Shown piece after piece: positions 1-64,000 of a DNA stretch of 64,000 nt. The translations under genes were made by a program, and so were the position numbers. The notes under the pieces were generated by a model, which saw only the letters and a program-made list of their open reading frames with translations, did no database searches and had not been told where the DNA came from. Positions within the stretch are counted from its first letter, which is position 1. Each line of letters opens with the position of its first letter. The stretch is from an uncultured Candidatus Saccharibacteria bacterium. GTDB taxonomy: Bacteria; Patescibacteriota; UBA1384; DTJR01. The stretch is taken from assembly GCA_964580065.1 (NCBI GenBank), contig CAZOJE010000003.1, positions 18,441-82,440 on the forward strand, in the 5' to 3' direction.

Positions 1-21
1 TTAGTATCATTTTCTATTCTT

Positions 22-687
22 TCAAATTCCTCTTGTCTTGACAAGACCAAGAGCAAACTCGCCTTTTTCACTCAAGGCCGCTAAGGCCTCTTTGTCCGTT
101 AGTTTAAGATATAAAATCTGTTCAAATTTTTTCGTTAATTCCCGACCGATTAAAATATGATATTCGGGCAAATTCTCCGACAAAAGCTGAAGAGTTTTTT
201 TAATTCTGTGACAGGATTCAAAAAAGAAAACTGGATATTCTTGATTTTGAATAGTTTTAATCATAGTTACCCGCCCCTTTTTCTTGGGGAAAAATCCCAA
301 AAAGATAAATCGGCTGCAATCAAACGGCGCCACCGAAATAAGGGTTGTTAAAGCACTCGCCCCGGGAATGGGGCTGACTTCGATATTATGCAAAAAAGCT
401 TGTTCGACTAATTTGCCGCCCGGGTCAGACAGGTTCGGCGTGCCGGCATCTGAAACGTAACAAATATTTTTTCCCTTTTCTAAATCGCTGATAACATCTT
501 TAATCTTGGCTTCGTTAGAATGCTGATGAATGCTTATGAGCGGTTTTTTGATCCCCAATAAAGATAAAAGTTTGCCGGTGTTGCGGGTATCTTCGCTTGC
601 AACATAATCGCAACAATTCAAAGTTTCAAGCGCCCTAGCGCTCATATCCGATAAATTGCCAATTGGTGTTGAAATTAAATAAAGCAT
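22..687 (-). CDS. rsmI: 16S rRNA (cytidine1402-2'-O)-methyltransferase RsmI (tetrapyrrole methylase fold)
   Basis: N-terminus MLYLISTPIGNLSDMS...ETL and the overall layout are typical of RsmI/TP-methylase family proteins. 221 aa ORF. Confidence 0.7.
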   Translation of the reverse strand: MLYLISTPIGNLSDMSARALETLNCCDYVASEDTRNTGKLLSLLGIKKPLISIHQHSNEAKIKDVISDLEKGKNICYVSDAGTPNLSDPGGKLVEQAFLHNIEVSPIPGASALTTLISVAPFDCSRFIFLGFFPKKKGRVTMIKTIQNQEYPVFFFESCHRIKKTLQLLSENLPEYHILIGRELTKKFEQILYLKLTDKEALAALSEKGEFALGLVKTRGI

Positions 688-738
688 CTCGATATAATAT
701 CGAAGTAACGAGAAAAAGTCAAAGCTGGCACCCTTGAA

Positions 739-1017
739 ATGAAAGGATTATTTGCTAGTATGTTCTCGTTGGGCTGTTTTATGAAAAAAAGTCTTTTTTT
801 TGTTTTGACACTTTACGCAAAGGTCGGAATCGTCACTGCCGCGCCGGCTGTGATTTTAGGCCTTTTAGGAAGGTATCTAGACAAAAGATTTGGCACCAGC
901 CCTGTTTTCATTATTGTTTTAATGGTGCTCGCTCTCGTCTTAACGTTGTATGAGCTTAAAAAAATCGTTGACGAGGCCACCAAAAATTTAAACGACTTTG
1001 ACAAAAACGATAAATAA
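739..1017 (+). CDS. Small hydrophobic protein directly upstream of atpB, AtpZ/AtpI-like
   Basis: 92 aa with two TM helices, placed as the first gene of the atp operon. The start may be the internal Met (MKKSLFF). Confidence 0.35.
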   Translation: MKGLFASMFSLGCFMKKSLFFVLTLYAKVGIVTAAPAVILGLLGRYLDKRFGTSPVFIIVLMVLALVLTLYELKKIVDEATKNLNDFDKNDK

Positions 1018-1022
1018 ATAAT

Positions 1023-1760
1023 ATGGAAATATCTTTAGCCGCAGAAAAAATCGCTTACATTGGCAGTTTCGCCCTCACCAACAGTATTTTGATGAGCTGG
1101 ATTACTTCTATCGTTTTGATTATTATCGCGGTGCTAGTCAGCCGAAAACACGATTTAATGCCCAAGGGTTTGCAAAATTTCGTCGAAATGGTCATTGAAT
1201 TTCTTTACAATACAGTCAACGACGTCATCGAAGACGACAAAAAAACTAAAAAATATCTCCCAATTTTGGCAACGATTTTTATTTTCATTGTTTTTAATAA
1301 CTGGATGGGACTTTTGCCGGGGATCGGGCCCATTGGCATCAGTGAGATAAAAGAAGGTGAAAATGTTTTGATTCCCCTTTTTCGCAGTACTAATGCTGAT
1401 TTAAGCACCACTTTGGCCTTAGCTATAGTGGCCGTAATCGGCATTCAGGTTTTTGGCTGTGCCGCTATCGGCACCCTTAAATACGCCAAAAAATTCATCA
1501 ATTTTAGTAGCCCGATCAATTTCTTCTTGGGCTTTTTGGAATTAATTGGGGAATTTTCGAGAATGATTTCCTTCTCCTTTCGACTTTTTGGTAATATTTT
1601 TGCCGGAGAGGTTTTGTTGATGGTTATTGCTCACCTTGTCCCGCTAGTGGCTTCTTTGCCGTTTTTCTTTTTGGAATTATTTGTCGGATTAATTCAGGGA
1701 TTAGTTTTTATGATGCTTACACTTGTGTTTATTAAAAGCGCCACAGTCGAAGCGCATTAA
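1023..1760 (+). CDS. atpB: F0F1 ATP synthase subunit a
   Basis: 245 aa polytopic membrane protein with the conserved a-subunit C-terminal region (...FRLFGNIFAGE...). Operon context. Confidence 0.85.
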   Translation: MEISLAAEKIAYIGSFALTNSILMSWITSIVLIIIAVLVSRKHDLMPKGLQNFVEMVIEFLYNTVNDVIEDDKKTKKYLPILATIFIFIVFNNWMGLLPGIGPIGISEIKEGENVLIPLFRSTNADLSTTLALAIVAVIGIQVFGCAAIGTLKYAKKFINFSSPINFFLGFLELIGEFSRMISFSFRLFGNIFAGEVLLMVIAHLVPLVASLPFFFLELFVGLIQGLVFMMLTLVFIKSATVEAH

Positions 1761-1780
1761 ATTAACAAAAAAATAAATAA

Positions 1781-2035
<255 letters not shown>

Positions 2036-2039
2036 GCCG

Positions 2040-2525
2040 ATGGATATATTAGGGAGCTTAGGAATTGACTTTAAGGCCCTATTAGCGCAGATTATCAATT
2101 TTCTGCTTCTGCTTTTCATTCTCAAAAAATTTCTTTATGGTCCGGTCGTGCAAATGCTGGACAAAAGAAAAAAGACTATTGCCGAGGGCTTGGAAAACGC
2201 TGAAAAAGCCAAAGCAATGATCGAGAAAACCGAGCGAGAAACACAAGAAAAAATTAATCTTGCCGTACAAGAGGCCGACAAGGTAATCAACGAGGCCAAA
2301 GCGCAAGCCAAAAAAGAGGCCGAAAAGATTATTCTTTCAGCCAACGAAACCAGCACGATGATGCTGGAAAAAACCAAAAAGCAAATCGAGCTCGAAAAAG
2401 AAAAAATCATCGCTGACGCCAAAAAGGATTTATCCGGTTTGGTAATGAGCGCGGTCGAAAAAATTGTTGAATCGAGCCCAAGCAAAGATGACGTTGAAAG
2501 GGCGATTAGTAAAATAAATGAATAA
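2040..2525 (+). CDS. atpF: F0F1 ATP synthase subunit b
   Basis: 161 aa with an N-terminal TM helix followed by a long charged coiled coil. Operon position. Confidence 0.75.
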   Translation: MDILGSLGIDFKALLAQIINFLLLLFILKKFLYGPVVQMLDKRKKTIAEGLENAEKAKAMIEKTERETQEKINLAVQEADKVINEAKAQAKKEAEKIILSANETSTMMLEKTKKQIELEKEKIIADAKKDLSGLVMSAVEKIVESSPSKDDVERAISKINE

Positions 2526-2916
2526 AGCCACTATCAAATTGGCTGATTTTGTCGCTGACAGACTAGATAAAGTCGAACCAAAAACTCTCGCTGTCTCCAT
2601 CTATCGAATTATGGAGAAAAGCAAGAAATTGCGCGAGTTGCCGGAATTAATTAAGCTAATCGAGCAAAAATATGATCTTCTCAAGGGAAGAAAAGTTGTT
2701 GAAATAACAACGGCTCGCAGTTTGACGCCGGACGAAATCGACAAAATCAAAAAAGTCCTTTCAAAAAAAATCGGAGGTGACGTTAAGCTCAACCTATTCT
2801 TAAGTGAAAAACTAATCGGTGGAATTAAAATCAAATATCCCGATGATGAAGTGGTTGATTTGACGACCAAAAATAAGCTGAAAAAATTAAGGGAAAAACT
2901 AGCAGGTACATTATGA
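2518..2916 (+). CDS. atpH: F0F1 ATP synthase subunit delta (OSCP), short form
   Basis: 132 aa in the operon position between b and alpha. The C-terminal [13 protein letters not shown]...DLT motif resembles the delta C-terminal region. It is shorter than the canonical ~180 aa. Confidence 0.6.
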
Positions 2917-4445
2917 CAAATTTAGTGGAAGAACTAAAAAAAGAAATTACCGAATTTCAAGATAAGGCCGAAAAGAAAAAAGTTGGGGAAATTGCGGAAG
3001 TCGCCGATGGTATTGCCAGAATCTACGGCTTACAAGACGCTAAATTCGGCGAGCTTTTGAAAATTTCATCCTCCGAGGGCGAAGTTTCGGCAATGGCCTT
3101 GAGTTTGGAAGAAGGTTTCATCGGAGCCATTATTTTGGGCGATTTTGCCAAAGTTAAAGCTGGTGATGAAGTTTTGGAAACCGGCGAGGTTCTCACAGTG
3201 CCGGCCGGCCAAGAAATGATCGGTCGCGTTATTAACGCTCTGGGCGAACAAATTGACGGCAAAGGTAAAATCAAAGCCGAAAAAATGATGGAAGTTGAAA
3301 AAGTCGCCCCGGGAGTTGTCACCAGAGAAAAAGTTAACACGCCTTTACAGACTGGTATTCGTGCCATTGACGCCCTTATCCCGATTGGCCGCGGCCAGCG
3401 AGAATTGATTATCGGCGACAGAGGCACGGGCAAAACGGCCATCGTTTTGGACACCATTATCAATCAAAAAAATGTCCCTGAAGAATCCCGACCAATTTGC
3501 ATTTATGTTTCAATCGGACAAAAGCGGTCAAAAATTGCCCGCCTCGTGGCCACTTTAGAGGAAAACGGCGCCATGGATTACACGATTATTGTCAGCGCAA
3601 CTTCGTCTGATCCCGCCGCCGCCAACTACCTAGCCCCATATACCGGCTGTGCTATCGCCGAATTTTTTATGGAGCAAGGCCGCGATGTTTTAATCGCCTA
3701 TGACGATTTATCTAAACAAGCTTGGGCCTATCGTGAGATTTCTCTACTTTTGCGCCGCCCGCCAGGACGCGAGGCCTACCCGGGAGATATTTTTTATCTT
3801 CACTCAAGATTGCTGGAACGCTCGGCTAAATTAAATGAGGATTACGGTGGCGGTTCAATAACGGCTTTGCCAATAATCGAAACGCAGTCGGGTGACGTTT
3901 CCGCCTACATTCCAACCAACGTTATTTCGATTACCGACGGTCAAATTTTCTTAGAGCCGGATCTGTTTTATAAAGGTATTCGGCCGGCAATCAATATTGG
4001 TATTTCCGTTTCGCGTGTTGGTGGATCGGCTCAAATCAAAGCGATGAAAAAAGTGGCCGGAAAATTAAAGCTTGATTTGGCACAGTTTCGCGAAATGGAG
4101 GCCTTTACCCAATTTGGCGGCGATTTGGACGAAAAAACCAAAACTCAAATCGAAAGAGGCAAACGCTTGACCGAGCTCACCAAACAACAGCAATTTGAGC
4201 CGATGTTGGTAGAAGATCAAGTTATTGTGTTGTTTGCCGCCACCAACGGCCTACTCGACAACGTGGCTGTTGATAAAACACTTGAGGTTTCGGCCAAGGC
4301 TCTGCAAGCCGTTAAAACTCGGGCGAAACAAATAATTGAAAAAATCAAAAAAACTGGTGACTTTGACGACGATGACGCCAAAAAAATGACCGAAATCATC
4401 AAAGAAACCGTTAAACCGTTCGAATCGGAAAACAAAGACAAATAG
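2913..4445 (+). CDS. atpA: F0F1 ATP synthase subunit alpha
   Basis: 510 aa with Walker A GDRGTGKT and overall alpha-subunit similarity. Confidence 0.95.
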
Positions 4446-4446
4446 T

Positions 4447-6700
<2,254 letters not shown>

Positions 6701-6701
6701 A

Positions 6702-7127
6702 ATGGCGAAAAAATTTCATTTGCTTTTAGACAGCCCTGAAGAGATGCTTTTCGACCAAGAAGTCGAACAAATTAGCTTACCCACCGCGCAAGGTGAGATC
6801 GGGATTATGGCCGATCACACTCCTTTGATTGCCCTTGTTTCTTCGGGTGTCATCACAGTAAACGACGGCCAGAAAGAGTATTTTCTTTCTAGCGGCGGCG
6901 GCTTCATTGAATTCAAAAATAATACCGCTAATATTTTTGTGCAAAGCGCGGAATTTGCCGACTCGATTGACGCCGAGCGCGCTCTCGCCGCCGCCGAAAA
7001 AGCCAAAAAAGAAATGGCGGAAAATGTTGACGAAATTAGTTTGGCCGACGCCACCGCCGTCCTAGAAAGAAATATCGCCCGACTAAAAACAATCGAAAAA
7101 AGAAAACGCCGTTCGGGGACGCGCTAA
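6702..7127 (+). CDS. atpC: F0F1 ATP synthase subunit epsilon
   Basis: 141 aa in the operon position, with a beta-sandwich N-terminus and a helical C-terminus. Confidence 0.8.
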   Translation: MAKKFHLLLDSPEEMLFDQEVEQISLPTAQGEIGIMADHTPLIALVSSGVITVNDGQKEYFLSSGGGFIEFKNNTANIFVQSAEFADSIDAERALAAAEKAKKEMAENVDEISLADATAVLERNIARLKTIEKRKRRSGTR

Positions 7128-7170
7128 TTTTTTTATCTAATCAGTCTTAAGCGTTCTAAATTATCAGCAA

Positions 7171-7647
7171 TTATTTTGCTGGTGGTATTGCCAGATCCGA
7201 AATCGTTGAAGCAATTTTTTTAGGACGAGCCACATTGGTAAAATCGACTTCACGATTCGAGCCGGAGGCCTTTATGATAACCGTGCCAAAACCAAAGATT
7301 GCACCCCATAGGGTTTGGTCAACGTCAACGGCTTGAATATCGTCCAGAGAAATTTCCTCTTCGCGGGAGCCGAAAATTCCCACCCTATTTTCAACACGCC
7401 TGTTAGTAAGGTGATAAATTGTGTAGTACCAGTTGAAAAAGATCACTACTCCAACAAAAACAATCACCAAAACAATAATTAAATAGACCCACCACGTTCT
7501 TAATCCGGCGGTGTATAAAATATAATCGAAAGCAACAAGGAGAACTATGAGGGGCAAAAGCTGGCCGGCAAGAATCAAAAAACTTGGCCTAATCTCAAGA
7601 ATTGTTTCCTCTCCCGGTATATATTTTTTCATTTTTTGATCTGCCAT
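7171..7647 (-). CDS. Membrane protein with bacterial PH domain (bPH_2/YdbS-like)
   Basis: 158 aa with two N-terminal TM helices, then Y.LTNRRV...GIFG......I....I.....QT pattern typical of bPH_2 domains. Confidence 0.5.
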   Translation of the reverse strand: MADQKMKKYIPGEETILEIRPSFLILAGQLLPLIVLLVAFDYILYTAGLRTWWVYLIIVLVIVFVGVVIFFNWYYTIYHLTNRRVENRVGIFGSREEEISLDDIQAVDVDQTLWGAIFGFGTVIIKASGSNREVDFTNVARPKKIASTISDLAIPPAK

Positions 7648-7785
7648 TTTGTCTCTCCTCTAAAACTAAATATTATATTAACTATAAACAGGACCTTCTT
7701 CAGAAGTTTATTTTACCAAAAAGTCCTACAAAAGCACACAAATATTGGTTAATTGAGTTTTTTTGGGTTGGTTTTGGGGTTGATA

Positions 7786-8439
7786 CTATTTAGTGAATCT
7801 AAATGTATTTGCGATTTGATTGAATGTCTCAACTATTAAAGCCCCAGGAGAAGCCGGAGTCAATTGGATTGTGTATTCAATCCCATCATTAACAGCAATA
7901 TAAACTAAATCGTTAATATACCCGCCTACATCGGAAGTTTCATTAGTTCTATCAATCAAGTAAAAGTCAACACCATTTATTGTTTTTTTAGTTTTATTGG
8001 CGTAGCTACTTACAATCTGATTGAGAATTTGATCAGTTGGGTTTGTACTAATAAAAATTACTGCCTCACCTGATTTTTTCGAATAACCAGGATCATAGGT
8101 AAATTGATAGTTAGCAAGACGAAAAGCAACCCTTTGAGAATCAACGGCATTTTCATCATTATTAAATGGCATCCAACCAGAAGAAGGATATTTGATTGAA
8201 TACGAGTATTTATCGTTAGCGTAGGTTTTCCAATTAACTGTCGCATCGGCTGTGGCTGAAGTATTTATGGAGACAGTTGAAGTTGCCGTAGCTGACTCTA
8301 GGGCAGTGGTTTCGCTGGTAGCTGAATTTTTTCCTGCCATAAAACCAATCGCCAAAAATATTACTGCTGTTACCACGATAAAAATTGTTGTCATGACAAT
8401 TTTATGGCCGTCAATCTGCTTGGTTTTTCCTTCTTCCAT
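7786..8439 (-). CDS. Membrane-anchored secreted protein, paralog family member 1 (divergent N-terminus)
   Basis: 217 aa: N-terminal TM anchor, S/T/A-rich linker, C-terminal domain with WKTY.NDKYSYSIKYP motif shared with the 8544 and 9949 genes, ending F.FTK. Confidence 0.55.
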   Translation of the reverse strand: MEEGKTKQIDGHKIVMTTIFIVVTAVIFLAIGFMAGKNSATSETTALESATATSTVSINTSATADATVNWKTYANDKYSYSIKYPSSGWMPFNNDENAVDSQRVAFRLANYQFTYDPGYSKKSGEAVIFISTNPTDQILNQIVSSYANKTKKTINGVDFYLIDRTNETSDVGGYINDLVYIAVNDGIEYTIQLTPASPGALIVETFNQIANTFRFTK

Positions 8440-8543
8440 TATTTGTCTCCTTTTATAATATATTTTTTACCTGGTTAACTCAACGAAAGATATTACCCTT
8501 GTTCACAAAACTTTGCCAGACTAACTCTTTGGCGGCAAATTCT

Positions 8544-9176
8544 TTATTGGGTGAATTTAAATGTAGTTAGGATTTTATCGAATTCCGTCAATGGTTGAGT
8601 GTCAGAATCTTCCATGTAGAAGAAATACAGATACTCATTTGAGCCCACTGTCAAATTTCCCACTGCCAAAGTCCTACTATCTTTAGAGTTCTCGTCAGAT
8701 GAAATTGTTTTTGTGGATTTGATCTTTCCTCCAGTATAGTCCATAGCGTATTGAACGTCAGGGAAAAACGGACCAAAGCCGTCAGGGTTTACATAAAGAT
8801 CCATAGTTGAAGTATTGCTTTTTATGGATAACTTCCTCTCTGGGACCGAGGTAGTATTCTTTTCGAGTTCGTCAGTTGCTGTATAGGTGTTCGGATACTT
8901 AAAACTAAACCCATACTTGTCGTTAGTATATGTCTTCCAGCTTGCTGTTTCATCGGCTGCCGTAGCGCTTGTTGATGTGGTAGCCGACGCTGTTGTTTGC
9001 AAACTGGTCACTTTACTCTGAAGATCGGTGATTTGGGCATTGAGATCATTTTTCTCTTTTGTGGCCTTGTTATTAACGTAGACGTAAGCACCACCACCAA
9101 AAACAACTGCTGTAAGTAAGATTAGCAAAGTAATAGTTACACCAGACATGCCTTTTTTAGCTATTTGCTCGTCCAT
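8544..9176 (-). CDS. Membrane-anchored secreted protein, paralog family member 2
   Basis: 210 aa. N-terminal ~65 aa (TM helix + NDLNAQITDLQSKVTSLQ coiled coil) is nearly identical to the 9230 and 9949 genes. C-terminal domain is variable. Confidence 0.6.
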   Translation of the reverse strand: MDEQIAKKGMSGVTITLLILLTAVVFGGGAYVYVNNKATKEKNDLNAQITDLQSKVTSLQTTASATTSTSATAADETASWKTYTNDKYGFSFKYPNTYTATDELEKNTTSVPERKLSIKSNTSTMDLYVNPDGFGPFFPDVQYAMDYTGGKIKSTKTISSDENSKDSRTLAVGNLTVGSNEYLYFFYMEDSDTQPLTEFDKILTTFKFTQ

Positions 9177-9229
9177 GAAATCTCCTTCAATTTTTATTTG
9201 ATAAATGTTTTTTTATTTTTTCCAACTCT

Positions 9230-9925
9230 TTAAAGGAATTTAAAGCTTGACAATACGTGTTGAAAAACACTGTAATTTATATCACTAGACATTCCTAAGT
9301 AAGAAATTTCATACGTCGCAGTGCCATTAGTTACAAGCACCCCAACCCCAGGGTCTGTGCCTGCCCAGACTGCTTCTAGAGCTGACTGTCCAGCAACAGT
9401 AATATTTTTTTCGGATAAATGCGGTTGCGGTGTAAACTTTTTTAATTGGTCATACCATTGCGAGGCTGTCTCGTCCGAGGGTTTGTTTGCTAATACTTGA
9501 ACCATAATCATATTCGTTGTGTCAGTCTTTGGCGGTGAGAAATCAACAAAAACGCCTGCGTCAGTCGGATCGTTACATAATATGCAGCTCGAAATTTCCC
9601 AGTCGTGGGGATATTCACTGCTCCAGCCGCTTTTACTCGTAAATAAAGACCATTGCGAGCTGTCGCTTGATAGAGATTTCGCCGAGTTAGCGGACGCCGA
9701 ACTCGTTGCACTAGCAGATGGACTAATTGACGATCTTGTCGTTTGCAAACTGGTCACTTGGCTTTGCAGCTCGGTGATTTGGGCATTTAGGTCGTTCTTT
9801 TCTTTCGTGGCTTTGTTATTTACATAAGCATAAGCACCACCACCAAAAACAACTGCTGTGAGTAAGATTAGTAAAGTAACAGTTACACCAGACATGCCAT
9901 TCTTGGTTTGCATTTGCTCATCCAT
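9230..9925 (-). CDS. Membrane-anchored secreted protein, paralog family member 3
   Basis: 231 aa with the same conserved N-terminal module and a different C-terminal domain containing CxxC (SSCILCNDP). Confidence 0.6.
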   Translation of the reverse strand: MDEQMQTKNGMSGVTVTLLILLTAVVFGGGAYAYVNNKATKEKNDLNAQITELQSQVTSLQTTRSSISPSASATSSASANSAKSLSSDSSQWSLFTSKSGWSSEYPHDWEISSCILCNDPTDAGVFVDFSPPKTDTTNMIMVQVLANKPSDETASQWYDQLKKFTPQPHLSEKNITVAGQSALEAVWAGTDPGVGVLVTNGTATYEISYLGMSSDINYSVFQHVLSSFKFL

Positions 9926-9948
9926 AGTGCTTTCCTTTCTAATTTATT

Positions 9949-10590
9949 TTACTTGGTTAATTGGAAGGTGGAGAGGATTTGGGTTAAGACAGCATCAACA
10001 TCCGCCTCATTGATATCAATATTATAATACGCCCTTACACTAACGATGTGATTACTATCTTTGTATTCGGCTTCTGTATATCGATCTTTTTCGTAACTCC
10101 CAATACCTTTTAAATTGGTAATTTTCCAACTAAGTCCATTATATGAGGGGGTTTTTTCTGAAATTATATTATAGCCCTCTGGTCCGCCAGCGTTATCTGT
10201 TATCTCAAAAACTTCTATTGAAACATTTTTATATTTTTCAGACGCAGAAGTTAGTTTCACACCGTCTAGACTGGGTGTATTTATGCTATTTTCCAACCAT
10301 CCGTTGGGGTATTTGAAACTAAAATTATATTTAGAATTGATATACTTTGTCAATTCAGCCGTCGCGCTTGTCGTGGCACTTGTTGATGTGGTAGCCGACG
10401 CTGTCGTTTGCAGACTGGCCACTTGGCTTTGTAGATCGGTGATTTGCGCATTCAGGCCGTTCTTTTCTTTCGTGGCTTTGTTATTTACATAAGCATAAGC
10501 ACCACCACCAAAAACAACTGCCGCTAGTAAGATCAGCAAAGTGATCATTGCACCAGACATGCCTTTTTTGGTTTGCATTTGCTCATCCAT
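9949..10590 (-). CDS. Membrane-anchored secreted protein, paralog family member 4
   Basis: 213 aa with the conserved N-terminal module and a C-terminal KYNFSFKYPNGW motif domain. Confidence 0.6.
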   Translation of the reverse strand: MDEQMQTKKGMSGAMITLLILLAAVVFGGGAYAYVNNKATKEKNGLNAQITDLQSQVASLQTTASATTSTSATTSATAELTKYINSKYNFSFKYPNGWLENSINTPSLDGVKLTSASEKYKNVSIEVFEITDNAGGPEGYNIISEKTPSYNGLSWKITNLKGIGSYEKDRYTEAEYKDSNHIVSVRAYYNIDINEADVDAVLTQILSTFQLTK

Positions 10591-10699
10591 AGTGCTTTCC
10601 TTTCTAATTTATTTATCAGTTTATTATAAATATTATCTTACAGCGCCAAGGAAAACGCAACTTTTTATATTACAACCTCGAGAAGTTTGTGGAATTTTG

Positions 10700-10910
10700 A
10701 CCTGACTCGAACCTTCCCGTTTAGGCGCAGATAAAGAGAAAGTGCGCAAATAGGTTAGGGTTGGTGCCGGGGCTTTGGCGGGGTGGAACCGCCAAATTCC
10801 TGACTCGAACCTAATATTGAGTTTGTGTAAAAATAATAAGTACGCGATAAATTTTGAATTTGGTGCCGGGGCTTTGGCGGGGTGGAACCGCCAAATTCCT
10901 GACTCGAACC
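10700..10910. repeat. Direct repeats resembling a tRNA 3' end (two full ~50-bp X units at 10762-10811 and 10861-10910, plus a partial unit at ~10700, each followed by a ~45-bp related Y unit)
   Basis: Reverse complement of X ends ...GGTTCGAGTC...CCCCGGCACCA, the same T-arm and acceptor/CCA end as the adjacent tRNA-Leu, but with a ~25-nt insertion. Seen directly in the sequence. Confidence 0.5.
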
Positions 10911-10957
10911 TCCGCGTTAGGTGCAGATAAAGGGAAAGTGTGCAAACGTTTTAGTGA

Positions 10958-11044
10958 TGGTGCCGGGGAGAGGACTCGAACCTCCACACTTTTGCAAGCG
11001 CCAGCTCCTAAAGCTGGTGCGTCTACCAATTTCGCCACCCCGGC
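10958..11044 (-). tRNA. tRNA-Leu (anticodon TAG), class II with long variable arm, CCA encoded
   Basis: Reverse complement reads GCCGGGGTGGCGAAATTGGTAGACGCACCAGCTTTAGGAGCTGG...GGAGGTTCGAGTCCTCTCCCCGGCACCA. 7-bp acceptor stem, anticodon loop TTTAGGA. Confidence 0.8.
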
Positions 11045-11145
11045 ATATCAAACATTTGCTATCTCGGAGAGATTATAGAACAAAATCCCCCTTCTGCCAA
11101 GAGAAAAGACTATTTTTCAAAAAATTTTGTACTATACTAATATAT

Positions 11146-11616
11146 ATGAAAAAAGACGAGAATAATTACGACGTTTCAAAAATTCTCGCCGTGGTAATTT
11201 TGGCTATCGTTGGTATTTCTGGCTGTTTTTTTGTTCTTTGGCAAATGTCAAGCCAAAAATCTGCCGCTAACGCCAAAAACACTCAAGCCGTTGCCACCCA
11301 AAAAGAAATTGATGAACTCAATCAAAAAATCGACGAACTCAACGCTTCACTGCAAGAGGTGCAAAACAGCAATTCCGACGATAGCTCTGGCACAGTCAAG
11401 GGTGATTCAACCTCGTCCGTCACCGACAAAATAAACATTAATACGGCCTCTTTGAGCGATCTCGATAAATTAGACGGAATCGGCCCCACCTACGCCCAGA
11501 GAATTATTGATTATCGTTCATCTAACAACGGATTTAAATCAATTGAGGAAATTAAAAACGTTAAAGGCATTGGCGATAAAACTTTTGAAAAACTCAAAAA
11601 TCAAATCACTATCTAG
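11146..11616 (+). CDS. comEA: Competence protein ComEA (helix-hairpin-helix DNA-binding)
   Basis: Internal Met start (MKKDENNY...). N-terminal TM helix. C-terminal ININTASLSDLDKLDGIGPTYAQRIIDYR...GIGDKTFEKLK tandem HhH motifs. Confidence 0.7.
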   Translation: MKKDENNYDVSKILAVVILAIVGISGCFFVLWQMSSQKSAANAKNTQAVATQKEIDELNQKIDELNASLQEVQNSNSDDSSGTVKGDSTSSVTDKININTASLSDLDKLDGIGPTYAQRIIDYRSSNNGFKSIEEIKNVKGIGDKTFEKLKNQITI

Positions 11617-13668
11617 CTATTCTAAATGATCCGTTTCAAGAACTTTTTCAACCTTTTTTGACATTGCGCTAAATTCGTCTAACCGCCCAATATATTTTTC
11701 CGCTGCCGCTTGAGCACTTTTTAAAAGCGCTGTATCTTCCAGCCAAAGAGGGTTAATTTCGCTATAGCCCGATTGTACTAACCCCAAAATTGCCCCCGGC
11801 CCGCGCAACTGAAGGTCAATCTTTGATAGCTCAAATCCGTCCGTTGAGCCAACAAAGGCTTTGAGCCGTTTTTTTGTTTTTTCATTTTGAATGTTTTCCG
11901 AAAAAATAAAACAATACGATTGCAAATCATTACGACCGACGCGTCCCCTGAATTGATGCAATTGCGCCAGCCCAAATTTGTCCGCGTCCTCAATTATCAT
12001 CACCGTCGCGTTTGGAATATCCACTCCAACTTCAACGACACTCGTTGAAACAAGCACATCAATTTCACCCTTTTTCATTCGAGACATGATAGCCTCTTTT
12101 TCCGACGCCTTCATTTTGCCATGCAATTTTTCTATTCTCGTCGTCCCCAAAATCGTCTTAGCCAAATCGGCAAATTCCGTTTCAACCGCTTTTCGATCAT
12201 CGAGATCAAAAAGCGAATCGGAATTTTTCTGTTCAATAAAAGGACAGATCACAAACGCCTGCTGGCCAGCTTTTATTAAATTGAAAATAAATTTATAAGC
12301 GTCGGCTCTTTTTTGTTCGCTGATCAAATAAGTTTTAACCGGCAATCGGCCCGCTGGCTTCGAACGGATTATTGAAATATCCAAATTACCGAACAAAATG
12401 TGAGCCAAGGTACGAGGAATCGGCGTAGCCGATAGCGACAAAAAGTGGGGCGCTATATTTCCCGAAGCTAATTTTGCTCTTTGTTCAACGCCAAAACGAT
12501 GCTGTTCGTCCACCACCACCAAACCGACCTTTTCCAAGATAATGTCTTTTTGCAAAAGGGCGTGTGTACCGATTATTAAATCTGCATCTTCCAATTTTTC
12601 GGCTTGTTTTTTCATTTCTTTTTTCGTTGTAGCCGTTACAAGAGAAATTTTTATTTTCGTATCAGCTAAAAAACGGCGGGCTGTTTCATAATGTTGTTGA
12701 GATAGAATTTCGGTTGGCGCCAGCCAAACCGCTTTTAAACCATTAGAGGCAACCGCCACCGTGCCGGCAAGCGCCACCACAGTTTTGCCCGAACCAACAT
12801 CACCTTCAATGAGGCGGCTTGCCGGCACCTCTTTTTGCAAATCAGTTTTAATTTCGTCGATAACATTTTTTTGATCCTGTGTCAGTTTAAACGGTAATTT
12901 TGCAATAAAATCGTCCATTGCATCAAAATTTTTGATTTTATAAGCTGGCGACTGCTGATTTTTTTGTCTTTGCAAAAGATTGGCCAGCATAAAAATAAAA
13001 AGCTCACCAAAAATCAGCCGTCTTTTAGAAAGCCAAAATTCTTCCAACAAGCGCGGAAAATGCATCATTCGAATAGCTTGATTAATTTCGGGCAAATTAT
13101 TTTTTTTCAAAACTTCCGCCGGAATAAATTCCTCAACTTCATAATTCATTTTAAGAGCATTTTTCACCGCCCGAGAGATAATTTTTTGCGACAATTTGCC
13201 TGTTAGGGGATAAACCGGAATGATCGCGGCCGCGGCGTGCATTTCGGGGTTCGAAATAAAAATTTGTTTTTTTATAAAATCAAATTCTACTTGGCCGTAA
13301 AAAATCAGCTCCTGAGCGACTTTTAAAGATTGTTTTAAAAAAGGTTGGTTAAACCAGCGCGCCGGTATTTCACCAGTTTCATCAGACAAAGTTGCTTCAG
13401 TTAACCAAATTCTTTTACGCGCTGTTTTTGTTTGATTGACTTTTTCGATTGTCGCTTTAACCGCGACTTTTTCACCCCGCATACGCGGCAGATTCTTAAT
13501 TTCGGTCGTTTTGGTTAAATCGATAAAAGTACGCGGTTTGTATAAAAGCAAATCTTCGATCGTCACAACAGAGCATCGGGCAAAATCAGCTGCTAAGCGT
13601 TCGCCAATATAGGGGATTGCGCTAACCCGAGGCGGCCTATTTGTTTTTTCCGACATGGGCGAGAACAT
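11617..13668 (-). CDS. recG: ATP-dependent DNA helicase RecG
   Basis: 683 aa with helicase motifs (GDVGSGKT, DEQHRFG) and RecG wedge-domain architecture. Confidence 0.9.
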   Translation of the reverse strand: MFSPMSEKTNRPPRVSAIPYIGERLAADFARCSVVTIEDLLLYKPRTFIDLTKTTEIKNLPRMRGEKVAVKATIEKVNQTKTARKRIWLTEATLSDETGEIPARWFNQPFLKQSLKVAQELIFYGQVEFDFIKKQIFISNPEMHAAAAIIPVYPLTGKLSQKIISRAVKNALKMNYEVEEFIPAEVLKKNNLPEINQAIRMMHFPRLLEEFWLSKRRLIFGELFIFMLANLLQRQKNQQSPAYKIKNFDAMDDFIAKLPFKLTQDQKNVIDEIKTDLQKEVPASRLIEGDVGSGKTVVALAGTVAVASNGLKAVWLAPTEILSQQHYETARRFLADTKIKISLVTATTKKEMKKQAEKLEDADLIIGTHALLQKDIILEKVGLVVVDEQHRFGVEQRAKLASGNIAPHFLSLSATPIPRTLAHILFGNLDISIIRSKPAGRLPVKTYLISEQKRADAYKFIFNLIKAGQQAFVICPFIEQKNSDSLFDLDDRKAVETEFADLAKTILGTTRIEKLHGKMKASEKEAIMSRMKKGEIDVLVSTSVVEVGVDIPNATVMIIEDADKFGLAQLHQFRGRVGRNDLQSYCFIFSENIQNEKTKKRLKAFVGSTDGFELSKIDLQLRGPGAILGLVQSGYSEINPLWLEDTALLKSAQAAAEKYIGRLDEFSAMSKKVEKVLETDHLE

Positions 13669-14203
13669 ATTTTATCTTTTCCTGAACTGTTTTTTTGTCT
13701 TCAGGAATTTTACTTAAATAGGGGATAATTTCTTGGCGTTTATAACCCAAACTGGTTAACGCTTCAAGCGTTTCGTCGTTTTCTCCCATTAAATCAGCTA
13801 TATCGCCAGACGCCTTGCCTTTAAGCTCAACAATAATTTTGGCCGCAACCTTTGTTCCTACGCCGCTAACTGCCCGAAAAGCATTTGAATCAGATTTGGC
13901 TAAAGCGGTCGTAAATTTTTCTTGGCCTAGTGTACCGATAATCGCCAAAGCCACCTTCGGACCAACCCCTGAAACCCCCAAAAGAAGTTCAAAAATTTTT
14001 AGCTCGCTAGGGGAGTCGAATCCGTAAAGATCGTCAGTGTCTTCTCTTATAAGATGATAGATAAAAAACTCCGCCTCGTCGCCCTCTTTTTTTCGCTCAA
14101 TTAAATCGGGTTTGGCGAAAACCTTATACCCCACTGCGCTATCCCCTACGGCCACATAATTGGCCCCTTTATAAATAATTTTTCCCTTAAGATAAGCTAT
14201 CAT
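13637..14203 (-). CDS. ruvA: Holliday junction DNA helicase RuvA
   Basis: 188 aa with MIAYLKGKI... N-terminus and GVSGVGPKVALAI HhH motifs. Confidence 0.85.
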   Translation of the reverse strand: MIAYLKGKIIYKGANYVAVGDSAVGYKVFAKPDLIERKKEGDEAEFFIYHLIREDTDDLYGFDSPSELKIFELLLGVSGVGPKVALAIIGTLGQEKFTTALAKSDSNAFRAVSGVGTKVAAKIIVELKGKASGDIADLMGENDETLEALTSLGYKRQEIIPYLSKIPEDKKTVQEKIKYVLAHVGKNK

Positions 14204-15080
14204 GTCTTGTCCTGCTAGTTGCGCGCATTTTTAAATTGTTTATGGCATTATATCCGGCAATCGCCGCTCCCACTGCCGGACCGATTTTGCCCAATGGCGA
14301 TTTTTTGACCTTTACACCGAGCTCGATAAAAGACGGCTCAAAGGCCGAAAAATTTTCTAAAATGTCGCCCGAAAGAATAAAAATCTCCGGATCAAAAAGC
14401 ATTTTTATATTAACCAAACCCGTCAACAAACTTTCTTTAAGATCTTTTAAAATCTGCTTTGAAACCAGTTCGCTTTGCGGATTTTCTTTGAGAATTTGAT
14501 AAATCGATCGGCCGGTTAGCGCTTCAATCCCCTCACCCGAAACCAACGCACCAAAACTGCCCGCGCTGTGCCGCTTTTCGCGAGTAATATCTAAAACCAT
14601 TTCGCGGATATTGCCCGAAGCATTGTGCTTGCCGCGATAAACTTTGCCGCCAACCACAAAGGCCGCCCCAACATCGCGGCCAATTTCCACAAAAGCAATG
14701 TCGCCAAATTCTTTGGCCGCTCCGAATGCCCTTTCCGCCAAGATCGAGCAAAATTCTCGTCTTTGGATAAAAATCGGTAAATTTAGCTTACGCGAAAGCA
14801 TTTGATAAATATCCGCCCCTTCGAGTTCTTTGATCGGCGAGCTGACAACTTTTTTACCGCTAGAATCAAAAACCGCCGGCAAAGCCACACCCACCGCTAT
14901 CGCTTGATGGAAATTTGGCAATGAAGTAACAGTTTTTTCGATTTTAGAAATAATTGATTCGCGTCCCAGTTTGGGAATATAAGGACGAGCCAGTTTTTCA
15001 ACCGTGGCAAAATTCCCGTCCAAAAGAACGGCTTCGATCCCGCCAAGCCCATAGCTGACACCCGCAATATATTTGTTCAT
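14187..15080 (-). CDS. ROK family sugar kinase/regulator
   Basis: 297 aa with ROK-type N-terminal ATPase motifs (GVSYGLGGIEAVLLD). Confidence 0.65.
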   Translation of the reverse strand: MNKYIAGVSYGLGGIEAVLLDGNFATVEKLARPYIPKLGRESIISKIEKTVTSLPNFHQAIAVGVALPAVFDSSGKKVVSSPIKELEGADIYQMLSRKLNLPIFIQRREFCSILAERAFGAAKEFGDIAFVEIGRDVGAAFVVGGKVYRGKHNASGNIREMVLDITREKRHSAGSFGALVSGEGIEALTGRSIYQILKENPQSELVSKQILKDLKESLLTGLVNIKMLFDPEIFILSGDILENFSAFEPSFIELGVKVKKSPLGKIGPAVGAAIAGYNAINNLKMRATSRTRHDSLS

Positions 15081-15180
15081 ATGCTTAAAATACTACGCGC
15101 TAACCTTAAACACAACCCTAACCCTTAAGGGTAATCTTGTATTCAAGAAACAAAGTCCTGTGTCGCTCGAGCCAAAATAA

Positions 15181-16119
15181 TTATTTTTTGAGATTTTCGT
15201 AAATTTCTCTTATTCCGTCTTCTAGCTCAACGGTCGGACTGTAACCAAGTTCGGTGGAAATTTTGTTGATATCGGCTAATTGCGATCTAACGTAGCCCTC
15301 TTTGACTGGATTAGGAATAAAATTCGGCTCGATATTCTTGCCCATGACTTTATTAATCACACCAACCAGATCAATTAAATTGATACATTTATTGGTGCCG
15401 ATATTAAAGACTGTAAAGCCATATTTTTTTTCATTCAACATCGCTTTTTCAATACCTTGAACGACATCTTTGACGTTAGTAAAGTCGCGCTCTTGCTTTC
15501 CGTCGCCGTACAAAACTGGCTGTTCGTCTTTAGCCATAAGCCAAATAAATTGCGAAACAAGATTAGCAAAAGTGCCCTTATGGTTTTCGTTCAAACCATA
15601 AATTGACATAAAACGAAAAGCAATTATTTCTAATTCCTCCGAGGAAGAAAACACGCGCGATGCGCCTTCTTGGGCAAATTTTGTGACCGAATAATGATTC
15701 GGCGGCGTGACTTGCTGATCTTCAGTCAACGGCGTGGGATTGTTACCGTAAATCGAACTGGTCGAAGCAAACAGCATTTTTTTGGCGCCGATTTCCTTAG
15801 CAAACTGCATCACGCGAATGTGGCCAGCGACGTTATTTTGATAGGCCCAATACATATCATTAGCAAACATCGGCGCCGAGGAAGAGGCCGCCAAATGAAC
15901 AATATAATCAAAGCTGTTGCCCGTTCGCTCAAGATCTTCTTTTTTATTTACGTCACCCTCAACAAATCTCACTTTATCCGAAAGATTTTCTGTTTTGCCC
16001 AAAGACAAATTATCAATCACAACAACTTCATGGCCTTTTTCAGCCATCATGTTAGCAAGATTACTGCCGATAAATCCCGCCCCGCCCGTTACTAAAATTT
16101 TTGCCATATTTTCCTCCAT
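15181..16119 (-). CDS. NAD-dependent nucleotide-sugar epimerase/dehydratase (SDR, UDP-glucose 4-epimerase-like)
   Basis: Rossmann GGAGFIGSNL motif and extended SDR layout. The likely start is MAKILVTGG (coordinate 16107). Confidence 0.75.
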   Translation of the reverse strand: MEENMAKILVTGGAGFIGSNLANMMAEKGHEVVVIDNLSLGKTENLSDKVRFVEGDVNKKEDLERTGNSFDYIVHLAASSSAPMFANDMYWAYQNNVAGHIRVMQFAKEIGAKKMLFASTSSIYGNNPTPLTEDQQVTPPNHYSVTKFAQEGASRVFSSSEELEIIAFRFMSIYGLNENHKGTFANLVSQFIWLMAKDEQPVLYGDGKQERDFTNVKDVVQGIEKAMLNEKKYGFTVFNIGTNKCINLIDLVGVINKVMGKNIEPNFIPNPVKEGYVRSQLADINKISTELGYSPTVELEDGIREIYENLKK

Positions 16120-16161
16120 TTCAGGCCGATTAGCAACCAGCCCAAAATCTCATTTACGTTT

Positions 16162-17523
16162 TTATTTTTCAATTAATTCTTTAACTTCTTGCGTTTTTGC
16201 CTTCAATAGTTTTTCATTTTTTGCTTCCAAATTCAACTTGGCCGCTGGCTCGGTGTTGGAAGCGCGAAAATTCATTCGCCAGTCGGGATATTCTATTGTC
16301 AGACCGTCAAGATCATCTTGTTTGGCATCAGTATACTTGGTTTTTAGCTTACTGATAATTGCCGAGGGGTCTTCAATTTTGAATTTAATTTCGTCAATCA
16401 TGAAATGATCTTTTTGAAACGGCGCCACCAATTCGGAAATTTTTTTGCCCGATTTAGACAACAACTCCCAAATCAACAAAAACGGAATAATGCCATTATC
16501 CATGAAATGTGTTTCTTCAAAAAAATAATGGGCGGTCATTTCAGCGCCAAATGAAGCCCCAACCCGCCCCATCGTTTCTTTCATAAAACGATAGCCCGAT
16601 TTAGAAGTCACCATTTCAACCCCTACTTTTTGGCAGGCGTTTTGTAGCGGCCAAATAATGCGCGGGTCGCAAACAATTGGTCTTTTGCCATGCTTAGACA
16701 CAATCGTTTCAACTAAAGCGGCTGTGATATAGGGAGCATTGATGAAATTGCCTTTTTCGTCCAAGAAAAAAACCCGATCGCCGTCGCCGTCCCACATTAA
16801 GGTAAAATCATAATCACCCGCCGCCGCTTTTTGCAAAGCTTCCTTTTGAATTTCCGGATTTAGAGGATTTGGTTCACAAAGACCGCCGAATTTGAAATCG
16901 GGCTGTTTGTGAATGAAATCTGCCTCAACCGGCAAATCTTTCAAAATTTTATCAATAATCAATCCGACCGATCCATGCGTCGTGTCAAAAAGAAGTTTTT
17001 TTCGGCTAAGCTTTTTTTCATCAATCAAAGAGCGGACAAAATTAACGTAATCGTCAAAAATATCAACTTTCTTCACTGTACCTTTGGGCCCATCATACGG
17101 CTCCACACCCTCGAGAGAAAATTTTTTCAACTGCTCGTCATTACCAGCAATCGTAACAGCGTCCTCTCGCATCATCTTCATACCGCCATAGCCGACCGGA
17201 TTGTGCGAAGCGGACAAAATAATTCCACCATCAAGGCCGTAATTAAAAACGGCAAAACCAATCATCGGGTTAGTCATTTGCCCCGCGTCTTGAACATTTA
17301 CACCACGATCAGTTAAGGCCTTAACCACCGCCGCAAACATTTTGTCGCTAGCTTCGCGCAAGTCCCGTCCCACCACCACCATTTTCGGTTTTATTTTTTC
17401 CGCATAAGCCGAGGCGATTTTGTAAGCCACCTCTTCATTTACTTGATCCGGGTAAGTGCCCCTGATGTCATAAGCGCGAAATATTTTTTCGTCCACTGTA
17501 CCCTCCGATTTTAGTTTTATCAA
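16162..17523 (-). CDS. Phosphomannomutase/phosphoglucomutase
   Basis: 453 aa with active-site SASHNP motif and a metal-binding DGDGDR loop. Confidence 0.85.
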   Translation of the reverse strand: MIKLKSEGTVDEKIFRAYDIRGTYPDQVNEEVAYKIASAYAEKIKPKMVVVGRDLREASDKMFAAVVKALTDRGVNVQDAGQMTNPMIGFAVFNYGLDGGIILSASHNPVGYGGMKMMREDAVTIAGNDEQLKKFSLEGVEPYDGPKGTVKKVDIFDDYVNFVRSLIDEKKLSRKKLLFDTTHGSVGLIIDKILKDLPVEADFIHKQPDFKFGGLCEPNPLNPEIQKEALQKAAAGDYDFTLMWDGDGDRVFFLDEKGNFINAPYITAALVETIVSKHGKRPIVCDPRIIWPLQNACQKVGVEMVTSKSGYRFMKETMGRVGASFGAEMTAHYFFEETHFMDNGIIPFLLIWELLSKSGKKISELVAPFQKDHFMIDEIKFKIEDPSAIISKLKTKYTDAKQDDLDGLTIEYPDWRMNFRASNTEPAAKLNLEAKNEKLLKAKTQEVKELIEK

Positions 17524-18611
17524 AGATATAAATGCTTCCCTTCGTCTTTGAGTTTTTCAAGCAATTTCTTTACATCTTGGGCTTTGTTTCTGTTGGCAAT
17601 TAATATTGCATCGGGAGTATCTATCACAATTACGTCCTCCAGCCCCAATGTTGCAATCATTTTGTCGCCGGCATAAATGAGAGAATTCTGACTATCAACA
17701 TCGAGATGGTAACCTCGCGAAATCATTTTTGTGCTGTAATGCTCGCTTAAAACATCAAATAATGTCCCCCAGTTGCCAATGTCGCTCCAACCCAAATCAG
17801 CCGGAATAACTAAAATCTTCTTAAAATCAGGTTGCTCGATAATAGCGTTCTCGAACTGTTCCGATTCTAACGAACCATAAAGGTTCTTTATTTTGATTTG
17901 GGTAGCGCCGTTCCCCGTTCCAGTCAATTTGCCGATTTCGCTTATGACTTCGGCCATTTCGGGACGATATTTTTTGATCCAGCCGCTTAACTTTGCCGCT
18001 TTGAAAAAGTAATAAGCGCCGTTCCAGAGATATTCCCAGCTCTGCAAATATTTTTCGGCCGTTTTTTGGTCTGGTTTTTCGACAAATTTTTCCACTTCAA
18101 AAATCTTTTCGGAATCAATTTCACACAAAGACGAGCCGATTTTGATGTAGCCCAACCCCGTGTCTGGCTTAGTTGGGTTGATACCAACCGCCACTAAATG
18201 ATCGGGATATTTTTTCACTGCTTCAAAAGCAATCTTGACGGTGTTGACAAAAATATCAACATTTTTGACAATGTGGTCTGAAGCAATGGTGGCAATGACA
18301 GCGTCTTTATCGCGCTTGCCGATAATTTCAGCAATATATGCTAGAGCTGGCGCGGTATTTTTGCCCGAGGGCTCAATGATGAAATTTTCTTCCGGAACAT
18401 TTGGCAGCTGTTTTTTGACTTCCTCGGCATATTGAGAAACCGTCGAGACAAAAATATTTTTTTCCGCTAAAGCCCTGGATAGGCGACTATATGTCTCCTG
18501 AATCAAAGTTTTTTCCGAAACTAAATTATGAAACTGTTTTGGTTTCTTTTTGCGGCTCATCGGCCAAAGTCTGGTACCCGACCCACCCGCCATTATCACG
18601 GCATAATTCAT
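17520..18611 (-). CDS. manC: Mannose-1-phosphate guanylyltransferase
   Basis: 363 aa with MNYAVIMAGGSGTRLWP... nucleotidyltransferase N-terminus. Confidence 0.8.
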   Translation of the reverse strand: MNYAVIMAGGSGTRLWPMSRKKKPKQFHNLVSEKTLIQETYSRLSRALAEKNIFVSTVSQYAEEVKKQLPNVPEENFIIEPSGKNTAPALAYIAEIIGKRDKDAVIATIASDHIVKNVDIFVNTVKIAFEAVKKYPDHLVAVGINPTKPDTGLGYIKIGSSLCEIDSEKIFEVEKFVEKPDQKTAEKYLQSWEYLWNGAYYFFKAAKLSGWIKKYRPEMAEVISEIGKLTGTGNGATQIKIKNLYGSLESEQFENAIIEQPDFKKILVIPADLGWSDIGNWGTLFDVLSEHYSTKMISRGYHLDVDSQNSLIYAGDKMIATLGLEDVIVIDTPDAILIANRNKAQDVKKLLEKLKDEGKHLYL

Positions 18612-18758
18612 ATCTCCTCGCTTTCGTTTGCTTAATTTAATTAATTATAAAACTATATTAGCGAAATAACATAAAAAATAGCTTTATTGTTAATTAAATC
18701 GATGCTTAATAACTATATGATATTATCATAAAAAGCAAATAGGGCACAAGATTTTTGC

Positions 18759-20270
18759 CTATTTTTTTGTCTTCGGCGAGACCAAAGAATCAACCAAAGC
18801 AACCAGTTTTTTGTAATAGTTTTTAGCTTCCTCTCTCGAGTGGCCAATACAAACCGCGCCGAAACGACCAAGTTCAGTTATCATACCGGGCATAAATAAA
18901 ATGACGCCCTTCTTTGTATCTTTATTGAAAGAGATTTTGCTAGAAGCAACTGTCTCAATCAAAGTTTTTGGTGTTAATTTTTTATACTTTTCCGATTCTA
19001 TAAAGTCCATAGAGTAGTAATAAATTGGAGTATCACCGCATTGTAGCAGACCTGTTTTGCGGTTATATTTCGCTCCAGTCAAGAAATAAGTAATCCTAAA
19101 TGGATGTGTCGTCCCGCCTTTACGCAAATTAATTTCGATGGGATAAACCGTAAAATTGTCTGACTGTTTAACGGCTAGAAAATCTATCGAAAAATTTCCT
19201 ACCATACCTTTTTTCGACATCCAATTTGCAACTAATTCAGCTTGTTTGATTATCTCTTTTTTATAATTCTCGTTGGCAGGGAATTCACATCCCGCATAGC
19301 GCTGGCTACCCGGGCCGCCCAATATTTGCTCATGCGTAGAAACTATATTCACTTTTCCCGATGGCAAAAGCTGGATTTGAACGCTCGGAGAATGATTTTT
19401 TCCTCCTATATAAAGTTCGCAAATCCCTCCCAACCTATCAAATTCTTTTTTAAATCCTGCATAATTTTGTTTTTCTGATTGAAAAATGGCATATTTATCA
19501 AATCTTTTTTCAAAAATATCAAAAGCTGTCTTACTGGAAATTTTTCCTTGATTATTCAATTCATCCGATAAAAAATCGCCCATATTAAAAATACAGTTTC
19601 CCTTGCCAGACGAGCTTTCATTAAGTTTAATCATAATCTTTTCAGATCCAGGAGAATCTTCGTATAATTTAACCATTTTTTCGAAAAGCAAAACGGTGCT
19701 TTTGATATAAGCAAAACCATTAATCAGCTTTAAACCGACAAGTTGAAATATTTTCCTAGCACCACTTTTAGTGCCAATATAGTCAAACTTTTCCCGATGG
19801 CCAAAAATAGAAATGCCTAATTCTTTAGCTATAGCCCTTTCTTGTGCTGTTGTATTATAACAACGCAACATTGCCATCGCTTTATTCGGAATGCTGTCTG
19901 ATATTTTTTTCAACGCACCCTCATCCTTCAGCAATCTTTCCGATAAAGATTGAACTGAAGCGGCGCTTGTTTTGTTTACTTCAATATGTACTAATCTTGC
20001 AAACGCACTCTTAATTTCGTTTGGCTTGGTAAAAATTGTCGATATGTAATATTCAAAAAGCTCTGTGTTAAATCCTTCAGAAGTAACATATATAATTCGG
20101 GTTTTTTTATACTTTAAAAGGAACAAGAAAAACAACATCCTTTCCTCATAGAAGTCGAGTCCTTTAACCAGCGAAAGATTAAAACTGTCAGAATTCAAAC
20201 CAGACAACACGACAAAGGTACGCTCGTCGCGACAGTCTAAATCGGCTATTTTTTTGGCTATTTTTTTCAT
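18759..20270 (-). CDS. Hypothetical protein, possible ATP-grasp-like ligase (sugar-transfer-associated type?)
   Basis: 503 aa. The C-terminal half has ...SIDFLAVKQSDNFTVYPIEINLRKGG..., reminiscent of the ATP-grasp E-x-N metal site. Assignment is inference only. Confidence 0.45.
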   Translation of the reverse strand: MKKIAKKIADLDCRDERTFVVLSGLNSDSFNLSLVKGLDFYEERMLFFLFLLKYKKTRIIYVTSEGFNTELFEYYISTIFTKPNEIKSAFARLVHIEVNKTSAASVQSLSERLLKDEGALKKISDSIPNKAMAMLRCYNTTAQERAIAKELGISIFGHREKFDYIGTKSGARKIFQLVGLKLINGFAYIKSTVLLFEKMVKLYEDSPGSEKIMIKLNESSSGKGNCIFNMGDFLSDELNNQGKISSKTAFDIFEKRFDKYAIFQSEKQNYAGFKKEFDRLGGICELYIGGKNHSPSVQIQLLPSGKVNIVSTHEQILGGPGSQRYAGCEFPANENYKKEIIKQAELVANWMSKKGMVGNFSIDFLAVKQSDNFTVYPIEINLRKGGTTHPFRITYFLTGAKYNRKTGLLQCGDTPIYYYSMDFIESEKYKKLTPKTLIETVASSKISFNKDTKKGVILFMPGMITELGRFGAVCIGHSREEAKNYYKKLVALVDSLVSPKTKK

Positions 20271-20360
20271 TGTAAAAATTGTTTTTACTGTCTTACGGAT
20301 TGATTATCAGATTAAATATAGGTATAATTTACACTGGAAAACTAAGTTTGGCAACCAAAA

Positions 20361-21230
20361 ATGATTAAAATTGCAATTATTACAACTGATAATCCCAGAA
20401 CCGACCCCAGTATTACGTTACTAGTGTCCCAGCAGGAGGAGTTTGGGGTACAATTCATTATAATTAATCCATATAAAAAATATGATGGCGGAACTTTCGA
20501 TGATATAGATATTTTTTACCCCAGAATAACTGGCAGAGACGAAAAAGATATCGAAAACCAAATAAATTTTTACATCAAATTGGTAAAAAAATATCACAAA
20601 CCGTACATCGGCAATCTTAAATATCTGCCACACCAGAAAGACAAATACTACCAAAGCAAATGGGCAACAGAAACAGGTCTAACAGTACCAGCCACGTTCA
20701 AATACTCACCATTTTTTTTATCAAGAAAAATAGAAAAATTAGGTGGTTTGCCAATTGTCTTGAAAGCAAGAGAGTCATTTGGTGGCGCAGATGTTCACCT
20801 TGTTGAAAGCATGTCTGACTTCAGAAAAAAAATTGCTCCTGACAAAAAATATATAGTACAGCAATTTTTAAAATCCAAAGACCTAGCTAAAGATTATAGG
20901 GTGTACATAGTTGGCAACAGAATTGTTGGAGGGCTAATAAGAACCAGTCAATCAGAAACCGAATTTAGGTCAAACACATCGTTAGGCGCGATAGCAGAAT
21001 TCAACAACCCGGGGTCAGGCCTTTCCGCTTTGGCAAAAAAATATGTCAAATCGTTTGGATTTGAAATAATGTGTGTTGATTTTATGAAATATAAAGGCCG
21101 ATATTATTTCGTCGAAGCCAATGATGCATTTTCCGTTAAAACCGATAATGAACCACAAAAAATCGTTGTTTCCCGCTCAATAATAAGCTACCTTAAAAAT
21201 AAAGTTAATGAGTACAAAAATGGAAAGTAA
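20361..21230 (+). CDS. RimK-family ATP-grasp ligase (alpha-L-glutamate ligase-like)
   Basis: 289 aa: N-terminal pre-ATP-grasp, LPIVLKA..SFGG.DVHLVES, DYRVYIVGNRIVGG.IRTS, N.S.GAIAE, YYFVEANDAFSV, typical RimK organisation. Confidence 0.7.
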   Translation: MIKIAIITTDNPRTDPSITLLVSQQEEFGVQFIIINPYKKYDGGTFDDIDIFYPRITGRDEKDIENQINFYIKLVKKYHKPYIGNLKYLPHQKDKYYQSKWATETGLTVPATFKYSPFFLSRKIEKLGGLPIVLKARESFGGADVHLVESMSDFRKKIAPDKKYIVQQFLKSKDLAKDYRVYIVGNRIVGGLIRTSQSETEFRSNTSLGAIAEFNNPGSGLSALAKKYVKSFGFEIMCVDFMKYKGRYYFVEANDAFSVKTDNEPQKIVVSRSIISYLKNKVNEYKNGK

Positions 21231-22188
21231 ATTAATCGAACACAAATCACTTGCTTACATTATCGACGAATGTAAGAAAAGGGGCGTAGCTTGCAAGATT
21301 TTGTTCATAAACGTCCTCGAGTTAGAGTATGGCGGGAGAAAAGAGATTTTATATGATATTTTGAGTCCTAAAACGTCTGCTACTGCCTATTGTATCTGCA
21401 AATCCAAAGATACCGCAAAATATTTTCTCAAAAAAGCCGGTCTCTCAACTCCCAATGGGATTTCGTTCGATCGTAGCAAAGAGGATCATGCTTTGGATTA
21501 TATCCGAAAAGAGAACTTTAATTGCGTAATGAAACCCAATGATGGTTTGGGCGGCGATTTGGTTTTCACTGACATCGACTCGATCAGCGACTTTAAAAAT
21601 GCCTGGAAAGAAATCTTAAGTAAATACGAAAGAGTTCTGATTGAAAAAAAAGTGGCCGGAGATGAATACAGGTTCTTAGCCACAAAAAATAAGACCCTGT
21701 CTATTACTAAAAGGGTTCCTGCATATATTATAGGAAACGGTAAAAATTCCATCAGACAACTCATAGATATAAAAAATGACCGCGCCATCAGCGAAGGACG
21801 TAAAAATATTTCGCCCGACAATCCTATGGCCAATCATTTGGCCAAACAAGGTCTGACTCTTGATTCTATAATCGAAAACAAAAAAACTGTTTATCTAAGA
21901 CAAAACACAAATACTTCAACGGGTGGTGAAAGCATTAGCTTCGCCAAATATATCAATTCAAGTTTAGCTGATGTAGCAGTTAAAGCAGTCAACGCGATTC
22001 CAGGTTTAGAGTGGGCGGGGGTAGATATTATGACAGAGAATATTGATGGTAGTGAAAATTACAATATTATCGAAATAAATGCCAGCCCCGGAATCAATAT
22101 TCACCAAAACCCAACCGTCGGTGAAAAAGTTAACGTCGCCTCCGACATACTAGAAACAATTTTTCCGGAGTTAAAAAAGAAGTTTTAA
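21208..22188 (+). CDS. Stand-alone ATP-grasp ligase homologous to cyanophycin synthetase (CphA) G domain, paralog 1
   Basis: RVPAYIIGNGKNSIRQLID..N...R......P..K...........G...DS........V.LR.NTNTSTGGES...........A..A..AIPGL..AGVDIM......NIIEINASPGI..H..P..G matches the CphA ATP-grasp core. No M or N domain. The start may be Met at 21220. Confidence 0.65.
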   Translation: MSTKMESKLIEHKSLAYIIDECKKRGVACKILFINVLELEYGGRKEILYDILSPKTSATAYCICKSKDTAKYFLKKAGLSTPNGISFDRSKEDHALDYIRKENFNCVMKPNDGLGGDLVFTDIDSISDFKNAWKEILSKYERVLIEKKVAGDEYRFLATKNKTLSITKRVPAYIIGNGKNSIRQLIDIKNDRAISEGRKNISPDNPMANHLAKQGLTLDSIIENKKTVYLRQNTNTSTGGESISFAKYINSSLADVAVKAVNAIPGLEWAGVDIMTENIDGSENYNIIEINASPGINIHQNPTVGEKVNVASDILETIFPELKKKF

Positions 22189-22189
22189 A

Positions 22190-23182
22190 ATGAGATTTAG
22201 TAATTTTTGCATTGCAGCTCGTCTAATCCTCGAAGAAGCTTATTCAAGAAAAATCATTATTGATGAAATTTCTAGCGGAGAAGTTTGTGAATTAAAGTTT
22301 GGCGACCACAAAGAGTATCTTCGTTCTCGATGTAGTTCTAAAACAACCTCTGTAGCTAATTACATATGTAGACACAAGGATATCTCAAAGGACTTCTTAA
22401 GTTTAGCCGGTTTATCCCTCGCCCAAGGAAAAACATTCATGAACGACCAATTAAATAAAGCTATTTCTTATTGCGAGAAGGAAAAACTATGGCCCATTGT
22501 CGCGAAACCAGTCTCCGCCGGGAACGGAAGGTCCGTGTTTGTAGGTATTAAAAACAAAAAAGAACTCAAGAAAATATGGGGTGAAATTGATGACAAAGAA
22601 GGTAAAAATCTAATTGAAGAGTGCCACGAGGGTGTCGAAACAAGGGTTTTGGTAACAAGAGAAAAAGCGCTGGCCGCGATACAGAGGGTACCAGCTAATG
22701 TGACAGGTAATGGCAAATCAACCATACAAGATCTGATATATGAAAAAAATCTTGACCCTAGAAGAAAAGAAAGCGAAGATGAGCCAATCGTAAAAATAAA
22801 AATAGATGCCGCAATGTTACTCAAATTAGAAAGCGAAGGGCTGAATCTTGACTCTATAGTCGAAAAAGACAAGACTGTTTTTCTTAGAAATAATTCTAAT
22901 ATTTCTACTGGTGGCGACAGTTACGATGTAACAGATGAAGTACACGAATCTGTCAAAGAGATCGCTCTAAAAGCAATAAATTCCATTCCGGGCCTTCTAT
23001 ATGCAGGTGTTGATATATTATCAAAGGACTTTAGAAAACCGCAAACTAAGGACAGCTATATAGTCGTAGAAATAAATTCTAACCCAGGAATTGATATGCA
23101 TCATTTCCCATATTCTGGAAAACCCAGGAATGTTGCCAAGGACATTGTGGACGTAATTTTTCCCGAGACCAAAACCGACTAA
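22190..23182 (+). CDS. Stand-alone ATP-grasp ligase homologous to cyanophycin synthetase (CphA) G domain, paralog 2
   Basis: VTGNGKSTIQDLIYEKNLDPRRKESEDEPIVKIKID...LRNNSNISTGGDSYDVTDEVH......A.....GL.YAGVDIL....IVVEINSNPGIDMHHFPYSGKPRNVAKDIVDVIFP closely matches the CphA G domain including the C-terminal PRNVA..I.D..FP. Confidence 0.7.
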   Translation: MRFSNFCIAARLILEEAYSRKIIIDEISSGEVCELKFGDHKEYLRSRCSSKTTSVANYICRHKDISKDFLSLAGLSLAQGKTFMNDQLNKAISYCEKEKLWPIVAKPVSAGNGRSVFVGIKNKKELKKIWGEIDDKEGKNLIEECHEGVETRVLVTREKALAAIQRVPANVTGNGKSTIQDLIYEKNLDPRRKESEDEPIVKIKIDAAMLLKLESEGLNLDSIVEKDKTVFLRNNSNISTGGDSYDVTDEVHESVKEIALKAINSIPGLLYAGVDILSKDFRKPQTKDSYIVVEINSNPGIDMHHFPYSGKPRNVAKDIVDVIFPETKTD

Positions 23183-23658
23183 GTATTGATGTGGCAGAGG
23201 GCAACCGCGATGGCATCAACTGTGTCGTCTTGAGTAATTTTGCATCCTCGTAAGTGGAGCGAGACCATTTTTATCATCTGCTCCTTGGTGGCGTGGCCAT
23301 AACCAGCGATAGCAAGTTTGATTGCGTTCGGTTTGTATTCAGAAATTATTAAACCGGCTTTCTTAGCCACCAGCATAGCCACACCGCGCGCGTGAGCTAC
23401 TGAAATTCCGGTTTTTACATTCTTCATAAAGAATATTTCTTCAATCGCCAACTCGCAAGGCGCGTATTTTTTGATAACTTTTTCGAGTTCCGAAGCAATT
23501 AATTCTAATCTATCCGCCAAGGGTGTGTTCGCCTTGGTTTCAACGCAACCGCAATCCAAAAGTTTGACCGCGCTGGCCTGATGCAAAACCGCCCAACCCA
23601 GCTTTCCTGTTCCCGGGTCAACCCCAAGCACTATCCGTTCTTTTTTCCCCTGCGTCAC
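23179..23658 (-). CDS. ruvC: Crossover junction endodeoxyribonuclease RuvC
   Basis: 159 aa with GVDPGTGKLGWAVL N-terminus (RNase H fold) and catalytic D/E/D/D layout. Confidence 0.85.
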   Translation of the reverse strand: MTQGKKERIVLGVDPGTGKLGWAVLHQASAVKLLDCGCVETKANTPLADRLELIASELEKVIKKYAPCELAIEEIFFMKNVKTGISVAHARGVAMLVAKKAGLIISEYKPNAIKLAIAGYGHATKEQMIKMVSLHLRGCKITQDDTVDAIAVALCHINT

Positions 23659-23674
23659 TTCCCTCCCTATAAAT

Positions 23675-24388
23675 TCATCCTAAATTGCTGCTAACATTTG
23701 TAACGTCATCAAGTTCGTCAAGAGCTTCGAGCAGTTTGATTGCCTTAGCTTCATCAGTTTCAGAAAGAGCAGTGGTGGTTTTGGGCTGCCAAACCAATTC
23801 AGCCGATTCACATGTTAGCCCAGCCGCCGCCAAAGCATCTCGAACCGCCGCCAATTCCTCCGGTTTTGAATATATCAGATAATCATTACCGGCCTTTTGG
23901 TAATCCTCCGCTCCAGAGTCAATAATAATCAGCTCAATTTCATCGTTAGTTTTGCCTTGGCTACTGATTTTAATTTCCCCTTTTCGCTCAAAAAGATAAG
24001 CCACCGAGCCAGAACCGGCTTGTTTGCCACCGTGCTTGTTTAAAACCGCTTTAATTTCCGATGAAGCGCGATTGCGATTATCAGTGAGAGATTCGATTAA
24101 AATGGCAATGCCGGAAGGGCCATAGGCCTCATATAAAACTTCTTCAATTTGCGTACCACCCAGCTCACCCGTTCCGCGCTTGATGGCGCGTTCGATTTTA
24201 TCTTTGGGCATATTAGCCGCGCGGGCTTTATCAATCGCCAGACGAAGTTGAAAGTTCATCGTTGGATCGCCGCCGGTTCGAGCCGCAACCGAAATCAAGT
24301 TAGAAATTTTTGTAAATAAACTACTGCGGCGCGCGTCCGTCACCGCTTTTTGGTGCTTGGTGGTTGCCCATTTTGAATGACCTGACAT
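23675..24388 (-). CDS. yebC: YebC/PmpR family DNA-binding transcriptional regulator
   Basis: MSGHSKWATTKHQKA... hallmark N-terminus. The ORF-track start at 24421 is probably an upstream extension. Confidence 0.85.
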   Translation of the reverse strand: MSGHSKWATTKHQKAVTDARRSSLFTKISNLISVAARTGGDPTMNFQLRLAIDKARAANMPKDKIERAIKRGTGELGGTQIEEVLYEAYGPSGIAILIESLTDNRNRASSEIKAVLNKHGGKQAGSGSVAYLFERKGEIKISSQGKTNDEIELIIIDSGAEDYQKAGNDYLIYSKPEELAAVRDALAAAGLTCESAELVWQPKTTTALSETDEAKAIKLLEALDELDDVTNVSSNLG

Positions 24389-24490
24389 ATTCCTCCAATC
24401 TATAGAAGTCTTGAATCGCAAGCGATACAGGTTTACATTATAATAAATTAGGCCTTGTTTTCAAGCAGGCAGATCCTTGACAAGGAGGTT

Positions 24491-24841
24491 ATGTCTGTGG
24501 GTGCTCATGCGAGCCGTCACGATCCTCACGTCATTGTCGCAGTCGAGAATCTAGACCCCCTTTTAGTCGAGGAAGCCGCTTCCCTCGCCTGTGCTCGCGT
24601 ACACTTTTTACGCTCTGACCAGCTTGGCAACAAGCCCTACCCTGCCAACGCTGTCATTGCCGATCACGAAGTGTCCCGTTGGGTCGCCCAGCAGATTACT
24701 AATGGGCTGATTCCACCGGAAACAACCGTTTTCTGCGTTCATCCGGAAAGTGAGTACGAACCCCAAACTGACCCCAAAGGAGTACACCATTGCAGTCTTC
24801 GCGATCTCGTCAACGTGATTCAGAGCGCACACTTCGCTTAG
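24491..24841 (+). CDS. Hypothetical protein encoded on high-GC island 1
   Basis: ATG at 24491 preceded by AAGGAGG. 117 aa. Local GC is much higher than the flanks. No recognisable family. Confidence 0.4.
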   Translation: MSVGAHASRHDPHVIVAVENLDPLLVEEAASLACARVHFLRSDQLGNKPYPANAVIADHEVSRWVAQQITNGLIPPETTVFCVHPESEYEPQTDPKGVHHCSLRDLVNVIQSAHFA

Positions 24842-24927
24842 GGGCTTGACTTCTAGGCGGAAAAAGCGCACAATTAGCTGTTTTGTCGCACCTTGCCATA
24901 AAAAAAACCAGGAAGGAGGTGGATGGC

Positions 24928-25389
24928 ATGTCCATCCACCAGCAGCCCAGTCGGACGACGGTTCTGGCGGCCGCGATCTTGGTCGCGGCCGTGATCTTCG
25001 CATTGTTCCTCCTGCTTGCGCCTCCGGCGCACGCGGGAAGGATCGCTGTCTGGATCGGCGGGCCGCCGCCGTGCCCGCCGCCGTTCCAGGCACATTGCCC
25101 ACCCCCGTGGGCAATGTGTTCACCTCCACCCCCTTACTGTCCACCCCCGCCGCCGTGCGCCCCGCCATGGGCGGGCCCGGGGCCCTTCGGCCCCATCGAA
25201 ATGCGGCCCGGCCCGGCGCCTTGGGGCTTTCCGGCCCAAGGCGGTGTCGACTACTACCACCGCGACGAGACGTACTCCCGTCGCGGTGGGCTCACGGTCG
25301 ACGAGACTATTCGTTTCCGCGATCAGTTCGGAAACTCGGTCCGGATCAACCGATCCGGACCCGTTCCGCCGCCTCCCCGCTTCTGGTAG
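24928..25389 (+). CDS. Secreted Pro/Cys-rich hypothetical protein on high-GC island 1
   Basis: ATG at 24928 preceded by GGAGGTG. Signal-anchor helix plus AHA-G cleavage-like site, then PPPCPPP/CPPPPPC repeats. A terminator hairpin follows at 25487. Confidence 0.45.
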   Translation: MSIHQQPSRTTVLAAAILVAAVIFALFLLLAPPAHAGRIAVWIGGPPPCPPPFQAHCPPPWAMCSPPPPYCPPPPPCAPPWAGPGPFGPIEMRPGPAPWGFPAQGGVDYYHRDETYSRRGGLTVDETIRFRDQFGNSVRINRSGPVPPPPRFW

Positions 25390-25486
25390 CTCAACCGCCA
25401 GAAGCAAAATGTCCTAAAAGCGGCCAGTCAGTTGGTACCGCCCCTCACCCTCCCTCGCGGGCCAACTGGCTGATCACCGCTTTCAG

Positions 25487-25524
25487 GGCCCCGGCAGTCT
25501 ATTTGTCGGGGCCTTTTTCTTTTT
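25487..25524 (+). terminator. Rho-independent terminator (GGCCCCG...CGGGGCC + T-run) closing the high-GC island operon
   Basis: Stem GGCCCCG/CGGGGCC followed by TTTTTCTTTTT. Confidence 0.5.
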
Positions 25525-25532
25525 ATCAGCTA

Positions 25533-26414
25533 TTAGTTCAACGCCGCCCAGCCGTCGCTTTTTAGCCCAAACCTGACCGTGCCCATTTCATCCGTTCGAA
25601 AAATTTTAATATTTATGGAGGTCAAATATTCCAGCACTGTTTTGGCCGGATGGCCGTACTTATTGTTGGCGCCAACCGAAATAATCGCCTTTTTCGCTCC
25701 CGTCGCCTGAATAAATTGCTTGTTCAAACCATTCGACGAGCCGTGATGCGATATTTTAACAACGTCACTTTTTAGCTCCGTTTTTAACTTTTTTACTACA
25801 ATTTCACCCTGTATTTCGGTTTCGGCGTCACCCAACAGTATTACATCACCCTCTGGAGTATCAAATTTGGCCACAATCGAACTATCATTCGAAGACAAGC
25901 TAGTCAAGTCGCCTTTGGGCGGAGAATAAATATCAATATTATCAAAGTCATTGATCTTAATTGTTGTCCCGTCCGAGACAATTTCATGGGGAATTTTTTT
26001 ATCACTAATCTTCTTGGCCACCGTTTGGTAAATTTTCGAATCTGCCTGCTTGTCCGAGCTATAAAGATTTTTAATCGAAAAAGAGTCCAAAACATAATTG
26101 AATCCGCCAATATGGTCGTAATCCGGATGAGTCATAAAGGCATATTCAATCGTTCGATCGTTAGAAGGCATATATTTTTCTAGCCCTTCTAAGACAGAAT
26201 TATCCGGCCCGGCATCTACCAAAATTTGCACCGAACCGGGGAGCGAAAAAAGCGTCGCGTCGCCCTGCCCCACGTCCAAAAAAAATGCTTTGGCCAGAAT
26301 TTGTGAATCAGGGTTGGCCTGAACAGAAGAAAAATAATGAAACCAAATGCCAAAACAAATAATAGTCAGAAGAATAATTGTTGTTTCAAATGTTTTCTGC
26401 CCATTTTTTTTCAT
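25533..26414 (-). CDS. comEC: ComEC/Rec2 C-terminal metallo-beta-lactamase domain (separate ORF)
   Basis: FFLDVGQGDATLF, HPDYDHIGG and ISHHGSSNG MBL motifs. The start overlaps an A8 homopolymer. It fuses in-frame with the upstream ORF if one A is removed. Confidence 0.7.
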   Translation of the reverse strand: MKKNGQKTFETTIILLTIICFGIWFHYFSSVQANPDSQILAKAFFLDVGQGDATLFSLPGSVQILVDAGPDNSVLEGLEKYMPSNDRTIEYAFMTHPDYDHIGGFNYVLDSFSIKNLYSSDKQADSKIYQTVAKKISDKKIPHEIVSDGTTIKINDFDNIDIYSPPKGDLTSLSSNDSSIVAKFDTPEGDVILLGDAETEIQGEIVVKKLKTELKSDVVKISHHGSSNGLNKQFIQATGAKKAIISVGANNKYGHPAKTVLEYLTSINIKIFRTDEMGTVRFGLKSDGWAALN

Positions 26415-27834
26415 AGAAAAATTTTATGAAATATGCCGTCGCTATCAGCAAAATATAATAGACAATTGCCCATGGCCACGTTAAAGCGCCAGCGTTAAAT
26501 TGGCCAAAAGGTAAAAGGGCAAAAAGGTCTATAACCAACTTAACATAACCGACAACTAATCCCAAAAAAACATTCAGCACAAGGGCTAGTTTAATGCTCA
26601 CAAGTCCAAAGGCCAACGCCAAAGCCGCCAGAAGCATTCCTAAAGGTAAAACAGGCAAAACGAATATATTAGAAATAAAGCCAATCAAGGTGAGGGAGCC
26701 AAAATGATACAAAATGATGCCAAAACAAAGAACTTGGGCCGAAAGAGTTTGAGCCAGCATCGCTAAAAGCTCTTTAAGGTATTTATTTTTTGTTTTGGCC
26801 AATACCGATAAGCTTTCCGATAAAACCAGCCCAACCGTGGCGGCAAAGCTAAGTTGAAAACCAATATCGTAAACAACAAATGGATTGACCAATAGCATAA
26901 TCATTGCTGCTAAAACTAAATCGTTTATCAGCAACGCTCTTCGCCCAATCATTTTTCCGATAATTACGACAAGGCCCATAATTGCCGCGCGCGTCACCGA
27001 ACTAGCGCCGCCGGTAAGAAAAAAGAATGCGACCAGAATAAACACACTGGCGTAAAAAGCAAATTTTTTGCCCGCCGCCGCGCGCAAAGCGCCAAACATC
27101 ACCACTAATATTATTGAAATATTGAACCCTGACACTGCCGTTATATGAGTCAAGCCAGTTTTTTTTATTTTTTCAGCAAAGGCATCTGAAAAATTTGGGT
27201 CGCCTAAAATTAGCCCCTTAGCCAGTTGCCCCTTGTCTCCCGGCCAAATCACGGCAAAAACGCGATCAACACGGAGTCTAATGTTGTTAAAAAAATTCTC
27301 GATCGACGGGCGGTGGCCAACAATTTCAAATTGAGGGTTTTTAATAACCTGCACCGTTTTATAGTTAGCCAGATAATATCCAGCCATTTGCGGTTCGGCT
27401 TTGATTATTTGTTTGCTTTCAAGACAAATTTTGAGCTGATCGCCAGAACGAATTTCATTAAAATTTTCCGTTTGCGCCACCAAAGCGCCATAGTTCGATT
27501 TCAGCTCGACCTTAGCCGCGGTATCTTTCTGTTTTATTTTGCCCACCGCAAAAATATAACAGCCGTCAGCAAAATCAGTTCGAGTAAAATTGCCAAAAAC
27601 GCTCGCATAACAGAATCCGCTGAAAAACGTTAATATCAAAAAAATTGGCAATGCCTTTTTCCAAAAAGCAAAAATAATCGCCGCGGCTAAGACCGCCAGC
27701 AAAAGAGCGAAAATTATTTTGAGATCGATTTGACTAACAAGCAAAACCGCTACCGCCATTCCCGTGCAACTAGCGGACATAAAAAGAAGCGGCCTGTTGA
27801 TAAATGGAAGCTTTTTTGACACAGAGCTCCTCAT
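26386..27834 (-). CDS. comEC: ComEC/Rec2 N-terminal part (DUF4131 + competence channel domain)
   Basis: Polytopic membrane protein with ...GLTHITAVSGFNISIILVV... competence-domain motif. It ends 29 nt inside the start of the MBL ORF. Confidence 0.7.
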   Translation of the reverse strand: MRSSVSKKLPFINRPLLFMSASCTGMAVAVLLVSQIDLKIIFALLLAVLAAAIIFAFWKKALPIFLILTFFSGFCYASVFGNFTRTDFADGCYIFAVGKIKQKDTAAKVELKSNYGALVAQTENFNEIRSGDQLKICLESKQIIKAEPQMAGYYLANYKTVQVIKNPQFEIVGHRPSIENFFNNIRLRVDRVFAVIWPGDKGQLAKGLILGDPNFSDAFAEKIKKTGLTHITAVSGFNISIILVVMFGALRAAAGKKFAFYASVFILVAFFFLTGGASSVTRAAIMGLVVIIGKMIGRRALLINDLVLAAMIMLLVNPFVVYDIGFQLSFAATVGLVLSESLSVLAKTKNKYLKELLAMLAQTLSAQVLCFGIILYHFGSLTLIGFISNIFVLPVLPLGMLLAALALAFGLVSIKLALVLNVFLGLVVGYVKLVIDLFALLPFGQFNAGALTWPWAIVYYILLIATAYFIKFFYEKKWAENI

Positions 27835-27857
27835 CTATCATAATATTAACAGTATTT

Positions 27858-28451
27858 ATGAAGAATCGAAAAAAACTTTTTAATATTCTTTTTTCCTGTT
27901 TTTTGGTCGTCGGCGTAACGGCTTTAGGATTATTTGTAAACTCAAAAATCGAAGCTGACGTCATTTACCCCGGCTACGCCACAGTTCAGGTTCAGCTCAA
28001 AACAACCGCCGCACAAGCAAAAAAATTTACCGCCGAAGTTAAAATCCTTCCTACCGATGGAACCAAAAAATTCAATTTCAAAAAAAGAAGTTTTTCGGTT
28101 AAAGCCGGCCAAACAACGATTAACTGGACGATCAAAAAAGTCATTCCGGGTACAAAAAACATTGTTGTTAGCTCTCCCAACGGCGAATTTGAATCTGTTA
28201 GTGCCACAATCGCTTTGCCTTCTGACGCAAAAACCGTCGCCGGCCCGTTAGCCGTTAGTTTGCAATCAACCGGTTACGATGGTTTGCAAGATTCTCTAAA
28301 TCAAGCTCTTGCAAGCCCTACACCCAATGCTTCAAATAGCACAACCGCCTCCGTGCCTGTGCCACCCGCTCCAGCCGCCCCAACCGAAAGCACTACAAGC
28401 ACAGCCAGCTTGAACTCTAGCGACAGTCTTTCTCTCCCAGGCGGCTTCTAA
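27858..28451 (+). CDS. Hypothetical membrane-anchored/secreted protein
   Basis: Start at the internal Met (MKNRKKLFNILF...). N-terminal TM, beta-rich middle, S/T/P-rich tail. Confidence 0.45.
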   Translation: MKNRKKLFNILFSCFLVVGVTALGLFVNSKIEADVIYPGYATVQVQLKTTAAQAKKFTAEVKILPTDGTKKFNFKKRSFSVKAGQTTINWTIKKVIPGTKNIVVSSPNGEFESVSATIALPSDAKTVAGPLAVSLQSTGYDGLQDSLNQALASPTPNASNSTTASVPVPPAPAAPTESTTSTASLNSSDSLSLPGGF

Positions 28452-28502
28452 GTCTGGACAAAACCGCCAAAATTGAGTAGTTTATTGTCTTAGGAGTTTT
28501 GA

Positions 28503-28961
28503 ATGAAAGAAAAAAAGACCAAAGTAAAGCCAGAACAAATAATTGAAGAGATGCGCCTCGGCTGGCAAAGAACCCAAGCCGATTTTGATAATTACCGTAA
28601 ACGAACCGAGACAGAAAAAGCTAGTTGGGTTCAAGACGGAAAAATCGCCGCTTTCGAATCCCTTTTGCCGGTTTTAGACAATTTGACCATTGCCGTTGCT
28701 CATATGGAAAATTGCCAAAATGATGGTTGGGCGCAAGGTATTGTCCATATCGCTAATCAAATAGAAAGTACCCTTGCCGAACTCGGTATTGAAAAAATTG
28801 CTCCAAAACCCGGGGATCAATTCAACCCCAATTTTGAGGAAGCCGTTGCAACGCAAAAAAGTGAAAACTTTACAAAAGGGTGTATAATTAGTATCGAAGT
28901 GGTCGGATATAAAATTGGCCAAAGACTAATTAGGCCAGCTAAAGTAAAGGTAAGTGAGTAA
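28503..28961 (+). CDS. grpE: Nucleotide exchange factor GrpE
   Basis: DFDNYRKR motif and a C-terminal beta-domain (...GY.IG.RLIRPAKVKV). Confidence 0.75.
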   Translation: MKEKKTKVKPEQIIEEMRLGWQRTQADFDNYRKRTETEKASWVQDGKIAAFESLLPVLDNLTIAVAHMENCQNDGWAQGIVHIANQIESTLAELGIEKIAPKPGDQFNPNFEEAVATQKSENFTKGCIISIEVVGYKIGQRLIRPAKVKVSE

Positions 28962-28963
28962 AT

Positions 28964-29407
28964 ATGGCTCAAGAAGTAAAAAAATTACGACGTTCTAAAA
29001 CAGATCGCGTTATTGGCGGTGTGTGTGGTGGTTTAGGGGAATATTTTGACATTGATCCTCTCATTTTCCGACTGATTTTTGTCATTGCGGTACTTTTTGG
29101 CGGCACGGGCGTTGTTGCTTATTTAATTCTCTGGATTGTTATTCCCGAAGAAGGTGAATCGGCCAGAGAAAAAGATCTCGGCGAAAATATTAAAAAAGGT
29201 GCCAACAAAATGGCCGAAGAAATTAAACAGGTAGAAACAAAACGGAATGGCCGTTTTCTGGCAGGTGCCATTATCCTAACCGTCGGCATTATTTTTCTGC
29301 TTAGCAATTTCTTTCCTTTTCTCGGCCTCGGAATGAAAAAACTCTGGCCGCTCATCATTGTTGTCATTGGGGCCAGCATTTTACTTAATCCGTCAAGGAG
29401 GGAGTAA
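28964..29407 (+). CDS. PspC-domain membrane protein
   Basis: RSKTDRVIGGVCGGLGEYFDIDPLIFRLIFVI matches the PspC N-terminal domain. Confidence 0.7.
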   Translation: MAQEVKKLRRSKTDRVIGGVCGGLGEYFDIDPLIFRLIFVIAVLFGGTGVVAYLILWIVIPEEGESAREKDLGENIKKGANKMAEEIKQVETKRNGRFLAGAIILTVGIIFLLSNFFPFLGLGMKKLWPLIIVVIGASILLNPSRRE

Positions 29408-30312
29408 TGAACTTTGGCAAATACCTTTGGGGACTAATCCTTATTTTGATAGGGGTGGCTTTTTTATTAGTGAATTTTGGCGCTATCAGCTGGTCTACGC
29501 TTGAACAACTCTGGAGATTATGGCCTGTTCTTTTAGTGGCCTTGGGGCTTTCGATTATGAGCCAAAATTGCGGAAAAATTGTCCGTGGCATTATCAATTT
29601 AATTATCGTTATTTTTATTTTAGGACTTTTCGCAATTTTCGTTTATCCGGGAACTCGAGAATATTTGACTACGCGCTCGGTCAGCAGCGAAAATACTAAC
29701 ATCTCCGAGCCATTAGGGGCTGATACCGATTCGGCCGATATCACTCTAAATACCGGTGCCGCTAAAATAAATATCGGCGGAGGGTCGCAATTATTAGTTT
29801 CTGGTACAGTTGAAAGTAATATTTCTCGGGTTATTACCGAAAGAACAGTTAGAAACAAAACCGATGTCTTATCAATCAAGAGCGAGGAAATAGTTCCTCA
29901 AATTTTCTGGAGCCACAAAAACACTTGGAATTTGAATTTAAATGATTCCCTTCCGACTAAGCTCAACCTAAATACTGGCGCCGTTGACACCGATCTCGAC
30001 CTTCATGAAACAGCTGTCAATGAGCTATCGGTCAAAAGTGGTGCCTCAACATATAAGCTTACTCTTGGCGACAAAGTCAGTTCTTTCAAAGGCGAAATCA
30101 GTCTAGGGGCAGGTTCTCTAAAAATAAAAACGCCAGAAAATGTTGGCCTTAGAATAGTGAACGATAGTGGCGCTAGCTCGAACAACTTCGAAAAACTTGG
30201 ATTAAATAAAAACGACAAAACTTACGAAAGTAAAAATTATCAAACTGCCGAGAAAAAAATCGATCTTACCTTAAAAACCGTTGCTTCATCAATTGAATTG
30301 ACTTTATATTAA
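29407..30312 (+). CDS. Membrane protein with DUF4097/LiaF-like beta-repeat domain (putative envelope stress module with PspC)
   Basis: N-terminal multi-TM region, then repeated L.L.TGA.....G. beta-helix-like units. Adjacent to and translationally coupled with the PspC gene. Confidence 0.4.
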   Translation: MNFGKYLWGLILILIGVAFLLVNFGAISWSTLEQLWRLWPVLLVALGLSIMSQNCGKIVRGIINLIIVIFILGLFAIFVYPGTREYLTTRSVSSENTNISEPLGADTDSADITLNTGAAKINIGGGSQLLVSGTVESNISRVITERTVRNKTDVLSIKSEEIVPQIFWSHKNTWNLNLNDSLPTKLNLNTGAVDTDLDLHETAVNELSVKSGASTYKLTLGDKVSSFKGEISLGAGSLKIKTPENVGLRIVNDSGASSNNFEKLGLNKNDKTYESKNYQTAEKKIDLTLKTVASSIELTLY

Positions 30313-30356
30313 ATCTGTTTACATCGTCTGACATATTAATTTGTTAGAGCAAAACA

Positions 30357-31496
30357 GTGGAAAATCTCGACAAAAAAATTATTGCCGTTCAAAAAAGCAC
30401 TCGCACCACTTTTTCGTGTTTTAATCCGTTGCACAATAAACTTCGGGCCAAATTCCCATGGTATTATTCGTGGCATGTCAAATCATTTGCTAATTTTGCC
30501 CATAAGTTAGTTTTGCTCGCCTACACCTTAAACATTGTCGCCTTCGTCCTTTTTTCCAGTGTGCTTGTTTACAACAAAACGGCCACTAATATTGCTATGA
30601 AGGCCGCTTCGGAGCAGACGGGTCTCAACACAAAAACAATATGGGAGGCAGGAACTTTAGACAATATCGACACGACGTCTTCGGTAAACCAAATGAAAAT
30701 AGCAGATTTAAGCAGTAGCCCTATTGATTTATCTAATAAAACAATCGCTGTGACTTACGATGAGGCAAACAAAGCTAGTGCTAATGACAAAAACGAAAAC
30801 ACTTATTGGTCTGTTACCGATCTTATCTGGCCGAATAACCAATCATGGACTATCGATATAGGAGAAAATTACACTGTTGCGAAAATGAAATCATTAACTT
30901 CTACCAGTACAACAGCATGGACCAACCTCATATATTCATATAGCACGGATGGGACAAGTTTCACCCCTACGGCCGACAACTATACTGTAACCACCGGCAC
31001 CCCCGCGTGGGATGAAAGTGCAGATATAAATGCTACGGCTCGTTATCTCCGAATAACTTTTTCAGGCAACGATCCCGATAATTCGTCTGACGGTTATCTC
31101 TACGAATTTCAGGCATACGGGCCGGGTTATGCCACCCACACCACCGCCGCTAATCAATTAGACGGAGGAAGCAATTTTCTGACATGGGAAACTTTTACTC
31201 CTACTCAAACGGTCTCGGACAATGCAACGATACAATATAGATTTAGAACTTCTACCGATGGAAGCACTTGGACCGCTTGGACGGCTTATCAATCAGGAAC
31301 ATCATTTGATTTATCTAAATTAGTCACAAACAGTGTTGGAACAGGAGAAGATATTACTTATTATAAATATCTTCAGATTGAAGCTAAACTAACTTCTTTA
31401 GATGGGGTATCAACGCCGATCATTACTGACTATACGGTTAATCATCATACCAATCGGGCGCCTACGGCGCCCGCGGAGCCGAGTGCCGCTCTCTAA
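30357..31496 (+). CDS. Membrane-anchored surface protein with F5/8 type C (discoidin)-like domains, paralog A
   Basis: GTG start. TM helix. NENTYWSVTD...QSWTIDIGENYTV...YSYSTDGTSFT matches the discoidin pattern. The C-terminal 120 aa is identical to paralog B. Confidence 0.6.
   Translation: MENLDKKIIAVQKSTRTTFSCFNPLHNKLRAKFPWYYSWHVKSFANFAHKLVLLAYTLNIVAFVLFSSVLVYNKTATNIAMKAASEQTGLNTKTIWEAGTLDNIDTTSSVNQMKIADLSSSPIDLSNKTIAVTYDEANKASANDKNENTYWSVTDLIWPNNQSWTIDIGENYTVAKMKSLTSTSTTAWTNLIYSYSTDGTSFTPTADNYTVTTGTPAWDESADINATARYLRITFSGNDPDNSSDGYLYEFQAYGPGYATHTTAANQLDGGSNFLTWETFTPTQTVSDNATIQYRFRTSTDGSTWTAWTAYQSGTSFDLSKLVTNSVGTGEDITYYKYLQIEAKLTSLDGVSTPIITDYTVNHHTNRAPTAPAEPSAAL
31131..31487 (+). repeat. 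~357-bp segment >98% identical to 32401-32757 (shared 3' coding module of the two discoidin-protein genes)
   Basis: Direct comparison finds only about three mismatches over ~357 bp. Confidence 0.8.
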
Positions 31497-31557
31497 AGTG
31501 CTCTCCAATACCTTTTAGCGAGGCGACATAATCACTAAAATTTGTTAAAATGGACGA

Positions 31558-32799
31558 GTGAAAAATCTCGACCAAAAAATTATTGCCGTTCAAAAAAGCA
31601 CTCGCACCACCTTCTCTCGCTTATCGGCACTACACAATAAACTTCGCGCCAAATTCCCATGGTATTATTCGTGGCATGTAAAACCCTTTGCTAACATTAC
31701 ACATCAATTAACTCTTCTTATATATGTTTTGAATATTGTCGTTTTTGTGCTCTTTTCCAGCGTGCTCACCTACCGTCCCGCTACAAATATCGCTATGAAA
31801 GCCGCTTCAGAGCAGACAACACTCAACACTAAAGCAGTGTGGGAGGCAGGAACTTCAGATAATATCGATACGACATCTTCGGTAAATCAAATGAAAATGG
31901 CTAATTTTAGTAATGGCCCCGTTGATTTATCAAGCGCTGTCACTAGTGTGATTGGCGACACGCCTGTTACTTACGATGACACTAATATTGACCATTACGA
32001 CACCGCCGCTATTAGCCAAAATGACTATGCCGCTATGTTTGACAACGACCAATCGACTTATTACACAATGTCGGGCATAACGGGTTTGCCCTGGCCATGG
32101 CATATTCACGTAACACTTGATTTTGGCGACGATATAAATATCATTTCCCAATCGCATTGTTTGGGCTTCAGCGGCGAAGGATACGGCAATACTTCCTCAA
32201 TAGAAATATCTGGTGATGGCAGTAATTGGACGACGGTTTTGGAGGCGGCTGATTATGTTACGGACTCTTGTAATGTCGCTTATCCGCTAACCAATGGGCC
32301 GGCGGGAAATAATCGTTACGCTCGGCTGACAATATCTTCGCCGATGGAAGGTCAGCAAGTTAATATTAAAGAATTGGGGCTAAACGCTCTTCCGGCTACC
32401 GCCACCCACACCACCGCCGCTGATCAATTAGACGGGGGAAGCAATTTTCTGACATGGGAAACTTTTACTCCTACTCAAACGGTCTCGGACAATGCAACGA
32501 TACAATATAGATTTAGAACTTCTACCGATGGAAGCACTTGGACCGCTTGGACGGCTTATCAATCAGGAACATCATTTGATTTATCTAAATTAGTCACAAA
32601 CAGTGTTGGAACAGGAGAAGATATTACTTATTATAAATATCTTCAGATTGAAGCTAAACTAACTTCTTTAGATGGAGTATCAACGCCGATCATTACTGAC
32701 TATACGGTTAATCATCATACTAATCGGGCGCCTACGGCGCCCGCGGAGCCGAGTACTACAGTAGATTCGGGGAAAATGATTTCTCTTCCACCGTCTTAA
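31558..32799 (+). CDS. Membrane-anchored surface protein with F5/8 type C (discoidin)-like domains, paralog B
   Basis: GTG start. MFDNDQSTYYTMSGI..LPWPWHIHVTLDFGDDINI...ISGDGSNWTTV is a strong discoidin signature. It shares the C-terminal module with paralog A. Confidence 0.6.
   Translation: MKNLDQKIIAVQKSTRTTFSRLSALHNKLRAKFPWYYSWHVKPFANITHQLTLLIYVLNIVVFVLFSSVLTYRPATNIAMKAASEQTTLNTKAVWEAGTSDNIDTTSSVNQMKMANFSNGPVDLSSAVTSVIGDTPVTYDDTNIDHYDTAAISQNDYAAMFDNDQSTYYTMSGITGLPWPWHIHVTLDFGDDINIISQSHCLGFSGEGYGNTSSIEISGDGSNWTTVLEAADYVTDSCNVAYPLTNGPAGNNRYARLTISSPMEGQQVNIKELGLNALPATATHTTAADQLDGGSNFLTWETFTPTQTVSDNATIQYRFRTSTDGSTWTAWTAYQSGTSFDLSKLVTNSVGTGEDITYYKYLQIEAKLTSLDGVSTPIITDYTVNHHTNRAPTAPAEPSTTVDSGKMISLPPS
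32401..32757 (+). repeat. Second copy of the ~357-bp near-identical coding repeat
   Basis: See 31131-31487. Confidence 0.8.
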
Positions 32800-32913
32800 G
32801 TTTCGCCAAGCGGCGAATTACCCTAAAACCAACCCAGCTCTTGACAAAATGTAAAGTTCTCTTTACAATTTCTATTGTAGAAAATAAAAAATATAAATAT
32901 TTAGAGGAGCGTT

Positions 32914-34797
32914 ATGGGTAAAATAATTGGAATCGATCTTGGAACAACCAACTCTGTGGCCGCTTTCATTGAAGGCGGAAAACCTAAAGTCATCCCTTCA
33001 GCCGAGGGCGGAAATATAATCCCCTCCATCGTAGCTGAAACAAAAAGTGGCGAACGTCTTGTCGGTCAATTAGCTAAACGTCAAGCTGTCACTAACCCAG
33101 AAAACACAATCTTTTCGGCTAAAAGATTAATCGGTCGTCGCTTTTCCGACAAAGAAGTCCAAGCCGATAAAAAGGCCGTTCCTTTCGAAATTAAAGAAGG
33201 TCGCAACGAATCAGTCGAAGTAGTCGCTGGCAGCAAGTCTTATACACCTCAAGAAGTTTCCGCTTTCATTTTGCAAAAAATCAAAAAAGATGCCGAAGAT
33301 TATCTAGGTGAAAAAATCAGCGAAGCTGTCATTACTGTTCCGGCTTATTTTAACGATTCGCAACGCCAAGCGACAAAAGATGCGGGCGTGATTGCCGGTT
33401 TCGACGTAAAAAGAATTATCAACGAGCCAACCGCCGCCGCCCTAGCTTACGGTTTAGACAAGAAAAAAGAAGGTAATATTGCCGTCTTTGACCTTGGCGG
33501 CGGAACATTCGATATCACCATTCTGGAAATTGGTGATGGCGTTTTTGAAGTTAAAGCCACCAACGGGGACACTCACCTTGGTGGTGACGACTTCGACCAA
33601 AAAATTATGGAATATCTTGTCAGCGAATTCAAAAAAGACCAAGGCATTGATATTTCAAGCGACAATTCGGCTATTCAAAGAGTTAAAGAAGCGGCCGAAA
33701 AAGCTAAAATCGAGCTTTCTACTAAGCAAGAAACCGAAATTAATCTGCCATTTATTACGGCTGACTCTAGTGGCCCAAAACACTTAGTCATGAGTTTATC
33801 GCGCGCCAAATTAGTTTCTTTGGTAAGTGATCTGGTAAGCAAAACCGAAAAACCTTGTCTATCGGCAATTAAGGATTCTGGCATTAGCACTAAAGACATC
33901 GACGAAGTCATTCTAGTCGGTGGTATGACCAGAATGCCTGCTGTCCAAGAAAAAGTTAAAGAGATTTTTGATCGCGAACCGTCCAAGGGTGTCAATCCCG
34001 ATGAAGCCGTGGCGATCGGTGCCGCAATTCAAGGCGGTGTTTTAACTGGCGACGTTAAGGATTTGCTTTTGCTCGACGTTACTCCCCTTTCACTCGGCAT
34101 TGAAACTCTCGGCGGCGTTATGACTAAATTAATCGAAAAGAATACAACAATTCCAACCAACAAATCGCAAATCTTTTCGACTGCCGCCGACAGCCAAACC
34201 CAAGTCGAAATTCATGTTCTTCAGGGTGAAAGAGAAATGGCCGCCGATAACCGCACTTTGGGAAGGTTCATTCTCGATGGCATTCCGCCAGCACCAAGAG
34301 GCATTCCTCAAGTCGAAGTCAGTTTCGATCTCGATGCTAATGGCATTCTCAATGTAAAGGCGGTCGACAAAGCTACAAACAAAGAGCAAAAAATCACCAT
34401 TACGGCTTCAAGCGGGTTAAGCAAAGAAGAAATCGAAAAAATGACCAAGGACGCTGAAGCTCACGCCGAAGAAGACAAAAAAAGACGTGAAGAAATAGAA
34501 GTGAAAAACACCACCGAATCCCTCGTTTACTCCAGTGAAAAAGCTCTCAAAGATGCCGGCGATAAGGTTAAAAAAGAAACTGTCGATCAGGTACAAGAAA
34601 AAATCGACGCCGCTAAAAAAGCTCTCAAAGGCGACGATGTAGAAAAGATTAAGTCTGCCGGCGAAGATCTATCGGCCACTATTCAAAAAGTTGGTCAAGA
34701 GCTTTATAGCGCCGCTGGTGCAAAAGAAGAAAAACCCGAAGATAAAGAAGATAAAAAAGACGACGAAAAAGACACTAAAGACGAATCGAAAAAGTAA
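32914..34797 (+). CDS. dnaK: Molecular chaperone DnaK (Hsp70)
   Basis: 627 aa with [18 protein letters not shown] and a C-terminal EEDKK tail. Confidence 0.95.
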
Positions 34798-34899
34798 ATC
34801 AGCTACAACAAAATAAAACCAAGAAAACCCCGACAGATTTCAGCCGTTTTTGTCGGGGTTTTCCATTTTTGCCACCTCTTTTGTGGTAAAATAATGTAG

Positions 34900-35637
34900 A
34901 TGAAAAGAAAATTTTTTGTTTTTTTGCTTGCAACATTAGCCATTTCTTTAACCGGCTGTAGCTTCCAAAAGAAATCAGATATCACCACAAGTAACGCTAA
35001 TTCAAACCAAATTTCCCAAGAGGCCGCAGGCGCTTCGGCTGTGCCTGAAGCCACCGGTTCAGGCACGAGCACGACAGGCGCTTTAGTCCAAGATTCGGCG
35101 GGGTCAGTTTTAGATCTCAATTTTGACTCGGACACAATTGACGACACTTTCAACCAAAGCTACCAAGAGGCCTATTCCGATGCAAATTCTACACTCAAAG
35201 GACAAGCAAAATTCTGCAACGTCATGGTAGAAATGTCTCCCACCCAAAACCCGGCAACAGCCAAATTAAATTTCTTTTTCACCACCGATAGCCAAAAAGA
35301 TTGGTATTGGCTCAACCAAAAAGATTTGCTTGAAAATATCAAAAAAAGAATGTTCGCGGCCAAAAGAGATTTTTCCGAAATCAGTTGCGTCAGCACCACT
35401 GTCAACAGTATATCTGTGAATTATGCCGATGCTCTTAAAGAAGCCGTTGATTCTGGTGGCGCTTCTTTAAACTCAACCGATATCGCCAAGATAAAAATAT
35501 ATTTAGAAGGCACGAATTGGAAAATAGACGGTTGGAAAAACGACAGCACGATTGCTTCGCAGTCTGTTCCATTTTCCAGCACCGCCGCCGCCAGCACATC
35601 GTCTAGCTCAAGCTCCACTAAATCAACCACCAAGTAG
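34900..35637 (+). CDS. Hypothetical lipoprotein
   Basis: Signal peptide with lipobox LTGC, followed by an S/T-rich tail. Confidence 0.55.
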   Translation: MKRKFFVFLLATLAISLTGCSFQKKSDITTSNANSNQISQEAAGASAVPEATGSGTSTTGALVQDSAGSVLDLNFDSDTIDDTFNQSYQEAYSDANSTLKGQAKFCNVMVEMSPTQNPATAKLNFFFTTDSQKDWYWLNQKDLLENIKKRMFAAKRDFSEISCVSTTVNSISVNYADALKEAVDSGGASLNSTDIAKIKIYLEGTNWKIDGWKNDSTIASQSVPFSSTAAASTSSSSSSTKSTTK

Positions 35638-35703
35638 TGTAAAGATCTCTTTACTTATGGCGCATAAAATAGTAAAATTTCTCTGTTGTTAATCAGATAA
35701 TTT

Positions 35704-36342
35704 ATGAGTAAAGATTATTACGAAATTTTAGGCGTAAGCCGCTCGGCCAGCGACGCCGAGATAAAAAAGGCCTACCGTAAACTTGCCCTTGAACACCACC
35801 CCGACCGCGGCGGCGATCAAGAAAAGTTCAAGCAGGTCAATGAGGCCTATCAAATCCTTTCCGACCCACAAAAACGCGCTCAATACGACCGTTTTGGCTC
35901 GGCTGGATTTAACGGCGGCTATTCCCAAGGCCGTTCTGGCGGTTTTGAAGGGTTTGATTTTTCCGATTTCCAATCCGGTTTTTCAAGCGGCGGATTCAGT
36001 TTTGGCGGCGGCTTGGGCGACATCTTCGGCGATTTTTTTTCGCAAGCTTTCTCCACTGTGCAAGCCGAGGTTGAAATATCGCCAGCCCAAGCTGTGCTAG
36101 GCGACAAGCTACGCATTAACGTTAATGGACAGGAGATAGATTTAGATATTCCCGCCGGTACTCAAGATGGTACCCAATTTCGTATCCGCGGCGGCGGCCG
36201 CGAAATAAGAAACGGCCAAAAAGGCGATCTTATTTTGTCAATCAGAATTAAATTCCCCAAAAAATTGACTCAAGAACAGAAGGAGCTTTGGGAAAAGCTA
36301 AAAGATCTCGATCAGAAAAAATCTCGCTGGTGGAAACACTAA
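35704..36342 (+). CDS. dnaJ: DnaJ-like J-domain co-chaperone lacking the Zn-finger domain
   Basis: J domain with HPD ([14 protein letters not shown]), a G/F-rich region, and a DnaJ C-terminal-like beta domain. No CxxCxGxG repeats. 212 aa. Confidence 0.75.
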
Positions 36343-36523
36343 AAAGCTTTAAAGCGCGATATGTTATAGTTGATTGTACGTATGATGTGCTATAATTTCT
36401 TATAGAACATTCCGAAAGGGGTGTTTAAGGCAAAAGCCGCTTGTCTATGATGTTTTGGCGGCGCAAATTCCATATTTTCTTCCTTTGCGGGAAGTAAAAT
36501 TCTAAATTGGAGGGGAAAATTCA

Positions 36524-37034
36524 AGTGGCATCTACTGTACCTACATGGGATTTGTTTTTAGCAATATTCATTGCCATTACTGTGTTGTATGGTTTCATGA
36601 TGCAACGCGAAAAAATAATGGCAGCCCTTTTAGCTTCGTATATGGGCATAGTCATCGTTAGCGTTTGGTCAAGCCCAATCAAAGATTTTTTCGAAGGTAA
36701 AAAAACTGTTGCTAACACCTGGATCCAAGCCGATGCTTCACCCGCAACGATTAAAATAATTATTTTCCTGTTGATTGTTGGCCTGGTCGCTTCCAAGGCA
36801 GATCTTTCAATCGGACGTGAAAATACTTTGGCGCCGTTTGAAATCTTGCTTTACTCGGCCGCCACCGGAATTTTAATTGCTGCAACAATTTTTTCTTACT
36901 TGCCCTCCGAGGTTCAGGGATCCATTATCGCCCAAACCAAAGTTATTCACTTTTTGAAAGATTATTATTCTTTGTGGCTCATCATTCCGGTTATTTTAAT
37001 GGTTTTCGTCACTTCTAGGCGGCGAAACTATTAG
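36524..37034 (+). CDS. Hypothetical polytopic membrane protein (CvpA-like?)
   Basis: GTG start 9 nt after GGAGGGG, preceded by an extended -10 (TGcTATAAT) promoter at ~36395. Four to five TM helices. Confidence 0.45.
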
Positions 37035-37131
37035 CTCAACCAGTTGGGTTGATAACAATGAGGATTTTTGTTATTATTTTCCCAGCAAAAATGTTTGCTT
37101 TGTTTTTTTGTAATTTTGATGTTTGAAACTT

Positions 37132-37176
37132 GGGCCAGTAGCTCAGTGGTAGAGCAGGAGCCTTTTAAGCTTCGTG
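37132..37176 (+). pseudogene. 5' fragment of tRNA-Lys (45 nt: acceptor through anticodon arm to variable loop), duplicate of the intact gene
   Basis: Identical to nt 1-45 of the downstream tRNA-Lys. It lacks the T-arm and 3' acceptor strand. Confidence 0.6.
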
Positions 37177-37309
37177 CAAGGGCTTGAGCGGGTAGAACGC
37201 TCAAGTGCCGGACCGCGACGGCGGGAGGCGGGGTCGCGCAAAAATTCAGCAGAATTTTATGCGTGACCGATCCCCAAGGAGATCGAACATTATAAATATA
37301 GGTTAGTTT

Positions 37310-37384
37310 GGGCCAGTAGCTCAGTGGTAGAGCAGGAGCCTTTTAAGCTTCGTGTCGAGGGTTCGATCCCCTCCTGGCCCTCCA
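37310..37384 (+). tRNA. tRNA-Lys (anticodon TTT), CCA encoded
   Basis: GGGCCAG/CTGGCCC acceptor, D-arm TAGCTCAGTGGTAGAGCA, anticodon loop CTTTTAA, T-arm GAGGGTTCGATCCCCTC, CCA. Confidence 0.85.
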
Positions 37385-37512
37385 AGCAAGTACCCCACGC
37401 AAGTGGGGTTTTTGCTTGGAGTGATTTTGGCGCGGGGATCGAAGGCCGCAGGGCTGACTGAGTCCGAGGCCCGCCCCGAAGAAATTTCAGCAGAAATTTA
37501 CTGAGGGGGAGC

Positions 37513-37529
37513 CCCTCCTGGCCCTCCAA
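37513..37529 (+). repeat. Duplicate of the tRNA-Lys 3' end (CCCCTCCTGGCCCTCCA), ~130 bp downstream of the intact gene
   Basis: Exact 17-nt match to the T-stem 3' strand + acceptor + CCA of tRNA-Lys. Confidence 0.55.
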
Positions 37530-37643
37530 ACCTATTTTGCGCAAGCAAAGAGGTTTGTCCTCCGTAGTCCGCCAACTGGCGGACGAAGGATGGACTACCC
37601 GTAACCCATAACTTTACGCGACGGGTTGCGAAATAATAAGTGT

Positions 37644-37882
37644 ATGTATTACGTTTATCTTCTGGAACTGGTCGACAGATCAATCTACGCTGGGTCAACT
37701 AGCGACATAAAGAAAAGATTTACCAAACATAACAAAGGCGATGTTCTGGCAACCAAAGGCAAAAGACCAATCAAATTGGTCTTTTATTGTGTTTTTCCAA
37801 CTAAAGAGGGTTATCAAGTTTGAAAAATATCTCAAATTTGGTTCTGGTCAATCCTTTAGGGACAGGCACTTGGTGAAGTAAG
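37644..37882 (+). pseudogene. GIY-YIG nuclease family small protein (YhbQ/UPF0213-like), apparently frameshifted near 37815-37825
   Basis: MYYVYLLE...SIYAGSTSDIKKRFTKHNKG....KGKRPIKLVFY is a GIY-YIG core. The expected C-terminus (..KFEKYLKFGSGQSFRDRHLVK) continues in the +2 frame after a premature TGA. Confidence 0.45.
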
Positions 37883-37966
37883 CCCAAGTGATACAGCCCG
37901 AACTGATAACCGGCTAAAAGCTGGTTTTTGCTTTATAAATTCGCTAATATTTTGAGCAGGAGGAAA

Positions 37967-39316
37967 ATGGTTAATCACCACGAACTAACTGAAACAAGCT
38001 TTATTCCTGAAGAAACGACCAACGCGCAAGAGCTAAATTTATCAACCGAAGAATCCCCCAAAGAAGAATCGCTTAAGAATGTAGAAGAGGAAAAGGGCAG
38101 AAGGTTTGAAGTCATCGTTTTGCCCAAAATTGCCGAGGATGCAGAAGGAAATGATTATCTAGAACACGCCAAGATTGATCAAGAAAATTTGGCAGACTTG
38201 GAAACACTCATTGATTATCTTAAAAGAATACCGCCAAAATTAGTGTCTGAATACTATAGAGGGCAAATAAAATTCATCATTGATCTATACGATGAATATG
38301 AAAGACGATTGGCCGGCATCCAAAATGCCAGACAAACAGGAGAGTTGGTTGATGAAAAAATAGCAAAACAAACAAAACTATCCGAGCAAGAGGTAGCGCC
38401 CGCAGACGAAATTTACGAAAAACTGTTGCATCATTTTGAAACTTCACCAACAGAGATGATTACCTTGGCTGAAAGTCATATGTCAAGTTATGATTCAATC
38501 AGTGCGGCCCAAGAAGCCGCCGAGTTCAGAGAACCACAGACGGCCGTTATCGTGTTTGATAACCATCAAGACACCCTTGGTAGAGACCGTCCATGGAAAG
38601 GGAATATTTTCCGACTTTTAAGAGAAAAAGGACAGATAGCCGGCGCCATTTTTTTCGGAAATTTTCAGGACACCGTTACCCTCTATTATTCTAAAAGCGA
38701 GGAAAGCTATATTGTGCCAGAGGTTTCCAGCCCAAATACTAAAGGAAAAGAAAGGGTTAAAATTATTGTCCGCCAAGCGTTAGAAGAATTTGCCAAACGC
38801 GGCATTACTAATATGGTTATTTCGATAGACATTGACGTTTTAAGAGCTAGGGAAATCGGCTATACTGCCACGGAATACAACCCCCGAACAATTTTGGGAT
38901 ATTTATCTTCGATAGATTTGTCAGAGGTTGGGCTTAACAAAAAACCCGAAGGATTAACCACAGAAGAAGTGACACAATTAATCAAATATGTCTTCAATTT
39001 CAGCAATAGGAAAAGATTGCTTAACCCCCTTATAGCTTTAGATCACAATCAGAATTCCATGGATCCCATTGGCGCCAGATTATCCGAAATCGGAACGGCA
39101 TTAGAAACAATTTATTCAGAATGTAGCCGCATGGGGATAGAAATCGGGATCAAGCTTAAAGGTGGCGGCCGATATATTGGCGATATTGTCGAACTAAGCG
39201 GTTATGATTATAAAGGACACACCACCCGAGCCGTATCAGCGCTAGCAAAAAAAATAGAAAATCTCTCCGCTGTTAAAAACCCCAAAGAATCTTCAGAGGG
39301 ACCCGAAAGCCAGTAA
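37967..39316 (+). CDS. Hypothetical protein, possible arginase/deacetylase-fold (ureohydrolase-like) domain
   Basis: ATG at 37967 after GGAGG. VFDNHQD (DxHxD) and ISIDIDVL (SxDxD) motifs resemble the metal sites of the arginase superfamily. Inference only. Confidence 0.45.
   Translation: MVNHHELTETSFIPEETTNAQELNLSTEESPKEESLKNVEEEKGRRFEVIVLPKIAEDAEGNDYLEHAKIDQENLADLETLIDYLKRIPPKLVSEYYRGQIKFIIDLYDEYERRLAGIQNARQTGELVDEKIAKQTKLSEQEVAPADEIYEKLLHHFETSPTEMITLAESHMSSYDSISAAQEAAEFREPQTAVIVFDNHQDTLGRDRPWKGNIFRLLREKGQIAGAIFFGNFQDTVTLYYSKSEESYIVPEVSSPNTKGKERVKIIVRQALEEFAKRGITNMVISIDIDVLRAREIGYTATEYNPRTILGYLSSIDLSEVGLNKKPEGLTTEEVTQLIKYVFNFSNRKRLLNPLIALDHNQNSMDPIGARLSEIGTALETIYSECSRMGIEIGIKLKGGGRYIGDIVELSGYDYKGHTTRAVSALAKKIENLSAVKNPKESSEGPESQ
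39178..39260 (+). repeat. Direct repeat copy 1 (~80 bp; 3' coding end of the 37967 gene)
   Basis: CTAAGCGGTTATGATTATAAAGGACACACCACCCGAGCCGTATCAGCGCTAGCAAAAAAAATAGAAA is exactly repeated at 40681-40747. Similarity with mismatches extends ~14 bp further upstream. Confidence 0.8.
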
Positions 39317-39354
39317 ACCGATTTGCGATCTAAACAAATCCTTAAGCAAAATTA

Positions 39355-40188
39355 ATGGCCGAAACAATATTTTCAGCAATGAACACGATCGTCCAAATTA
39401 GAATCGAAGGCAAAGACGATAGCGTGGCTGTAGAAAAAGCTAAAGCGACTATTCTAGATTGCGAGAAACGCTTTAATTGTTTTTCCCGACAAAGTGAGGT
39501 TTCAAAGCTTTGCCGCCACATCGAAACCAACACGGAATACTCAATTGGCCGTGACTTATATGAGATCCTTCTTATCGCGCAAAAAATCAGTAAAAAAACC
39601 AACGGCCTATTTGATGTTGATTTTGAAAATCACGAAAAACACAAACAATATCATTTAGCCAACCCAAATTTAATAAGCTTTGAATCCAAAAAAACCAAAA
39701 TTAATCTAGGTGCAATCGCCAAAGGGTACGCGGCCGATAAAACAATGGAAAACATCAAAAAATTCAATGTTGGTCGAGCCATGATTAGCATGGGCGGACA
39801 AGTGACTTGTTTTAGCCGAACTCAAGCGTGGCAAGTCGGCTTACAAAATCCTAATAAAAAGTTTGGCCAAATTATCGGGTTAATCGCAATGTCAAACGGG
39901 TCACTCTCCACCTCGGCGGAAAATTATCGGGGGAAACATATAAAAAATCCCCAATCAACAAATTGGGAAAAAAACATTGATTCTATTTCAGTTTTTTCGG
40001 ATTCAGGAAGCTTGGCCGATGCTTATTCCACCGCCTTATTTTTAGCCGACCCAAAAACGAGAAAAAAACTGGCGCAAAAAAACAACCTAAATGTTATAAT
40101 TATTAATGGTGAGATTATAAAAATATCGGCCAATTTGCTAAACAAGTTCGTTTTGGTCGATAAAAAGTGCAAAGTAGAAAAATATTAA
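39355..40188 (+). CDS. apbE: FAD:protein FMN transferase (ApbE/Ftp family)
   Basis: 277 aa. INLGAIAKGYAAD and MISMGGQV motifs are typical of ApbE. Confidence 0.75.
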   Translation: MAETIFSAMNTIVQIRIEGKDDSVAVEKAKATILDCEKRFNCFSRQSEVSKLCRHIETNTEYSIGRDLYEILLIAQKISKKTNGLFDVDFENHEKHKQYHLANPNLISFESKKTKINLGAIAKGYAADKTMENIKKFNVGRAMISMGGQVTCFSRTQAWQVGLQNPNKKFGQIIGLIAMSNGSLSTSAENYRGKHIKNPQSTNWEKNIDSISVFSDSGSLADAYSTALFLADPKTRKKLAQKNNLNVIIINGEIIKISANLLNKFVLVDKKCKVEKY

Positions 40189-40202
40189 CTTCGGGAGGGA
40201 GG

Positions 40203-40598
40203 ATGAAAATGGCCCTAAAAATTATCGGAGCGATTTTCCTTGTTATAATTATTGCGATTGGAATTGCGGTTGTGAGAACCCTAAATTATCACAAAAAACT
40301 TAAAGCCGAGCCCGTCAAAGATATTGATTTTTCTAAAGTTAAAGATGGAGAATATGAAGGCAAGTTTGACGCTAGTTTATGGACAAACAATGTTCAGGTC
40401 GTTGTCGCGAACCACAAAATTACCAAAATCACGCTGCTTAAAGCCAACAACACCCCTATGGCCGATAAAGAAAATGAGATTATATCTAAAATTATTAGCC
40501 AGCAAAATTTAAAGGTTGACGTCGTTGCCGGAGCCACTATCACGACAAAAACAATCTTAAAATCAACCGAAATCGCCCTAGAAAAGGGATTGAATTAG
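40203..40598 (+). CDS. Membrane-anchored FMN-binding domain protein (NqrC/RnfG-like FMN_bind), probable ApbE substrate
   Basis: Start MKMALK after GGGAGGGAGG. N-terminal TM helix. DVVAGATITTK matches the Dxx(s/t)GAT flavinylation motif. Confidence 0.6.
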   Translation: MKMALKIIGAIFLVIIIAIGIAVVRTLNYHKKLKAEPVKDIDFSKVKDGEYEGKFDASLWTNNVQVVVANHKITKITLLKANNTPMADKENEIISKIISQQNLKVDVVAGATITTKTILKSTEIALEKGLN

Positions 40599-40666
40599 AG
40601 CCGTAAACAGAAAAACCCAGAGAAACGCAACATGTTTTTTCGGCTTTTATTTTCAGTGCATATGCT

Positions 40667-40747
40667 GCGACATTATCAAACTAAGCGGTTATGATTATAA
40701 AGGACACACCACCCGAGCCGTATCAGCGCTAGCAAAAAAAATAGAAA
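40667..40747 (+). repeat. Direct repeat copy 2 (non-coding copy of the 3' end of the 37967 gene)
   Basis: See 39178-39260. No in-frame start codon upstream. Confidence 0.8.
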
Positions 40748-40852
40748 TTTTATCAGCTAGCTAAAATTTGCAGATAAAATTTCGCCACAAAAAACTCGCG
40801 TTGACATTTTATGTCAAAAACATAATTTGAATGTTATAATTATTAACAAAAT

Positions 40853-41167
40853 ATGAGCGATAAAGCACAACCCCAAAATACATCGAAGGGACGAGAGGAA
40901 ATCGGCTTCAAAATACTTCTTGTTATTATTGAAGCCATATCTATATTCAGAATACTTATTTGTGTTGTTGTTATGGGAAGCAACTATGGCGCTGAGTCTG
41001 CGCTTCCCTATATGCTGACAGGGTTAATTATCTTCGTCATTCTTCAAATTATTCTTTTTAAAAATAAGAGGGTCAGACAAAGCACTGGCCTCTCACTGTT
41101 AATTTTGATAGGTATATTGTTGACGGCCATTGTTACGTCTAATTCTTCTTTCAGATTTTTTGACTAA
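40853..41167 (+). CDS. Small hypothetical membrane protein (2-3 TM)
   Basis: 104 aa hydrophobic ORF in an intergenic gap. No family recognised. Confidence 0.35.
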   Translation: MSDKAQPQNTSKGREEIGFKILLVIIEAISIFRILICVVVMGSNYGAESALPYMLTGLIIFVILQIILFKNKRVRQSTGLSLLILIGILLTAIVTSNSSFRFFD

Positions 41168-41242
41168 ATTTAAATATATATTGACAAAACTAGATTGTGG
41201 CATCTGGTATAATTGACGTGTACAAGTTTTAATAGGAGAAAA

Positions 41243-41719
41243 ATGACCGCACAAAATGACAATTGTATTTTTTGCAAAATTGCCAAAGGTGAAATGCCCG
41301 CTCATAAAGTTTGGGAAGACGAAAATTATTTGGCTTTTTTAAGCATTTTTCCTAATACCGAAGGATTCACCGTGGTGATTCCCAAAAAACATTATTCGAG
41401 TTACGCTTTCGCTCAAAGCGATGAAATATTATCAAATTTAATTTTAGCGGCAAAAAAAGTAGCTCGAAAAATTGATAATGCATTTGAAGACGTCGGCCGC
41501 ACCGGCCTAATTTTAGAAGGGTTCGGGGTTGACCATCTGCACGCAAAACTTTTTCCGATGCATTCGACCAGCGCTGAAAGTTGGCAGCCAGTTGAATCCG
41601 ACATTGATATTTACTTTGAAAAATACCTCGGCTACATCAGCTCGCATGATTCAAGCAGGGCTGACGATGAGGCCCTCGCCGTTACTGCCAAAAAAATTCG
41701 TCAAGCAAAAGGTAACTAA
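41243..41719 (+). CDS. HIT family hydrolase
   Basis: Start MTAQNDNCIFCKI... Contains the C.FCKI.GE nucleotide-binding motif and a histidine-triad region (VDHLHAKLFP). Confidence 0.7.
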   Translation: MTAQNDNCIFCKIAKGEMPAHKVWEDENYLAFLSIFPNTEGFTVVIPKKHYSSYAFAQSDEILSNLILAAKKVARKIDNAFEDVGRTGLILEGFGVDHLHAKLFPMHSTSAESWQPVESDIDIYFEKYLGYISSHDSSRADDEALAVTAKKIRQAKGN

Positions 41720-41721
41720 AT

Positions 41722-42645
41722 ATGGCCGAAATAACCGAAATTAAACCAAGAAAATCCCGTTGGGGAGTATTAGCGTTTTTAGTGGTTTTGCTCGCCGGCG
41801 GATATTTTGGCGTTTTATATTATTTATATTTGCCCAAATGTGCCCTACCAACCGAATACAGCGTCGGTGCGATTGACTCGCGTTTCAAAATATCAGCGGC
41901 CGAGTTCTCGGCCGCCGCCGGCGACGCCGGGAAGCTTTGGGACGACCAAACAGCCAAAAATATTTTACAATTAGGCGCAAATGCTCCCATTAAAATAAAT
42001 CTCATTTACGACGATCGCCAAGCTCAAATTGACAAGATAAACGAGGAGGCGGGCCAAATCGTATCCGATCAAGAAGATCTTGTATCTCTGAACCAAAAAT
42101 TTGACGAGCTATACGCTCAATATCAACAAAACCTTAAATCTTTTAATGAAAAGGTGAGTTACTGGAATACACAAGGCGGCGCACCCGAACCGACTTACAG
42201 CGAGCTGAAAACACAACAAGAGCAGTTAGAAAAAACTCGGCTTACTTTGGTCGCCATGAATAATGTTTTGAATACAAAAATCGATCAGCACAATCTTTCG
42301 GTCGACAGCTTTAACCAAACAGTCGAAAAAAACCGCAATAAAATTATCACGCAAGGGGAATATAATCCCACTGATCGGTCAATTAATATTTATACATTTG
42401 GCGACGTAAAAGAGCTTAAATTTGTTATTGCTCACGAAATCGGCCACGCCCTTGGACTTAATCATGTCGATAATTCAAAATCGCTCATGTATTATCTTAT
42501 TCAAGATCAAGATGTCGATAACCCTGTTTTAACCACCGAAGACAAGCAAGCCCTCGGCAAAAAATGCAATCTCGACGCTGACTTTTTCCATCCGAATTGG
42601 CAAAACTTGAAGTCTCTCTTTCCCAACAAAGCCACAATCGAGTAA
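41722..42645 (+). CDS. Membrane-anchored zinc metalloprotease, matrixin (M10)-like
   Basis: N-terminal TM plus coiled coil. VIAHEIGHALGLNHV matches HExxHxxGxxH with the downstream Met-turn region (SLMYY). Confidence 0.55.
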   Translation: MAEITEIKPRKSRWGVLAFLVVLLAGGYFGVLYYLYLPKCALPTEYSVGAIDSRFKISAAEFSAAAGDAGKLWDDQTAKNILQLGANAPIKINLIYDDRQAQIDKINEEAGQIVSDQEDLVSLNQKFDELYAQYQQNLKSFNEKVSYWNTQGGAPEPTYSELKTQQEQLEKTRLTLVAMNNVLNTKIDQHNLSVDSFNQTVEKNRNKIITQGEYNPTDRSINIYTFGDVKELKFVIAHEIGHALGLNHVDNSKSLMYYLIQDQDVDNPVLTTEDKQALGKKCNLDADFFHPNWQNLKSLFPNKATIE

Positions 42646-42654
42646 GATAAAACA

Positions 42655-43518
42655 ATGGACAAAATAATATTAGCGATTGATATCGGCGGGGCTACCATCA
42701 AAACGGCTCTCGTTAAAGGAACCGAAGTGTTGCAGTACAAAAATTTTGCGACATCATCTAGTTTGAACGAATTATTGGAGATTATAAAATTAACCAGCGG
42801 CCAATATCGGAAAATTCATAATTTTGACGGTATCGGAATTGGCCTCCCGGGATTAATCGACTTTGCTAACCAAAAAGCGCTCTTCTGCCCCAACCTCCCC
42901 TATTTGAACGGTTTTTCGCCCGACCTTTTGGGTGAAAATGTTAAAATTGCCAACGACGCTGACTTGGCTTTGTGTGGCGAAGTCATCATTAACCAACTAA
43001 AAAAAACCACCGCTATGTTCACTCTCGGCACAGGTATTGGCGGCGCGCTCTTTTTTTCGGGAGCTTGGCCTTTCGAGTTACCTTTTGCCGGTGAATTTGG
43101 GCACCTCAAAATTGCCCCCAGCGGACCAATTTGCGGTTGTGGACAAAGAGGATGTTTAGAGGCCTTTATCGGAAGCAAATCCTTGCTCGGCGAGGCCAAA
43201 GCGAGAATCTCTCCGCAAATCGATTCGGTCAAAGAAATTTTTTCGCTTGCTAGGGACGGCAATCCTAAGGCCGCCCAAATAGTCAGAGAATTTTCCGAAT
43301 ATCTTGGCCTCGGCATTGCCAATGTCGTTAATATTACCGGCGCCGAAGTTATTATTTTGGGCGGCCAAATCGCTAAATCAGCCGACGTTTTTCTATCTCA
43401 CTTGCCCGCCACTGTCGGCGGAAAAATATCTTTTGCCAAACTTAGATCAATCGAAATAAGATCGGCTTTTGATCCAGAAAAAAACGCCCTCATCGGCGCA
43501 ACGGCCTTATTTGATTAG
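42655..43518 (+). CDS. ROK family glucokinase
   Basis: ILAIDIGGATIKTAL N-terminus and CGCGQRGCLEAF zinc motif of ROK kinases. Confidence 0.7.
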   Translation: MDKIILAIDIGGATIKTALVKGTEVLQYKNFATSSSLNELLEIIKLTSGQYRKIHNFDGIGIGLPGLIDFANQKALFCPNLPYLNGFSPDLLGENVKIANDADLALCGEVIINQLKKTTAMFTLGTGIGGALFFSGAWPFELPFAGEFGHLKIAPSGPICGCGQRGCLEAFIGSKSLLGEAKARISPQIDSVKEIFSLARDGNPKAAQIVREFSEYLGLGIANVVNITGAEVIILGGQIAKSADVFLSHLPATVGGKISFAKLRSIEIRSAFDPEKNALIGATALFD

Positions 43519-43521
43519 TAA

Positions 43522-44802
<1,281 letters not shown>

Positions 44803-44924
44803 TTAGTCCTCCTAACTACAAATGAATTTAACATTTACCGCTGACAAAATAAATACTACCGGTAAATTTTGCTTTTTTGAACTAAACATACTAAGATCGA
44901 AGTAATAATAATTGAGGAGGTCTA

Positions 44925-45257
44925 ATGGAAGAAAAGAAAAAAAGTTTTATAAAAGGAACAGCGACTGGCGTGGCAATCGGCGCCTTGGCTGGAGCAGTAG
45001 CCGGGATTCTCTTAGCTCCTAAAAGCGGCAAGCAAACACGCAAAGATATTGCCAAATATCTCGACAAGATGAAAGATGAAGTCGCCGAAGGATTAGAAAA
45101 AGCAGGCGATTTTACCAAAGAAAAATATGCCGAAGTTGTTGAGGCAGTCGTAGCAACATACGAAAAGGCCAAAAAAATTACTTCAAAAGAAGCGGCTGAA
45201 ATTAAAGAAGATCTTAATGCCGGCTACGATAAGGTAAAAAAATCAGTCAAAAAGTAA
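44925..45257 (+). CDS. YtxH-like (DUF948) small stress protein
   Basis: GTATGVAIGALAGAVAGILLAPKSGKQTRKDI N-terminal motif followed by a charged helix. Confidence 0.5.
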   Translation: MEEKKKSFIKGTATGVAIGALAGAVAGILLAPKSGKQTRKDIAKYLDKMKDEVAEGLEKAGDFTKEKYAEVVEAVVATYEKAKKITSKEAAEIKEDLNAGYDKVKKSVKK

Positions 45258-45269
45258 ATAACACCGATC

Positions 45270-45836
45270 TCAAAAAGCTCCCTCATTGGGAGCTTTTTGA
45301 TTTTTCCTACTTTTATAATAGGCAAAAATGCCAGCAACTACGCTGATGATAATTGCCAAAATAAATAACTTAGTAAAATTTTTACTACTCAATCGTTCAA
45401 CCTCTAAATAACCAAAACTAGCAAATCGGTAATCTAAAATAAATTTTCCAACAAGATAAGCAACTGTCGCAATAATGGGCAAGAGATAAAATTTTTCCCG
45501 TCTAATTAAATAAGCCCCTTGCAACCCGTAAAATAAAACCCAAAAAATCTGTCCCGTGTCTTGCCAAGCAAATCCTTTGTCTGCCATTAACACTGGGTAG
45601 TATACAACCGCCATCGCCCCAAAAACGATACTGCCAATGGTGGCAAAAGCCAACAAATATGGATTGACTGGTTTGTTTTTGGCTTTTTGCCAGAAACAAA
45701 TTGCCAGCGCCAAAGGATATATCGGACAAATAGGGGCAAAAAAATATGCCCAAACCGGCATAAAGAAAAATTTTGGCCAATCGACTATTAAAGCCGCTAC
45801 CGACCAGAACAAATCCGCTAAGGATAAAAAATACAT
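45270..45836 (-). CDS. Hypothetical polytopic membrane protein
   Basis: 188 aa with ~5 TM helices. No confident family assignment. Confidence 0.4.
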   Translation of the reverse strand: MYFLSLADLFWSVAALIVDWPKFFFMPVWAYFFAPICPIYPLALAICFWQKAKNKPVNPYLLAFATIGSIVFGAMAVVYYPVLMADKGFAWQDTGQIFWVLFYGLQGAYLIRREKFYLLPIIATVAYLVGKFILDYRFASFGYLEVERLSSKNFTKLFILAIIISVVAGIFAYYKSRKNQKAPNEGAF

Positions 45837-45894
45837 TTAATTATTATAGCCAATCGTCCTTGCTTGAACAACAGATATTTGGCACAATGGGACA

Positions 45895-47457
45895 ATGAAT
45901 CAACATCTAGAAAAAGTTATTAAAATAGTTACTCTGCGATACCAAAAACCCGCCGTCAAGCAAGAAGAAGCCACTGTTAAAATTAACGAGTCTGTGGCTA
46001 AAGCCGCTTTCTATTACGAAAAACTACGCAATGTAATTGACTACCAAGATGAGCATCTCTTCCTTAAAAATGCCATTAAGCGGATTTTAAAGCGCTTCAA
46101 AGTTCTGCCTTTTGGCGACATTCCTTCAAAACTTTTGCGCGAATTAGTTTGGGCCGGATATTTTAAAAACGATGCCTTGCCCTTGCGATATATCGAAGAT
46201 ATTGACCAAATTTTAAAAAAATACGAATTTATCCAAACACACTTGGGGGACAAAAAAGCCAGTCATAAAAAAGTCCGGTCAATTCTATCAGGTTTGATCG
46301 CTTGCGATATCGAAACTTTGCTTTCTCCGGCTGTTGCTCACGATGAATTTATCAAATTCGCCAAGCAAACTATCGCTCAAAATATCCAAATCAGTGAAGC
46401 AGAAATGGGTAAGGAAGCGGTTGACATTCAAATTGACATTGCCATTGAACGGCTCCTGTTTAAAGCCGATTACGACCAACTTTTTTTCAAAATGCTCAAA
46501 CACTTTTACCCTGACTGGCCCGATATCACCAAAGAAGAAGGCGAAGATTTGGCTAAAAATTTCACTAAAATTCGCGGCGCGATTGATTCATGGATTGTTT
46601 TTAATAAAAAAACTAAGATTCAAAATTACGTCAAAAAACAACTGCCTGTTTTTTTAGTTTTATGGAATATTTTAGTAAATAACACTAACCCAAATTCGCT
46701 TTTTCAGTCCCCCGCTCGGGTGCGAGAAGTTTCCCAATTATTTATTAATTCTCGCAACAAAGAACTTTTTAAAAAAGTAATGCGCGCCCTAGTCAGAGGT
46801 GTAGTTTTTATTCTGCTGACTAAAACGATTCTTGTATTATTGATTGAATATCCTTACGAAGCGCGCATAATTCAAGATGTCAATTATTTTGCCCTTGGCG
46901 TGAATATGATTTTACCGCCGCTAATTCTCCTTATCGCCGGTTCGTTTATTAAAATTCCCGGCCGGCGCAATAATGAAAAATTAGTTGATTCTATCGAGAC
47001 AGTTGTTTTTCAAGAAAAACTGCCAGCCAAACCCCTGCTAACTTTAAAGATAAAAAAATCAAAAGGTTACGCCATTTTTAATGTGGCCTACTCTATCCTC
47101 TCGCTGGCCATTCTCATATTGGTGGGCTGGGGACTTTACAAAATCCACTTCAACCCTGTTAGCATCGCTTTTTTCTATATTTTTGTTTCTATCGTCAGCT
47201 TTCTTGCTTTTCGCACTCGCGCTACCGCCAAAGAACTAGAAATTGAATTTACCGAAGATAGCTGGCTGGTCGGCATTATTAATTTTGTTTTGCTCCCCTT
47301 TGTTTCAATCGGCAAATATCTTTCCGATAAGTGGAGTGAATATAATTTTATGCTGTTTTTTTGGGACTTCATTATCGAAGCGCCTTTTAAAACCGTCATT
47401 AGCGTCTTTGAGTCCTGGCTCTCGTTTACTCGCGAAAAACGAGAAAAATTCGAGTGA
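45895..47457 (+). CDS. Hypothetical protein, soluble N-terminal half plus C-terminal multi-TM domain
   Basis: 520 aa ORF with coding-like composition. No family recognised. Confidence 0.5.
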   Translation: MNQHLEKVIKIVTLRYQKPAVKQEEATVKINESVAKAAFYYEKLRNVIDYQDEHLFLKNAIKRILKRFKVLPFGDIPSKLLRELVWAGYFKNDALPLRYIEDIDQILKKYEFIQTHLGDKKASHKKVRSILSGLIACDIETLLSPAVAHDEFIKFAKQTIAQNIQISEAEMGKEAVDIQIDIAIERLLFKADYDQLFFKMLKHFYPDWPDITKEEGEDLAKNFTKIRGAIDSWIVFNKKTKIQNYVKKQLPVFLVLWNILVNNTNPNSLFQSPARVREVSQLFINSRNKELFKKVMRALVRGVVFILLTKTILVLLIEYPYEARIIQDVNYFALGVNMILPPLILLIAGSFIKIPGRRNNEKLVDSIETVVFQEKLPAKPLLTLKIKKSKGYAIFNVAYSILSLAILILVGWGLYKIHFNPVSIAFFYIFVSIVSFLAFRTRATAKELEIEFTEDSWLVGIINFVLLPFVSIGKYLSDKWSEYNFMLFFWDFIIEAPFKTVISVFESWLSFTREKREKFE

Positions 47458-47459
47458 TT

Positions 47460-49196
47460 TTAGTACTTGAGCAGTTTGATAAAAACTTCTGTTGGCAAGC
47501 TTACTCGGCCGACCATTGCCATTTTCTTTTTGCCTTTTTTCTGTTTTTCTAGTAGTTTTCGCTTTCGCGTTACATCACCGCCATAAAGTTTTTCGGTAAC
47601 ATCTTTTCTAAATGGCGAAATTCTTTCGCTGGCAATTATTCGGCCGCCAACAGCCGCTTGAATTTTAACTTCAAAATTCTGACGCGGGATAAATTCTTTC
47701 ATCCTGCTAACAACCGACTTGGCCACCCGATCAGAAAAACCACGATAAACCATGCGGGAAAAAGCGTCGATTTTTTCTCCGGCAATATAAAAATCCAGTT
47801 GAATTAAATCGGATTCCCTGAACCCAATAAACTCATAATTGATTGAGCCGTACCCTTGAGTAGCCGATTTCAAAACGTCATAAAAATCAACGATAATTTC
47901 ACTCAAAGGCAATTCATATTCCAAAATAGTTTTTTCGTCCAGATGGCGAATATTTTTTTGGATGCCGCGCCGCGATTCCAAAATTTCGATAACACGACCT
48001 AAAAAATTTTTCGGCGTAATCAGCTCGGCTCTGACCCATGGTTCGAGCGTTTTGCCATCTTCAAAACGATATTCCACCGTCGGCGTTGTCACCACCAGTT
48101 CTAAATCATACTCTCTCTCCAGCCGTTCTTTGACAATTTCCAAATGCAATAGGCCCAAAAAACCGCACCTAAAACCAAAGCCAAAGGCCTTGGAATTAGT
48201 CGGCTCATAAATAATCGAAGAATCAGACAACTTTAGTTTCGACAAACTTTCGCGCAAGCGGTTGTAATCCTCGCCGCTAGAAGAATAAATTTCGGCATAT
48301 ACCATCGAGCGCGGTTCCTTGTATCCTTCAAGCGGCTCAATATCACCCGCCTCGGTTCTTTTATCTTCAATGGTCACCGTGTCGCCGATTCTCGCTTCAG
48401 CCACTTCCTTAAAAGAAGTAACAATGTAGCCAATTTCGCCAGCCGAAATCTTACCAGTTGGTTTCAGACCAAGTTGAATTGCCCCAACATCGCCAGCATT
48501 GGTTGCTTTCCCTTGATAAATAAATCTAATTTCGTCATTTTTGGTAATTTCACCGTCAAAAACCCTGACATAAGCCACAACCCCGCGGTAATCATCAAAA
48601 TAGGAATCAAACACCAAGGCCCGCGGATAACCAACGCTCGAATCTCGTGGCGAAGGAATTTTATTGACGACTTCTTCAAGCAATTCCTCAACACCTTGCC
48701 CTGTTTTAGCCGAAATTAATTTCACGTCTTCAATTTCACAGCCCAATATTTCGGCAATTTCAAAAACCGCCTCTTCTACCCTCGCCTCCGGCAAATCGAT
48801 TTTGTTAATTGCGGGAATTATTTTAAGGCCGACTTTCTTGGCTAATTCAAGATTGGCCAAAGTTTGCGCCTGTACGCCCTTGGTTGCATCGACTAAAAGA
48901 ATTGCCCCTTCCACCGCCTGAAGACTACGCGAAACTTCGTAAGAAAAGTCCACGTGCCCGGGCGTGTCAATCAGATTCAGCTCAAATTCCGCCCCATTCA
49001 GCTTATAGCTCATTCTTACCGGTTGAAGTTTAATCGTAATACCCCGCTCCCTTTCTAAATCCATTGAATCGAGAATTTGCTGATGCATTTTTCTTTGCTC
49101 AACCGTGTGGGTAATTTCCAAAAGACGGTCAGCCAAGGTTGACTTACCATGATCAATATGAGAAATAATGCAAAAATTTCTGATGTTTTTGGGCAT
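47460..49196 (-). CDS. lepA: Elongation factor 4 (LepA)
   Basis: 578 aa. IRNFCIISHIDHGKSTLADRLL GTPase N-terminus and LepA-specific C-terminal domain. Confidence 0.9.
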   Translation of the reverse strand: MPKNIRNFCIISHIDHGKSTLADRLLEITHTVEQRKMHQQILDSMDLERERGITIKLQPVRMSYKLNGAEFELNLIDTPGHVDFSYEVSRSLQAVEGAILLVDATKGVQAQTLANLELAKKVGLKIIPAINKIDLPEARVEEAVFEIAEILGCEIEDVKLISAKTGQGVEELLEEVVNKIPSPRDSSVGYPRALVFDSYFDDYRGVVAYVRVFDGEITKNDEIRFIYQGKATNAGDVGAIQLGLKPTGKISAGEIGYIVTSFKEVAEARIGDTVTIEDKRTEAGDIEPLEGYKEPRSMVYAEIYSSSGEDYNRLRESLSKLKLSDSSIIYEPTNSKAFGFGFRCGFLGLLHLEIVKERLEREYDLELVVTTPTVEYRFEDGKTLEPWVRAELITPKNFLGRVIEILESRRGIQKNIRHLDEKTILEYELPLSEIIVDFYDVLKSATQGYGSINYEFIGFRESDLIQLDFYIAGEKIDAFSRMVYRGFSDRVAKSVVSRMKEFIPRQNFEVKIQAAVGGRIIASERISPFRKDVTEKLYGGDVTRKRKLLEKQKKGKKKMAMVGRVSLPTEVFIKLLKY

Positions 49197-49203
49197 AGTG
49201 TGA

Positions 49204-49794
49204 CTATTTTTTTACTGATACGGTCATAACGCCGTCTTGCAAATATACACTTTCTACCGAGGAGTTGGCAAGATCTGGATAGCTATCCGAGATCACCTTG
49301 GAAATGGATCGCGACAATCCCGCCGCCAAAAAATCGGGAGCTTTTATTGTCCCAATCATTACTTCGGTTAATTTAACATTTAATTTTCCGCCATCTGCCT
49401 CCGGCTTGAAACAGCTAGTCAGATTAGCGGGGGCTAAATAACTTGTTTTTCCTGATAAATAAATGCCTTCGGGGCTAATACGGCAACCGAAATTCTTTTT
49501 TTTCGTTAGTTCGGCCAGCTTGCTACACAATGTTCCTTCCTGAATAATCAGATCGGTTTTGTTTTCTTGACTGATAGCGGAAAAATTAGAGCTGGAAGAA
49601 ATATTCGGGCGAGTTATGTCTTCTACTGCACCCGAAAAACGTAGTTTACCGGCAAAAATAAATAAGCAAGTTTCAGCCAATATCAAAATCAGCAAAAGGG
49701 CCACAGCCATGCTGGCACAACTGCAACCTGAAGATCGCTGTTTATTTTCGTCCAATTCGTTATAGAACTTGTCCGTTTGCACGGTTTTTTTCAT
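49204..49794 (-). CDS. Hypothetical membrane-anchored protein
   Basis: 196 aa with one TM helix and an extracytoplasmic domain with several Cys. Confidence 0.45.
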   Translation of the reverse strand: MKKTVQTDKFYNELDENKQRSSGCSCASMAVALLLILILAETCLFIFAGKLRFSGAVEDITRPNISSSSNFSAISQENKTDLIIQEGTLCSKLAELTKKKNFGCRISPEGIYLSGKTSYLAPANLTSCFKPEADGGKLNVKLTEVMIGTIKAPDFLAAGLSRSISKVISDSYPDLANSSVESVYLQDGVMTVSVKK

Positions 49795-49800
49795 TTTTGT

Positions 49801-51360
49801 CTAATTTCTGACTTCTTTTAATTTAAAAATCCAAGCACACGATAGATAGACCACTGCTCCCACGGTTAGCGAAATAACTGCCTGAAGGAGCAAAAATCTA
49901 ACGCGATTGATGTCAAACACTCCGGCCACCGCCGTTTTGGTGGCTTGCATAGCCGAAGCCGCAACTAAGGTTAAAACCGAAACAATGGCTGTATGCCAAG
50001 AAAGTTCCCTCACACGCAGATGAACCGATTCTTGAATATGATAAAACAGCAAAATTAGGTTTATCCAAGAGCCAATACTGAAAGCCAGGGCCAAGCCCGC
50101 TACAGGCCCGCTAGTCAGAAAACCTCCGCGAGAAAAAATATAACCAAAAACAATGCTGGCTAAAATCGAAAAAAGACTAATCGTCATTGGCGTCTTAGTA
50201 TCATGCATGGCGTAAAAACCACGGGCAAAGATCGGAATCAATCCTTGAGCGACCACCGACAAAGCAAAGAAACCCAAAGCCGCTGAAGCTGATTTAGTAT
50301 CTGCCCAGCCAAAAAAACCATAGCCCAAAATAAGACGAATAATTTGGGCGCGAAGAACAAAAATCACTGCCGTGGCCGGAATCAGAAAAAACAAGGCCGC
50401 CTTAATCGCTTTGACAAAAACATTGCAAAACCTCTCCCTTTCTTCTTTTTCCTTGATCGAGAGCTCCGCTAAAGTTGGGAAAACAGCGGTCGCAAAAGAA
50501 TTGCCAAAGATTGCCGACGGAACCGTTTGAATATTGTCAGTTAAATTATAAATAGCAATCGCCCCCGGAAAAGCGGAAGCAAAACCGGTGTACGCAAACA
50601 GCAATATCTGGTTGGCGCCTAGGCCAATCGCTCGCGGCACCATTAAACGAATAATTCGAATGACATTTTTGTCGAAAAAATTTGGTTTAAATCCTATCTT
50701 GAGACCGACCCGCAGTGAAGCTGGAAGTTGGGTCAACATGTGTAAAAACGCGCCGGTTATCACCCCGATAATCACTCCTCGCACGCCATATCTGTCTGAT
50801 AAAAACAAAATGCTTAAGATGATCGAAAGGTTGTAAACAATCGGTGCCAAAGCATAAGATACAAATCTTTTTCGGGCGTTTAAAACACCGCCCAAAAAAT
50901 AAGAAACGGTAAAAATGAGTGGTGATATGAGCAACCAGCGTGCCGCTTGAATAGTTTCGGCCATCTTTTCCGGCGAAAAACTTGGTACCAATACATGCAT
51001 GAGATAAGGCATCAAGAAAAATAACACCGCCAAGGCCGCCGCCACTATAACCACGGCCACACTAATGGTGGTTGTGGCTAATTCATTGGCCTTTTCTTCG
51101 CCTTCTTCTTTCATACATTTCGAGTAAACTGGAACAAAAGCCGCCGCTACTGAACCCAAAATTAAAACATTAAAAATAAGATCCGGCCAACGAAAAGCGG
51201 CATAATATATATCAAGCCGATCAGTGGGGATTTTTTGGGCCAAAAAATGATCTCGAATGACGCCTAGAACATTTGAAGCGGCAAAAGTAATCATCAAAAT
51301 TAAACTGGCAGAACGGATAGAGTTCTCTTTTAAGAACATCTTTTTTATTTGACTGAACAT
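49801..51360 (-). CDS. murJ: Lipid II flippase MurJ (MviN)
   Basis: 519 aa, ~14 TM helices. The N-terminal SASLILMITFAASNVLGVIRD...YYAAFRWPDL region is typical of MurJ. Confidence 0.85.
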   Translation of the reverse strand: MFSQIKKMFLKENSIRSASLILMITFAASNVLGVIRDHFLAQKIPTDRLDIYYAAFRWPDLIFNVLILGSVAAAFVPVYSKCMKEEGEEKANELATTTISVAVVIVAAALAVLFFLMPYLMHVLVPSFSPEKMAETIQAARWLLISPLIFTVSYFLGGVLNARKRFVSYALAPIVYNLSIILSILFLSDRYGVRGVIIGVITGAFLHMLTQLPASLRVGLKIGFKPNFFDKNVIRIIRLMVPRAIGLGANQILLFAYTGFASAFPGAIAIYNLTDNIQTVPSAIFGNSFATAVFPTLAELSIKEKEERERFCNVFVKAIKAALFFLIPATAVIFVLRAQIIRLILGYGFFGWADTKSASAALGFFALSVVAQGLIPIFARGFYAMHDTKTPMTISLFSILASIVFGYIFSRGGFLTSGPVAGLALAFSIGSWINLILLFYHIQESVHLRVRELSWHTAIVSVLTLVAASAMQATKTAVAGVFDINRVRFLLLQAVISLTVGAVVYLSCAWIFKLKEVRN

Positions 51361-51431
51361 ATGATGATATTAGCATTAAAGGAAAAAAAACTGAATACTT
51401 GCCCGTACATCGCCCATCAATGCAAAAGGAC

Positions 51432-51460
51432 TTGACAAGTTATATAACATTAGCTATGAT
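51432..51460 (+). promoter_or_regulatory. Sigma70-like promoter (TTGACA-17-TATGAT)
   Basis: Consensus -35 at 51432-51437, 17-nt spacer, -10 at 51455-51460. No ORF downstream. Confidence 0.45.
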
Positions 51461-51466
51461 GAACAA

Positions 51467-51694
51467 TGTAGGATCGAGAAGGAGGGCAAGTTCGGTCAAA
51501 AGTACTATCTTCTCACCTGCAAGTCTAGCACCTTAGATCCGAAAAGTTCTCTTTAACAGCCGAAACGAATTTCTTACAAAGACGTTACCCCATTGTAGGA
51601 TAACAGTTTTGGCCGAAAACAGAGCGCACAGCGAGCGGTTCATACAATAAAAATTTTATAACCGATTACTCGCCACCAAGTGCGCTCTTTTTTG
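51467..51694 (+). ncRNA. Candidate small RNA (~230 nt) between murJ and dnaB, promoter- and terminator-bounded
   Basis: Strong promoter upstream. No ORF with an RBS. It ends in a large symmetric hairpin AGAGCGCAC...GTGCGCTCT + T6 that also serves convergent dnaB. Identity unknown. Confidence 0.3.
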
Positions 51695-51697
51695 TTG

Positions 51698-53065
51698 TTA
51701 TTCCGGAGAATCCTCGCGTTTTTTGTCCAGCGTCAAAAATCGTCTGTATTCCGGATGGAAATAAAGCTCAACGTCGCCAATCGGGCCATTACGGTGTTTT
51801 TTAATCAATATTTGAGTAATCCCTTTCCTTTCGGTGTCAGGTTCATAATAGTCTTCTCTATAAATAAACATCACCACATCAGCGTCTTGCTCAATTGAAC
51901 CGCTTTCACGTAAGTCAGCCAGCTGGGGAATTTTCGGCGAGCGCATTTCCACGGCGCGCGACAGCTGTGACAGGGCAATCACCGGCACGGTTAGCTCGCG
52001 AGCCAAGGCCTTAAGCCCTCGAGAGATTTCTGATACTTCCTGAACCCTGTTGGCTTCTCCCGAAGATCCCTTTGAGTCGATTAACTGGAGGTAGTCGACG
52101 ATAATCATGCCTAAACCATTTTCGGCCTGCAAACGACGCGCTTTAGACCTAATATCCATAACAGTCATAAGCGGCGTGTCATCAATATAAATTGGCGATT
52201 CCGAGAGAACGCCCATAGCATAGTTTATTTTGGAAAAGTCATCTTCTCGCAGATTTCCCGTTCGCATGCGCCAAGAATCGATACCGGCTTCAATTGTCAG
52301 CAAGGAATCAACCAGCTGATCACGGCTCATTTCAAGAGAAAAAACGCCAACTGGTATTTTGGCATCGCGAGCGGCATTCAGGGCAATATTCAAAGCCAAA
52401 GATGTTTTACCCATTGACGGGCGGGCGGCTAAAATTATCAAGTCAGATTTTTGAAACCCCGCTAACAAGTTGTCTAAATCACGAAAGCCACTAGTCACCC
52501 CGCGCAATTGGCCTTTATTTTCGTGCAATTCATTAATACGCTCAAAAGTTTCCGATAAAACATCTTTAATCGGCACAAAATCGTTGGAAATAAAGCGTTC
52601 CGAAACAGAAAAAAGGGATTGCTCCGACTTATCCAGCAGAGCTGTAACCTCATCTTTTTCATCGTAACTCCGTTCGATTATTTCGGTAGCCGCCTTAATC
52701 AAACGTCGCAAAACCGATTTTTGAGCCACAATTTCAGCATGTTCAACAATGTGAGCTGACGACAAAACTTGGTTAGCTAAATGAGCCAAATAAGTCGCCC
52801 CGCCTGCCCGCTCAAGCCTTTTGTTTTTTCTTAGCCCTTCAGTCAAAGTGACTAAATCGATTGGAATTCTTTTTTCGCTAAGCTGAAGCATATGGCGATA
52901 AATTTCCTGATGGTCGTCGCGATAAAAGTCTTCACCCTGCAAAATTGTTGAAACTTTAAAAATCGCGTCCTTATCGAGCAAAATTGCTCCCAAAACCGAC
53001 GCTTCCGCCTCAACATTTTGCGGCGGCACCTTGCCCAACTGATCTTTTGCTCTTGTTTCCGGCAC
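51698..53065 (-). CDS. dnaB: Replicative DNA helicase DnaB
   Basis: 455 aa with Walker A ARPSMGKTS and an N-terminal primase-interaction domain. Confidence 0.9.
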   Translation of the reverse strand: MPETRAKDQLGKVPPQNVEAEASVLGAILLDKDAIFKVSTILQGEDFYRDDHQEIYRHMLQLSEKRIPIDLVTLTEGLRKNKRLERAGGATYLAHLANQVLSSAHIVEHAEIVAQKSVLRRLIKAATEIIERSYDEKDEVTALLDKSEQSLFSVSERFISNDFVPIKDVLSETFERINELHENKGQLRGVTSGFRDLDNLLAGFQKSDLIILAARPSMGKTSLALNIALNAARDAKIPVGVFSLEMSRDQLVDSLLTIEAGIDSWRMRTGNLREDDFSKINYAMGVLSESPIYIDDTPLMTVMDIRSKARRLQAENGLGMIIVDYLQLIDSKGSSGEANRVQEVSEISRGLKALARELTVPVIALSQLSRAVEMRSPKIPQLADLRESGSIEQDADVVMFIYREDYYEPDTERKGITQILIKKHRNGPIGDVELYFHPEYRRFLTLDKKREDSPE

Positions 53066-53086
53066 TTTTTGCTCCAGTTAAATTAA

Positions 53087-54520
53087 TTATTCGTTTGCAA
53101 AACCAAAAACTTCCCCAATCTCCTGCGCCAAATCTTCTTCCTTAATAATGCGACAAGAAATTTGTTTTTTTCCTTCTAGCACAGAATCAACCGCTAGACA
53201 AATAGAAGCAAAATTATTTTTATTTGTAATTGTATCTTTGTGAAAAGGATATTCTACCGAAATGACCAACTCGTCGTCTAAAAGCGCCCAAGAGGCCGAA
53301 CCCAACAAGTTAGCTAACGGCTTGTTTTTTTGGCTGATTTGCTCAATGATGGCAATTTTAGCTTCGCTGGAAAAAACGCTGAATTTTTTAGCATTCGTTG
53401 GCGGGGTTTTTTCTGTTTTGATATCTTTAGCGTTTGTTTTAACGGTTTTTTCCGACGGCGAGCCCTCTTCACCCGATAAAGACTTCTCCGTTTCCACTGC
53501 TAAACCAGTGGCGCACAATTCGATTGCCGCCAGCTCCAATGGCAAAGCACCAATTGGTGAAAGTTTGCTGTCAGAAACCGCCACCAAAAGACGCCTAATC
53601 GCTCTTAATTCAAAGGTGACATCTGATCCGTTAATTGCTCCTTCAACCGCATTTTCCCGCAAGCGAACAATCAGACTGTTTAAAAAATGCTCAAAATCAA
53701 TTCCCCGAGTGCCCAAGGCCTCAATCACCGTAAGAGACTGCTTCAAATTTTTAGTTTTTATAAGTTCGATAAACTCATCAATTTCCCCACTTTGAGTCAA
53801 ATTGAGGATCTTTTTGGCCATCTCAATCGAAAAATCTTCTTTGTTAAGGTGGGGCAGAATTTGGTCAAAAACCGATTGAGCATCACGAAATGAACCACCG
53901 CTTGAGCGATAAATTAAATCCATCAGCTCATCAGTGATTTTAACGCCCTCCGCTTTAGCAATCTGATTCAAATTTTTTTCGATCATTTCTTTTTTGCCCA
54001 AGCGAAAATCAAACTTTTGGCAACGAGAAATAATCGTTTCCGGCACTTTGTGGATTTCAGTTGTCGCAAAAATAAAAATGCTGTGGCTGGGCGGTTCTTC
54101 GAGGGTTTTAAGTAGAGCATTAAACGCTTCTTTCGTTAGCATGTGCACTTCGTCGATAATGTAAACTTTTTTCTTGCCCACACTTGGTGAAAAATTAATT
54201 TTTTCTCGCAAATCCCTAATATCATCAACGCTTCGATTCGAAGCGGCATCTATCTCAATCAGATCAATGAAATGCCCTTGAGCAATGGCCTTGCAGTTGG
54301 CACAAACGCCGCAGGGCTTATTTTTTTCGTCCAAACAATTCACCGCTTTGGCCAAAAGCCGTGCGATACTGGTTTTCCCCACACCACGCGGACCGGTAAA
54401 AAGATAAGCGTGACCGACATGGCCGGATTTAAGAGCATTTTCTAGCGTCTTAACCACATGCTCTTGACCGACAACATCTTTAAAAGTTTGGGGGCGATAT
54501 TTGCGATAAATTGTAGACAT
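53087..54520 (-). CDS. dnaX: DNA polymerase III subunit gamma/tau
   Basis: YRPQTF..VVGQEHVV...GHAYLFTGPRGVGKTS clamp-loader AAA+ motifs plus a CxxC zinc module. Confidence 0.9.
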   Translation of the reverse strand: MSTIYRKYRPQTFKDVVGQEHVVKTLENALKSGHVGHAYLFTGPRGVGKTSIARLLAKAVNCLDEKNKPCGVCANCKAIAQGHFIDLIEIDAASNRSVDDIRDLREKINFSPSVGKKKVYIIDEVHMLTKEAFNALLKTLEEPPSHSIFIFATTEIHKVPETIISRCQKFDFRLGKKEMIEKNLNQIAKAEGVKITDELMDLIYRSSGGSFRDAQSVFDQILPHLNKEDFSIEMAKKILNLTQSGEIDEFIELIKTKNLKQSLTVIEALGTRGIDFEHFLNSLIVRLRENAVEGAINGSDVTFELRAIRRLLVAVSDSKLSPIGALPLELAAIELCATGLAVETEKSLSGEEGSPSEKTVKTNAKDIKTEKTPPTNAKKFSVFSSEAKIAIIEQISQKNKPLANLLGSASWALLDDELVISVEYPFHKDTITNKNNFASICLAVDSVLEGKKQISCRIIKEEDLAQEIGEVFGFANE

Positions 54521-54644
54521 AAAAAGATACCCAAGTTAATTTTGCGCCAATGTACAAAGCCAATCTAATAAAAAAACTCTGTAATTATAAATTACACAAT
54601 GACATATTTAAGTCAAAACTTTTAGGTGTTATTCTATAGTTACA

Positions 54645-55556
54645 ATGTCCAAATCGATTTTACGCCAAGCCCTAGTAAAAGAAATAGCACCGGAGTTAAA
54701 ATTATCTGGAGCAAAAACCAGATCTCTTGTTTTGGCCGTCGAAAATATTGTTGCTAATGAGATTAAAGACAAGGGGCGCGTACAAATAACTCGTTTCGGC
54801 ACTTTTTACAAACGAACCCGTCCCAGCCGTGTTATCAAAACTGTTCGCGGCCAAAAAAGCAAACTCTTGCTCGAAAAAGAAGCCCTTAAATTCATCGCCT
54901 CCAAGGATTTTAAAGACGTTTTATTAAATAAAACGAGAAAAAAACCGAAGCCAAAAAAATTGTCCGAGACATCTTCAGCGAATGAATCAACCTTTATCCC
55001 GATAAAAATAAACGGCCAAATTGTTAAAAAAATTTCTGAAAAAGCGGCGCAACAGATAGAAGAAAATATTGAAAAAATTAAAACCTTAAAGCCGACTCAA
55101 AAAATCAAATTGCCGCCTTTAGCCATTCACACTCGAGTAGAAAAAGACAAAATCGTTTCTTCGATTAAAAAAAGGATTGCCGCCGCCGCGCGCGCCAATG
55201 CCAAAAGCACCCCCCTTAAAAAAGAGTTATCAGCGGCCGAAAAAATCTTCAGCCGATTCGTCCGGCAGACTGCTCGGTTAGATAAAAAGTGCATGGACTT
55301 TTCGATCCCCTGCCAAAAAGCCAATCCGATGGAAAAAACTACTATTTTTGCCGGTCGCCCCAGAATAATCATCGGGCACATTCCCACTGTCAATTTGCAA
55401 AACTATTTATTTGACGTCGCCGACTTGCACGAATCCAGTCTGCCTCAAGTAAGGTTTGTCGCCATCAAAAAAGACGGTTATGATAAAAATATCATGCTCG
55501 AAATTCACAGTCTTCCAGTCAATAACGGTTTAAGTGTTCACATTAATTTGCGATGA
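54645..55556 (+). CDS. HU/IHF-family DNA-binding domain protein with ~200-aa Lys-rich C-terminal extension
   Basis: N-terminal ~90 aa matches the HU fold (RFGTF..R..R.GRNP.T arm pattern RFGTFYKRTRPSRV). The remainder is a K-rich tail of unknown domain. Confidence 0.55.
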   Translation: MSKSILRQALVKEIAPELKLSGAKTRSLVLAVENIVANEIKDKGRVQITRFGTFYKRTRPSRVIKTVRGQKSKLLLEKEALKFIASKDFKDVLLNKTRKKPKPKKLSETSSANESTFIPIKINGQIVKKISEKAAQQIEENIEKIKTLKPTQKIKLPPLAIHTRVEKDKIVSSIKKRIAAAARANAKSTPLKKELSAAEKIFSRFVRQTARLDKKCMDFSIPCQKANPMEKTTIFAGRPRIIIGHIPTVNLQNYLFDVADLHESSLPQVRFVAIKKDGYDKNIMLEIHSLPVNNGLSVHINLR

Positions 55557-55942
55557 GTAAAAAATCGATTTTATATACTTTCCTTGGCGCCTTAGCAGTC
55601 TTTTTTCTGATTACGGCCTTTGCGGCTGCTGTATATTATTCGCGTCCTTCGGCCGACAGCTTTGCCGCCACCGTTCCTTTGCCGCCAAAATGGGCGCCCG
55701 AAGCCACTCCGCCAACACCGGCCGAGCCAATCGTTTTAGGCGATTCGACCGATGACGGTATTGTCAACTCAATGGATATTAACGCTCTTTTGGCTCGCTG
55801 GAAAACAGTTGACGCCGATTACGATATTGCCTCCAGCGGCGACAAAAACTTGATTAACGGTGAGGACTTAACTCAAATTTTTAAATATTGGCATTGCCAA
55901 GAACTCCTAACAGATAAAGATTGTCCTTATAAAACGGATTAA
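55553..55942 (+). CDS. Small membrane-anchored dockerin-like (Ca-binding repeat) domain protein
   Basis: N-terminal TM. DSTDDGIVNSMDINALLARW and SGDKNLINGEDLTQIFKYW resemble the duplicated dockerin type I Ca-binding segments. Confidence 0.5.
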   Translation: MSKKSILYTFLGALAVFFLITAFAAAVYYSRPSADSFAATVPLPPKWAPEATPPTPAEPIVLGDSTDDGIVNSMDINALLARWKTVDADYDIASSGDKNLINGEDLTQIFKYWHCQELLTDKDCPYKTD

Positions 55943-56034
55943 GTTTTAGCCAATTGCCCTTTTTGAAATTAAAATTTTTGGTTTTTTTTCAAAACGTGTA
56001 CACCGGCTTTAGTCGGTGGTTTTGTCTTATAAAA

Positions 56035-56445
56035 CGGAAAAGGCCACTTCTTTCCGTTCAGCGAATGCTGATTGGATGAAGTGGCCTTGGTGATGCCCGG
56101 GATATCCGAGGCGATGATGGCGGGAGGCCCAAGAGGGCCTCCCGATGACCGACCGTGATTTCCCCGCCATAAGGCGGGGTAAACTGTGAGAGGACTCTGG
56201 AGGCAATCAGAGTCCCCTCACCAACGGCTCGACATGCCCGCTGCGCTTCCGCCACATTGCTGGGGTGGCGGAAAACTATGCGAGGGTCCTGTTTCTTGGA
56301 CCGTTAACCTGCACATGCAGGACCCTCGCCGCCCTCCGTAAGGGAACTGTCCCGGTAGCAGAGGGCAAAAAAGGAGATTATGATAGCAGGTTGAACCCGA
56401 TGAACTGGGCCCAACCCTTCGGCGGCACAACTCAATAAGCTGGCC
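56035..56445 (+). ncRNA. rnpB: Probable RNase P RNA (bacterial type)
   Basis: GC-rich, structured, ORF-free. GATGCCCGGGATATCC resembles the P4 5' strand (GGAAAGUCCGGGCUCC). CCAAGAGGGCC resembles GUAAGAGCGCACC. GGGGTAAACTGTGAG resembles the GGUAAAC(U)CCACC module. AGCAGGTTGAACCCGATGAA resembles the P4 3' strand (ACAGAACCCGGCUUA). A terminator hairpin follows. Confidence 0.45.
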
Positions 56446-56473
56446 GTTAGCCCTTCAAAGGGCTAACCTTTTG
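56446..56473 (+). terminator. Hairpin GTTAGCCCTT-caa-AGGGCTAAC + CTTTT
   Basis: Perfect 9-10 bp stem followed by a T-rich tract immediately after the RNase P RNA candidate. Confidence 0.5.
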
Positions 56474-56590
56474 CGAGGATCTTCCCGACCCTCGCAGGTG
56501 TCCTAACAACCGGTTTTTTTGCGAGGATTCCGAATCCTCGCCCGTCTGCTATCTGTCTTTTGACTTCGCTAGGCCTCCCACCCAGCGAAG
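56473..56590. repeat. Cluster of three related hairpins with GCGAGG...CCTCGC arms
   Basis: GCGAGGATCTTCCCGACCCTCGC, GCGAGGATTCCGAATCCTCGC and CTTCGCTAGGCCTCCCACCCAGCGAAG lie in the dnaE 3' intergenic region. Confidence 0.4.
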
Positions 56591-56711
56591 CTCAAGTTTT
56601 CAAATTACTTAGCTAAATTGTATGACAATATAATAAAAATGCAATATCTGTCAAGACCCAAACCCTAATTAAAAATAACGCCGCACCTTAGCCAATACTT
56701 TTGGCAAAAAA

Positions 56712-59700
56712 TTACTCAAAAATTTTCTTTAGTTCATCGACCAAATCGTCAGAAAGGGCAATCTTGGTTTTAGTTTTGGCAAATTCAAAATGATTATTCT
56801 TTTTATAAGAAAGTACGAGTTCATCCTCACCCATATTTTCATCTACTATCGTTTTTATTTTTAAAATTTTTTCCTTGCCTGTGCCCTTGGGCAAAATAAC
56901 ATACACTTTTCCGTCAAAAGCAAAAGCATACTGTTTTTTCTTCAAGGCGGCATTTAGTTTTTCCGTAATATCTTCCGTTTCAGGCGCCTCATTCAAATCA
57001 ATTTCAACGATTTTATCCTCGTCTGTGCCAAGCGTTACAACGTGTTGCTCCTGTTGAGCATACTTGCTTCCACTATAAGCTTCAAATTTCAAATCGCGAA
57101 TTTTACTCGGATCAAATTTTTCCCCTTTTTCGGCCAAAATCTTAATTTCGTTGTCTTTGGTAGAAATTTTCCCCGTTACCAAAACAACATTGTCAGCTTG
57201 CCAAACTTCACCGTCTTGCTCGAGTGTTTTGGGAAAAACAAGAACTTCCGTTTTGCCAGACAAGTCCTCGATCGTGGCAAAGGCCATTGTTGAACCGTTT
57301 TTCGTGTTTATTTTTTTAACCGTTTGAATTATACCGCCCACTTTGACTTTTTTCCCTTCCATTCCCAACGTCAAAGTGTTAATCGGGTGCGACACGGCTA
57401 AATTCAGTTTCGGCCCCAGCTCTTTCAGAGGGTGTTCGCTAATATAAATGCCCAAAAGCTCTTTTTCCCATGCCAGTTTGTCATCACGGCTAGCTTCGGC
57501 AACCTCCGGTAAATCAAGTTTACCTATTTCAATATCGGCCGAAAGCACTTCGCCAAACAAACCAATTTGCGACGATTTAATTTGTTTAGCCGTGTCCTGA
57601 ATTCTTTTTAAAATTACTTCCATACCTTGCAAAACCCGATTGCGTTCCACCAATGAATCAAGAGCGCCAGACTTAGCTAAGGCCTCGAGAATTTTTTTAT
57701 TTAAAACCGTTCTTTCGCCTGTGCCTTCAACGTCAGTTTTGCTCATACGATCAATAAAATCTTCAAAATTTTTGAAACGGCCATTTTTTTTACGTTCACG
57801 AACGATCACCCGAGCCGGATTGGTCCCAATATTTTTAATTGCCGCCAAGCCAAAGCGAATATTACCCGATTCTTTAACCACACCAAAATCAACAAAACTT
57901 TCGTTGATATCGGGCGGCAAAACCTCAATGCCCATTCTCTCGCATTCGCCGATCTCAATCGCAATTCGATCAATATCGTCAAGATCATTTGTGAGAAGCG
58001 CCGCCATGAAACACTGTGGGTAGTTGGCCTTAAGATAGGCCGTTTGATAAGCAATCATGGCATAGCAAACCGCGTGAGATTTATTAAACCCATAGGCGGC
58101 GAAATCCTGCAACATGGCAAAAACTTTCTCGGCATCAGCTTTAGTGACACCATTGTTTTGTGAACCAGCAATAAATTTGACTTTCATTTCCGCCATCAGT
58201 TTGGCGATTTTTTTGCCCATGGCTTTGCGCAATTTGTCCGCTTCGCCACCGGTGAAACCAGCCATATCGCGAGAAATCTGCATCACCTGTTCCTGATAAA
58301 CCGGAATGCCATAAGTAACTTCGAGGGCCTTTTTGGTCATCGCGTGAGGATAGTTGATCGGCTCTCGGCCATTTTTGCGTGCAATGAAGGTGTCGATAAA
58401 CTGCATTGGACCGGGACGATATAAAGCCACCATCACAGCCACATCATCAAGCGTAGTCGGCTTCAATTCTCTGATATAACGTTTCATACCTGAAGACTCA
58501 AGCTGAAATACGCCTGTTGTTTCACCCTTACCCAAAAGTTCAAAAGTTTTTTTGTCGTCCAAAGGAAGATTGTGAATATCCAGTTTGTCGCCCGCCACCG
58601 CTTCGATTATTTCCAAAGCGCGCTCAATCGTGGTTAAGTTTGACAAACCCAAAAAGTCCATTTTGAGCAATCCCAGCTCCGCTACCGGATACATCGAATA
58701 TTGAGTCACCTGCTTCACACCCTCTTTTTGCGCCTGTTGTAGCGGCACGTAGCAGGTTAGCTCGTCCTTAGTGATAACGAAAGCACTGGCGTGTTGGCTG
58801 GCGTGACGCACCGTTCCCTCCAACTTAGTCGCCATATTAATGAGACGTTTGGCGCGAGGATCGCTTTCGTAAACGGCACGTAATTCCGGCGCATCTTTGA
58901 CTGATTTCTCCAAGGGAATGTGGCGGCCCTGCACCGGCGGCGGGACCACTTTAGCGATCGCGTCAACCTCCGCATAAGGATAACCGAGAGCGCGGCCAAC
59001 ATCTCTCACAGCCGCGCGCGCCGCCATCGTTCCAAAAGTAATAATGCCCGCCACCTTTTCTTCACCGTAGCGGCCGACAACATAGCCAAGCACTTCGGCG
59101 CGCCGGTGGTCAGCAAAGTCAAGATCGATATCAGGCATTTCGTGGCGATCAGGATTTAAAAATCTTTCAAAAAGTAAATCGTATTTCAGCGGATCGGCAT
59201 CAGCAATCTGCGTCAAATAAGTCACCAATGAGCCTGCCGCCGAGCCCCTGCCCGGTCCCACCATAATGCCATTTTCTTTGGCCCAGTTAACGTAGTCGGA
59301 AACAATCAAAAAGTAGCTCGAAAAACCCATATCATTAATCACCGACAGCTCATAATTCATTCTTTCGGTGATAATTTTCATTTTTTCCGGACTGGCTTTA
59401 GGATATCTAACCGGAATCCCTTTTTGACAAAGCTCGCGTAAATATTCAGCATCTGTTTTACCCTTCGGCAAGGGAAAGCTTGGCAAAAGATTAGCTTCAA
59501 ACGGGATTTCCAAATCGCACTTGTCGGCAATTTCCCGCGTATTCGAAATGGCCTCCGGCGTTTCGGCAAAAACCTTAATTAATTCCTCTGGGTCGCGAAG
59601 CGAAAAGTCGCCGTCATAAGTCATTCGGTTAGCGTCATCAACTGTTTTCCCCGTTTGCACGCAAATTAAAATATCGTGCGCCTCGCGATCTTCACGGTTG

Positions 59701-60338
59701 ATATAGTGGGAATCGCAAGTGGCTATCAATTTGGTCTTTGTTTCTTCGGCCAATTTCTTTACCAAATCGTTAGCAATCGCCTGATCGGGAATATCGGAGT
59801 GATCCTGCAGCTCCAAATAAAAATCGTCTTCCCCAAAAATATCTTTGTATTCTTGCAAAACTTTTTTGGCCCCGTCAAAATCCTTGCTCATTAAAAGCCG
59901 CGGGATTTCTCCGGCCAAACAAGCCGAGCTAGCAATCACGCCCTTGGCGTATTTTTTTAAAGTTTCTTTATCTACTCGCGGCTTATAATAGAAGCCCTCT
60001 AATTGGGCAATGCTGTCGAGCTTCATGAGATTGCGATAGCCCTCGACATTTTTAGCAATTAGAACAAGGTGGTGCGGGCTAGAGTCAAGCTTTGAGACTT
60101 TGTCGGATAATTTTCGGGGCGCAACATAAATTTCCACGCCTACCAAGGGTTTAATACCTTCTTCTTTGGCCGCTTTATAAAATTCAATTGCGCCATACAT
60201 TGCCCCGTGATCAGTGAGTGCCACTGCTTCCATACCCAATTCTTTCGCTTTTTTGACAATGGCTGTGGGAGTACCCAAACCGTCTAAAAGCGAAAAATGA
60301 GAGTGAACATGCAGGTGGACAAAGTCGGATTTACGCAT
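56712..60338 (-). CDS. dnaE: DNA polymerase III alpha subunit DnaE
   Basis: 1208 aa. PHP domain VHLHVHSHFSLLDG, polymerase core, OB domain. Confidence 0.95.
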   Translation of the reverse strand: MRKSDFVHLHVHSHFSLLDGLGTPTAIVKKAKELGMEAVALTDHGAMYGAIEFYKAAKEEGIKPLVGVEIYVAPRKLSDKVSKLDSSPHHLVLIAKNVEGYRNLMKLDSIAQLEGFYYKPRVDKETLKKYAKGVIASSACLAGEIPRLLMSKDFDGAKKVLQEYKDIFGEDDFYLELQDHSDIPDQAIANDLVKKLAEETKTKLIATCDSHYINREDREAHDILICVQTGKTVDDANRMTYDGDFSLRDPEELIKVFAETPEAISNTREIADKCDLEIPFEANLLPSFPLPKGKTDAEYLRELCQKGIPVRYPKASPEKMKIITERMNYELSVINDMGFSSYFLIVSDYVNWAKENGIMVGPGRGSAAGSLVTYLTQIADADPLKYDLLFERFLNPDRHEMPDIDLDFADHRRAEVLGYVVGRYGEEKVAGIITFGTMAARAAVRDVGRALGYPYAEVDAIAKVVPPPVQGRHIPLEKSVKDAPELRAVYESDPRAKRLINMATKLEGTVRHASQHASAFVITKDELTCYVPLQQAQKEGVKQVTQYSMYPVAELGLLKMDFLGLSNLTTIERALEIIEAVAGDKLDIHNLPLDDKKTFELLGKGETTGVFQLESSGMKRYIRELKPTTLDDVAVMVALYRPGPMQFIDTFIARKNGREPINYPHAMTKKALEVTYGIPVYQEQVMQISRDMAGFTGGEADKLRKAMGKKIAKLMAEMKVKFIAGSQNNGVTKADAEKVFAMLQDFAAYGFNKSHAVCYAMIAYQTAYLKANYPQCFMAALLTNDLDDIDRIAIEIGECERMGIEVLPPDINESFVDFGVVKESGNIRFGLAAIKNIGTNPARVIVRERKKNGRFKNFEDFIDRMSKTDVEGTGERTVLNKKILEALAKSGALDSLVERNRVLQGMEVILKRIQDTAKQIKSSQIGLFGEVLSADIEIGKLDLPEVAEASRDDKLAWEKELLGIYISEHPLKELGPKLNLAVSHPINTLTLGMEGKKVKVGGIIQTVKKINTKNGSTMAFATIEDLSGKTEVLVFPKTLEQDGEVWQADNVVLVTGKISTKDNEIKILAEKGEKFDPSKIRDLKFEAYSGSKYAQQEQHVVTLGTDEDKIVEIDLNEAPETEDITEKLNAALKKKQYAFAFDGKVYVILPKGTGKEKILKIKTIVDENMGEDELVLSYKKNNHFEFAKTKTKIALSDDLVDELKKIFE

Positions 60339-60409
60339 AAAATATAGTTTTTTATGGAGTCGCGCAACTGTTGCGCGAATCCCATCGGCTTGATATTAAC
60401 GTATCATCT

Positions 60410-60458
60410 TCGTTTATAAACGAAAAGGGCCTCGGTTGCGTTGTCGCACCCGAGGCCC
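60410..60458 (-). terminator. Rho-independent terminator for the high-GC island 2 gene (GGGCCTCGG...CCGAGGCCC + TTTTCGTTTAT on minus strand)
   Basis: 9-bp GC stem at 60427-60458 followed, on the minus strand, by a T-rich tract. Confidence 0.5.
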
Positions 60459-60482
60459 CTAGTAGTTCTCCACTATCTTCAC

Positions 60483-61001
60483 TCATCGCCTTTCGGGGAA
60501 GCCGATGAGCTCGAGCGCCTCGACAACCGATCTGGCCCACGGCGCGCCCGCCTCTTCGGCGGCCCGCGCCAGCTCAAAGGCCTTCTCGAGGAGATAATCA
60601 ACGTCTTCCTCCCTCACCTCGAGGAGAAGCTTGGCCGTTACTTCTGGCTGGCCGTTCTTGTCTCTCGCGAGGCAATCAACGGCCCGAGTCACCTTATGGG
60701 GCTGCATGCTTTTCGGCAGGCGCTCGACAAGCTCCTCGAGCGCCTTCTCAATCAGCTTTGGGTCATCCGGCCCCACCAAGGCCCCGAAGTCGAGGCCGAC
60801 ACAAACCTTCGCTCCGACATAGATCCTCCCCTTATCAAAGATAGGGGTGGCCTGCACGGCGCTCCGGACAATGTAGGCCGCTCCCGCAAGGTCCATGTGC
60901 GGGAACATGCGGCGCAACCCTTGTGTCACGGTCGGCCAGACTACCCCCTCCATCGCTCTCTGAACGACCGCCTCAACGCCTGGGGAAAACCTCACAGTCA
61001 T
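60483..61001 (-). CDS. Hypothetical protein encoded on high-GC island 2
   Basis: ATG at 61001 preceded by GAAGGAG. 172 aa, Ala/Val/Glu-rich with high-GC codon usage. No family recognised. Confidence 0.45.
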   Translation of the reverse strand: MTVRFSPGVEAVVQRAMEGVVWPTVTQGLRRMFPHMDLAGAAYIVRSAVQATPIFDKGRIYVGAKVCVGLDFGALVGPDDPKLIEKALEELVERLPKSMQPHKVTRAVDCLARDKNGQPEVTAKLLLEVREEDVDYLLEKAFELARAAEEAGAPWARSVVEALELIGFPERR

Positions 61002-61080
61002 CACTCCTTCAAGGTTCTCTCCCGCTAAAGCGGGAGTTAATAGATGCAAAACGCATCGGCAAATAATATCTTTAAACCCC

Positions 61081-61109
61081 TTGAAAGTCAATCCTTTTTT
61101 TGCTAAAAT
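61081..61109 (+). promoter_or_regulatory. Sigma70-like promoter for rpmA-rplS (TTGAAA-17-TAAAAT)
   Basis: -35 at 61081-61086, 17-nt spacer, -10 at 61104-61109, ~75 nt upstream of the rpmA start. Confidence 0.45.
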
Positions 61110-61183
61110 GCTTTCTGTTGAGGTTGTTTAAAGGCAACTAAATGTTTGAGGTTGCATAACTAGATTTTTCAACCAAGGTTAAT

Positions 61184-61540
61184 ATGGCTCATACAAAAGC
61201 AAAAGGCACCACTAAATTAGGCCGCGATTCCGAATCAAAACGCTTAGGCGTTAAGATTTATGGTGGCTCGCCAATTAAGTGCGGTCAAATTATCATCCGC
61301 CAGCGCGGCACCGCTTATATGGCTGGAGAGGGAGTCAAAGTTGGCAAAGACGATACCCTTTATTCCCTGCGCGATGGCATCGTTGAATTTAAAAAAGTTC
61401 GCTACGTTAATTTTACCGGCAACACCAAAATCAAACAGAGAGTATCTGTTAACCAGCTAAAAACCAAAACCGCCACGGCTAAAGCTCCAGCCAAGCCAGT
61501 TAAAAAACCGGCTAAAGAAAAAGCGGCAACAAAGAAATAA
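61184..61540 (+). CDS. rpmA: 50S ribosomal protein L27 with Lys/Ala-rich C-terminal extension
   Basis: [24 protein letters not shown]... canonical L27. 118 aa versus ~85 typical. Confidence 0.85.
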
Positions 61541-61552
61541 ATTTAAAATATT

Positions 61553-62086
61553 ATGGATAGCACTATCACTCACGAACATTTTCAACTGAAAAAAAACGTC
61601 CCCAACATCAAACCGGGAGACCGTATTCGCGTTCATCAAAAAATCCACGAAGGCAACAAGGAAAGAATCCAGGTTTTTGAAGGTTTGGTCATCAAAACCC
61701 AACACGGTCGCGGTATCAACGGCACTTTCACGGTTCGCCGCATTGCTTCAGGTGTTGGCGTCGAAAAACTCTTCCCCTTACATTGCCCTGCTATTGTCAA
61801 AATTGAAAAAATTCGTTCCGCCAAAGTCAGGCGGGCCAAACTTTATTACGTTAGAGGTTTAATCGGCAAAGGCGCTAAGAGATTGAGCAAAGAAAAAGAA
61901 GACTTGGGCGTTTGGGAAGATGTCGTTGCTCCAGAAGAGCCGGCCGAAGAAGTTGAAACTGAAGAAACCGAAAATGAAGAAAGTGTTGAGCCGGAAGAAG
62001 AAACCGAACCTGTCGAAAAACCTGCTAAAGCTGAAGATAAAACTGAAGACAAAAAAGACAAAGCTGAAAAGCCAGAAAAAAAATAA
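61553..62086 (+). CDS. rplS: 50S ribosomal protein L19 with long Glu/Lys-rich C-terminal extension
   Basis: [27 protein letters not shown] is the L19 core. ~60 aa acidic/basic tail. Confidence 0.85.
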
Positions 62087-62149
62087 TTCTCAAATCAATT
62101 TCAAGTTAAAAAGCGATCTCGAAGGGTCGCTTTTTGCTAAAATTAAAAG

Positions 62150-62515
62150 ATGGCTTATTTCAAAAAACAAACCGGTGCTTGGGGCGAAGATTTAGCCGAG
62201 CGTTTTTTGCGGAACAAGGGTTATAAAATTATCGCTCGCAATTTGCGCTCCAAAGCAGGCGAAATTGATATCCTCGCTCGAAAGCGCGACATTCTCGTGG
62301 TGGCAGAAGTTAAAACCAAATCCGGCGATGAATTAGGCCAGGGCTGGGAGATGGTTAATTATTTTAAGAGAAAAAAGCTTGTCAATCTTGCGAAATCGCT
62401 TCAGATAAAGTACCCTAAATGTGTAATTAGAATTGATATTATTTCCATTGATGCCGCCAGCACGCCACCCGCAATCGAACACTTTGAAAACGCAGTTGAA
62501 GAAATTTTAAGCTAA
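62150..62515 (+). CDS. yraN: YraN family (UPF0102) endonuclease
   Basis: G.WGEDLAERFLRNKGYKIIARN.R...GEIDILA....ILVVAEVKT matches the YraN PD-(D/E)xK motif. Confidence 0.7.
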   Translation: MAYFKKQTGAWGEDLAERFLRNKGYKIIARNLRSKAGEIDILARKRDILVVAEVKTKSGDELGQGWEMVNYFKRKKLVNLAKSLQIKYPKCVIRIDIISIDAASTPPAIEHFENAVEEILS

Positions 62516-62520
62516 AAAAT

Positions 62521-63897
62521 ATGATCATCACACGTTTTGCTCCTTCGCCTACCGGCGATCCACACATCGGCAATATCCGAACCGCTTTTTTTAATTACCT
62601 TTTCGCCAAGCATTCCGGCGGTAAATTTTTGTTACGGATTGAAGATACCGATCAAAACCGTTACACGCGCGAATCGATCGAAACAATTAAAGAAGCTTTG
62701 CGCTGGCTCAATATTGCTCCGGAAAATATTGATAATCCCATTGTCCAATCGCAAAGATTAGATCTTTACCAAGCTGCAGCTCACAAACTGGTTGACGAAG
62801 GCAAGGCCTATGTTTGTAATTGTTCCAAGGAACGACTCGAACAAGTGCGTGCGGACCAAACGGCTAAAAAACTTTCGCCGCGATATGACGGCCACTGCCG
62901 CGACCTCAACCTTCCCTTTGCCGAAGGTTGCGTTATTAGAATGAAAATGCCCGAAAATCAAATAATTAAATTTGACGATTTAATTCGCGGCCAGATTAAG
63001 GTTAATTCTGACACTTTGGACGACCAAGTTTTACTAAAATCTGACGGTTTTCCAACCTATCATCTTGCCCACGCCATTGACGATCATGAGATGGGCACAA
63101 CCCACGTTTTTCGCGGCGAAGAGTGGCTTCCTTCAGCGCCCAAGCACATCCTTCTTTTTGAAATGTTCGGCTTTACGCCGCCTCAATACGCTCATTTGCC
63201 AGTCATTCTCTCCCCCACTAAAGGCAAACTTTCTAAACGCGACGGTGCCACGACAATTTTAGAATATAAAAAAACCGGTTATCTGCCCGAAGCAATTTTG
63301 AATTTTCTGGCTCTTTTGGGCTGGAATCCCAAAACCGACGAAGAATTTTTTTCACTTGAAGAGCTGGTGGAAAAATTCGATTTATCCGGCGTCAATAAGT
63401 CACCAGCCATTTTTGACATTAAAAAACTGAATAATTTTAATCGGCATTATCTTAGCCAAAAAGCGCCTGAAGAAATCGTGCTTTTGGCGAAATCGCACGG
63501 CTTAGAAGATGTAACAGGCGGCGAAGCAAAACTCATCAGCCGCGGCAGCCAAGATAATCTTAGAGAAGCGATCGAAAGCATCAGACTTCTGCGTCAAGCG
63601 CCTCAATTAGATAAAAATCTCTTGGTTTTTAGAAAATCGTCCGTTGAGGCCACTAAATTGGGTCTTAACGAAGCCAAAAAAGCTTTGTCACAGATCGAAC
63701 AATGGGATTCTGACAATATTCAAAAAGCCCTAACCGAAACAGTCGCAAAAAACAATTTACAAAACGGCGATGTTTTTTGGCCGATTCGCTATGCGTTGTC
63801 GGGAGCAGAAAAATCGCCTTCACCCGCTGAATTGGCCGAGGCAATCGGTCAAGATCAAACTATTTTAAGAATTAACGAAGCGCTTAAAATTTTATGA
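62521..63897 (+). CDS. gltX: Glutamate--tRNA ligase
   Basis: RFAPSPTG.PHIGN (HIGH) and KLSKR (KMSKS) class I motifs. 458 aa. Confidence 0.85.
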   Translation: MIITRFAPSPTGDPHIGNIRTAFFNYLFAKHSGGKFLLRIEDTDQNRYTRESIETIKEALRWLNIAPENIDNPIVQSQRLDLYQAAAHKLVDEGKAYVCNCSKERLEQVRADQTAKKLSPRYDGHCRDLNLPFAEGCVIRMKMPENQIIKFDDLIRGQIKVNSDTLDDQVLLKSDGFPTYHLAHAIDDHEMGTTHVFRGEEWLPSAPKHILLFEMFGFTPPQYAHLPVILSPTKGKLSKRDGATTILEYKKTGYLPEAILNFLALLGWNPKTDEEFFSLEELVEKFDLSGVNKSPAIFDIKKLNNFNRHYLSQKAPEEIVLLAKSHGLEDVTGGEAKLISRGSQDNLREAIESIRLLRQAPQLDKNLLVFRKSSVEATKLGLNEAKKALSQIEQWDSDNIQKALTETVAKNNLQNGDVFWPIRYALSGAEKSPSPAELAEAIGQDQTILRINEALKIL

Positions 63898-64000
63898 TCA
63901 AAGTAATTCAAATTTCCGGCGACTCATCTTCCACGGGTGCCCCATCGCATATTTTTCGTCTCTCTAAAGAGCTTAAAAAAAGAAATTTTAATGTCATTAT
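63894..64000 (+). CDS. Partial CDS (5' end only), hypothetical, possibly a glycosyltransferase
   Basis: ATGA overlap with the gltX stop. MIKVIQISGDSSSTGAPSHIF... is open to the window end. Confidence 0.3.
   Translation, partial: MIKVIQISGDSSSTGAPSHIFRLSKELKKRNFNVI

What the first reader, a model, noticed from the sequence alone, without database searches (positions are those of the whole stretch)
7786..10590. Tandem array of four paralogous membrane-anchored proteins with near-identical N-terminal modules and divergent C-terminal domains
Three consecutive minus-strand genes share an almost identical ~65-aa N-terminus (TM helix + NDLNAQITDLQSQVTSLQ coiled coil), and their 5' ~190 nt are near-identical DNA repeats. 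They then diverge into different C-terminal domains. Two C-terminal domains, plus that of the fourth more divergent gene, share a WKTY.NDKY.FS.KYP motif. One carries a distinct Cys-containing domain. Constant anchor plus variable head is the pattern of diversified surface or secreted effector/receptor families. The array lies immediately beside tRNA-Leu, on the side of the tRNA 3' end, which suggests an island-borne variable locus.
Basis: seen in the sequence. Interest (0 to 1): 0.5.

Follow-up and report, generated by a model that had tools for sequence, protein, structure and literature searches.

The report
Variable PsbP-like surface protein array
Four neighbouring genes in an uncultivated Berkelbacteria (CPR) genome encode proteins with a shared membrane-helix-plus-coiled-coil front end and very different PsbP-fold heads, and strains of the same species carry different heads at this site, so it looks like a recombining surface-protein locus rather than a foreign island.

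Summary
Four minus-strand genes (7786-10590) lie 367 nt from the 3' end of tRNA-Leu(UAG). Three share an N-terminal module that is 85-89% identical in protein and 77-91% identical in DNA over 213 nt.

The C-terminal parts are not different domains. All four match Pfam PsbP_2, and models of g3 (the CxxC copy) and g4 have the PsbP/Mog1 fold. The heads are only 18-32% identical.

The locus is not a tRNA-borne island. The order recG-comEA-tRNA-Leu-[N-module gene]...bPH_2-atpC-atpD is conserved across Berkelbacteria. There is no integrase and no tRNA repeat at the far end of the array.

The content is hypervariable within one species, whose flanks are 96.5-99% identical. The window has heads D-C-B-A. 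Two other haplotypes have a single gene, with head B or head E. The N-modules are mosaics of one another.

N-module synonymous divergence (pS 0.25-0.57) is well below that of the heads (saturated). This indicates purifying selection plus gene conversion. Head A is 77% identical to a head in a distant lineage whose recG is 47% identical.

Function is inferred only: variable binding heads on a conserved stalk. This is a new variant of a known kind, of moderate interest.

The parts
9949..10590 (-). g4. Its parts are the N-module (aa 1-62, nt 10405-10590), a Thr/Ser-rich linker and PsbP-fold head 'D' (nt 9952-10356). It is the first gene after tRNA-Leu.
   Evidence: ORF. N-module HMM E 6e-33. Pfam PsbP_2 25.4 bits and PsbP 20.3 bits. 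The AF2 model has a helix at 13-60, disorder at 62-75 and a beta-rich domain at 80-207. Foldseek top hits are CyanoP/PsbP, E 3e-7, prob 1.0. No close relative of the head exists in 5.8e9 proteins.
9230..9925 (-). g3. Its parts are the N-module (nt 9740-9925), a linker and PsbP-fold head 'C' carrying a private CxxC (nt 9233-9664). It lies 23 nt downstream of g4 and is probably co-transcribed with it.
8544..9176 (-). g2. Its parts are the N-module (nt 8994-9176), a linker and PsbP-fold head 'B' (nt 8547-8951).
   Evidence: ORF. N-module HMM E 6e-32. Pfam PsbP_2 24.3 bits. Head B is 99% identical (dS 0.012) to the single gene of strain L005/L006. phmmer with head B finds 1321 representative proteins at E<=1e-3.
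7786..8439 (-). g1. It has a different N-terminus (a hydrophobic helix but no coiled coil), a linker and PsbP-fold head 'A' (nt 7789-8232). It has its own promoter-like site and ribosome-binding site.
   Evidence: ORF. It is not hit by the N-module HMM, but the C-domain HMM gives E 1e-28. Its N-terminus resembles P0045 (34% identity). Head A is 77% identical to P0014 of L001, with dS 0.93 against saturated flanks. Head GC is 0.335 against a genome value of 0.42.
10402..10614 (-). Copy of the 213-nt conserved 5' repeat (g4): ribosome-binding-site region plus N-module coding sequence.
   Evidence: the repeat finder family D1, 91% to the reference. Alignments.
9737..9949 (-). Copy of the 213-nt conserved 5' repeat (g3).
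   Evidence: the repeat finder family D1, reference copy.
8991..9203 (-). Copy of the 213-nt conserved 5' repeat (g2).
   Evidence: the repeat finder family D1, 77%. Most differences from g3 and g4 are synonymous: dS 0.78-1.06, dN 0.05-0.07.
10958..11044 (-). tRNA-Leu(UAG). It is co-oriented with the array and is the conserved upstream neighbour of the first N-module gene across Berkelbacteria.
   Evidence: ARAGORN. Rfam tRNA 57.6 bits. The same tRNA lies upstream in L001, L003, L005, L009, L010, L019 and L020. A promoter-like site (TTGGCA-17-TATAAT) lies at 11100-11072.
10690..10957 (-). tRNA-3'-derived repeat region between the tRNA and g4. It holds two exact 52-nt units (10761-10812 and 10860-10911). 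Each unit has T-loop-like GGTTCGAGTC, a hairpin GGCGG-TTCCACC-CCGCC and the acceptor-like end CCCCGGCACCA. There is also a truncated unit (10700-10714) and a duplicated tRNA flank (10721-10761, similar to 10917-10957). The number of full units is 2 here, 3 in L005 and 0 in L032.
   Evidence: There is no Rfam family and no match in viral contigs.
8440..8543 (-). g2-g1 spacer. It holds the conserved 3'-flank motif AAGAATTTGCCGCCAAAGA, also found after N-module genes in L005 and L003. It also holds a relic of a paralogue 3' end (around 8462-8490, which reads ..S F V E L T R stop) and a promoter-like site for g1 (8483-8455).
7740..7785 (-). Sequence downstream of g1 with a second relic of the conserved paralogue 3' end (CTCAATTAACCA at 7746-7756). 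It is shared with the single-gene haplotypes L005 and L032 and marks the 3' recombination boundary.

Best explanation
This is a resident, strain-variable paralogue array of a Berkelbacteria-specific family of extracytoplasmic proteins.

Each protein has a short charged tail and a hydrophobic helix ending in the invariant FGGGxYAY motif. A membrane-proximal coiled coil of about 3 heptads follows (core residues L46, I50, L53, V57, L60). Then comes a disordered Thr/Ser-rich linker and a globular head of about 135 aa with the PsbP/Mog1 fold.

Shown:
- All four heads are one fold family but are very divergent (18-32% identity).
- The N-module is conserved across the whole clade.
- Within this genome the N-module is kept similar by purifying selection (dN/dS about 0.07-0.2). 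Gene conversion also contributes: N-module pS is 0.25-0.57 against saturated heads, there are identical tracts of 64-89 nt, and the alleles are mosaics of one another.
- Head content differs between strains of one species. The junctions lie in the N-module/linker on one side and at the conserved 3' end and flank on the other.
- Head A is shared with a distant lineage at far higher similarity than most core genes (all but atpD).

Inferred:
- The conserved 5' module serves two roles. It targets and displays the head on a common, probably oligomeric, stalk at the cell surface. It also provides the homology that lets heads be duplicated, deleted and exchanged by ordinary homologous recombination.
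- The heads are binding modules for different partners, such as host-cell or envelope ligands, phage or toxins, and are under diversifying selection.
For: Family and fold:
- Pfam PsbP_2 hits all four proteins.
- A C-domain HMM hits all four at E 1e-21 to 1e-29 and hits nothing else in the 64 kb.
- The g4 model gives Foldseek prob 1.0 to CyanoP/PsbP.

Architecture: both models show a long helix at 13-60/63, a disordered linker and then the domain.

Clade-wide N-module: there are 42 homologues with 59-91% identical modules and varied heads, including non-PsbP heads.

Resident locus:
- The synteny recG-comEA-tRNA-Leu-N-module gene...bPH_2-atpC-atpD holds in L001/L002, L005 and L019. It holds in part (recG-comEA-tRNA-Leu, without bPH_2/atp in the DNA held) in L003 and L020. 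recG is 43-50% identical in these loci, except L005 (same species, 98%).

Intraspecies variation (flanks 96.5-99.2% identical):
- The window has four genes.
- L005/L006 have one gene. It combines the g4 upstream region, a mosaic N-module, head B and the g1 downstream region.
- L032/L033 have one gene with head E.

Concerted evolution and mosaicism.

Relic 3' ends of lost paralogues: 4 hits of the motif against 0.36 expected.

Head A exchange: 77% aa identity, dS 0.93 and low GC in both genomes. Shared core genes are 38-84% identical, and the four flank genes tested are synonymously saturated.
Against: - There are no expression, localisation or binding data, so function is inferred from fold and evolutionary pattern only.
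- Topology and processing are untested. The h-region plus GGG plus A-Y-A resembles a cleavable signal peptide, so the proteins may be secreted rather than anchored.
- Three of the four Pfam scores are below the gathering cut-off.
- The models have moderate confidence (pLDDT 74-76).
- dS for the N-module rests on about 41 synonymous sites.
- Only three haplotypes were found, all from short-read metagenome assemblies. Such assemblies can be chimeric at repeats. However, the head-B and head-E haplotypes were each recovered from at least two samples, and part of the window arrangement was also seen independently.
- Heads C and D have no close relatives, so their origin is unknown.
- Variation could be neutral birth-and-death rather than diversifying selection.
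Confidence: 0.6

Rival explanations
1. One reading: this is a tRNA-integrated genomic island. The array would be cargo of a mobile element that inserted at the 3' end of tRNA-Leu.
For: - The array adjoins the tRNA 3' end.
- tRNA-3'-like fragments lie next to the tRNA, and a 21-nt att-like duplicate exists in L019.
- Array content varies between strains.
- In sister lineages a large serine recombinase element sits between a tRNA and the N-module gene.
- N-module genes follow six different tRNA species.
- The g1 and g4 heads are AT-rich.
Against: - An N-module gene in this exact position is conserved across lineages with 43-50% recG identity.
- No recombinase lies in or near the array, or anywhere in the 64 kb.
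- No tRNA-derived repeat lies on the distal side. The fragments bracket only about 270 nt of non-coding DNA.
- Strain differences map to homologous junctions inside the genes, not to att sites.
- The recombinase element in relatives is bounded by its own inverted repeats and excludes the N-module gene.
Confidence: 0.08
2. This is an array of immunity-type proteins. The PsbP-fold heads would neutralise different envelope-targeting toxins, as Tsi3, TplEi and Tli4 do, and the array would be an accumulated set of 'orphan' immunities.
For: - The genes form a tandem array of divergent paralogues.
- The repertoire is strain-specific, and one head appears to have been transferred laterally.
Against: - No toxin or effector gene is adjacent. 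The neighbours are tRNA, comEA, bPH_2 and atp genes.
- There is no sequence-level match to immunity families or to defence libraries.
- The same fold is equally shared by PsbP, LpqN, DcrB, Apa and Mog1, so the fold does not discriminate.
- One copy is a conserved core-locus gene in every relative.
Confidence: 0.12
3. These are ordinary envelope-biogenesis or substrate-handling paralogues, like LpqN, DcrB or CyanoP. Copy-number and sequence variation would be neutral birth-and-death with no role in variable interactions.
For: - The fold family includes assembly and lipid-handling factors.
- The family is very large and common: 1321 representative clusters, many of them multi-domain.
- The genomic context is housekeeping.
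- Frameshifted or truncated copies and relic 3' ends indicate turnover.
Against: - There is complete head replacement between strains whose flanks are 97-99% identical.
- Head A is retained at 77% identity across lineages with 47% recG identity.
- The stalk is strongly conserved while the heads have diverged almost to saturation.
- These patterns fit selection on head identity better than drift does.
Confidence: 0.2
4. This is programmed variation. Either a diversity-generating retroelement is at work, or a silent-cassette/inversion switch in which only one copy is expressed.
For: - CPR genomes often carry DGRs (own knowledge).
- Relatives have long inverted repeats around the gene, a neighbouring serine recombinase and an (ACT)7 tract.
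Against: - In the window the repeated DNA is the conserved 5' module, not a template for the variable part.
- Substitutions between copies are of all types, not adenine-specific.
- The window region has no inverted repeat longer than 17 nt, no microsatellite and no recombinase.
- All four genes are intact, each with its own ribosome-binding site.
- In all six relatives with inverted repeats, the gene is co-oriented with the tRNA.
Confidence: 0.03

Closest known systems
Pfam PF18933 (PsbP_2) / PsbP-Mog1 superfamily extracytoplasmic proteins (cyanobacterial PsbP 2xb3, BT_1490 3hlz, LpqN 6e5d, DcrB 6e8a, Apa, MTC28)
   Different: The anchor is not a lipobox. It is a Berkelbacteria-specific hydrophobic helix plus FGGGxYAY motif plus short coiled coil. 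This module is conserved at 59-91% identity across the clade and was found in only 8 GTDB representative genomes. The genes form a strain-variable tandem array. No function-defining residues are shared with any characterised member.
Mycoplasma variable surface lipoprotein families (Vlp, Vsp, Vsa)
   Same: Both are tandem paralogues with a highly conserved 5' end (upstream region plus export/anchor segment) and divergent mature parts. In both, recombination among copies creates chimeras and changes copy number. Both occur in a reduced-genome, host-associated bacterium. This comparison rests on my own knowledge of that literature.
   Different: There is no lipobox cysteine. There are no internal tandem-repeat bodies. 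The window has no poly-A or microsatellite promoter switch and no site-specific inversion sites. All copies appear expressible. The heads are folded PsbP-like domains, not repetitive coils.
T6SS periplasmic immunity proteins with the PsbP-like fold (Tsi3, TplEi/Tli, PA0094)
   Different: There is no adjacent effector and no sequence-level relationship. The organism has a single membrane. One copy is a conserved syntenic gene.
tRNA-linked genomic islands / integrative elements
   Same: The array adjoins a tRNA 3' end. tRNA-3'-derived repeats lie nearby. Content varies between strains.
   Different: There is no integrase and no distal att repeat. The position of the first gene is conserved across deep lineages. 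Strain differences arise at homologous intragenic junctions.

Membership tests
Pfam PsbP_2 (PF18933) / PsbP-Mog1 fold | Whole-protein HMM score at or above the gathering cut-off (27 bits) | tested here: inconclusive
   g3 scores 29.7 bits and passes. g1 (24.2), g2 (24.3) and g4 (25.4) are just below, with E 2e-5 to 4e-5.
Pfam PsbP_2 (PF18933) / PsbP-Mog1 fold | Antiparallel beta-sheet flanked by helices (PsbP/Mog1 alpha-beta-alpha sandwich) | tested here: met
Pfam PsbP_2 (PF18933) / PsbP-Mog1 fold | Extracytoplasmic location through an N-terminal signal or anchor | not testable with these tools
   A hydrophobic helix at aa 13-35 followed by a polar coiled coil is predicted. No topology or cleavage predictor or experiment was available.
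tRNA-integrated genomic island | Integrase or recombinase gene at the tRNA-proximal end | tested here: not met
   The interval contains only the four paralogues. tblastn with the relatives' serine recombinase finds nothing in the 64 kb.
tRNA-integrated genomic island | Direct repeat of the tRNA 3' end at the distal boundary of the inserted DNA | tested here: not met
   TGGTGCCGGGG and CTGACTCGAACCT occur only at 10702-10968, within 270 nt of the tRNA. Neither occurs near 7650-7790.
tRNA-integrated genomic island | Absent from the same site in related genomes (empty site) | tested here: not met
   Every relative with this synteny has at least one N-module gene directly after tRNA-Leu. Only the number and identity of heads vary.
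tRNA-integrated genomic island | Atypical base composition | tested here: inconclusive
   Head GC is 0.335 for g1 and 0.347 for g4, against 0.414 +/- 0.031 for large ORFs. g2 and g3 are typical.
Mycoplasma-type variable lipoprotein arrays | Conserved 5' region plus divergent mature region in tandem paralogues | tested here: met
Mycoplasma-type variable lipoprotein arrays | Lipoprotein signal with lipobox cysteine | tested here: not met
   There is no Cys in aa 1-70 of any of the four proteins.
Mycoplasma-type variable lipoprotein arrays | Simple-sequence or inversion switch that controls expression | tested here: not met
   No microsatellite lies in or between the genes. No inverted repeat is longer than 17 nt.
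Diversity-generating retroelement target | Template/variable repeat pair with adenine-specific differences, plus a reverse transcriptase | tested here: not met
   The only repeats are the conserved 5' modules. Differences between copies are of all base types. No RT-like gene lies between atpC and recG. The rest of the window was not scanned for RT.
T6SS-type immunity protein | Encoded next to its cognate effector | tested here: not met
   The neighbours are bPH_2, tRNA-Leu and comEA. Nothing significant was found in PADLOC or NCBIfam.
SipW-dependent signal peptide proteins (TIGR04088) | HMM score at or above the cut-off (19 bits) | tested here: not met
   None of the four window proteins gives a hit. 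The strain homologue P0004 scores 16.7 bits, below 19. The small residues at -1 and -3 are not conserved across the family (YVY, YLY and WYY variants).

The most novel reading that the evidence does not exclude
The N-module would be a dedicated 'handle' for a cassette-exchange system of surface variation in Berkelbacteria.

In this reading, a clade-wide conserved 5' module and a conserved 3' end and flank let folded heads be swapped by recombination. Most heads are PsbP-like and some have other folds. Swapping would occur among paralogues, among strains and even between genera. The result would be strain-specific surface repertoires that govern host attachment or phage and toxin susceptibility in an episymbiotic CPR lineage.

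In sister lineages the same cassette is bracketed by 60-144-nt inverted repeats, next to a large serine recombinase that is itself flanked by inverted repeats and lies beside a tRNA. That could be the machinery that mobilises or inverts the cassette.
Probability: 0.18. Interest if true: 0.6.

Novelty: new variant of a known kind. Interest (0 to 1): 0.38.

Why it matters
CPR/Patescibacteria are thought to live attached to other cells, yet almost nothing is known about the surface molecules that set their partner or phage specificity.

This locus gives a concrete, easily tracked candidate. It has a conserved stalk that can serve as a PCR or read-mapping handle. Its heads differ completely between strains that are otherwise 97-99% identical.

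It is also a clean natural example of two processes acting on one gene family in a minimal genome. One is concerted evolution of one gene segment. The other is head exchange, including apparent transfer of one head between distant lineages.

The fold (PsbP-like) and the general pattern (constant leader, variable body) are both well known, and no function has been shown. The significance is therefore moderate.

Tried and rejected
1. Low-complexity explanation of the N-terminal similarity. Rejected: DNA is 77-91% identical over 213 nt, profile E-values are about 1e-33, and the polar coiled-coil part is conserved.
2. Different C-terminal domains. Rejected by Pfam, profile and fold searches.
3. 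SipW-type signal or RiPP annotation (the JGI name for P0004). It scores below the cut-off, and the window proteins give no hit.
4. Lpp-like lipoprotein (the JGI name for P0007 and P0054). There are only weak coiled-coil hits (E 0.004-0.26) and no lipobox.
5. Defence or phage origin. PADLOC and PHROGs give only insignificant hits. No N-module is found in 2.9 M viral contigs. The pseudo-tRNA unit is absent from viral contigs.
6. Known RNA family in the tRNA-g4 spacer. Rfam finds only the tRNA.
7. Exact-sequence look-up of g4 to find the source contig returned nothing. The organism name of the source contig (130,053 nt, NCBI) could not be retrieved.
8. Literature searches (PsbP-like + CPR; PF18933; PsbP + Patescibacteria; Berkelbacteria surface paralogues) found nothing relevant.
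9. A search for more head-A relatives found only P0014.
10. Inversion or shufflon in the window. There are no inverted repeats and no recombinase.


Full report
**1. Observation**

The window holds four consecutive minus-strand ORFs:
- g1, 7786-8439, 217 aa
- g2, 8544-9176, 210 aa
- g3, 9230-9925, 231 aa
- g4, 9949-10590, 213 aa

The repeat finder reports a three-copy, 213-nt direct repeat covering the 5' ends of g2, g3 and g4. The copies are at 8991-9203 (77%), 9737-9949 (reference) and 10402-10614 (91%). A nucleotide alignment shows 77-100% identity per 50-nt bin. The conserved stretch runs from about 25 nt upstream of the start codon to about nt 190-230 of the coding sequence. Identity then falls abruptly to about 45%.

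The whole 23-nt g4-g3 spacer equals the last 23 nt upstream of g4, including the ribosome-binding site.

The first 62 residues are 85-89% identical between g2, g3 and g4. They comprise a charged tail, a hydrophobic helix and a polar heptad segment, so this is not low-complexity resemblance. g1 has a different N-terminus: a hydrophobic helix with no coiled coil.

tRNA-Leu(UAG) lies at 10958-11044 on the same strand, with its 3' end facing g4 across 367 nt. An independent Logan assembly (SRR9878565) is 100% identical to window 7119-9120.

**2. What the proteins are**

All four match Pfam PsbP_2 (PF18933). g3 scores 29.7 bits and passes the cut-off of 27. g1, g2 and g4 score 24.2-25.4 bits. A profile of the C-terminal region of homologues hits all four at E 1e-21 to 1e-29 and hits no other ORF in the 64 kb.

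AlphaFold models built with a 48-sequence alignment give the same layout for g3 (pLDDT 73.7) and g4 (75.9). There is one long helix at residues 13-60/63, a disordered Thr/Ser-rich linker, and then a beta-sheet domain with flanking helices.

- Foldseek places the g4 head with CyanoP/PsbP (E 3e-7, prob 1.0).

The 'divergent C-terminal domains', including the 'Cys-containing domain', are therefore one fold family that has diverged to 18-32% identity. The CxxC of g3 (C114, C117) sits in a variable loop and is found in no homologue.

The head family is very large. phmmer with head B finds 1321 representative clusters at E<=1e-3. Many are TM-linker-domain proteins of about 200 aa, and many have 2-5 tandem domains.

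Nothing passes the cut-off in NCBIfam. Only weak Lpp-like coiled-coil and PsbP hits appear, and the window proteins give no SipW-signal hit. PADLOC and PHROGs give nothing significant. The weak Rz-spanin-like hits reflect the 'TM plus coiled coil' architecture only.

**3. The N-module is a clade-specific unit**

Searching 5.8e9 proteins with g4 or g3 returns about 50 proteins each. Most align only over the N-terminal 45-50%, at about 55% identity. Those with organism names are Candidatus Berkelbacteria.

Forty-two of them carry the module M-E-E-x-T-x-K-S-G-M-S-...-FGGGAYAYVNNKA-x-KEK-x-DLNAQITELQSQV. Sixteen columns are invariant. The hydrophobic positions L46, I50, L53, V57 and L60 are spaced 4-3-4-3, which is the pattern of a short coiled coil (read from the sequence).

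The module is fused to many different PsbP-like heads and to some non-PsbP heads, for example a Cys-rich 161-aa protein in L003. Only 8 loci were found among 185,579 GTDB species representatives and 17 in JGI metagenome contigs. None was found in viral contigs.

Is the hydrophobic segment an uncleaved anchor or a cleaved signal peptide (h-region, GGG, A-Y-A)? This could not be tested. The conserved feature is the aromatic Y-x-Y pattern rather than small residues at -1 and -3; variants include YVY, YLY and WYY. I take that, together with the continuous helix in the models, as mild support for an anchor.

**4. Genomic context: resident locus, not an island**

The gene order recG - comEA - tRNA-Leu(UAG) - N-module gene(s) - ... 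- bPH_2 - atpC - atpD is found in the window and in L001/L002, L005/L006 and L019. It is found in part (recG - comEA - tRNA-Leu, without bPH_2/atp in the DNA held) in L003 and L020. Apart from the same-species L005/L006 (recG 98% identical), these lineages have recG only 43-50% identical to the window's.

- There is no integrase or recombinase in the interval or anywhere in the window.
- tRNA-3'-like sequences (TGGTGCCGGGG, CTGACTCGAACCT) occur only within 270 nt of the tRNA and never at the distal border.
- Composition is only mildly atypical. The g1 and g4 heads have GC 0.335-0.347, against 0.414 +/- 0.031 for large ORFs.

The 'island-borne' reading is therefore not supported. What remains true is that the tRNA-Leu 3' side is recombinationally active (see section 7).

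**5. Strain-level variation and recombination junctions**

Three haplotypes of the same species were recovered. Their flanks are 96.5-99.2% identical in DNA, and flank dS against L005 is 0.07-0.25.

(a) The window has heads D-C-B-A. This is partly confirmed by SRR9878565.

(b) L005 (JGI 3300010344) and L006 (ERZ795049), plus two similar contigs, have a single gene.
- Its upstream region and first 55 nt equal g4.
- The next 48 nt equal g2 exactly, and the next 56 nt equal g3 exactly.
- The linker is unique.
- The head and the 20 nt after the stop are g2 (99.5%, dS 0.012).
- The sequence then joins the DNA downstream of g1.

(c) L032 (JGI 3300041002) and L033 (SRR28640815) have a single gene.
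- The first 90 nt are g3-like.
- The linker is identical to that of haplotype (b).
- The head ('E') is absent from the window.
- The 3' end and downstream sequence are g1-type.

Junctions are scattered through the coiled-coil and linker region and at the WKTYT motif on the 5' side. On the 3' side they lie at the conserved ...TF(K/Q)(F/L)TK-stop end. This fits homologous recombination rather than a site-specific mechanism.

Short relics of paralogue 3' ends remain in the g2-g1 spacer (which reads S-F-V-E-L-T-R-stop) and after g1. The motif occurs 4 times in the window against 0.36 expected.

Heads C and D have no relative above about 39% identity in the database.

**6. Evolutionary signal (Nei-Gojobori)**

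| Comparison | dS (or pS) | dN | Note |
|---|---|---|---|
| N-module, g3-g4 | 0.31 | 0.06 | |
| N-module, g2-g3 | 0.78 | 0.05 | |
| N-module, g2-g4 | 1.06 | 0.07 | |
| Heads, between paralogues | pS 0.76-0.86 (saturated) | 0.76-1.28 | 18-32% aa identity |

Two conclusions follow.
- The module is under purifying selection (dN/dS about 0.07-0.2).
- It shares more recent ancestry than the heads. This means gene conversion or module exchange, and it is consistent with identical tracts of 64-89 nt among otherwise diverged copies. The estimate rests on only about 41 synonymous sites.

Head A (g1) is 77% identical in protein and 78.7% identical in DNA to the head of P0014 in L001. There the head is fused to a canonical N-module and sits first after the tRNA. 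The similarity starts in the linker and stops at the stop codon. Its dS is 0.93. The four flank genes tested are saturated (pS 0.72-0.79). The shared core proteins are 38-84% identical (median about 56%, recG 47%). Head A is AT-rich in both genomes. Head A has therefore either been exchanged between lineages or is under unusual constraint, and it has re-assorted with two different N-terminal modules.

**7. Mechanistic proposal**

Shown: the architecture, the fold, the clade-wide conserved module, the intraspecies head replacement, and the mosaicism and concerted evolution.

Inferred:
- The proteins are N-in/C-out surface proteins. Their common helix and coiled coil target them and probably oligomerise them. 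The Thr/Ser linker spaces the head from the membrane, and the head binds a partner.
- The conserved 5' module, together with the conserved 3' end and flank, supplies the homology for duplication, deletion and replacement of heads, both within the array and with imported DNA.
- The strain-specific repertoire suggests selection on what the heads bind: a host-cell or envelope ligand, phage, or toxins.

I give the package as a whole 0.6. The structural and evolutionary part I put at about 0.85, and the functional inference at about 0.35.

Rivals:
- Neutral birth-and-death of envelope-biogenesis paralogues (0.2).
- An array of immunity-type proteins, based on fold similarity to Tsi3/TplEi but with no adjacent effector (0.12).
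- A tRNA-integrated island (0.08).
- Programmed variation by DGR, inversion or silent cassettes (0.03). The window has no inverted repeat above 17 nt, no microsatellite and no recombinase, the substitutions are not A-specific, and all copies are intact.

**8. Comparison with known systems and novelty**

By membership these are PsbP_2/PsbP-Mog1 fold proteins. The fold criterion is met, and the HMM cut-off is met for one of the four.

By behaviour the closest analogue is the Mycoplasma Vlp/Vsp type of variable surface-protein array, with a conserved 5' end and variable body. These proteins lack the lipobox, the repeat bodies and the switch elements that define those families.

I found no description of the Berkelbacteria N-module or of this locus in the searchable literature.

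I rate it a new variant of a known kind. Interest is 0.38.

**9. Side observations**

These are listed under 'noticed in passing':
- the copy-number-variable tRNA-3'-derived repeats next to tRNA-Leu;
- the inverted-repeat-bracketed N-module cassettes and the inverted-repeat-bracketed large serine recombinase in sister lineages;
- the recurrent placement of N-module genes directly downstream of six different tRNA species;
- an (ACT)7 tract in L003.

Noticed in passing
window 10690-10957 (also L005 7297-7650 and L032 1-90): Between tRNA-Leu and g4 lie tRNA-3'-derived repeats. There are two exact 52-nt units (10761-10812 and 10860-10911). Each has T-loop-like GGTTCGAGTC, an 8-bp hairpin with a T-arm-like loop (GGCGG-TTCCACC-CCGCC) and an acceptor-like CCCCGGCACCA. 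There is also a truncated unit and a diverged copy of the tRNA's downstream flank. Full-unit number is 2 in the window, 3 in strain L005 and 0 in strain L032. One L005 copy has a compensatory G-C to A-T change in the hairpin. There is no Rfam family and no viral match. The region folds with z = -2.4. The repeats look like att-type scars or a tRNA-derived minisatellite.
   Followed up: partly
L003 7257-9850; L009 6240-8824; L007 6187-8873; L026 757-1850; L016 6809-7903: In sister Berkelbacteria lineages the N-module gene, with its upstream region, is bracketed by long inverted repeats of 37-144 nt at 86-100% identity. Immediately upstream, next to a tRNA, lies a 550-aa large serine recombinase. 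It is bracketed by its own 84-139-nt inverted repeats, and the two repeat sets overlap. This could be an invertible or mobile cassette, or REP/MITE-like hairpin elements. In all six loci the gene is co-oriented with the tRNA, so inversion was not seen. None of these elements is present in the window.
   Followed up: partly
L001, L003, L005, L007, L009, L010, L012/L029, L016, L019, L020, L023, L026: N-module genes lie directly downstream of a tRNA gene (80 nt to about 2.7 kb), on the same strand, in 11-12 of about 14 distinct lineages. Six tRNA species are involved: Leu-UAG, Leu-CAG, Leu-UAA, Glu, Arg and Ala. This is far more than tRNA density would predict. Possible causes are read-through from tRNA promoters or tRNA-targeted mobility.
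   Followed up: partly
L019 2416-2555: A 21-nt exact duplicate of the tRNA-Leu 3' end (GAGTCCTCTCCCCGGCACCA) lies 115 nt downstream of the tRNA. It brackets a GC-rich insert, like an att scar.
   Followed up: no
L003 about 9020-9045: An (ACT)7 microsatellite lies in the promoter-like region upstream of the first N-module gene. L001 and L020 have (ACT)2-3 at the same place. This is a possible slipped-strand expression switch in that lineage.
   Followed up: no
window 8515-8543; L005 8402-8425; L003 9633-9660: A conserved motif, TAAAGAATTTG(C/T)CGCCAAAGA(A/G)(C/T)TA(A/G)TCT, lies immediately after the stop codon of N-module genes in lineages with only 43% recG identity. It resembles the arms of the pseudo-tRNA hairpin (GAATTTGGCGG...CCGCCAAAG). 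Its function is unknown.
   Followed up: no
window 10353-10324 (minus strand): A perfect sigma-70 consensus (TTGACA-18-TATAAT, 12/12) lies inside the g4 coding sequence, at the start of head D. This is probably a chance match in AT-rich sequence.
   Followed up: no
L020 6998-7700: The N-module gene after tRNA-Leu is frameshifted. It gives a 119-aa ORF, and the head continues in another frame to ...MLQTFSFIK. This is either a pseudogene or a sequencing error, and it is consistent with gene turnover.
   Followed up: no
window 10921-11616 (+): The listed 231-aa ORF for the ComEA-like HHH protein starts with GTG inside the tRNA-Leu gene. The real start is probably the ATG at 11149, which gives 155 aa as in L005.
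   Followed up: partly
L001 10571-13870 and 14018-14617: In a distant relative, the interval between the first N-module gene and bPH_2 holds a 1099-aa S8 peptidase with FG-GAP repeats. It also holds a second N-module protein with a non-PsbP-like head, a DUF456 protein and small ORFs. The interval is therefore a general hotspot for surface and secreted genes.
   Followed up: no

Follow-up and report, generated by a model that had tools for sequence, protein, structure and literature searches.

The ligase gene cluster and its flanks

The locus lies in a 64-kb stretch of DNA (the window) from a tiny-genome Patescibacteria/CPR bacterium and carries four adjacent, intact genes for ATP-dependent amide-bond ligases, here called A to D. 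Gene A (18759..20270, minus strand, 503 aa) is transcribed divergently from B (20361..21230, plus strand, 289 aa), C (21208..22188, plus strand, 326 aa) and D (22190..23182, plus strand, 330 aa). The coordinates, strands and divergent arrangement of these four open reading frames are exactly those given in an earlier, sequence-only reading of this DNA. ATP-grasp HMMs matched all four proteins and their catalytic residues are intact, confirming that A to D are ATP-grasp carboxylate-amine ligases. The literature yielded neither a published description of the cluster nor a characterised operon arranged in this way.

Translational coupling links B, C and D, with an overlap of 11-23 nt between B and C and a gap of 1 nt between C and D, and the three form one operon of which B is the first gene. 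The start of C may alternatively be the ATG at 21220 (322 aa), which is the gene callers' choice. The 90-bp divergent region between A and B (20271..20360) contains promoter-like hexamers on both strands, namely TTGATT-17-TATAAT upstream of B on the plus strand (20300-20328, 10/12 consensus) and TTGCCA-17-TAAATT upstream of A on the minus strand (20354-20326, 9/12 consensus), in neither case with a region-wide count above shuffled expectation.

Downstream of A and on the same strand are manC (17520-18611), a phosphomannomutase gene (PMM, 16162-17523), an SDR epimerase gene (15181-16119) and a ROK kinase gene (14187-15080), each identified by Pfam and NCBIfam matches. These sugar-activation genes (14187..18611) are possibly co-transcribed with A and may belong functionally to the ligase system. 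On the other side of the module, ruvC (23179-23658, minus strand; Pfam RuvC 1e-38) and yebC (23675-24421, minus strand; NF001030 4e-89) are conserved anchor genes that provide context and lie outside the system. Beyond the sugar genes are ORFs of the size of ruvA and recG, identified via homologs in the related loci L178 and L086 that carry the RuvA and RecG Pfam domains. The ligase block is located between ruvC and ruvA, with the flanking genes that had been noted. Nothing inside the window's cluster encodes a transporter, 7TM protein, flippase or glycosyltransferase that could carry a product to the envelope, and MurJ (49801-51360) is distant from it; this weighs against the envelope-linked product favoured below.

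Families and folds of the four ligases

Protein A is a BesA/PGM1-family ligase comprising a pre-ATP-grasp region, an ATP-grasp domain and a PGM1_C domain, with Pfam matches to ATP-grasp_IQCH (PF24923, 2e-15), ATP-grasp_3 (PF02655) and PGM1_C (PF18105). It had been credited with ATP-grasp-like features at its C-terminus; the ATP-grasp domain is present but central (~residues 164-403), and the C-terminus is PGM1_C. Over its full length, A shares the architecture and fold of BesA, the L-propargylglycine--L-glutamate ligase (PDB 8yi6; 3e-30, residues 30-493), and shares its fold and PGM1_C domain with the pheganomycin peptide ligase PGM1 (3wvq). An AF2 model of A (pLDDT 86.6) was matched by Foldseek to 8yi6 (TM 0.77/0.84) and 3wvq (0.67). 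The motifs E379-I-N381-x-R383-K384 and G166-x-K168-S169 were invariant in 20 homologs. BesA forms gamma-Glu-propargylglycine (bioRxiv 10.1101/2025.10.10.681649). However, A is a mere 23% identical to BesA and scores far under the equivalog cutoff of NCBIfam BesA (4e-34, 118 bits; cutoff 750), and there are no Bes or pheganomycin pathway genes near A. The family of A, annotated as 'PGM1-related', is very large (>4,800 matches), and members from outside Patescibacteria occur singly, with no conserved gene neighbourhood.

C and D are 41% identical over ~300 residues (E 5e-67). The claim that they are stand-alone paralogs of the cyanophycin synthetase G domain without N or M domains was upheld as to architecture, and the motif string quoted in its support is present in D; the identity is not specific to CphA, since the glutathione-synthetase module of GshF is equally similar. 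Among NCBIfam models, C matched TIGR02068 (2.4e-64, profile 160-476 only), GshAB (1.6e-50) and NAGGN synthetase (6.8e-44), and D matched TIGR02068 (1.5e-81, profile 161-475) and GshAB (3.7e-66). Alignments of both proteins to CphA1 were restricted to residues ~168-482, the G domain, with 7lg5 (1.2e-50) matched by D and 7wac (6e-33) by C; D also matched the GshF entry 3ln7 (3e-50). The AF2 model of D (pLDDT 93.5) was matched by Foldseek to the TeCphA1 G domain (7wae, TMq 0.86) and to 3ln6 (TMq 0.82), and structural alignment to the CphA1 G domain gave 32% identity. C and D thus have the ATP-grasp fold of this domain (7lg5, 7wac/7wae) with its Gcore, Glid and G-omega parts, but whereas CphA1 is ~870-910 aa long and carries an N domain and a MurE-like M domain, C and D consist of 326-330 aa and lack both.

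The catalytic and Mg/ATP residues K220, K261, E300, R309, D431, E450 and N452 (CphA1 numbering) are kept in C and D, as is the N394-x-S396-x-G-G loop. The substrate positions E215, H267 and R458 are replaced by C, G and N in C and by Y, N and D in D, so that the two proteins differ here from CphA1 and from one another. In CphA1, E215 binds the Arg side chain of cyanophycin and R458 the alpha-carboxylate of the incoming Asp, and H267 is a P-loop residue (PMC9427784). Because E215 and R458 are not conserved, a poly-Asp product of the kind suggested earlier, or a cyanophycin-like one, is not favoured, and an assignment as cyanophycin synthetase was rejected on the replaced residues and the missing domains. 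A split, non-canonical synthetase could still be imagined, with C and D making the backbone of a cyanophycin-like or poly-Asp/Glu storage polymer and A adding side chains in place of the M domain. The G-domain match of C and D, the ligation of a side-chain carboxylate by A's relative BesA and the capacity of RimK to make poly-alpha-Glu (PMC11957051) are consistent with such a system, but the polymer-anchoring N domain is kept in all solved polymerising relatives (CphA1 and CphA2, by chain lengths), neither a cyanophycinase nor an S51 peptidase was seen in the window, and the hypervariability described below would be unexpected. We consider this very unlikely.

The likeness of C and D to the C-terminal module of GshF (GshAB; 3ln6, 3ln7) is as strong as that to CphA1. 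Unlike in GshF, no GshA (Glu_cys_ligase) domain is fused to them and no such gene is adjacent, the score of 224 bits is under the NF002688 cutoff of 425, and in place of one module there are two paralogs and two other ligases without glutathione-related neighbours. C and D also align to the ATP-grasp half (profile ~241-547, E ~1e-44) of NAGGN synthetase (TIGR03103), a dipeptide-forming member of the subfamily, but at ~150 bits are far under its cutoff of 569; neither protein has a GNAT domain and the window has no asnO-type amidotransferase. The known G-type relatives (CphA1-G, GshF and, by HMM, NAGGN synthetase) add one residue to a peptide C-terminus. A neighbour-joining tree, used as a rough guide, grouped the copies near A (here C) apart from those far from A, with D of the window not cleanly placed, suggesting an old duplication and separate roles.

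These relatives raise the alternative of a small, soluble peptide of gamma-glutamyl type, for instance a low-molecular-weight thiol resembling glutathione or an osmolyte resembling NAGGN, for which A would make a gamma-Glu-X dipeptide like BesA/GshA, C and D would add residues and B would cap the product with alpha-Glu. The closest relative of A is a gamma-glutamyl ligase, and C and D are as near to the GshF module and NAGGN synthetase as to CphA1; both likenesses fit such a peptide as well as the envelope-linked one discussed below. The lack of a polymer-anchoring N domain is in keeping with this product. A stand-alone homolog in Leptospira (~335 aa, 37% identical to D) lies directly after gshA, beside GGT, glutaredoxins and GST, and looks like a split GshF. 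A class-I GATase (faint Peptidase_C26 match) adjoins the module in two related loci (L087 and L178). However, no gshA-type or thiol-related gene is present in the window.

B is a RimK-family ATP-grasp ligase, as had been proposed, with a Pfam RimK match of 2.9e-18 and RimK proteins as its best solved relatives (7qyr/5zct, 2.5e-8 to 5e-7). It shares a RimK-type ATP-grasp domain and similar size with RimK, LysX, CofF and MptN, and contains the motifs IVLKARESFGG and CVDF...FVEAND. Its score against TIGR00768 was 63.6 bits (cutoff 143.4), with weaker matches to CofF, LysX and RimK (NF007764, 38.9 bits; cutoff 331), and it is below every equivalog cutoff. Unlike systems of RimK, the S6 poly-alpha-L-glutamate ligase, there is no RimB peptidase or LysW-like carrier near B. 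As the earlier reading stated, the set fits neither an S6-glutamylation locus nor a canonical one for cyanophycin; no NCBIfam family reaches its own cutoff. Only three homologs at >=47% identity were found in the protein database, two of them in the same gene layout, and on this count B is a rare component and the exact four-gene version containing it is rare. B also weakly matches graspetide maturase models (E 1e-4 to 8e-4), which would fit a graspetide or other RiPP cluster whose ATP-grasps cross-link a ribosomal precursor. PGM1 itself ligates onto ribosomal peptides. CPR bacteria are reported to harbour graspetide clusters (PMC8939145). The RimK family is nevertheless a far better match for B (1.8e-17), the G type of C and D is not a graspetide ligase family, and no precursor-sized ORF was found in or beside the cluster, the 90- and 147-bp gaps holding only implausible ORFs of 23-52 aa. 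A RiPP is therefore extremely improbable.

Conservation and variation across Patescibacteria

The block had been described as inserted between ruvC and ruvA. A gene-neighbourhood comparison of related genomes showed it to be no peculiar insertion in this genome but an old arrangement, retained across Patescibacteria, with two alternative forms that occupy the same position. In 11 type I loci (the window, L007, L086, L087, L089, L090, L092, L174, L178, L179 and L183), one to three ligases of the G or RimK type are transcribed away from A, and the module usually falls between ruvC and ruvA. A is the conserved component of this module. In 11 sister (type II) loci, the same position holds G-type ligases accompanied by a MATCAP-like peptidase (PF08014), an Rlo-like 7TM protein and an ATPgrasp_ST ligase, the last in some cases fused to a RimB-like domain; TTL/RimK-like ligases are often present. 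The yebC-ruvC pair precedes the ATP-grasp cassette in L006-L011, L086, L089, L174-L176, L178, L179 and L183. The number of ligases varies from 2 to 4 between lineages. A metagenome scan with A yielded 80 loci, of which only L089, L090 and L092 have a G gene beside A; the remainder, at 31-38% identity, have none.

The sister loci share 7TM_transglut and ATPgrasp_ST with the RloABC, or '7TM inactive-transglutaminase + ATP-grasp + retropepsin', cassettes of Pseudomonas aeruginosa. In contrast, no 7TM_transglut, ATPgrasp_ST or MATCAP-like protein is encoded within the 64-kb window, which instead carries the BesA/PGM1-type ligase A. In three type II loci (L009, L175 and L176) the cassette is followed by PBP1a, and this, like the co-occurrence of an Rlo-like 7TM protein and ATPgrasp_ST with the G-type ligases, would suit a product of the envelope. 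ATP-grasp D-aspartate ligases modify the stem peptide in some Gram-positives, and cross-bridge chemistry varies between close relatives. The ligases might likewise modify a peptidoglycan precursor, adding a stem-peptide side-chain residue or an interpeptide bridge; Ddl is a distant relative of the G type. Mutants of Pseudomonas RloABC have envelope, osmotic, beta-lactam and cell-shape phenotypes (PMC11957051), which are in line with this idea and also with the envelope-linked product favoured below. However, PBP1a adjacency is limited to type II loci, and the cluster and its immediate neighbourhood are devoid of mur, fem and ddl genes, making peptidoglycan a clearly improbable target.

The peptidases point in another direction, to the addition of amino acids to a protein C-terminus, as by RimK on S6 or TTL on tubulin, with trimming by the MATCAP-/RimB-like peptidases. 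The RimK-family membership of B agrees with this, and the pairing of ligases with such peptidases in the sister loci and in L090 (order MATCAP-G-RimK|A) follows a RimK/RimB and TTL/MATCAP logic. The window, however, lacks both a peptidase partner and any gene for a candidate acceptor or for a carrier like LysW, and B is far under the RimK cutoffs. To our knowledge, the substrates of G-type and BesA-type enzymes are small molecules or polymers rather than proteins. Protein tailing is thus decidedly unlikely.

Between the close relatives L178 and L179, nucleotide identity is 92-100% over the region from the epimerase gene to A and over ruvC, but only 54-75% over B-C-D, a contrast between two metagenomic contigs in which some chance of a chimeric assembly remains. 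The A proteins are 98-99% identical. B-C-D therefore diverge like a cassette. A cassette with 25-46% divergence between genomes that are otherwise nearly identical, and with 2 to 4 ligases depending on the lineage, is not where the genes for an essential redox cofactor or osmolyte would be expected, and the Rlo-like 7TM and peptidase partners of the sister loci would be left unexplained; a soluble gamma-glutamyl peptide is plausible but on balance unlikely.

The order manC-PMM-epimerase-ROK is common to the window, L178 and L179, and other type I loci have GT4 glycosyltransferases, PMM or a sugar nucleotidyltransferase in various arrangements. At least five independent arrangements place sugar-nucleotide or GT4 genes in the operon, lending some support, short of proof, to the glycan link raised by the sequence-only reading. 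Since L007, L174 and L183 have no sugar genes at all or none beyond a GalT-like neighbour, the link could reflect nothing more than the synteny of compact genomes.

A possible peptide relay

We tentatively favour a Patescibacteria-specific relay in which the ligases act in sequence to build a short, strain-variable peptide on or alongside an envelope glycoconjugate. Each enzyme would use ATP to phosphorylate a carboxylate, and an amine would attack the acyl-phosphate. With residues joined singly by the four enzymes, the product would be non-ribosomal, a short and defined peptide rather than cyanophycin or a homopolymer, and would involve no ribosomal precursor. A would perform the conserved step, probably forming the first amide bond, possibly on a side chain (gamma-glutamyl-type), or joining the peptide to its scaffold. 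The RimK-type B and the G-type paralogs C and D would extend the C-terminal carboxylate, with specificities that may differ between paralogs and strains. The peptide would most likely be destined for a mannose-containing glycoconjugate of the cell envelope, either attached to it or made together with it.

Four ATP-grasp ligases and their surroundings

The four open reading frames described in the sequence-only reading were confirmed at 18759-20270 on the minus strand (A) and at 20361-21230 (B), 21208-22188 (C) and 22190-23182 (D) on the plus strand, and the amide-ligase families claimed for them were borne out by ATP-grasp HMM matches in Pfam and NCBIfam and by solved relatives. B and C overlap by 11-23 nt, a single base lies between C and D, and A and B diverge across a 90-bp gap with promoter-like hexamers on both strands (consensus matches only). 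One flank consists of manC, PMM, an SDR epimerase and a ROK kinase followed by ORFs sized like ruvA and recG, whose identity rests on homologs carrying RuvA and RecG Pfam domains in two comparison loci, L178 and L086; the other flank carries ruvC and yebC. The GC content of A-D is 35-38% compared to 40-47% for the flanking genes and 42% for the window. A second HIT-family protein (41213-41719) and a second ROK-family kinase (42655-43518) are encoded ~20 kb from the cluster, so that the window holds two ROK paralogs.

A encodes a 503-aa BesA/PGM1-family ATP-grasp ligase. It matched the Pfam domains ATP-grasp_IQCH (PF24923, 2e-15), ATP-grasp_3 and PGM1 C-terminal (PF18105) as well as the NCBIfam BesA model (4e-34), and the solved BesA structure 8yi6 aligned with residues 30-493 (3e-30). 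The best Foldseek matches of an AlphaFold2 model of A, made from 20 homologs (pLDDT 86.6), were BesA (TM 0.77/0.84), the Streptomyces ATP-grasp peptide ligases 8ynd/8ynq and PGM1 3wvq/3wvr. The fold is the full-length one of BesA and PGM1, comprising a pre-ATP-grasp region, the ATP-grasp domain and the PGM1_C domain. However, A is only 23% identical to BesA and scores below the equivalog cutoff (118 vs 750 bits), and its neighbours are manC and the RimK/G ligases, with no Bes or pheganomycin pathway genes (bes, pgm) among them. The A family is very large outside Patescibacteria, with more than 4,800 matches annotated 'PGM1-related'. In a metagenome scan with A, a gene of the G type (stand-alone ATP-grasp like the CphA1 G domain) was found beside A solely in loci L089, L090 and L092; L091 begins at A, so that the upstream side lies off the contig, and the remaining loci (31-38% identity to A) showed neither an adjacent G gene nor a recurring neighbour. 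Since A is a solo gene without recurring neighbours in the non-Patescibacteria loci obtained with it, these loci offer no functional clue.

B encodes a 289-aa ligase of the RimK family, with a RimK-type ATP-grasp domain (PF08443, 3e-18, 66.6 bits vs a cutoff of 21) and RimK enzymes as its nearest solved structures. It falls under all NCBIfam cutoffs, including those of TIGR00768 (63.6 vs 143.4) and RimK NF007764 (38.9 vs 331), and only three homologs reach at least 47% identity. That the ligases tail a protein C-terminus, as the kinship with RimK could suggest, seems rather unlikely to us, and no homolog of the RimK partner RimB/Zn_protease was found in the 64-kb window. Graspetide maturase models also matched B, at E 1e-4 to 8e-4 and 19-21 bits vs cutoffs of 350-425, and no plausible precursor-sized ORF was found in or beside the cluster. 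A graspetide/RiPP cluster was rejected on the lack of a credible small precursor ORF and the weak maturase scores, and we give a graspetide product hardly any credence.

C and D encode stand-alone G-type ATP-grasp proteins that are paralogs of each other (41% identity, E 5e-67). CphA1 consists of N, G (ATP-grasp) and M (MurE-like) domains, and C and D are without N and M: they match TIGR02068 only at profile positions ~160-476 of 862, the CphA1 G domain, with 218 (C) and 275 (D) bits vs a cutoff of 850, and their PDB alignments are limited to CphA1 residues 168-482. The model of D (pLDDT 93.5) aligned with the TeCphA1 G domain at TMq 0.86 and with the C-terminal module of S. agalactiae GshF (3ln6) at TMq 0.82. 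Positions 435-756 of the GshF profile NF002688 matched C at 1.6e-50 and D at 3.7e-66, and PDB 3ln7 matched at 3e-50; the bit scores of 172 (C) and 224 (D) are both below the GshF equivalog cutoff of 425. C and D were aligned with 30 Patescibacteria homologs and one from TM6, three GshF proteins and SuCphA1, taking the CphA1 residue roles from Miyakawa et al. 2022 (PMC9427784). Residues that act on ATP, Mg and acyl-phosphate (K220, K261, E300, R309, R323, R390, N394, G398/G399, D431, E450, N452 and H460) are invariant across the alignment, so that C and D look catalytically competent; as these residues are equally kept in GshF, they cannot tell the families apart. The N394/S396 loop of the CphA1 G domain is kept in C and D. 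In CphA1 itself, G domains form dimers via Gcore. The CphA1 specificity residues are not retained in either protein: E215, which binds the primer Arg side chain, is replaced by Cys in C and Tyr in D, H267 on the P-loop by Gly and Asn, and R458, which binds the alpha-carboxylate of the incoming Asp, by Asn and Asp (roles from PMC9427784). The substrates of the two paralogs are predicted to differ. A canonical cyanophycin synthetase was rejected for C and D on domain content and substrate residues, and neither a cyanophycinase nor an isoaspartyl dipeptidase was found among the Pfam-scanned ORFs, a subset of those in the 64-kb window. A cyanophycin-like or poly-amino-acid polymer, to which the G-domain similarity might point and of which a poly-Asp/Glu form had been suggested from the sequence alone, is in our view very unlikely.

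A Leptospira homolog of 335 aa (37% identity to D) is stand-alone and lies directly after gshA. In this locus (L177, 5407-8008), the G-type gene and gshA are found beside genes for gamma-glutamyl transpeptidase, glutaredoxins, GST and BolA. Judged by this context, the Leptospira protein is probably a split GshF, a tripeptide-making stand-alone G-type enzyme; its NCBI label, 'bifunctional GshA/GshB', overstates what such a short protein contains. Given this split GshF, the loss of the CphA1 specificity residues and the missing N and M domains, the most fitting description of C and D is as stand-alone proteins of the CphA-G / GshF-C / NAGGN-synthetase subfamily, whose enzymes attach a single amino acid to the C-terminal carboxylate of a peptide-like acceptor. 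These relationships leave an appreciable chance, though on balance an unlikely one, of a soluble gamma-glutamyl peptide as the product, formed by BesA-like and split-GshF-like steps; a Glu_cys_ligase (GshA) domain was absent from A-D and the neighbouring genes in Pfam and NCBIfam searches. Canonical RimK/S6, LysX, CofF, MptN, BesA, GshF and NAGGN identities were rejected because the NCBIfam matches were all far under their cutoffs.

Several further features were observed in the window. A GC-rich island (24455-25530) between yebC and the MBL/ComEC genes contains ORFs of 116 aa (24491-24841, 54% GC) and 153 aa (24928-25389, 69% GC, GC3 0.77), the latter encoding an N-terminal hydrophobic segment and a Pro/Cys-rich region (PPPCPPPF..PPPPYCPPPPPC) and followed by a terminator-like hairpin (~25486-25523). 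Neither ORF matched Pfam, and Rfam gave no credible structured RNA at 24.4-25.6 kb. Both genes are also called in an independent Logan contig (L001), so the island is unlikely to be an assembly chimera, and a high-GC organism may have been its source. Four tandem paralogs of 210-231 aa on the minus strand (7786-10590) all start with MDEQ../MEEG.. and a hydrophobic segment, and the two that were scanned gave weak PsbP-like Pfam matches below the family cutoff; they look like membrane-anchored or secreted proteins expanded in this lineage. Two tandem plus-strand paralogs of 379 and 413 aa (30357-32799) have near-identical N-termini (V[EK]NLD[KQ]KIIAVQKSTRTTFS..), and a carbohydrate-binding domain of the F5/8 type C (discoidin) family is present in the first. 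The GTG start of a ComEA-like HHH_3 ORF (10921-11616, plus) overlaps a tRNA gene (10961-11044, minus), and its true start is probably further downstream.

Two forms of the module in Patescibacteria

Nearly all homologs of D come from Patescibacteria (among them Paceibacteria, Woesebacteria, Minisyncoccia and Saccharibacteria) and are stand-alone, at 320-355 aa. A local phmmer query panel and Pfam were applied to loci taken from genome, metagenome and assembly collections, and the module was found in two forms. In type I (11 loci: the window, L007, L086, L087, L089, L090, L092, L174, L178, L179 and L183), A diverges from a set of one to three ligases of the G or RimK type, and the position is mostly between yebC-ruvC and ruvA(-ruvB). 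The four-gene version including B is rare, and the whole layout is reproduced in L178 and L179, in the order recG-ruvA-ROK-epimerase-PMM-(296-aa protein)-manC-A / B-C-D / ruvC-(GATase)-yebC. Type II (11 loci: L006, L008-L012, L015, L017, L021, L175 and L176) starts with a 7TM_transglut membrane protein, often with PKD domains, and an ATPgrasp_ST ligase, in some cases as a fusion with a RimB-like retropepsin domain, followed in some loci by a MATCAP/DUF1704-like peptidase or a RimK/TTL-like ligase and then by one to three G-type ligases; L021 shows 7TM, ATPgrasp_ST and G genes only. Seven of the 11 type II loci lie directly after yebC-ruvC (L006, L008, L009, L010, L011, whose contig starts at ruvC, L175 and L176), and PBP1a follows three. 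A was absent from all 11 type II loci and the 7TM/ATPgrasp_ST genes from all 11 type I loci; L090 is a partial hybrid, MATCAP-G-RimK / A.

As the module occupies the ruvC-ruvA position in two forms across Patescibacteria, the comparison of loci indicates that this placement is old and conserved and not a recent insertion in the window genome. The sequence-only reading had recognised G-domain paralogs without N and M domains and had placed the cluster between ruvC and ruvA, both of which stand, and had taken it for an insertion there, which does not, given that the same position recurs across Patescibacteria loci. In a rough neighbour-joining tree, G copies near A (C of the window, L007 and L089) clustered, as did copies far from A (L007, L087, L089 and L174), which suggests an old G-gene duplication with separate roles, the placement of D of the window not being clean in this tree.

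The type II partner genes resemble RloABC of Pseudomonas aeruginosa, mutants of which have osmotic, beta-lactam, cell-shape and biofilm phenotypes (PMC11957051). No window ORF was a homolog of the 7TM or MATCAP proteins of type II loci L008, L010 and L012 in a local phmmer search of the 64 kb, and an ATPgrasp_ST query gave only a weak cross-match to C (1.4e-6; PF14397 25.5 bits vs a cutoff of 31.4). The Rlo-like trio of 7TM_transglut, ATPgrasp_ST and retropepsin/MATCAP peptidase was not found in the window, whereas its components are present in the 11 sister loci, and an Rlo-like cassette was rejected for the window cluster on the lack of a 7TM or MATCAP homolog. The mutant phenotypes and the PBP1a neighbours of type II loci might be taken to suggest that the ligases modify a peptidoglycan precursor, which we find quite unlikely for the window cluster. 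An anti-phage defence system was rejected as no PADLOC model matched A-D at E <= 0.01, and a phage origin was rejected as a viral-contig scan gave three distant matches only (25-30% identity).

Other genes vary between these loci. A 296-aa protein without Pfam or NCBIfam match is encoded between manC and PMM in L178 (6043-6933) and L179 (3615-4505); the window lacks it and has manC and PMM overlapping by 4 nt (17520-17523). It was rejected as a recurrent partner, being unrelated to a 325-aa protein of L087 that likewise matches neither Pfam nor NCBIfam. A class-I glutamine amidotransferase-like protein of ~340 aa with a faint Peptidase_C26 match is encoded between ruvC and yebC in L178 (13026-14066) and beside A in L087 (9571-10578), and is missing from the window. 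In two Patescibacteria genomes, at L175 (1-2937) and L176 (1-1741), five to seven small T4SS_pilin/TrbC-like genes stand in a tandem array that lies some kilobases upstream of yebC-ruvC and the ligase cassette of type II.

Divergence of B, C and D between close relatives

L178 and L179 are contigs of independent samples; L178, L179 and the window contigs belong to SRR8476675, SRR29243421 and SRR9878565. At nucleotide level L178 and L179 are 92-100% identical over ruvC and over most of epimerase-PMM-manC-A, where one 300-nt stretch is at 82%, but only 54-75% identical in B, in C and in the first 60% of D (L178 9732-12131). The breaks in identity fall between A and B, in the intergenic stretch, and inside D, ~400 nt from its end. 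The proteins of the flanks are 94-98% identical (A 98, manC 98, PMM 95, ruvC 94), compared to 70% for B, 58% for C and 65% for D. The three alleles of window, L178 and L179 are roughly equidistant from one another, and across the wider set of loci the ligases diverge faster than the ruvC and yebC flanks. Synonymous sites between the window and L178/L179 are saturated, and dN/dS gave no useful ratio. From these two metagenomic contigs, B-C-D looks like an apparently exchangeable cassette, and its divergence fits a product under diversifying or frequency-dependent selection.

Candidate product and significance

In one divergent pair of operons, the cluster brings together four distinct carboxylate-amine ligases that, from their conserved residues, look active, with substrate positions that are paralog-specific and strain-specific. 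Their relatives add one residue each, BesA onto the Glu gamma-carboxyl and the G and RimK types onto a C-terminal carboxylate. We infer that A-D would work one after another, assembling a short, defined peptide by a non-ribosomal route, with A as a conserved priming or scaffold-joining step and B, C and D as variable extension steps, and that the peptide may go to, or be co-assembled with, a mannose-containing envelope glycoconjugate. The window clade carries manC-PMM-epimerase-ROK downstream of A; in L086, L087 and L089 the G genes have one or two glycosyltransferase genes of the GT4 type, with or without PMM, on their downstream side, a sugar-1-phosphate nucleotidyltransferase adjoins G in L092, and a GalT-like gene occurs in six loci. 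Since L007, L174 and L183 carry little or nothing in sugar genes beyond GalT, the link of the module to a glycan is suggestive only. Its link to the envelope is circumstantial. Sequential assembly of a short peptide is considered more likely than the envelope destination, and the two taken together are proposed tentatively, at somewhat less than an even chance.

A more speculative extension, which we think unlikely as it stands, is that CPR epibionts put a relay-made, strain-variable peptide on a surface glycoconjugate, with B-C-D as a recombination-swapped specificity cassette; the peptide would serve to attach to or recognise the host, or to evade phages. Such swapping between conserved flanks would be akin to an O-antigen or capsule serotype locus. 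In a weaker variant, the product would be a new gamma-glutamyl low-molecular-weight peptide cofactor of CPR, made by BesA-like and split-GshF-like enzymes and unrelated to GshA/GshB.

By profile comparison, every enzyme of A-D is placed in a known superfamily and subfamily and none passes an equivalog test, and no characterised operon with this combination was found. The cluster is thus a conserved, uncharacterised Patescibacteria-specific set of ligases, proposed to act as a relay, with an apparently exchangeable three-gene cassette. The Pfam families ATPgrasp_ST and 7TM_transglut reflect amidoligase-operon comparative genomics, and multi-ATP-grasp 'amidoligase' operons were reportedly predicted as a class in such work by Iyer et al. 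in 2009. We know of no product for this module or for the Rlo-type cassettes of Proteobacteria. A full-text literature search gave no paper describing this cluster in Patescibacteria; related published work concerns CPR graspetide clusters, which have a different ligase family and precursors (PMC8939145), and the RloABC phenotypes (PMC11957051).

The cluster is genuine and conserved and lends itself to biochemistry, and its cassette behaves unexpectedly. The assignments also correct database labels, namely 'cyanophycin synthetase' (JGI) on many stand-alone G-type proteins and 'GshA/GshB' (NCBI) on the Leptospira ones, which could wrongly imply that CPR genomes encode cyanophycin storage. Although the genomes of Patescibacteria are very small and most of their biosynthetic capacity is gone, many retain two to five ATP-grasp ligases at a single fixed place on the chromosome; the module is unlikely to be dispensable. 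Whichever the product, the four enzymes are small, soluble and each testable singly. If it is a soluble gamma-glutamyl peptide, the cluster would represent a new route to a glutathione-like metabolite. An envelope peptide that varies between strains would amount to a new type of surface determinant in host-attached organisms and would give a concrete handle on host specificity.

What the first reader, a model, noticed from the sequence alone, without database searches (positions are those of the whole stretch)
37132..37886. tRNA-Lys flanked by partial copies of itself, separated by GC-rich structured spacers, next to a frameshifted GIY-YIG gene
An intact tRNA-Lys(TTT) at 37310-37384 is preceded (~130 bp upstream) by an exact copy of its first 45 nt. 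It is followed (~130 bp downstream) by an exact copy of its last 17 nt, including CCA. The two ~130-bp spacers are much more GC-rich than the surrounding genome. Each contains a conserved hairpin with the same loop (AAATTCagcaGAATTT / AAATTTCagcaGAAATTT) plus additional GC stems, which suggests structured RNA. Immediately downstream is a small GIY-YIG nuclease gene that is frameshifted. Possible explanations are serial integration/excision scars at a tRNA attachment site, processed spacer RNAs, or a split/permuted tRNA precursor arrangement.
Basis: seen in the sequence. Interest (0 to 1): 0.55.

Follow-up and report, generated by a model that had tools for sequence, protein, structure and literature searches.

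The report
Structured element flanking tRNA-Lys gene
The two "spacers" beside this lysine tRNA gene are two copies of a previously undescribed, conserved folded element. It sits where the T-loop would be in partial copies of the tRNA, at a locus that is an insertion hot spot in a group of ultra-small bacteria (Berkelbacteria).

Summary
An intact tRNA-Lys(UUU) lies at 37310-37384. Its first 45 nt are copied exactly at 37132-37176 and its last 17 nt at 37512-37528. Both spacers are GC-rich and strongly folded.

Comparison with about 60 related Berkelbacteria loci shows that the spacers are two diverged copies of one element family, which I call E. E replaces the T-loop of a partial tRNA-Lys copy.
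- **Upstream unit (U):** tRNA 1-45/53, hairpins P1-P3, a T-loop/T-stem remnant, an invariant anti-T-loop block, an AT-rich linker, then the real tRNA.
- **Downstream unit (D):** terminator, anti-T-loop block, P2'-P3', then the tRNA 3' end.

U occurs in 7 lineages. 19 of its 31 base pairs show compensatory changes, and its G-U pairs fall on the tRNA strand only. Its divergence tracks host divergence, so it is old, mostly vertically inherited and kept by selection. No Rfam family matches it. Relatives with empty sites show that both units are insertions.

The same locus also collects GIY-YIG cassettes, serine-recombinase islands and cargo genes. The GIY-YIG gene belongs to a family that sits directly after the tRNA-Lys 3' end across Patescibacteria. 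In this window it carries a 2-nt deletion. The split or permuted tRNA reading is rejected. The function of E and the way it was inserted are inferred, not shown.

The parts
37049..37077 (+). Promoter-like site: TTGATA, 17 nt, then TATTAT preceded by TG. It lies upstream of the 5' partial copy. The same layout (TTGAAT, 17 nt, TGTTATCAT) is seen in L009/L011.
   Evidence: Consensus scan. Conservation was read from the sequences. Function is inferred.
37130..37176 (+). 5' partial copy of tRNA-Lys: positions 1-45 plus 2 upstream bases, an exact match. It covers the acceptor 5' strand, the D arm and the anticodon arm.
   Evidence: (D1). Rfam tRNA scores it 23.7 bits, below the gathering score of 29.
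37177..37275 (+). Upstream copy of element E. It consists of a degenerate T-stem 5' strand (37177-37182), P1 (37183-37190 / 37198-37205), P2 (37207-37229), P3 (37232-37247 / 37252-37268, loop AGCA) and a remnant of the T-loop 3' half and T-stem 3' strand, CGATCCCC (37268-37275).
   Evidence: Single-sequence fold. Consensus fold and covariation across 7 lineages. Covariance model R1 scores it 128.8 bits.
37278..37288 (+). Anti-T-loop block GGAGATCGAAC, the reverse complement of tRNA positions about 53-63. The core GATCGAACATT is invariant in all 7 upstream units. It can pair with 37268-37275 (P4) or with the T arm of the downstream tRNA.
   Evidence: I11; invariant columns. The pairing alternatives are inferred.
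37289..37309 (+). AT-rich linker with a -10-like TATAAA at 37291-37296. It is homologous among the upstream units (ATTTAWAA...).
   Evidence: Alignments. A promoter role is inferred only.
37310..37384 (+). Intact tRNA-Lys(UUU) with encoded CCA.
37380..37421 (+). Terminator hairpin. The core is 37392-37409, followed by a T run. The outer stem pairs with the tRNA's own CTCCA 3' end.
   Evidence: terminator scan; I1.
37434..37443 (+). Downstream anti-T-loop block GGGGATCGAA. Together with the terminator it forms a long hairpin with tRNA positions 51-76.
   Evidence: I17. Folds of -52 to -60 kcal/mol in four lineages.
37427..37511 (+). Downstream, more degenerate copy of element E: P2' (about 37444-37471), P3' (37474-37488 / 37493-37508, loop AGCA), then GAGGGGGAG.
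   Evidence: R1 match 37427-37530, 26.3 bits, E = 3.5e-5. Fold. Alignment.
37512..37528 (+). 3' partial copy of tRNA-Lys, positions 59-75 (CCCCTCCTGGCCCTCCA), an exact match. It is followed by the ancestral trailer AACCT...
   Evidence: The ancestral flank is shown by the empty sites in L055 and L052 and by L006.
37558..37643 (+). Structured leader of the GIY-YIG cassette. It has a long-range stem GTAGTCC/GGACTAC and a hairpin at 37603-37627 with the conserved loop ATAACTTTACGCGAC.
   Evidence: Fold z = -6.6. The conserved loop with covarying stems is seen in L062, L063, L065 and L067.
37644..37881 (+). GIY-YIG nuclease gene of the 78-aa family, disrupted by a 2-nt deletion at 37806-37810. Frame 1 stops at 37821-37823. 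The remainder reads in another frame to 37881. The gene is absent from the 98.6%-identical strain L013.
   Evidence: Homologues. Comparison with L013.

Best explanation
**What the locus is**

The tRNA-Lys(UUU) gene of these Berkelbacteria is an insertion hot spot. The two spacers are two diverged copies of one non-coding, GC-rich element family (E; core about 95 nt, 120-130 nt with its flanks). E always occupies the T-loop position of a tRNA-Lys copy.

Each partial tRNA copy is the part of a tRNA-Lys copy that lies on one side of E:
- The upstream unit keeps tRNA 1-45/53. It has lost the acceptor 3' strand.
- The downstream unit keeps the T-stem 3' strand, the acceptor 3' strand and CCA.

In both cases a complete gene was preserved next to the insertion.
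- The upstream unit brings a new 5' part plus an AT-rich linker.
- The downstream unit brings a new 3' end plus a terminator.

This is the logic of elements that integrate into tRNA genes and rebuild them. Here, however, the insert is tiny and encodes no recombinase.

**What E is**

E is not a neutral scar. In the upstream unit, the T-stem closes a junction of three hairpins (P1, P2 and P3). These hairpins are maintained by compensatory substitutions on the tRNA-sense strand. The element has been inherited mostly vertically.

**How it most likely works (inferred)**

The upstream unit is transcribed from the conserved promoter as one precursor with tRNA-Lys. RNase P cleavage at tRNA position +1 releases it as a stable, tRNA-derived structured RNA.

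Its invariant anti-T-loop block has two possible partners:
- the unit's own T-loop remnant, or
- the T arm of the nascent tRNA.

That choice gives a possible cis switch on tRNA-Lys folding or processing.

The downstream unit is an older, decaying copy lying beyond the terminator.

The GIY-YIG gene is a separate cassette that targets the tRNA-Lys 3' end. In this window it is inactivated.
For: **Shown**
- The repeats and folds are real.
- Homologous upstream units are found at tRNA-Lys in 7 lineages whose neighbouring protein is 61-99% identical.
- The upstream fold is strongly supported by covariation:
  - 97.7% of cells are paired.
  - 19 of 31 pairs have double changes, against 0-3 in the slid controls.
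  - 0 of 500 shuffles reach the observed values.
  - The non-Watson-Crick cells are 13 G-U, 5 purine-purine and 0 A-C.
- The model built from upstream units finds downstream units in L022/23 (34.7 bits), the window (26.3), L013 and L006.
- E-core identity tracks host protein identity (Spearman 0.80).
- Empty sites exist:
  - L055 and L052 carry tRNA-CCA followed directly by AACCTGTTA, the flank that follows the 3' fragment in L006.
  - L011 lacks the 181-nt upstream unit of L009 although the flanks are 100% identical.
- Partial copies match each genome's own tRNA at 98-100%, although the tRNAs differ between lineages.
- The anti-T block matches each genome's own T-loop. In L023 the block is TGTGGGATTCGAA, a 13 of 13 match.
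- The locus is a hot spot:
  - Downstream flanks differ between relatives.
  - Serine recombinase genes abut the tRNA in L007, L046 and L058.
  - accD/accA cargo is bounded by a lone P3 plus a tRNA fragment in L023.

**Inferred**
- Transcription, processing and the anti-T switch.
Against: - There are no expression data.
- No recombinase or transposase is present in the window. 20 ORFs of plausible size (186-683 aa) were scanned.
- No autonomous relative of E was found in viral, phage or plasmid collections.
- The tRNA-derived 5' part is not uniformly conserved. In L058 the anticodon arm is deleted, and in L038 the acceptor strand is diverged. Only E and the anti-T block look constrained.
- The T-stem closure and P4 use invariant bases, so covariation cannot choose between them.
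- Palindromic protein-binding DNA sites could imitate part of the covariation.
- The L009/L011 presence/absence difference could come from repeat collapse in a k-mer assembly.
- The Spearman test uses non-independent pairs.
Confidence: 0.5

Rival explanations
1. E is an active, non-autonomous mobile element, comparable to a miniature integrative element, a CIME (cis-mobilizable element) or an attC-like cassette. It inserts into the tRNA-Lys T-loop by site-specific recombination supplied in trans. The hairpins are folded single-strand recombination sites, and the T-loop/anti-T pair imitates the target duplex. The partial tRNA copies are attL/attR repeats from recent events.
For: - Relatives have empty sites, and presence/absence differs between 100%-identical flanks.
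- The same P3-GTGAC module bounds a 2.1-kb accD/accA cargo segment in L023.
- An inverted remnant is present in L018.
- The L023 downstream unit has a P3 nearly identical to that of the window's upstream unit.
- The strand-specific wobble pairs also fit folded single-stranded DNA.
- Serine recombinase islands use the same tRNA.
- Tandem accretion of decayed elements at tRNA genes is a described process (PMC5704250).
Against: - E divergence tracks host divergence. This argues for vertical descent of the upstream unit, not repeated transfer.
- No recombinase is in the window.
- No E was found in the viral, phage or plasmid collections.
- The junctions after the T-stem remnant vary in length, unlike a fixed crossover point.
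Confidence: 0.2
2. The duplications were created by GIY-YIG homing endonucleases that cut the tRNA-Lys gene. Repair from cassette-bearing alleles, with template switching, produced partial tRNA copies around cassettes. E is a passenger or an immunity feature.
For: - The 78-aa GIY-YIG family sits immediately after ...CTCCA of tRNA-Lys, or of a tRNA-Lys 3' fragment, in unrelated Patescibacteria: L062, L063/64, L065/66 and L067/68.
- A second GIY-YIG family sits between a 5' fragment and tRNA-Lys in L007, L017 and L062.
- The gene is present in the window but absent from a 98.6%-identical strain.
Against: - Upstream units occur without any GIY-YIG gene nearby: L009, L046 and L055.
- These proteins are bare catalytic domains of 78-90 aa with no recognisable DNA-binding domain.
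- No cleavage data exist.
- The window's copy is broken.
Confidence: 0.12
3. The spacers are neutral, decaying scars of old integrations, with no function at the RNA or DNA level.
For: - The downstream units decay. The L009 copy is AT-rich with a mismatched 3' fragment, and the L004 copy has a different hairpin in place of P3.
- The tRNA-derived 5' parts carry deletions and insertions.
Against: - The upstream unit has 19 of 31 pairs with compensatory changes and several invariant single-stranded blocks. These persist across lineages whose neighbouring intergenic DNA cannot be aligned.
- A 130-nt insert between 45-52-nt direct repeats should be lost quickly unless selection retains it (inference).
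Confidence: 0.05
4. The arrangement is a split or permuted tRNA, or a tRNA with a giant T-loop intron. The outer 5' and 3' fragments would be joined to make a second tRNA-Lys.
For: - The outer fragments (1-45 and 59-75) together nearly cover one tRNA.
- Their acceptor strands are complementary (I21).
Against: - An intact tRNA lies between them.
- Upstream and downstream units occur separately in other genomes. L046 and L055 have only the upstream unit. L004 and L023 have only the downstream unit.
- There is no group I intron signal, and the size is too small.
- Positions 46-58 are missing or altered.
Confidence: 0.02

Closest known systems
Integrative elements that insert in the T-loop region of tRNA genes and rebuild the gene, with tandem accretion of decayed CIME-type remnants (PMC5704250; Ms6 attB in a tRNA-Ala T-loop, PMC1762012)
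   Same: - A direct repeat of the tRNA 3' end bounds the insert, and the gene stays intact.
- Relatives have empty sites.
- Several unrelated inserts are stacked at one tRNA.
- There is no recombinase gene inside the small units.
   Different: - The units are only 130-180 nt.
- One of them duplicates the 5' part of the tRNA, from position +1, not the 3' part.
- The insert carries a fold kept by compensatory changes.
- The insert appears vertically inherited.
- No ancestry from an ICE or IME is visible.
tRNA-linked repeats of the E. coli tyrT operon and their rtT RNA (Rfam RtT family). This comparison is recalled from my own knowledge and no paper was read for it here.
   Same: - Repeats next to a tRNA gene each contain a copy of the tRNA 3' end.
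- An RNA is processed from the tRNA transcript.
   Different: - There was no match to any Rfam family at E up to 10.
- Here a 5' copy also exists.
- The insert sits in the T-loop position.
- The organism is a Patescibacterium.
tRNA-derived structured RNAs, such as the tmRNA tRNA-like domain and the YrlA tRNA-like module
   Same: A tRNA-like core carries a large foreign structured domain.
   Different: - The best YrlA score is 18.9 bits against a gathering score of 69, and that match lies on the real tRNA.
- The upstream unit has no acceptor stem.
- The extra domain sits in the T-loop.
Group I introns in Patescibacteria tRNA genes (bioRxiv 10.1101/2025.07.03.662931)
   Same: - The phylum is the same.
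- tRNA genes are interrupted by structured RNA.
- Partial tRNA pieces flank an insert.
   Different: - Those introns sit at position 35/36 of the anticodon loop and match RF00028.
- E is about 95 nt, sits in the T-loop position and gives no intron match.
- In the window an intact gene lies beside it.
Integron attC sites and other folded single-strand recombination sites
   Same: - Structure is conserved more than sequence.
- The pairing is strand-specific.
- Cassette-like stacking occurs downstream of a strong promoter.
- The T-loop GTTCGAT and anti-T ATCGAAC resemble the core (GTTRRRY) and inverse core (RYYYAAC) sites, with one deviation.
   Different: - No integron integrase is present.
- There are three hairpins, not one bulged hairpin.
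- The resemblance is by inspection only.

Membership tests
tRNA (RF00005) | A complete cloverleaf that scores above the gathering threshold | tested here: met
   37310-37384 scores 69.2 bits, and ARAGORN calls Lys(UUU). The 5' partial copy scores 23.7 bits, below 29, so it is not a tRNA gene.
Integrative element at a tRNA gene (att duplication) | A direct repeat of a tRNA segment bounds the insert, and the gene is left intact | tested here: met
Integrative element at a tRNA gene (att duplication) | An empty site in related genomes with the same outer flank | tested here: met
   - For the downstream unit: L055 and L052 compared with L006.
- For the upstream unit: L011 compared with L009. An assembly caveat applies.
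Integrative element at a tRNA gene (att duplication) | An integrase or recombinase encoded by the element | tested here: not met
   - The units have no coding capacity.
- No recombinase was found among 20 window ORFs.
- tblastn with the L007 serine recombinase finds nothing in the window.
Integrative element at a tRNA gene (att duplication) | Excision or a circular intermediate | not testable with these tools
   Needs read-level data or PCR.
CIME (cis-mobilizable element) | Flanked by attL and attR, lacks integration and transfer genes, and derives from an ICE or IME | tested here: inconclusive
   The first two features are met. Derivation from an ICE or IME is not visible. Definition from PMC5704250.
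Any Rfam 15 family for the spacers (including RtT, group I intron and known ribozymes) | A covariance-model match | tested here: not met
   cmscan at E up to 10 on 36900-38100 returns only tRNA matches and chance-level hits.
Conserved structured RNA (generic criterion) | Compensatory base changes that support a common fold in several lineages | tested here: met
   19 of 31 pairs, 97.7% of cells paired, with the controls far lower. This applies to the upstream unit only.
Split or permuted tRNA gene | No contiguous gene for that tRNA, with halves that must be joined | tested here: not met
   A contiguous gene is present. The units occur independently in other genomes.
GIY-YIG nuclease (PF01541) | A domain match and an intact reading frame | tested here: inconclusive
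The frame is broken by a 2-nt deletion relative to the 78-aa homologues.
IS200/IS605-type miniature element (PATE) | Terminal hairpins together with a Y1 transposase in the genome | tested here: inconclusive
   Hairpins are present. A Y1_Tnp gene was seen only in the Saccharibacteria locus L067, with no tblastn match in the window or the other loci.

The most novel reading that the evidence does not exclude
E may be a new class of RNA domain embedded in a tRNA T-loop. Under this reading, a tRNA-Lys paralogue had its T-loop replaced by a three-hairpin junction. It is co-transcribed with its parent tRNA and uses an invariant anti-T-loop segment as a switch on that tRNA's folding or maturation.

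Alternatively, the same fold could be the recognition structure of an element that homes to T-loops as single-stranded nucleic acid.

Neither case has a described counterpart in bacteria.
Probability: 0.3. Interest if true: 0.8.

Novelty: new variant of a known kind. Interest (0 to 1): 0.62.

Why it matters
- **A candidate new RNA family.** It adds a covariation-supported RNA structure that Rfam lacks, in a phylum whose non-coding RNAs are poorly known.
- **A new kind of tRNA-gene occupant.** It shows that a tRNA gene in a very small genome can carry small, structured, long-lived inserts that rebuild the gene on either side. Prophages and genomic islands are not the only occupants.
- **A practical annotation rule.** Partial tRNA copies with GC-rich inserts next to tRNA-Lys and tRNA-Leu should not be read as pseudogene noise or as split tRNAs.
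- **A testable link to GIY-YIG nucleases.** It ties two small GIY-YIG families specifically to tRNA-Lys(UUU) genes across Patescibacteria. That makes the target of these otherwise uncharacterised nucleases testable.

Tried and rejected
**Searches that found nothing useful**
- Rfam at permissive thresholds on the region found no family for the spacers. Nine related loci at gathering thresholds gave only tRNAs and one LOOT RNA.
- An exact-pattern scan of viral contigs for the P3/T-loop junction gave 0 hits.
- blastn of the upstream element against phages and plasmids gave nothing meaningful.
- Exact-protein look-ups of the arginase-like neighbour and of the truncated GIY-YIG ORF found nothing on record. 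The ApbE look-up returned only a 1.5-kb contig. The frameshift could therefore not be checked in another assembly.
- Covariance model R1 found no E in the non-Berkelbacteria loci that carry GIY-YIG genes.
- Pfam scans of 20 window ORFs found no recombinase or transposase, only housekeeping genes.

**Leads considered and dropped**
- In L007, a 12-nt match of the GIY-YIG ORF to the tRNA anticodon arm (CCTTTTAAGCTT, coding RPFKL) looked like a tRNA piece. It is not conserved in the L017 orthologue, so I treat it as chance.
- GC-rich double-hairpin motifs elsewhere in the loci lie at the position of the upstream dnaJ gene. By inspection they read as its glycine-rich coding region, so I dropped them. 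I did not confirm the reading frame.
- R1 gave a weak match next to tRNA-Leu (10863-10988, + strand, E = 0.02). It is antisense to the tRNA and I judged it spurious. It did lead to the tRNA-Leu fragment array.
- IS91-type target motifs (GTTC/CTTG) and terminal inverted repeats were checked by eye. The ends of E do not match each other.
- A kink-turn reading of the P2 internal loop was considered. The bulged strand is too short for the canonical motif.
Full report
**1. The observation**

The window holds two tRNA genes. One of them is tRNA-Lys(UUU) at 37310-37384 (Rfam 69 bits).

- The first 45 nt of the tRNA, plus two upstream bases, recur exactly at 37130-37176.
- The last 17 nt, CCCCTCCTGGCCCTCCA, recur exactly at 37512-37528.
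- The spacers are 133 and 127 nt long. Their GC content is 0.57-0.62, against about 0.42 for the window.
- Both spacers share a hairpin with an AGCA loop. That motif occurs nowhere else in the 64 kb.
- Both fold far better than shuffled sequence (z = -5.6 and -3.3).
- Two independent assemblies of the same strain carry the same arrangement (L001/L012 and L013), so this is not an assembly artefact.
- No Rfam family other than tRNA matches the region, even at E = 10.

**2. Organism and comparative material**

The membrane protein encoded just upstream (36507-37034) has 67 homologues. The named ones come from Candidatus Berkelbacteria and other Patescibacteria MAGs. From these I collected about 60 loci with the same neighbourhood, dnaK - x - dnaJ - membrane protein - tRNA-Lys.

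DNA beyond the tRNA differs in almost every relative:

- metal-efflux genes in L004
- an unknown gene plus a GIY-YIG gene in L006
- a large serine recombinase whose gene overlaps the tRNA 3' end in L007/L015
- further serine recombinases in L046 and L058
- a class II aminoacyl-tRNA synthetase gene (Pfam tRNA-synt_2) in L009

The locus is therefore an insertion hot spot.

**3. Anatomy of the two units**

*The upstream unit (U).* A homologue of spacer 1, attached to a 5' partial tRNA copy, lies directly upstream of tRNA-Lys in seven lineages: the window, L009/10/14, L017, L038, L046, L055 and L058. Their neighbouring protein is 61-99% identical to the window's. The unit has a fixed order:

1. 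tRNA 1-45/53
2. P1, 8 bp with a 7-nt loop
3. P2, an outer GCC/GGC stem, a conserved GSA/GA internal loop and an inner stem
4. GG
5. P3, 16 bp with an AGCA loop
6. GTGAC-CGATCCCC, which is the T-loop 3' half and T-stem 3' strand, plus 0-5 further tRNA bases
7. GATCGAACATT, invariant, the reverse complement of the T-loop
8. an AT-rich linker
9. the intact tRNA

The "spacer" is therefore a structured insert that sits exactly where the T-loop of a tRNA-Lys copy should be. The 45-nt copy is the part of that tRNA copy lying 5' of the insert.

*The downstream unit (D).* It has the order tRNA, terminator, anti-T-loop block, P2', P3', then the tRNA 3' end.

- The covariance model built only from upstream units (R1) finds downstream units in L022/23 (34.7 bits, E = 1e-7), in the window at 37427-37530 (26.3 bits, E = 3.5e-5), in L013 and in L006.
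- The P3 of the L023 downstream unit is almost identical to the P3 of the window's upstream unit.
- Both spacers therefore belong to one family, which I call E.

**4. Is the fold real?**

- RNAalifold on the seven upstream units predicts the T-stem closing a junction of P1, P2 and P3. 19 of 31 pairs are kept through changes on both sides.
- On a fixed structure, 97.7% of cells pair. Versions slid by 1-3 columns reach 34-45% pairing and 0-3 double-change pairs. None of 500 shuffles reaches the observed values.
- The inner stem of P2 also covaries when read by eye: CCGC/GCGG, GGCAC/GTGCC, ATCGC/GCGAT.
- The non-Watson-Crick cells are 13 G-U (including one G-U invariant in all seven), 5 purine-purine and no A-C. 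The pairing is therefore specific to the strand that also encodes the tRNA.
- This points to RNA. Folded single-stranded DNA of that strand is the less likely alternative.
- Caveat: the T-stem closure and the alternative hairpin P4 (CGATCCCC with GGGGATCG) use invariant bases, so covariation cannot choose between them.

**5. Insertion, inheritance and decay**

*Empty sites exist.*

- In L055 and L052 the tRNA is followed directly by AACCTGTTA... In L006 the same flank follows the 3' fragment of the downstream unit.
- L009 and L011 are 100.000% identical over 5143 and 1145 nt and differ only by the 181-nt upstream unit. L011 is a k-mer assembly that might have collapsed the 52-nt repeat, so this case carries a caveat.

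*The partial copies follow their own tRNA.*

- Each genome's partial copies match its own tRNA at 98-100%, although the tRNAs differ between lineages.
- The anti-T block follows each genome's own T-loop. In L023 it is TGTGGGATTCGAA, a 13 of 13 match.

*The upstream unit looks old and vertically inherited.*

- E-core identity between lineages rises with identity of the neighbouring protein (Spearman 0.80 over 21 non-independent pairs).
- That is the expected pattern for vertical descent. Repeated transfer would not give it.
- A 130-nt insert between 45-52-nt direct repeats should be lost easily, so its persistence implies selection (inference).

*Downstream units look less constrained.*

- The L009 copy is AT-rich with a mismatched 3' fragment.
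- The L004 copy has a different hairpin in place of P3.
- The window's downstream anti-T block, GCGCGGGGATCGAA, still matches a CCCGC-type T-stem. Close relatives (L004, L009) have that T-stem. The window's own tRNA has CCCTC.

*E remnants occur elsewhere at this tRNA.*

- A lone P3-GTGAC followed by a tRNA fragment lies 2.1 kb beyond the first 3' fragment in L023. accD and accA lie in between.
- An inverted remnant lies upstream of the tRNA in L018.

**6. The long hairpin**

In four lineages, including a Saccharibacteria locus, tRNA positions 51-76 pair with the trailer. The T-loop and T-stem 3' strand pair with the anti-T block, and CTCCA pairs with the outer terminator stem. The MFE is -52 to -60 kcal/mol. 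The sequences differ between lineages but the pairing is kept. I cannot say whether this matters in read-through RNA or at the DNA level.

**7. The GIY-YIG gene**

- The repaired ORF matches PF01541 (E = 3.7e-16). Its homologues are 78 aa.
- Alignment shows a 2-nt deletion at 37806-37810...PTKE|RVIKFEKYLK.... The deletion removes the conserved FE.YLK segment from the reading frame.
- The gene is absent from strain L013. That strain is 98.6% identical up to 37565 and then diverges.
- In every retrieved locus that carries this family, the cassette starts right after ...CTCCA of tRNA-Lys(UUU) or of a tRNA-Lys 3' fragment. These loci are L063/64, L067/68 (Saccharibacteria), L065/66 and, with a degenerate remnant, L062.
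- Each cassette has a conserved structured leader. Its hairpin loop (RTAGCTTYAYGCGAM) is conserved while the stem covaries.
- A second GIY-YIG family (86-90 aa) sits between a 5' tRNA fragment and tRNA-Lys in L007/15, L017 and L062.
- The gene in the window is therefore a separate cassette specific to tRNA-Lys, and here it is a pseudogene.

**8. How it most likely works**

*Shown:* E is a conserved, strand-specific fold in the T-loop position of partial tRNA-Lys copies. Both units are insertions relative to empty sites. The upstream unit is old and under selection.

*Inferred:*

- The conserved promoter at 37049-37077 drives one precursor that holds the upstream unit and the tRNA. The same layout is seen in L009/L011.
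- RNase P cleavage at tRNA position +1 releases the upstream unit as a stable RNA.
- Its anti-T block can pair with its own T-loop remnant or with the T arm of the nascent tRNA. That gives a possible switch on tRNA-Lys folding or processing.
- How the units first arose is not resolved. The options are site-specific recombination in the T-loop, nuclease-induced repair, or partial duplication after an insertion.

I put about 0.8 on [quoted passage not shown] and about 0.3 on the specific cis-acting RNA role.

**9. Comparison with known systems**

- The locus works like tRNA-targeted integrative elements with tandem accretion of decayed remnants (PMC5704250; T-loop attB of phage Ms6, PMC1762012). 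It fails the defining test of an encoded recombinase, and the upstream unit behaves like a resident gene.
- It recalls the E. coli tyrT-linked repeats and their rtT RNA (from my own knowledge). There is no Rfam match, however.
- It is distinct from the group I introns recently reported in Patescibacteria tRNA genes. Those sit at anticodon position 35/36 and match RF00028.
- The split or permuted tRNA reading is rejected.

**10. Verdict**

The finding is real, and it is more interesting than a simple scar. It is a new variant of a known kind: an Rfam-absent structured element family embedded in tRNA-Lys fragments. Its function is unproven.

Noticed in passing
window 10700-10960 (- strand), downstream of tRNA-Leu(TAG) at 10958-11044: The window's other tRNA is also followed by an array of partial 3' copies. 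The units lie at 10910-10861, 10811-10762 and, truncated, 10713-10704. Each unit is GGTTCGAGTC (T-loop), a 29-nt hairpin insert (AGGAATTTGGCGGTTCCACCCCGCCAAAG) and CCCCGGCACCA. The first two units are identical over 50 nt. The spacers are 47-49 nt long, and the first and third resemble each other.
   Followed up: partly
L062, L063/64, L065/66 and L067/68; window 37558-37881: A 78-aa GIY-YIG family lies immediately 3' of ...CTCCA of tRNA-Lys(UUU), or of a tRNA-Lys 3' fragment, in unrelated Patescibacteria including Saccharibacteria. Each copy has a conserved leader hairpin (loop RTAGCTTYAYGCGAM, covarying stem).
   Followed up: partly
L007 5779-6073, L017 about 880-1240, L062 380-729: A second GIY-YIG family (86-90 aa) sits between a tRNA-Lys 5' fragment and the intact tRNA-Lys. 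In L062 the ORF reads into the tRNA and stops in the D-loop.
   Followed up: partly
L017 1246-1330, L038 3093-3122, L062 390-445, L007 5720-5800: The tRNA-Lys 5' fragments carry extra GC-rich hairpins of 10-50 nt, several with CTTCGG (UUCG-type) loops. They are inserted in the D-loop or the variable loop. In L017, similar double hairpins occur in two different loops of the same fragment.
   Followed up: no
L023 983-3132 (- strand): accD and accA (acetyl-CoA carboxylase carboxyltransferase subunits) lie between two tRNA-Lys 3' fragments. The outer fragment is preceded by a lone E-type P3 hairpin. The segment looks like a cargo block without a recombinase.
   Followed up: partly
L007 6107-7663, L046 3351-4748, L058 3875-4429: Large serine recombinase genes on the opposite strand abut or overlap the 3' end of tRNA-Lys. 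The island starts in L007, L038 and L058 share similar sequence (ttataactttaaggtttgaaagc...).
   Followed up: partly
L007 9913-10044: A LOOT RNA (RF03000, 73.9 bits) lies inside the serine-recombinase island.
   Followed up: no
L067 383-994: A Y1 (IS200/RAYT-like) transposase gene lies 1.6 kb upstream of the Saccharibacteria tRNA-Lys. That tRNA carries a D-like unit and a GIY-YIG cassette.
   Followed up: no
window 7786-10590 (- strand): Four tandem paralogous genes encode small proteins. Two match PsbP_2 weakly, and the two nearest tRNA-Leu share nearly identical N-termini (MDEQMQTK...).
   Followed up: no
window 57036-57161 (- strand): A weak tblastn similarity to the GIY-YIG query (E = 0.03) falls inside a 1208-aa ORF. 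It is probably chance.
   Followed up: no
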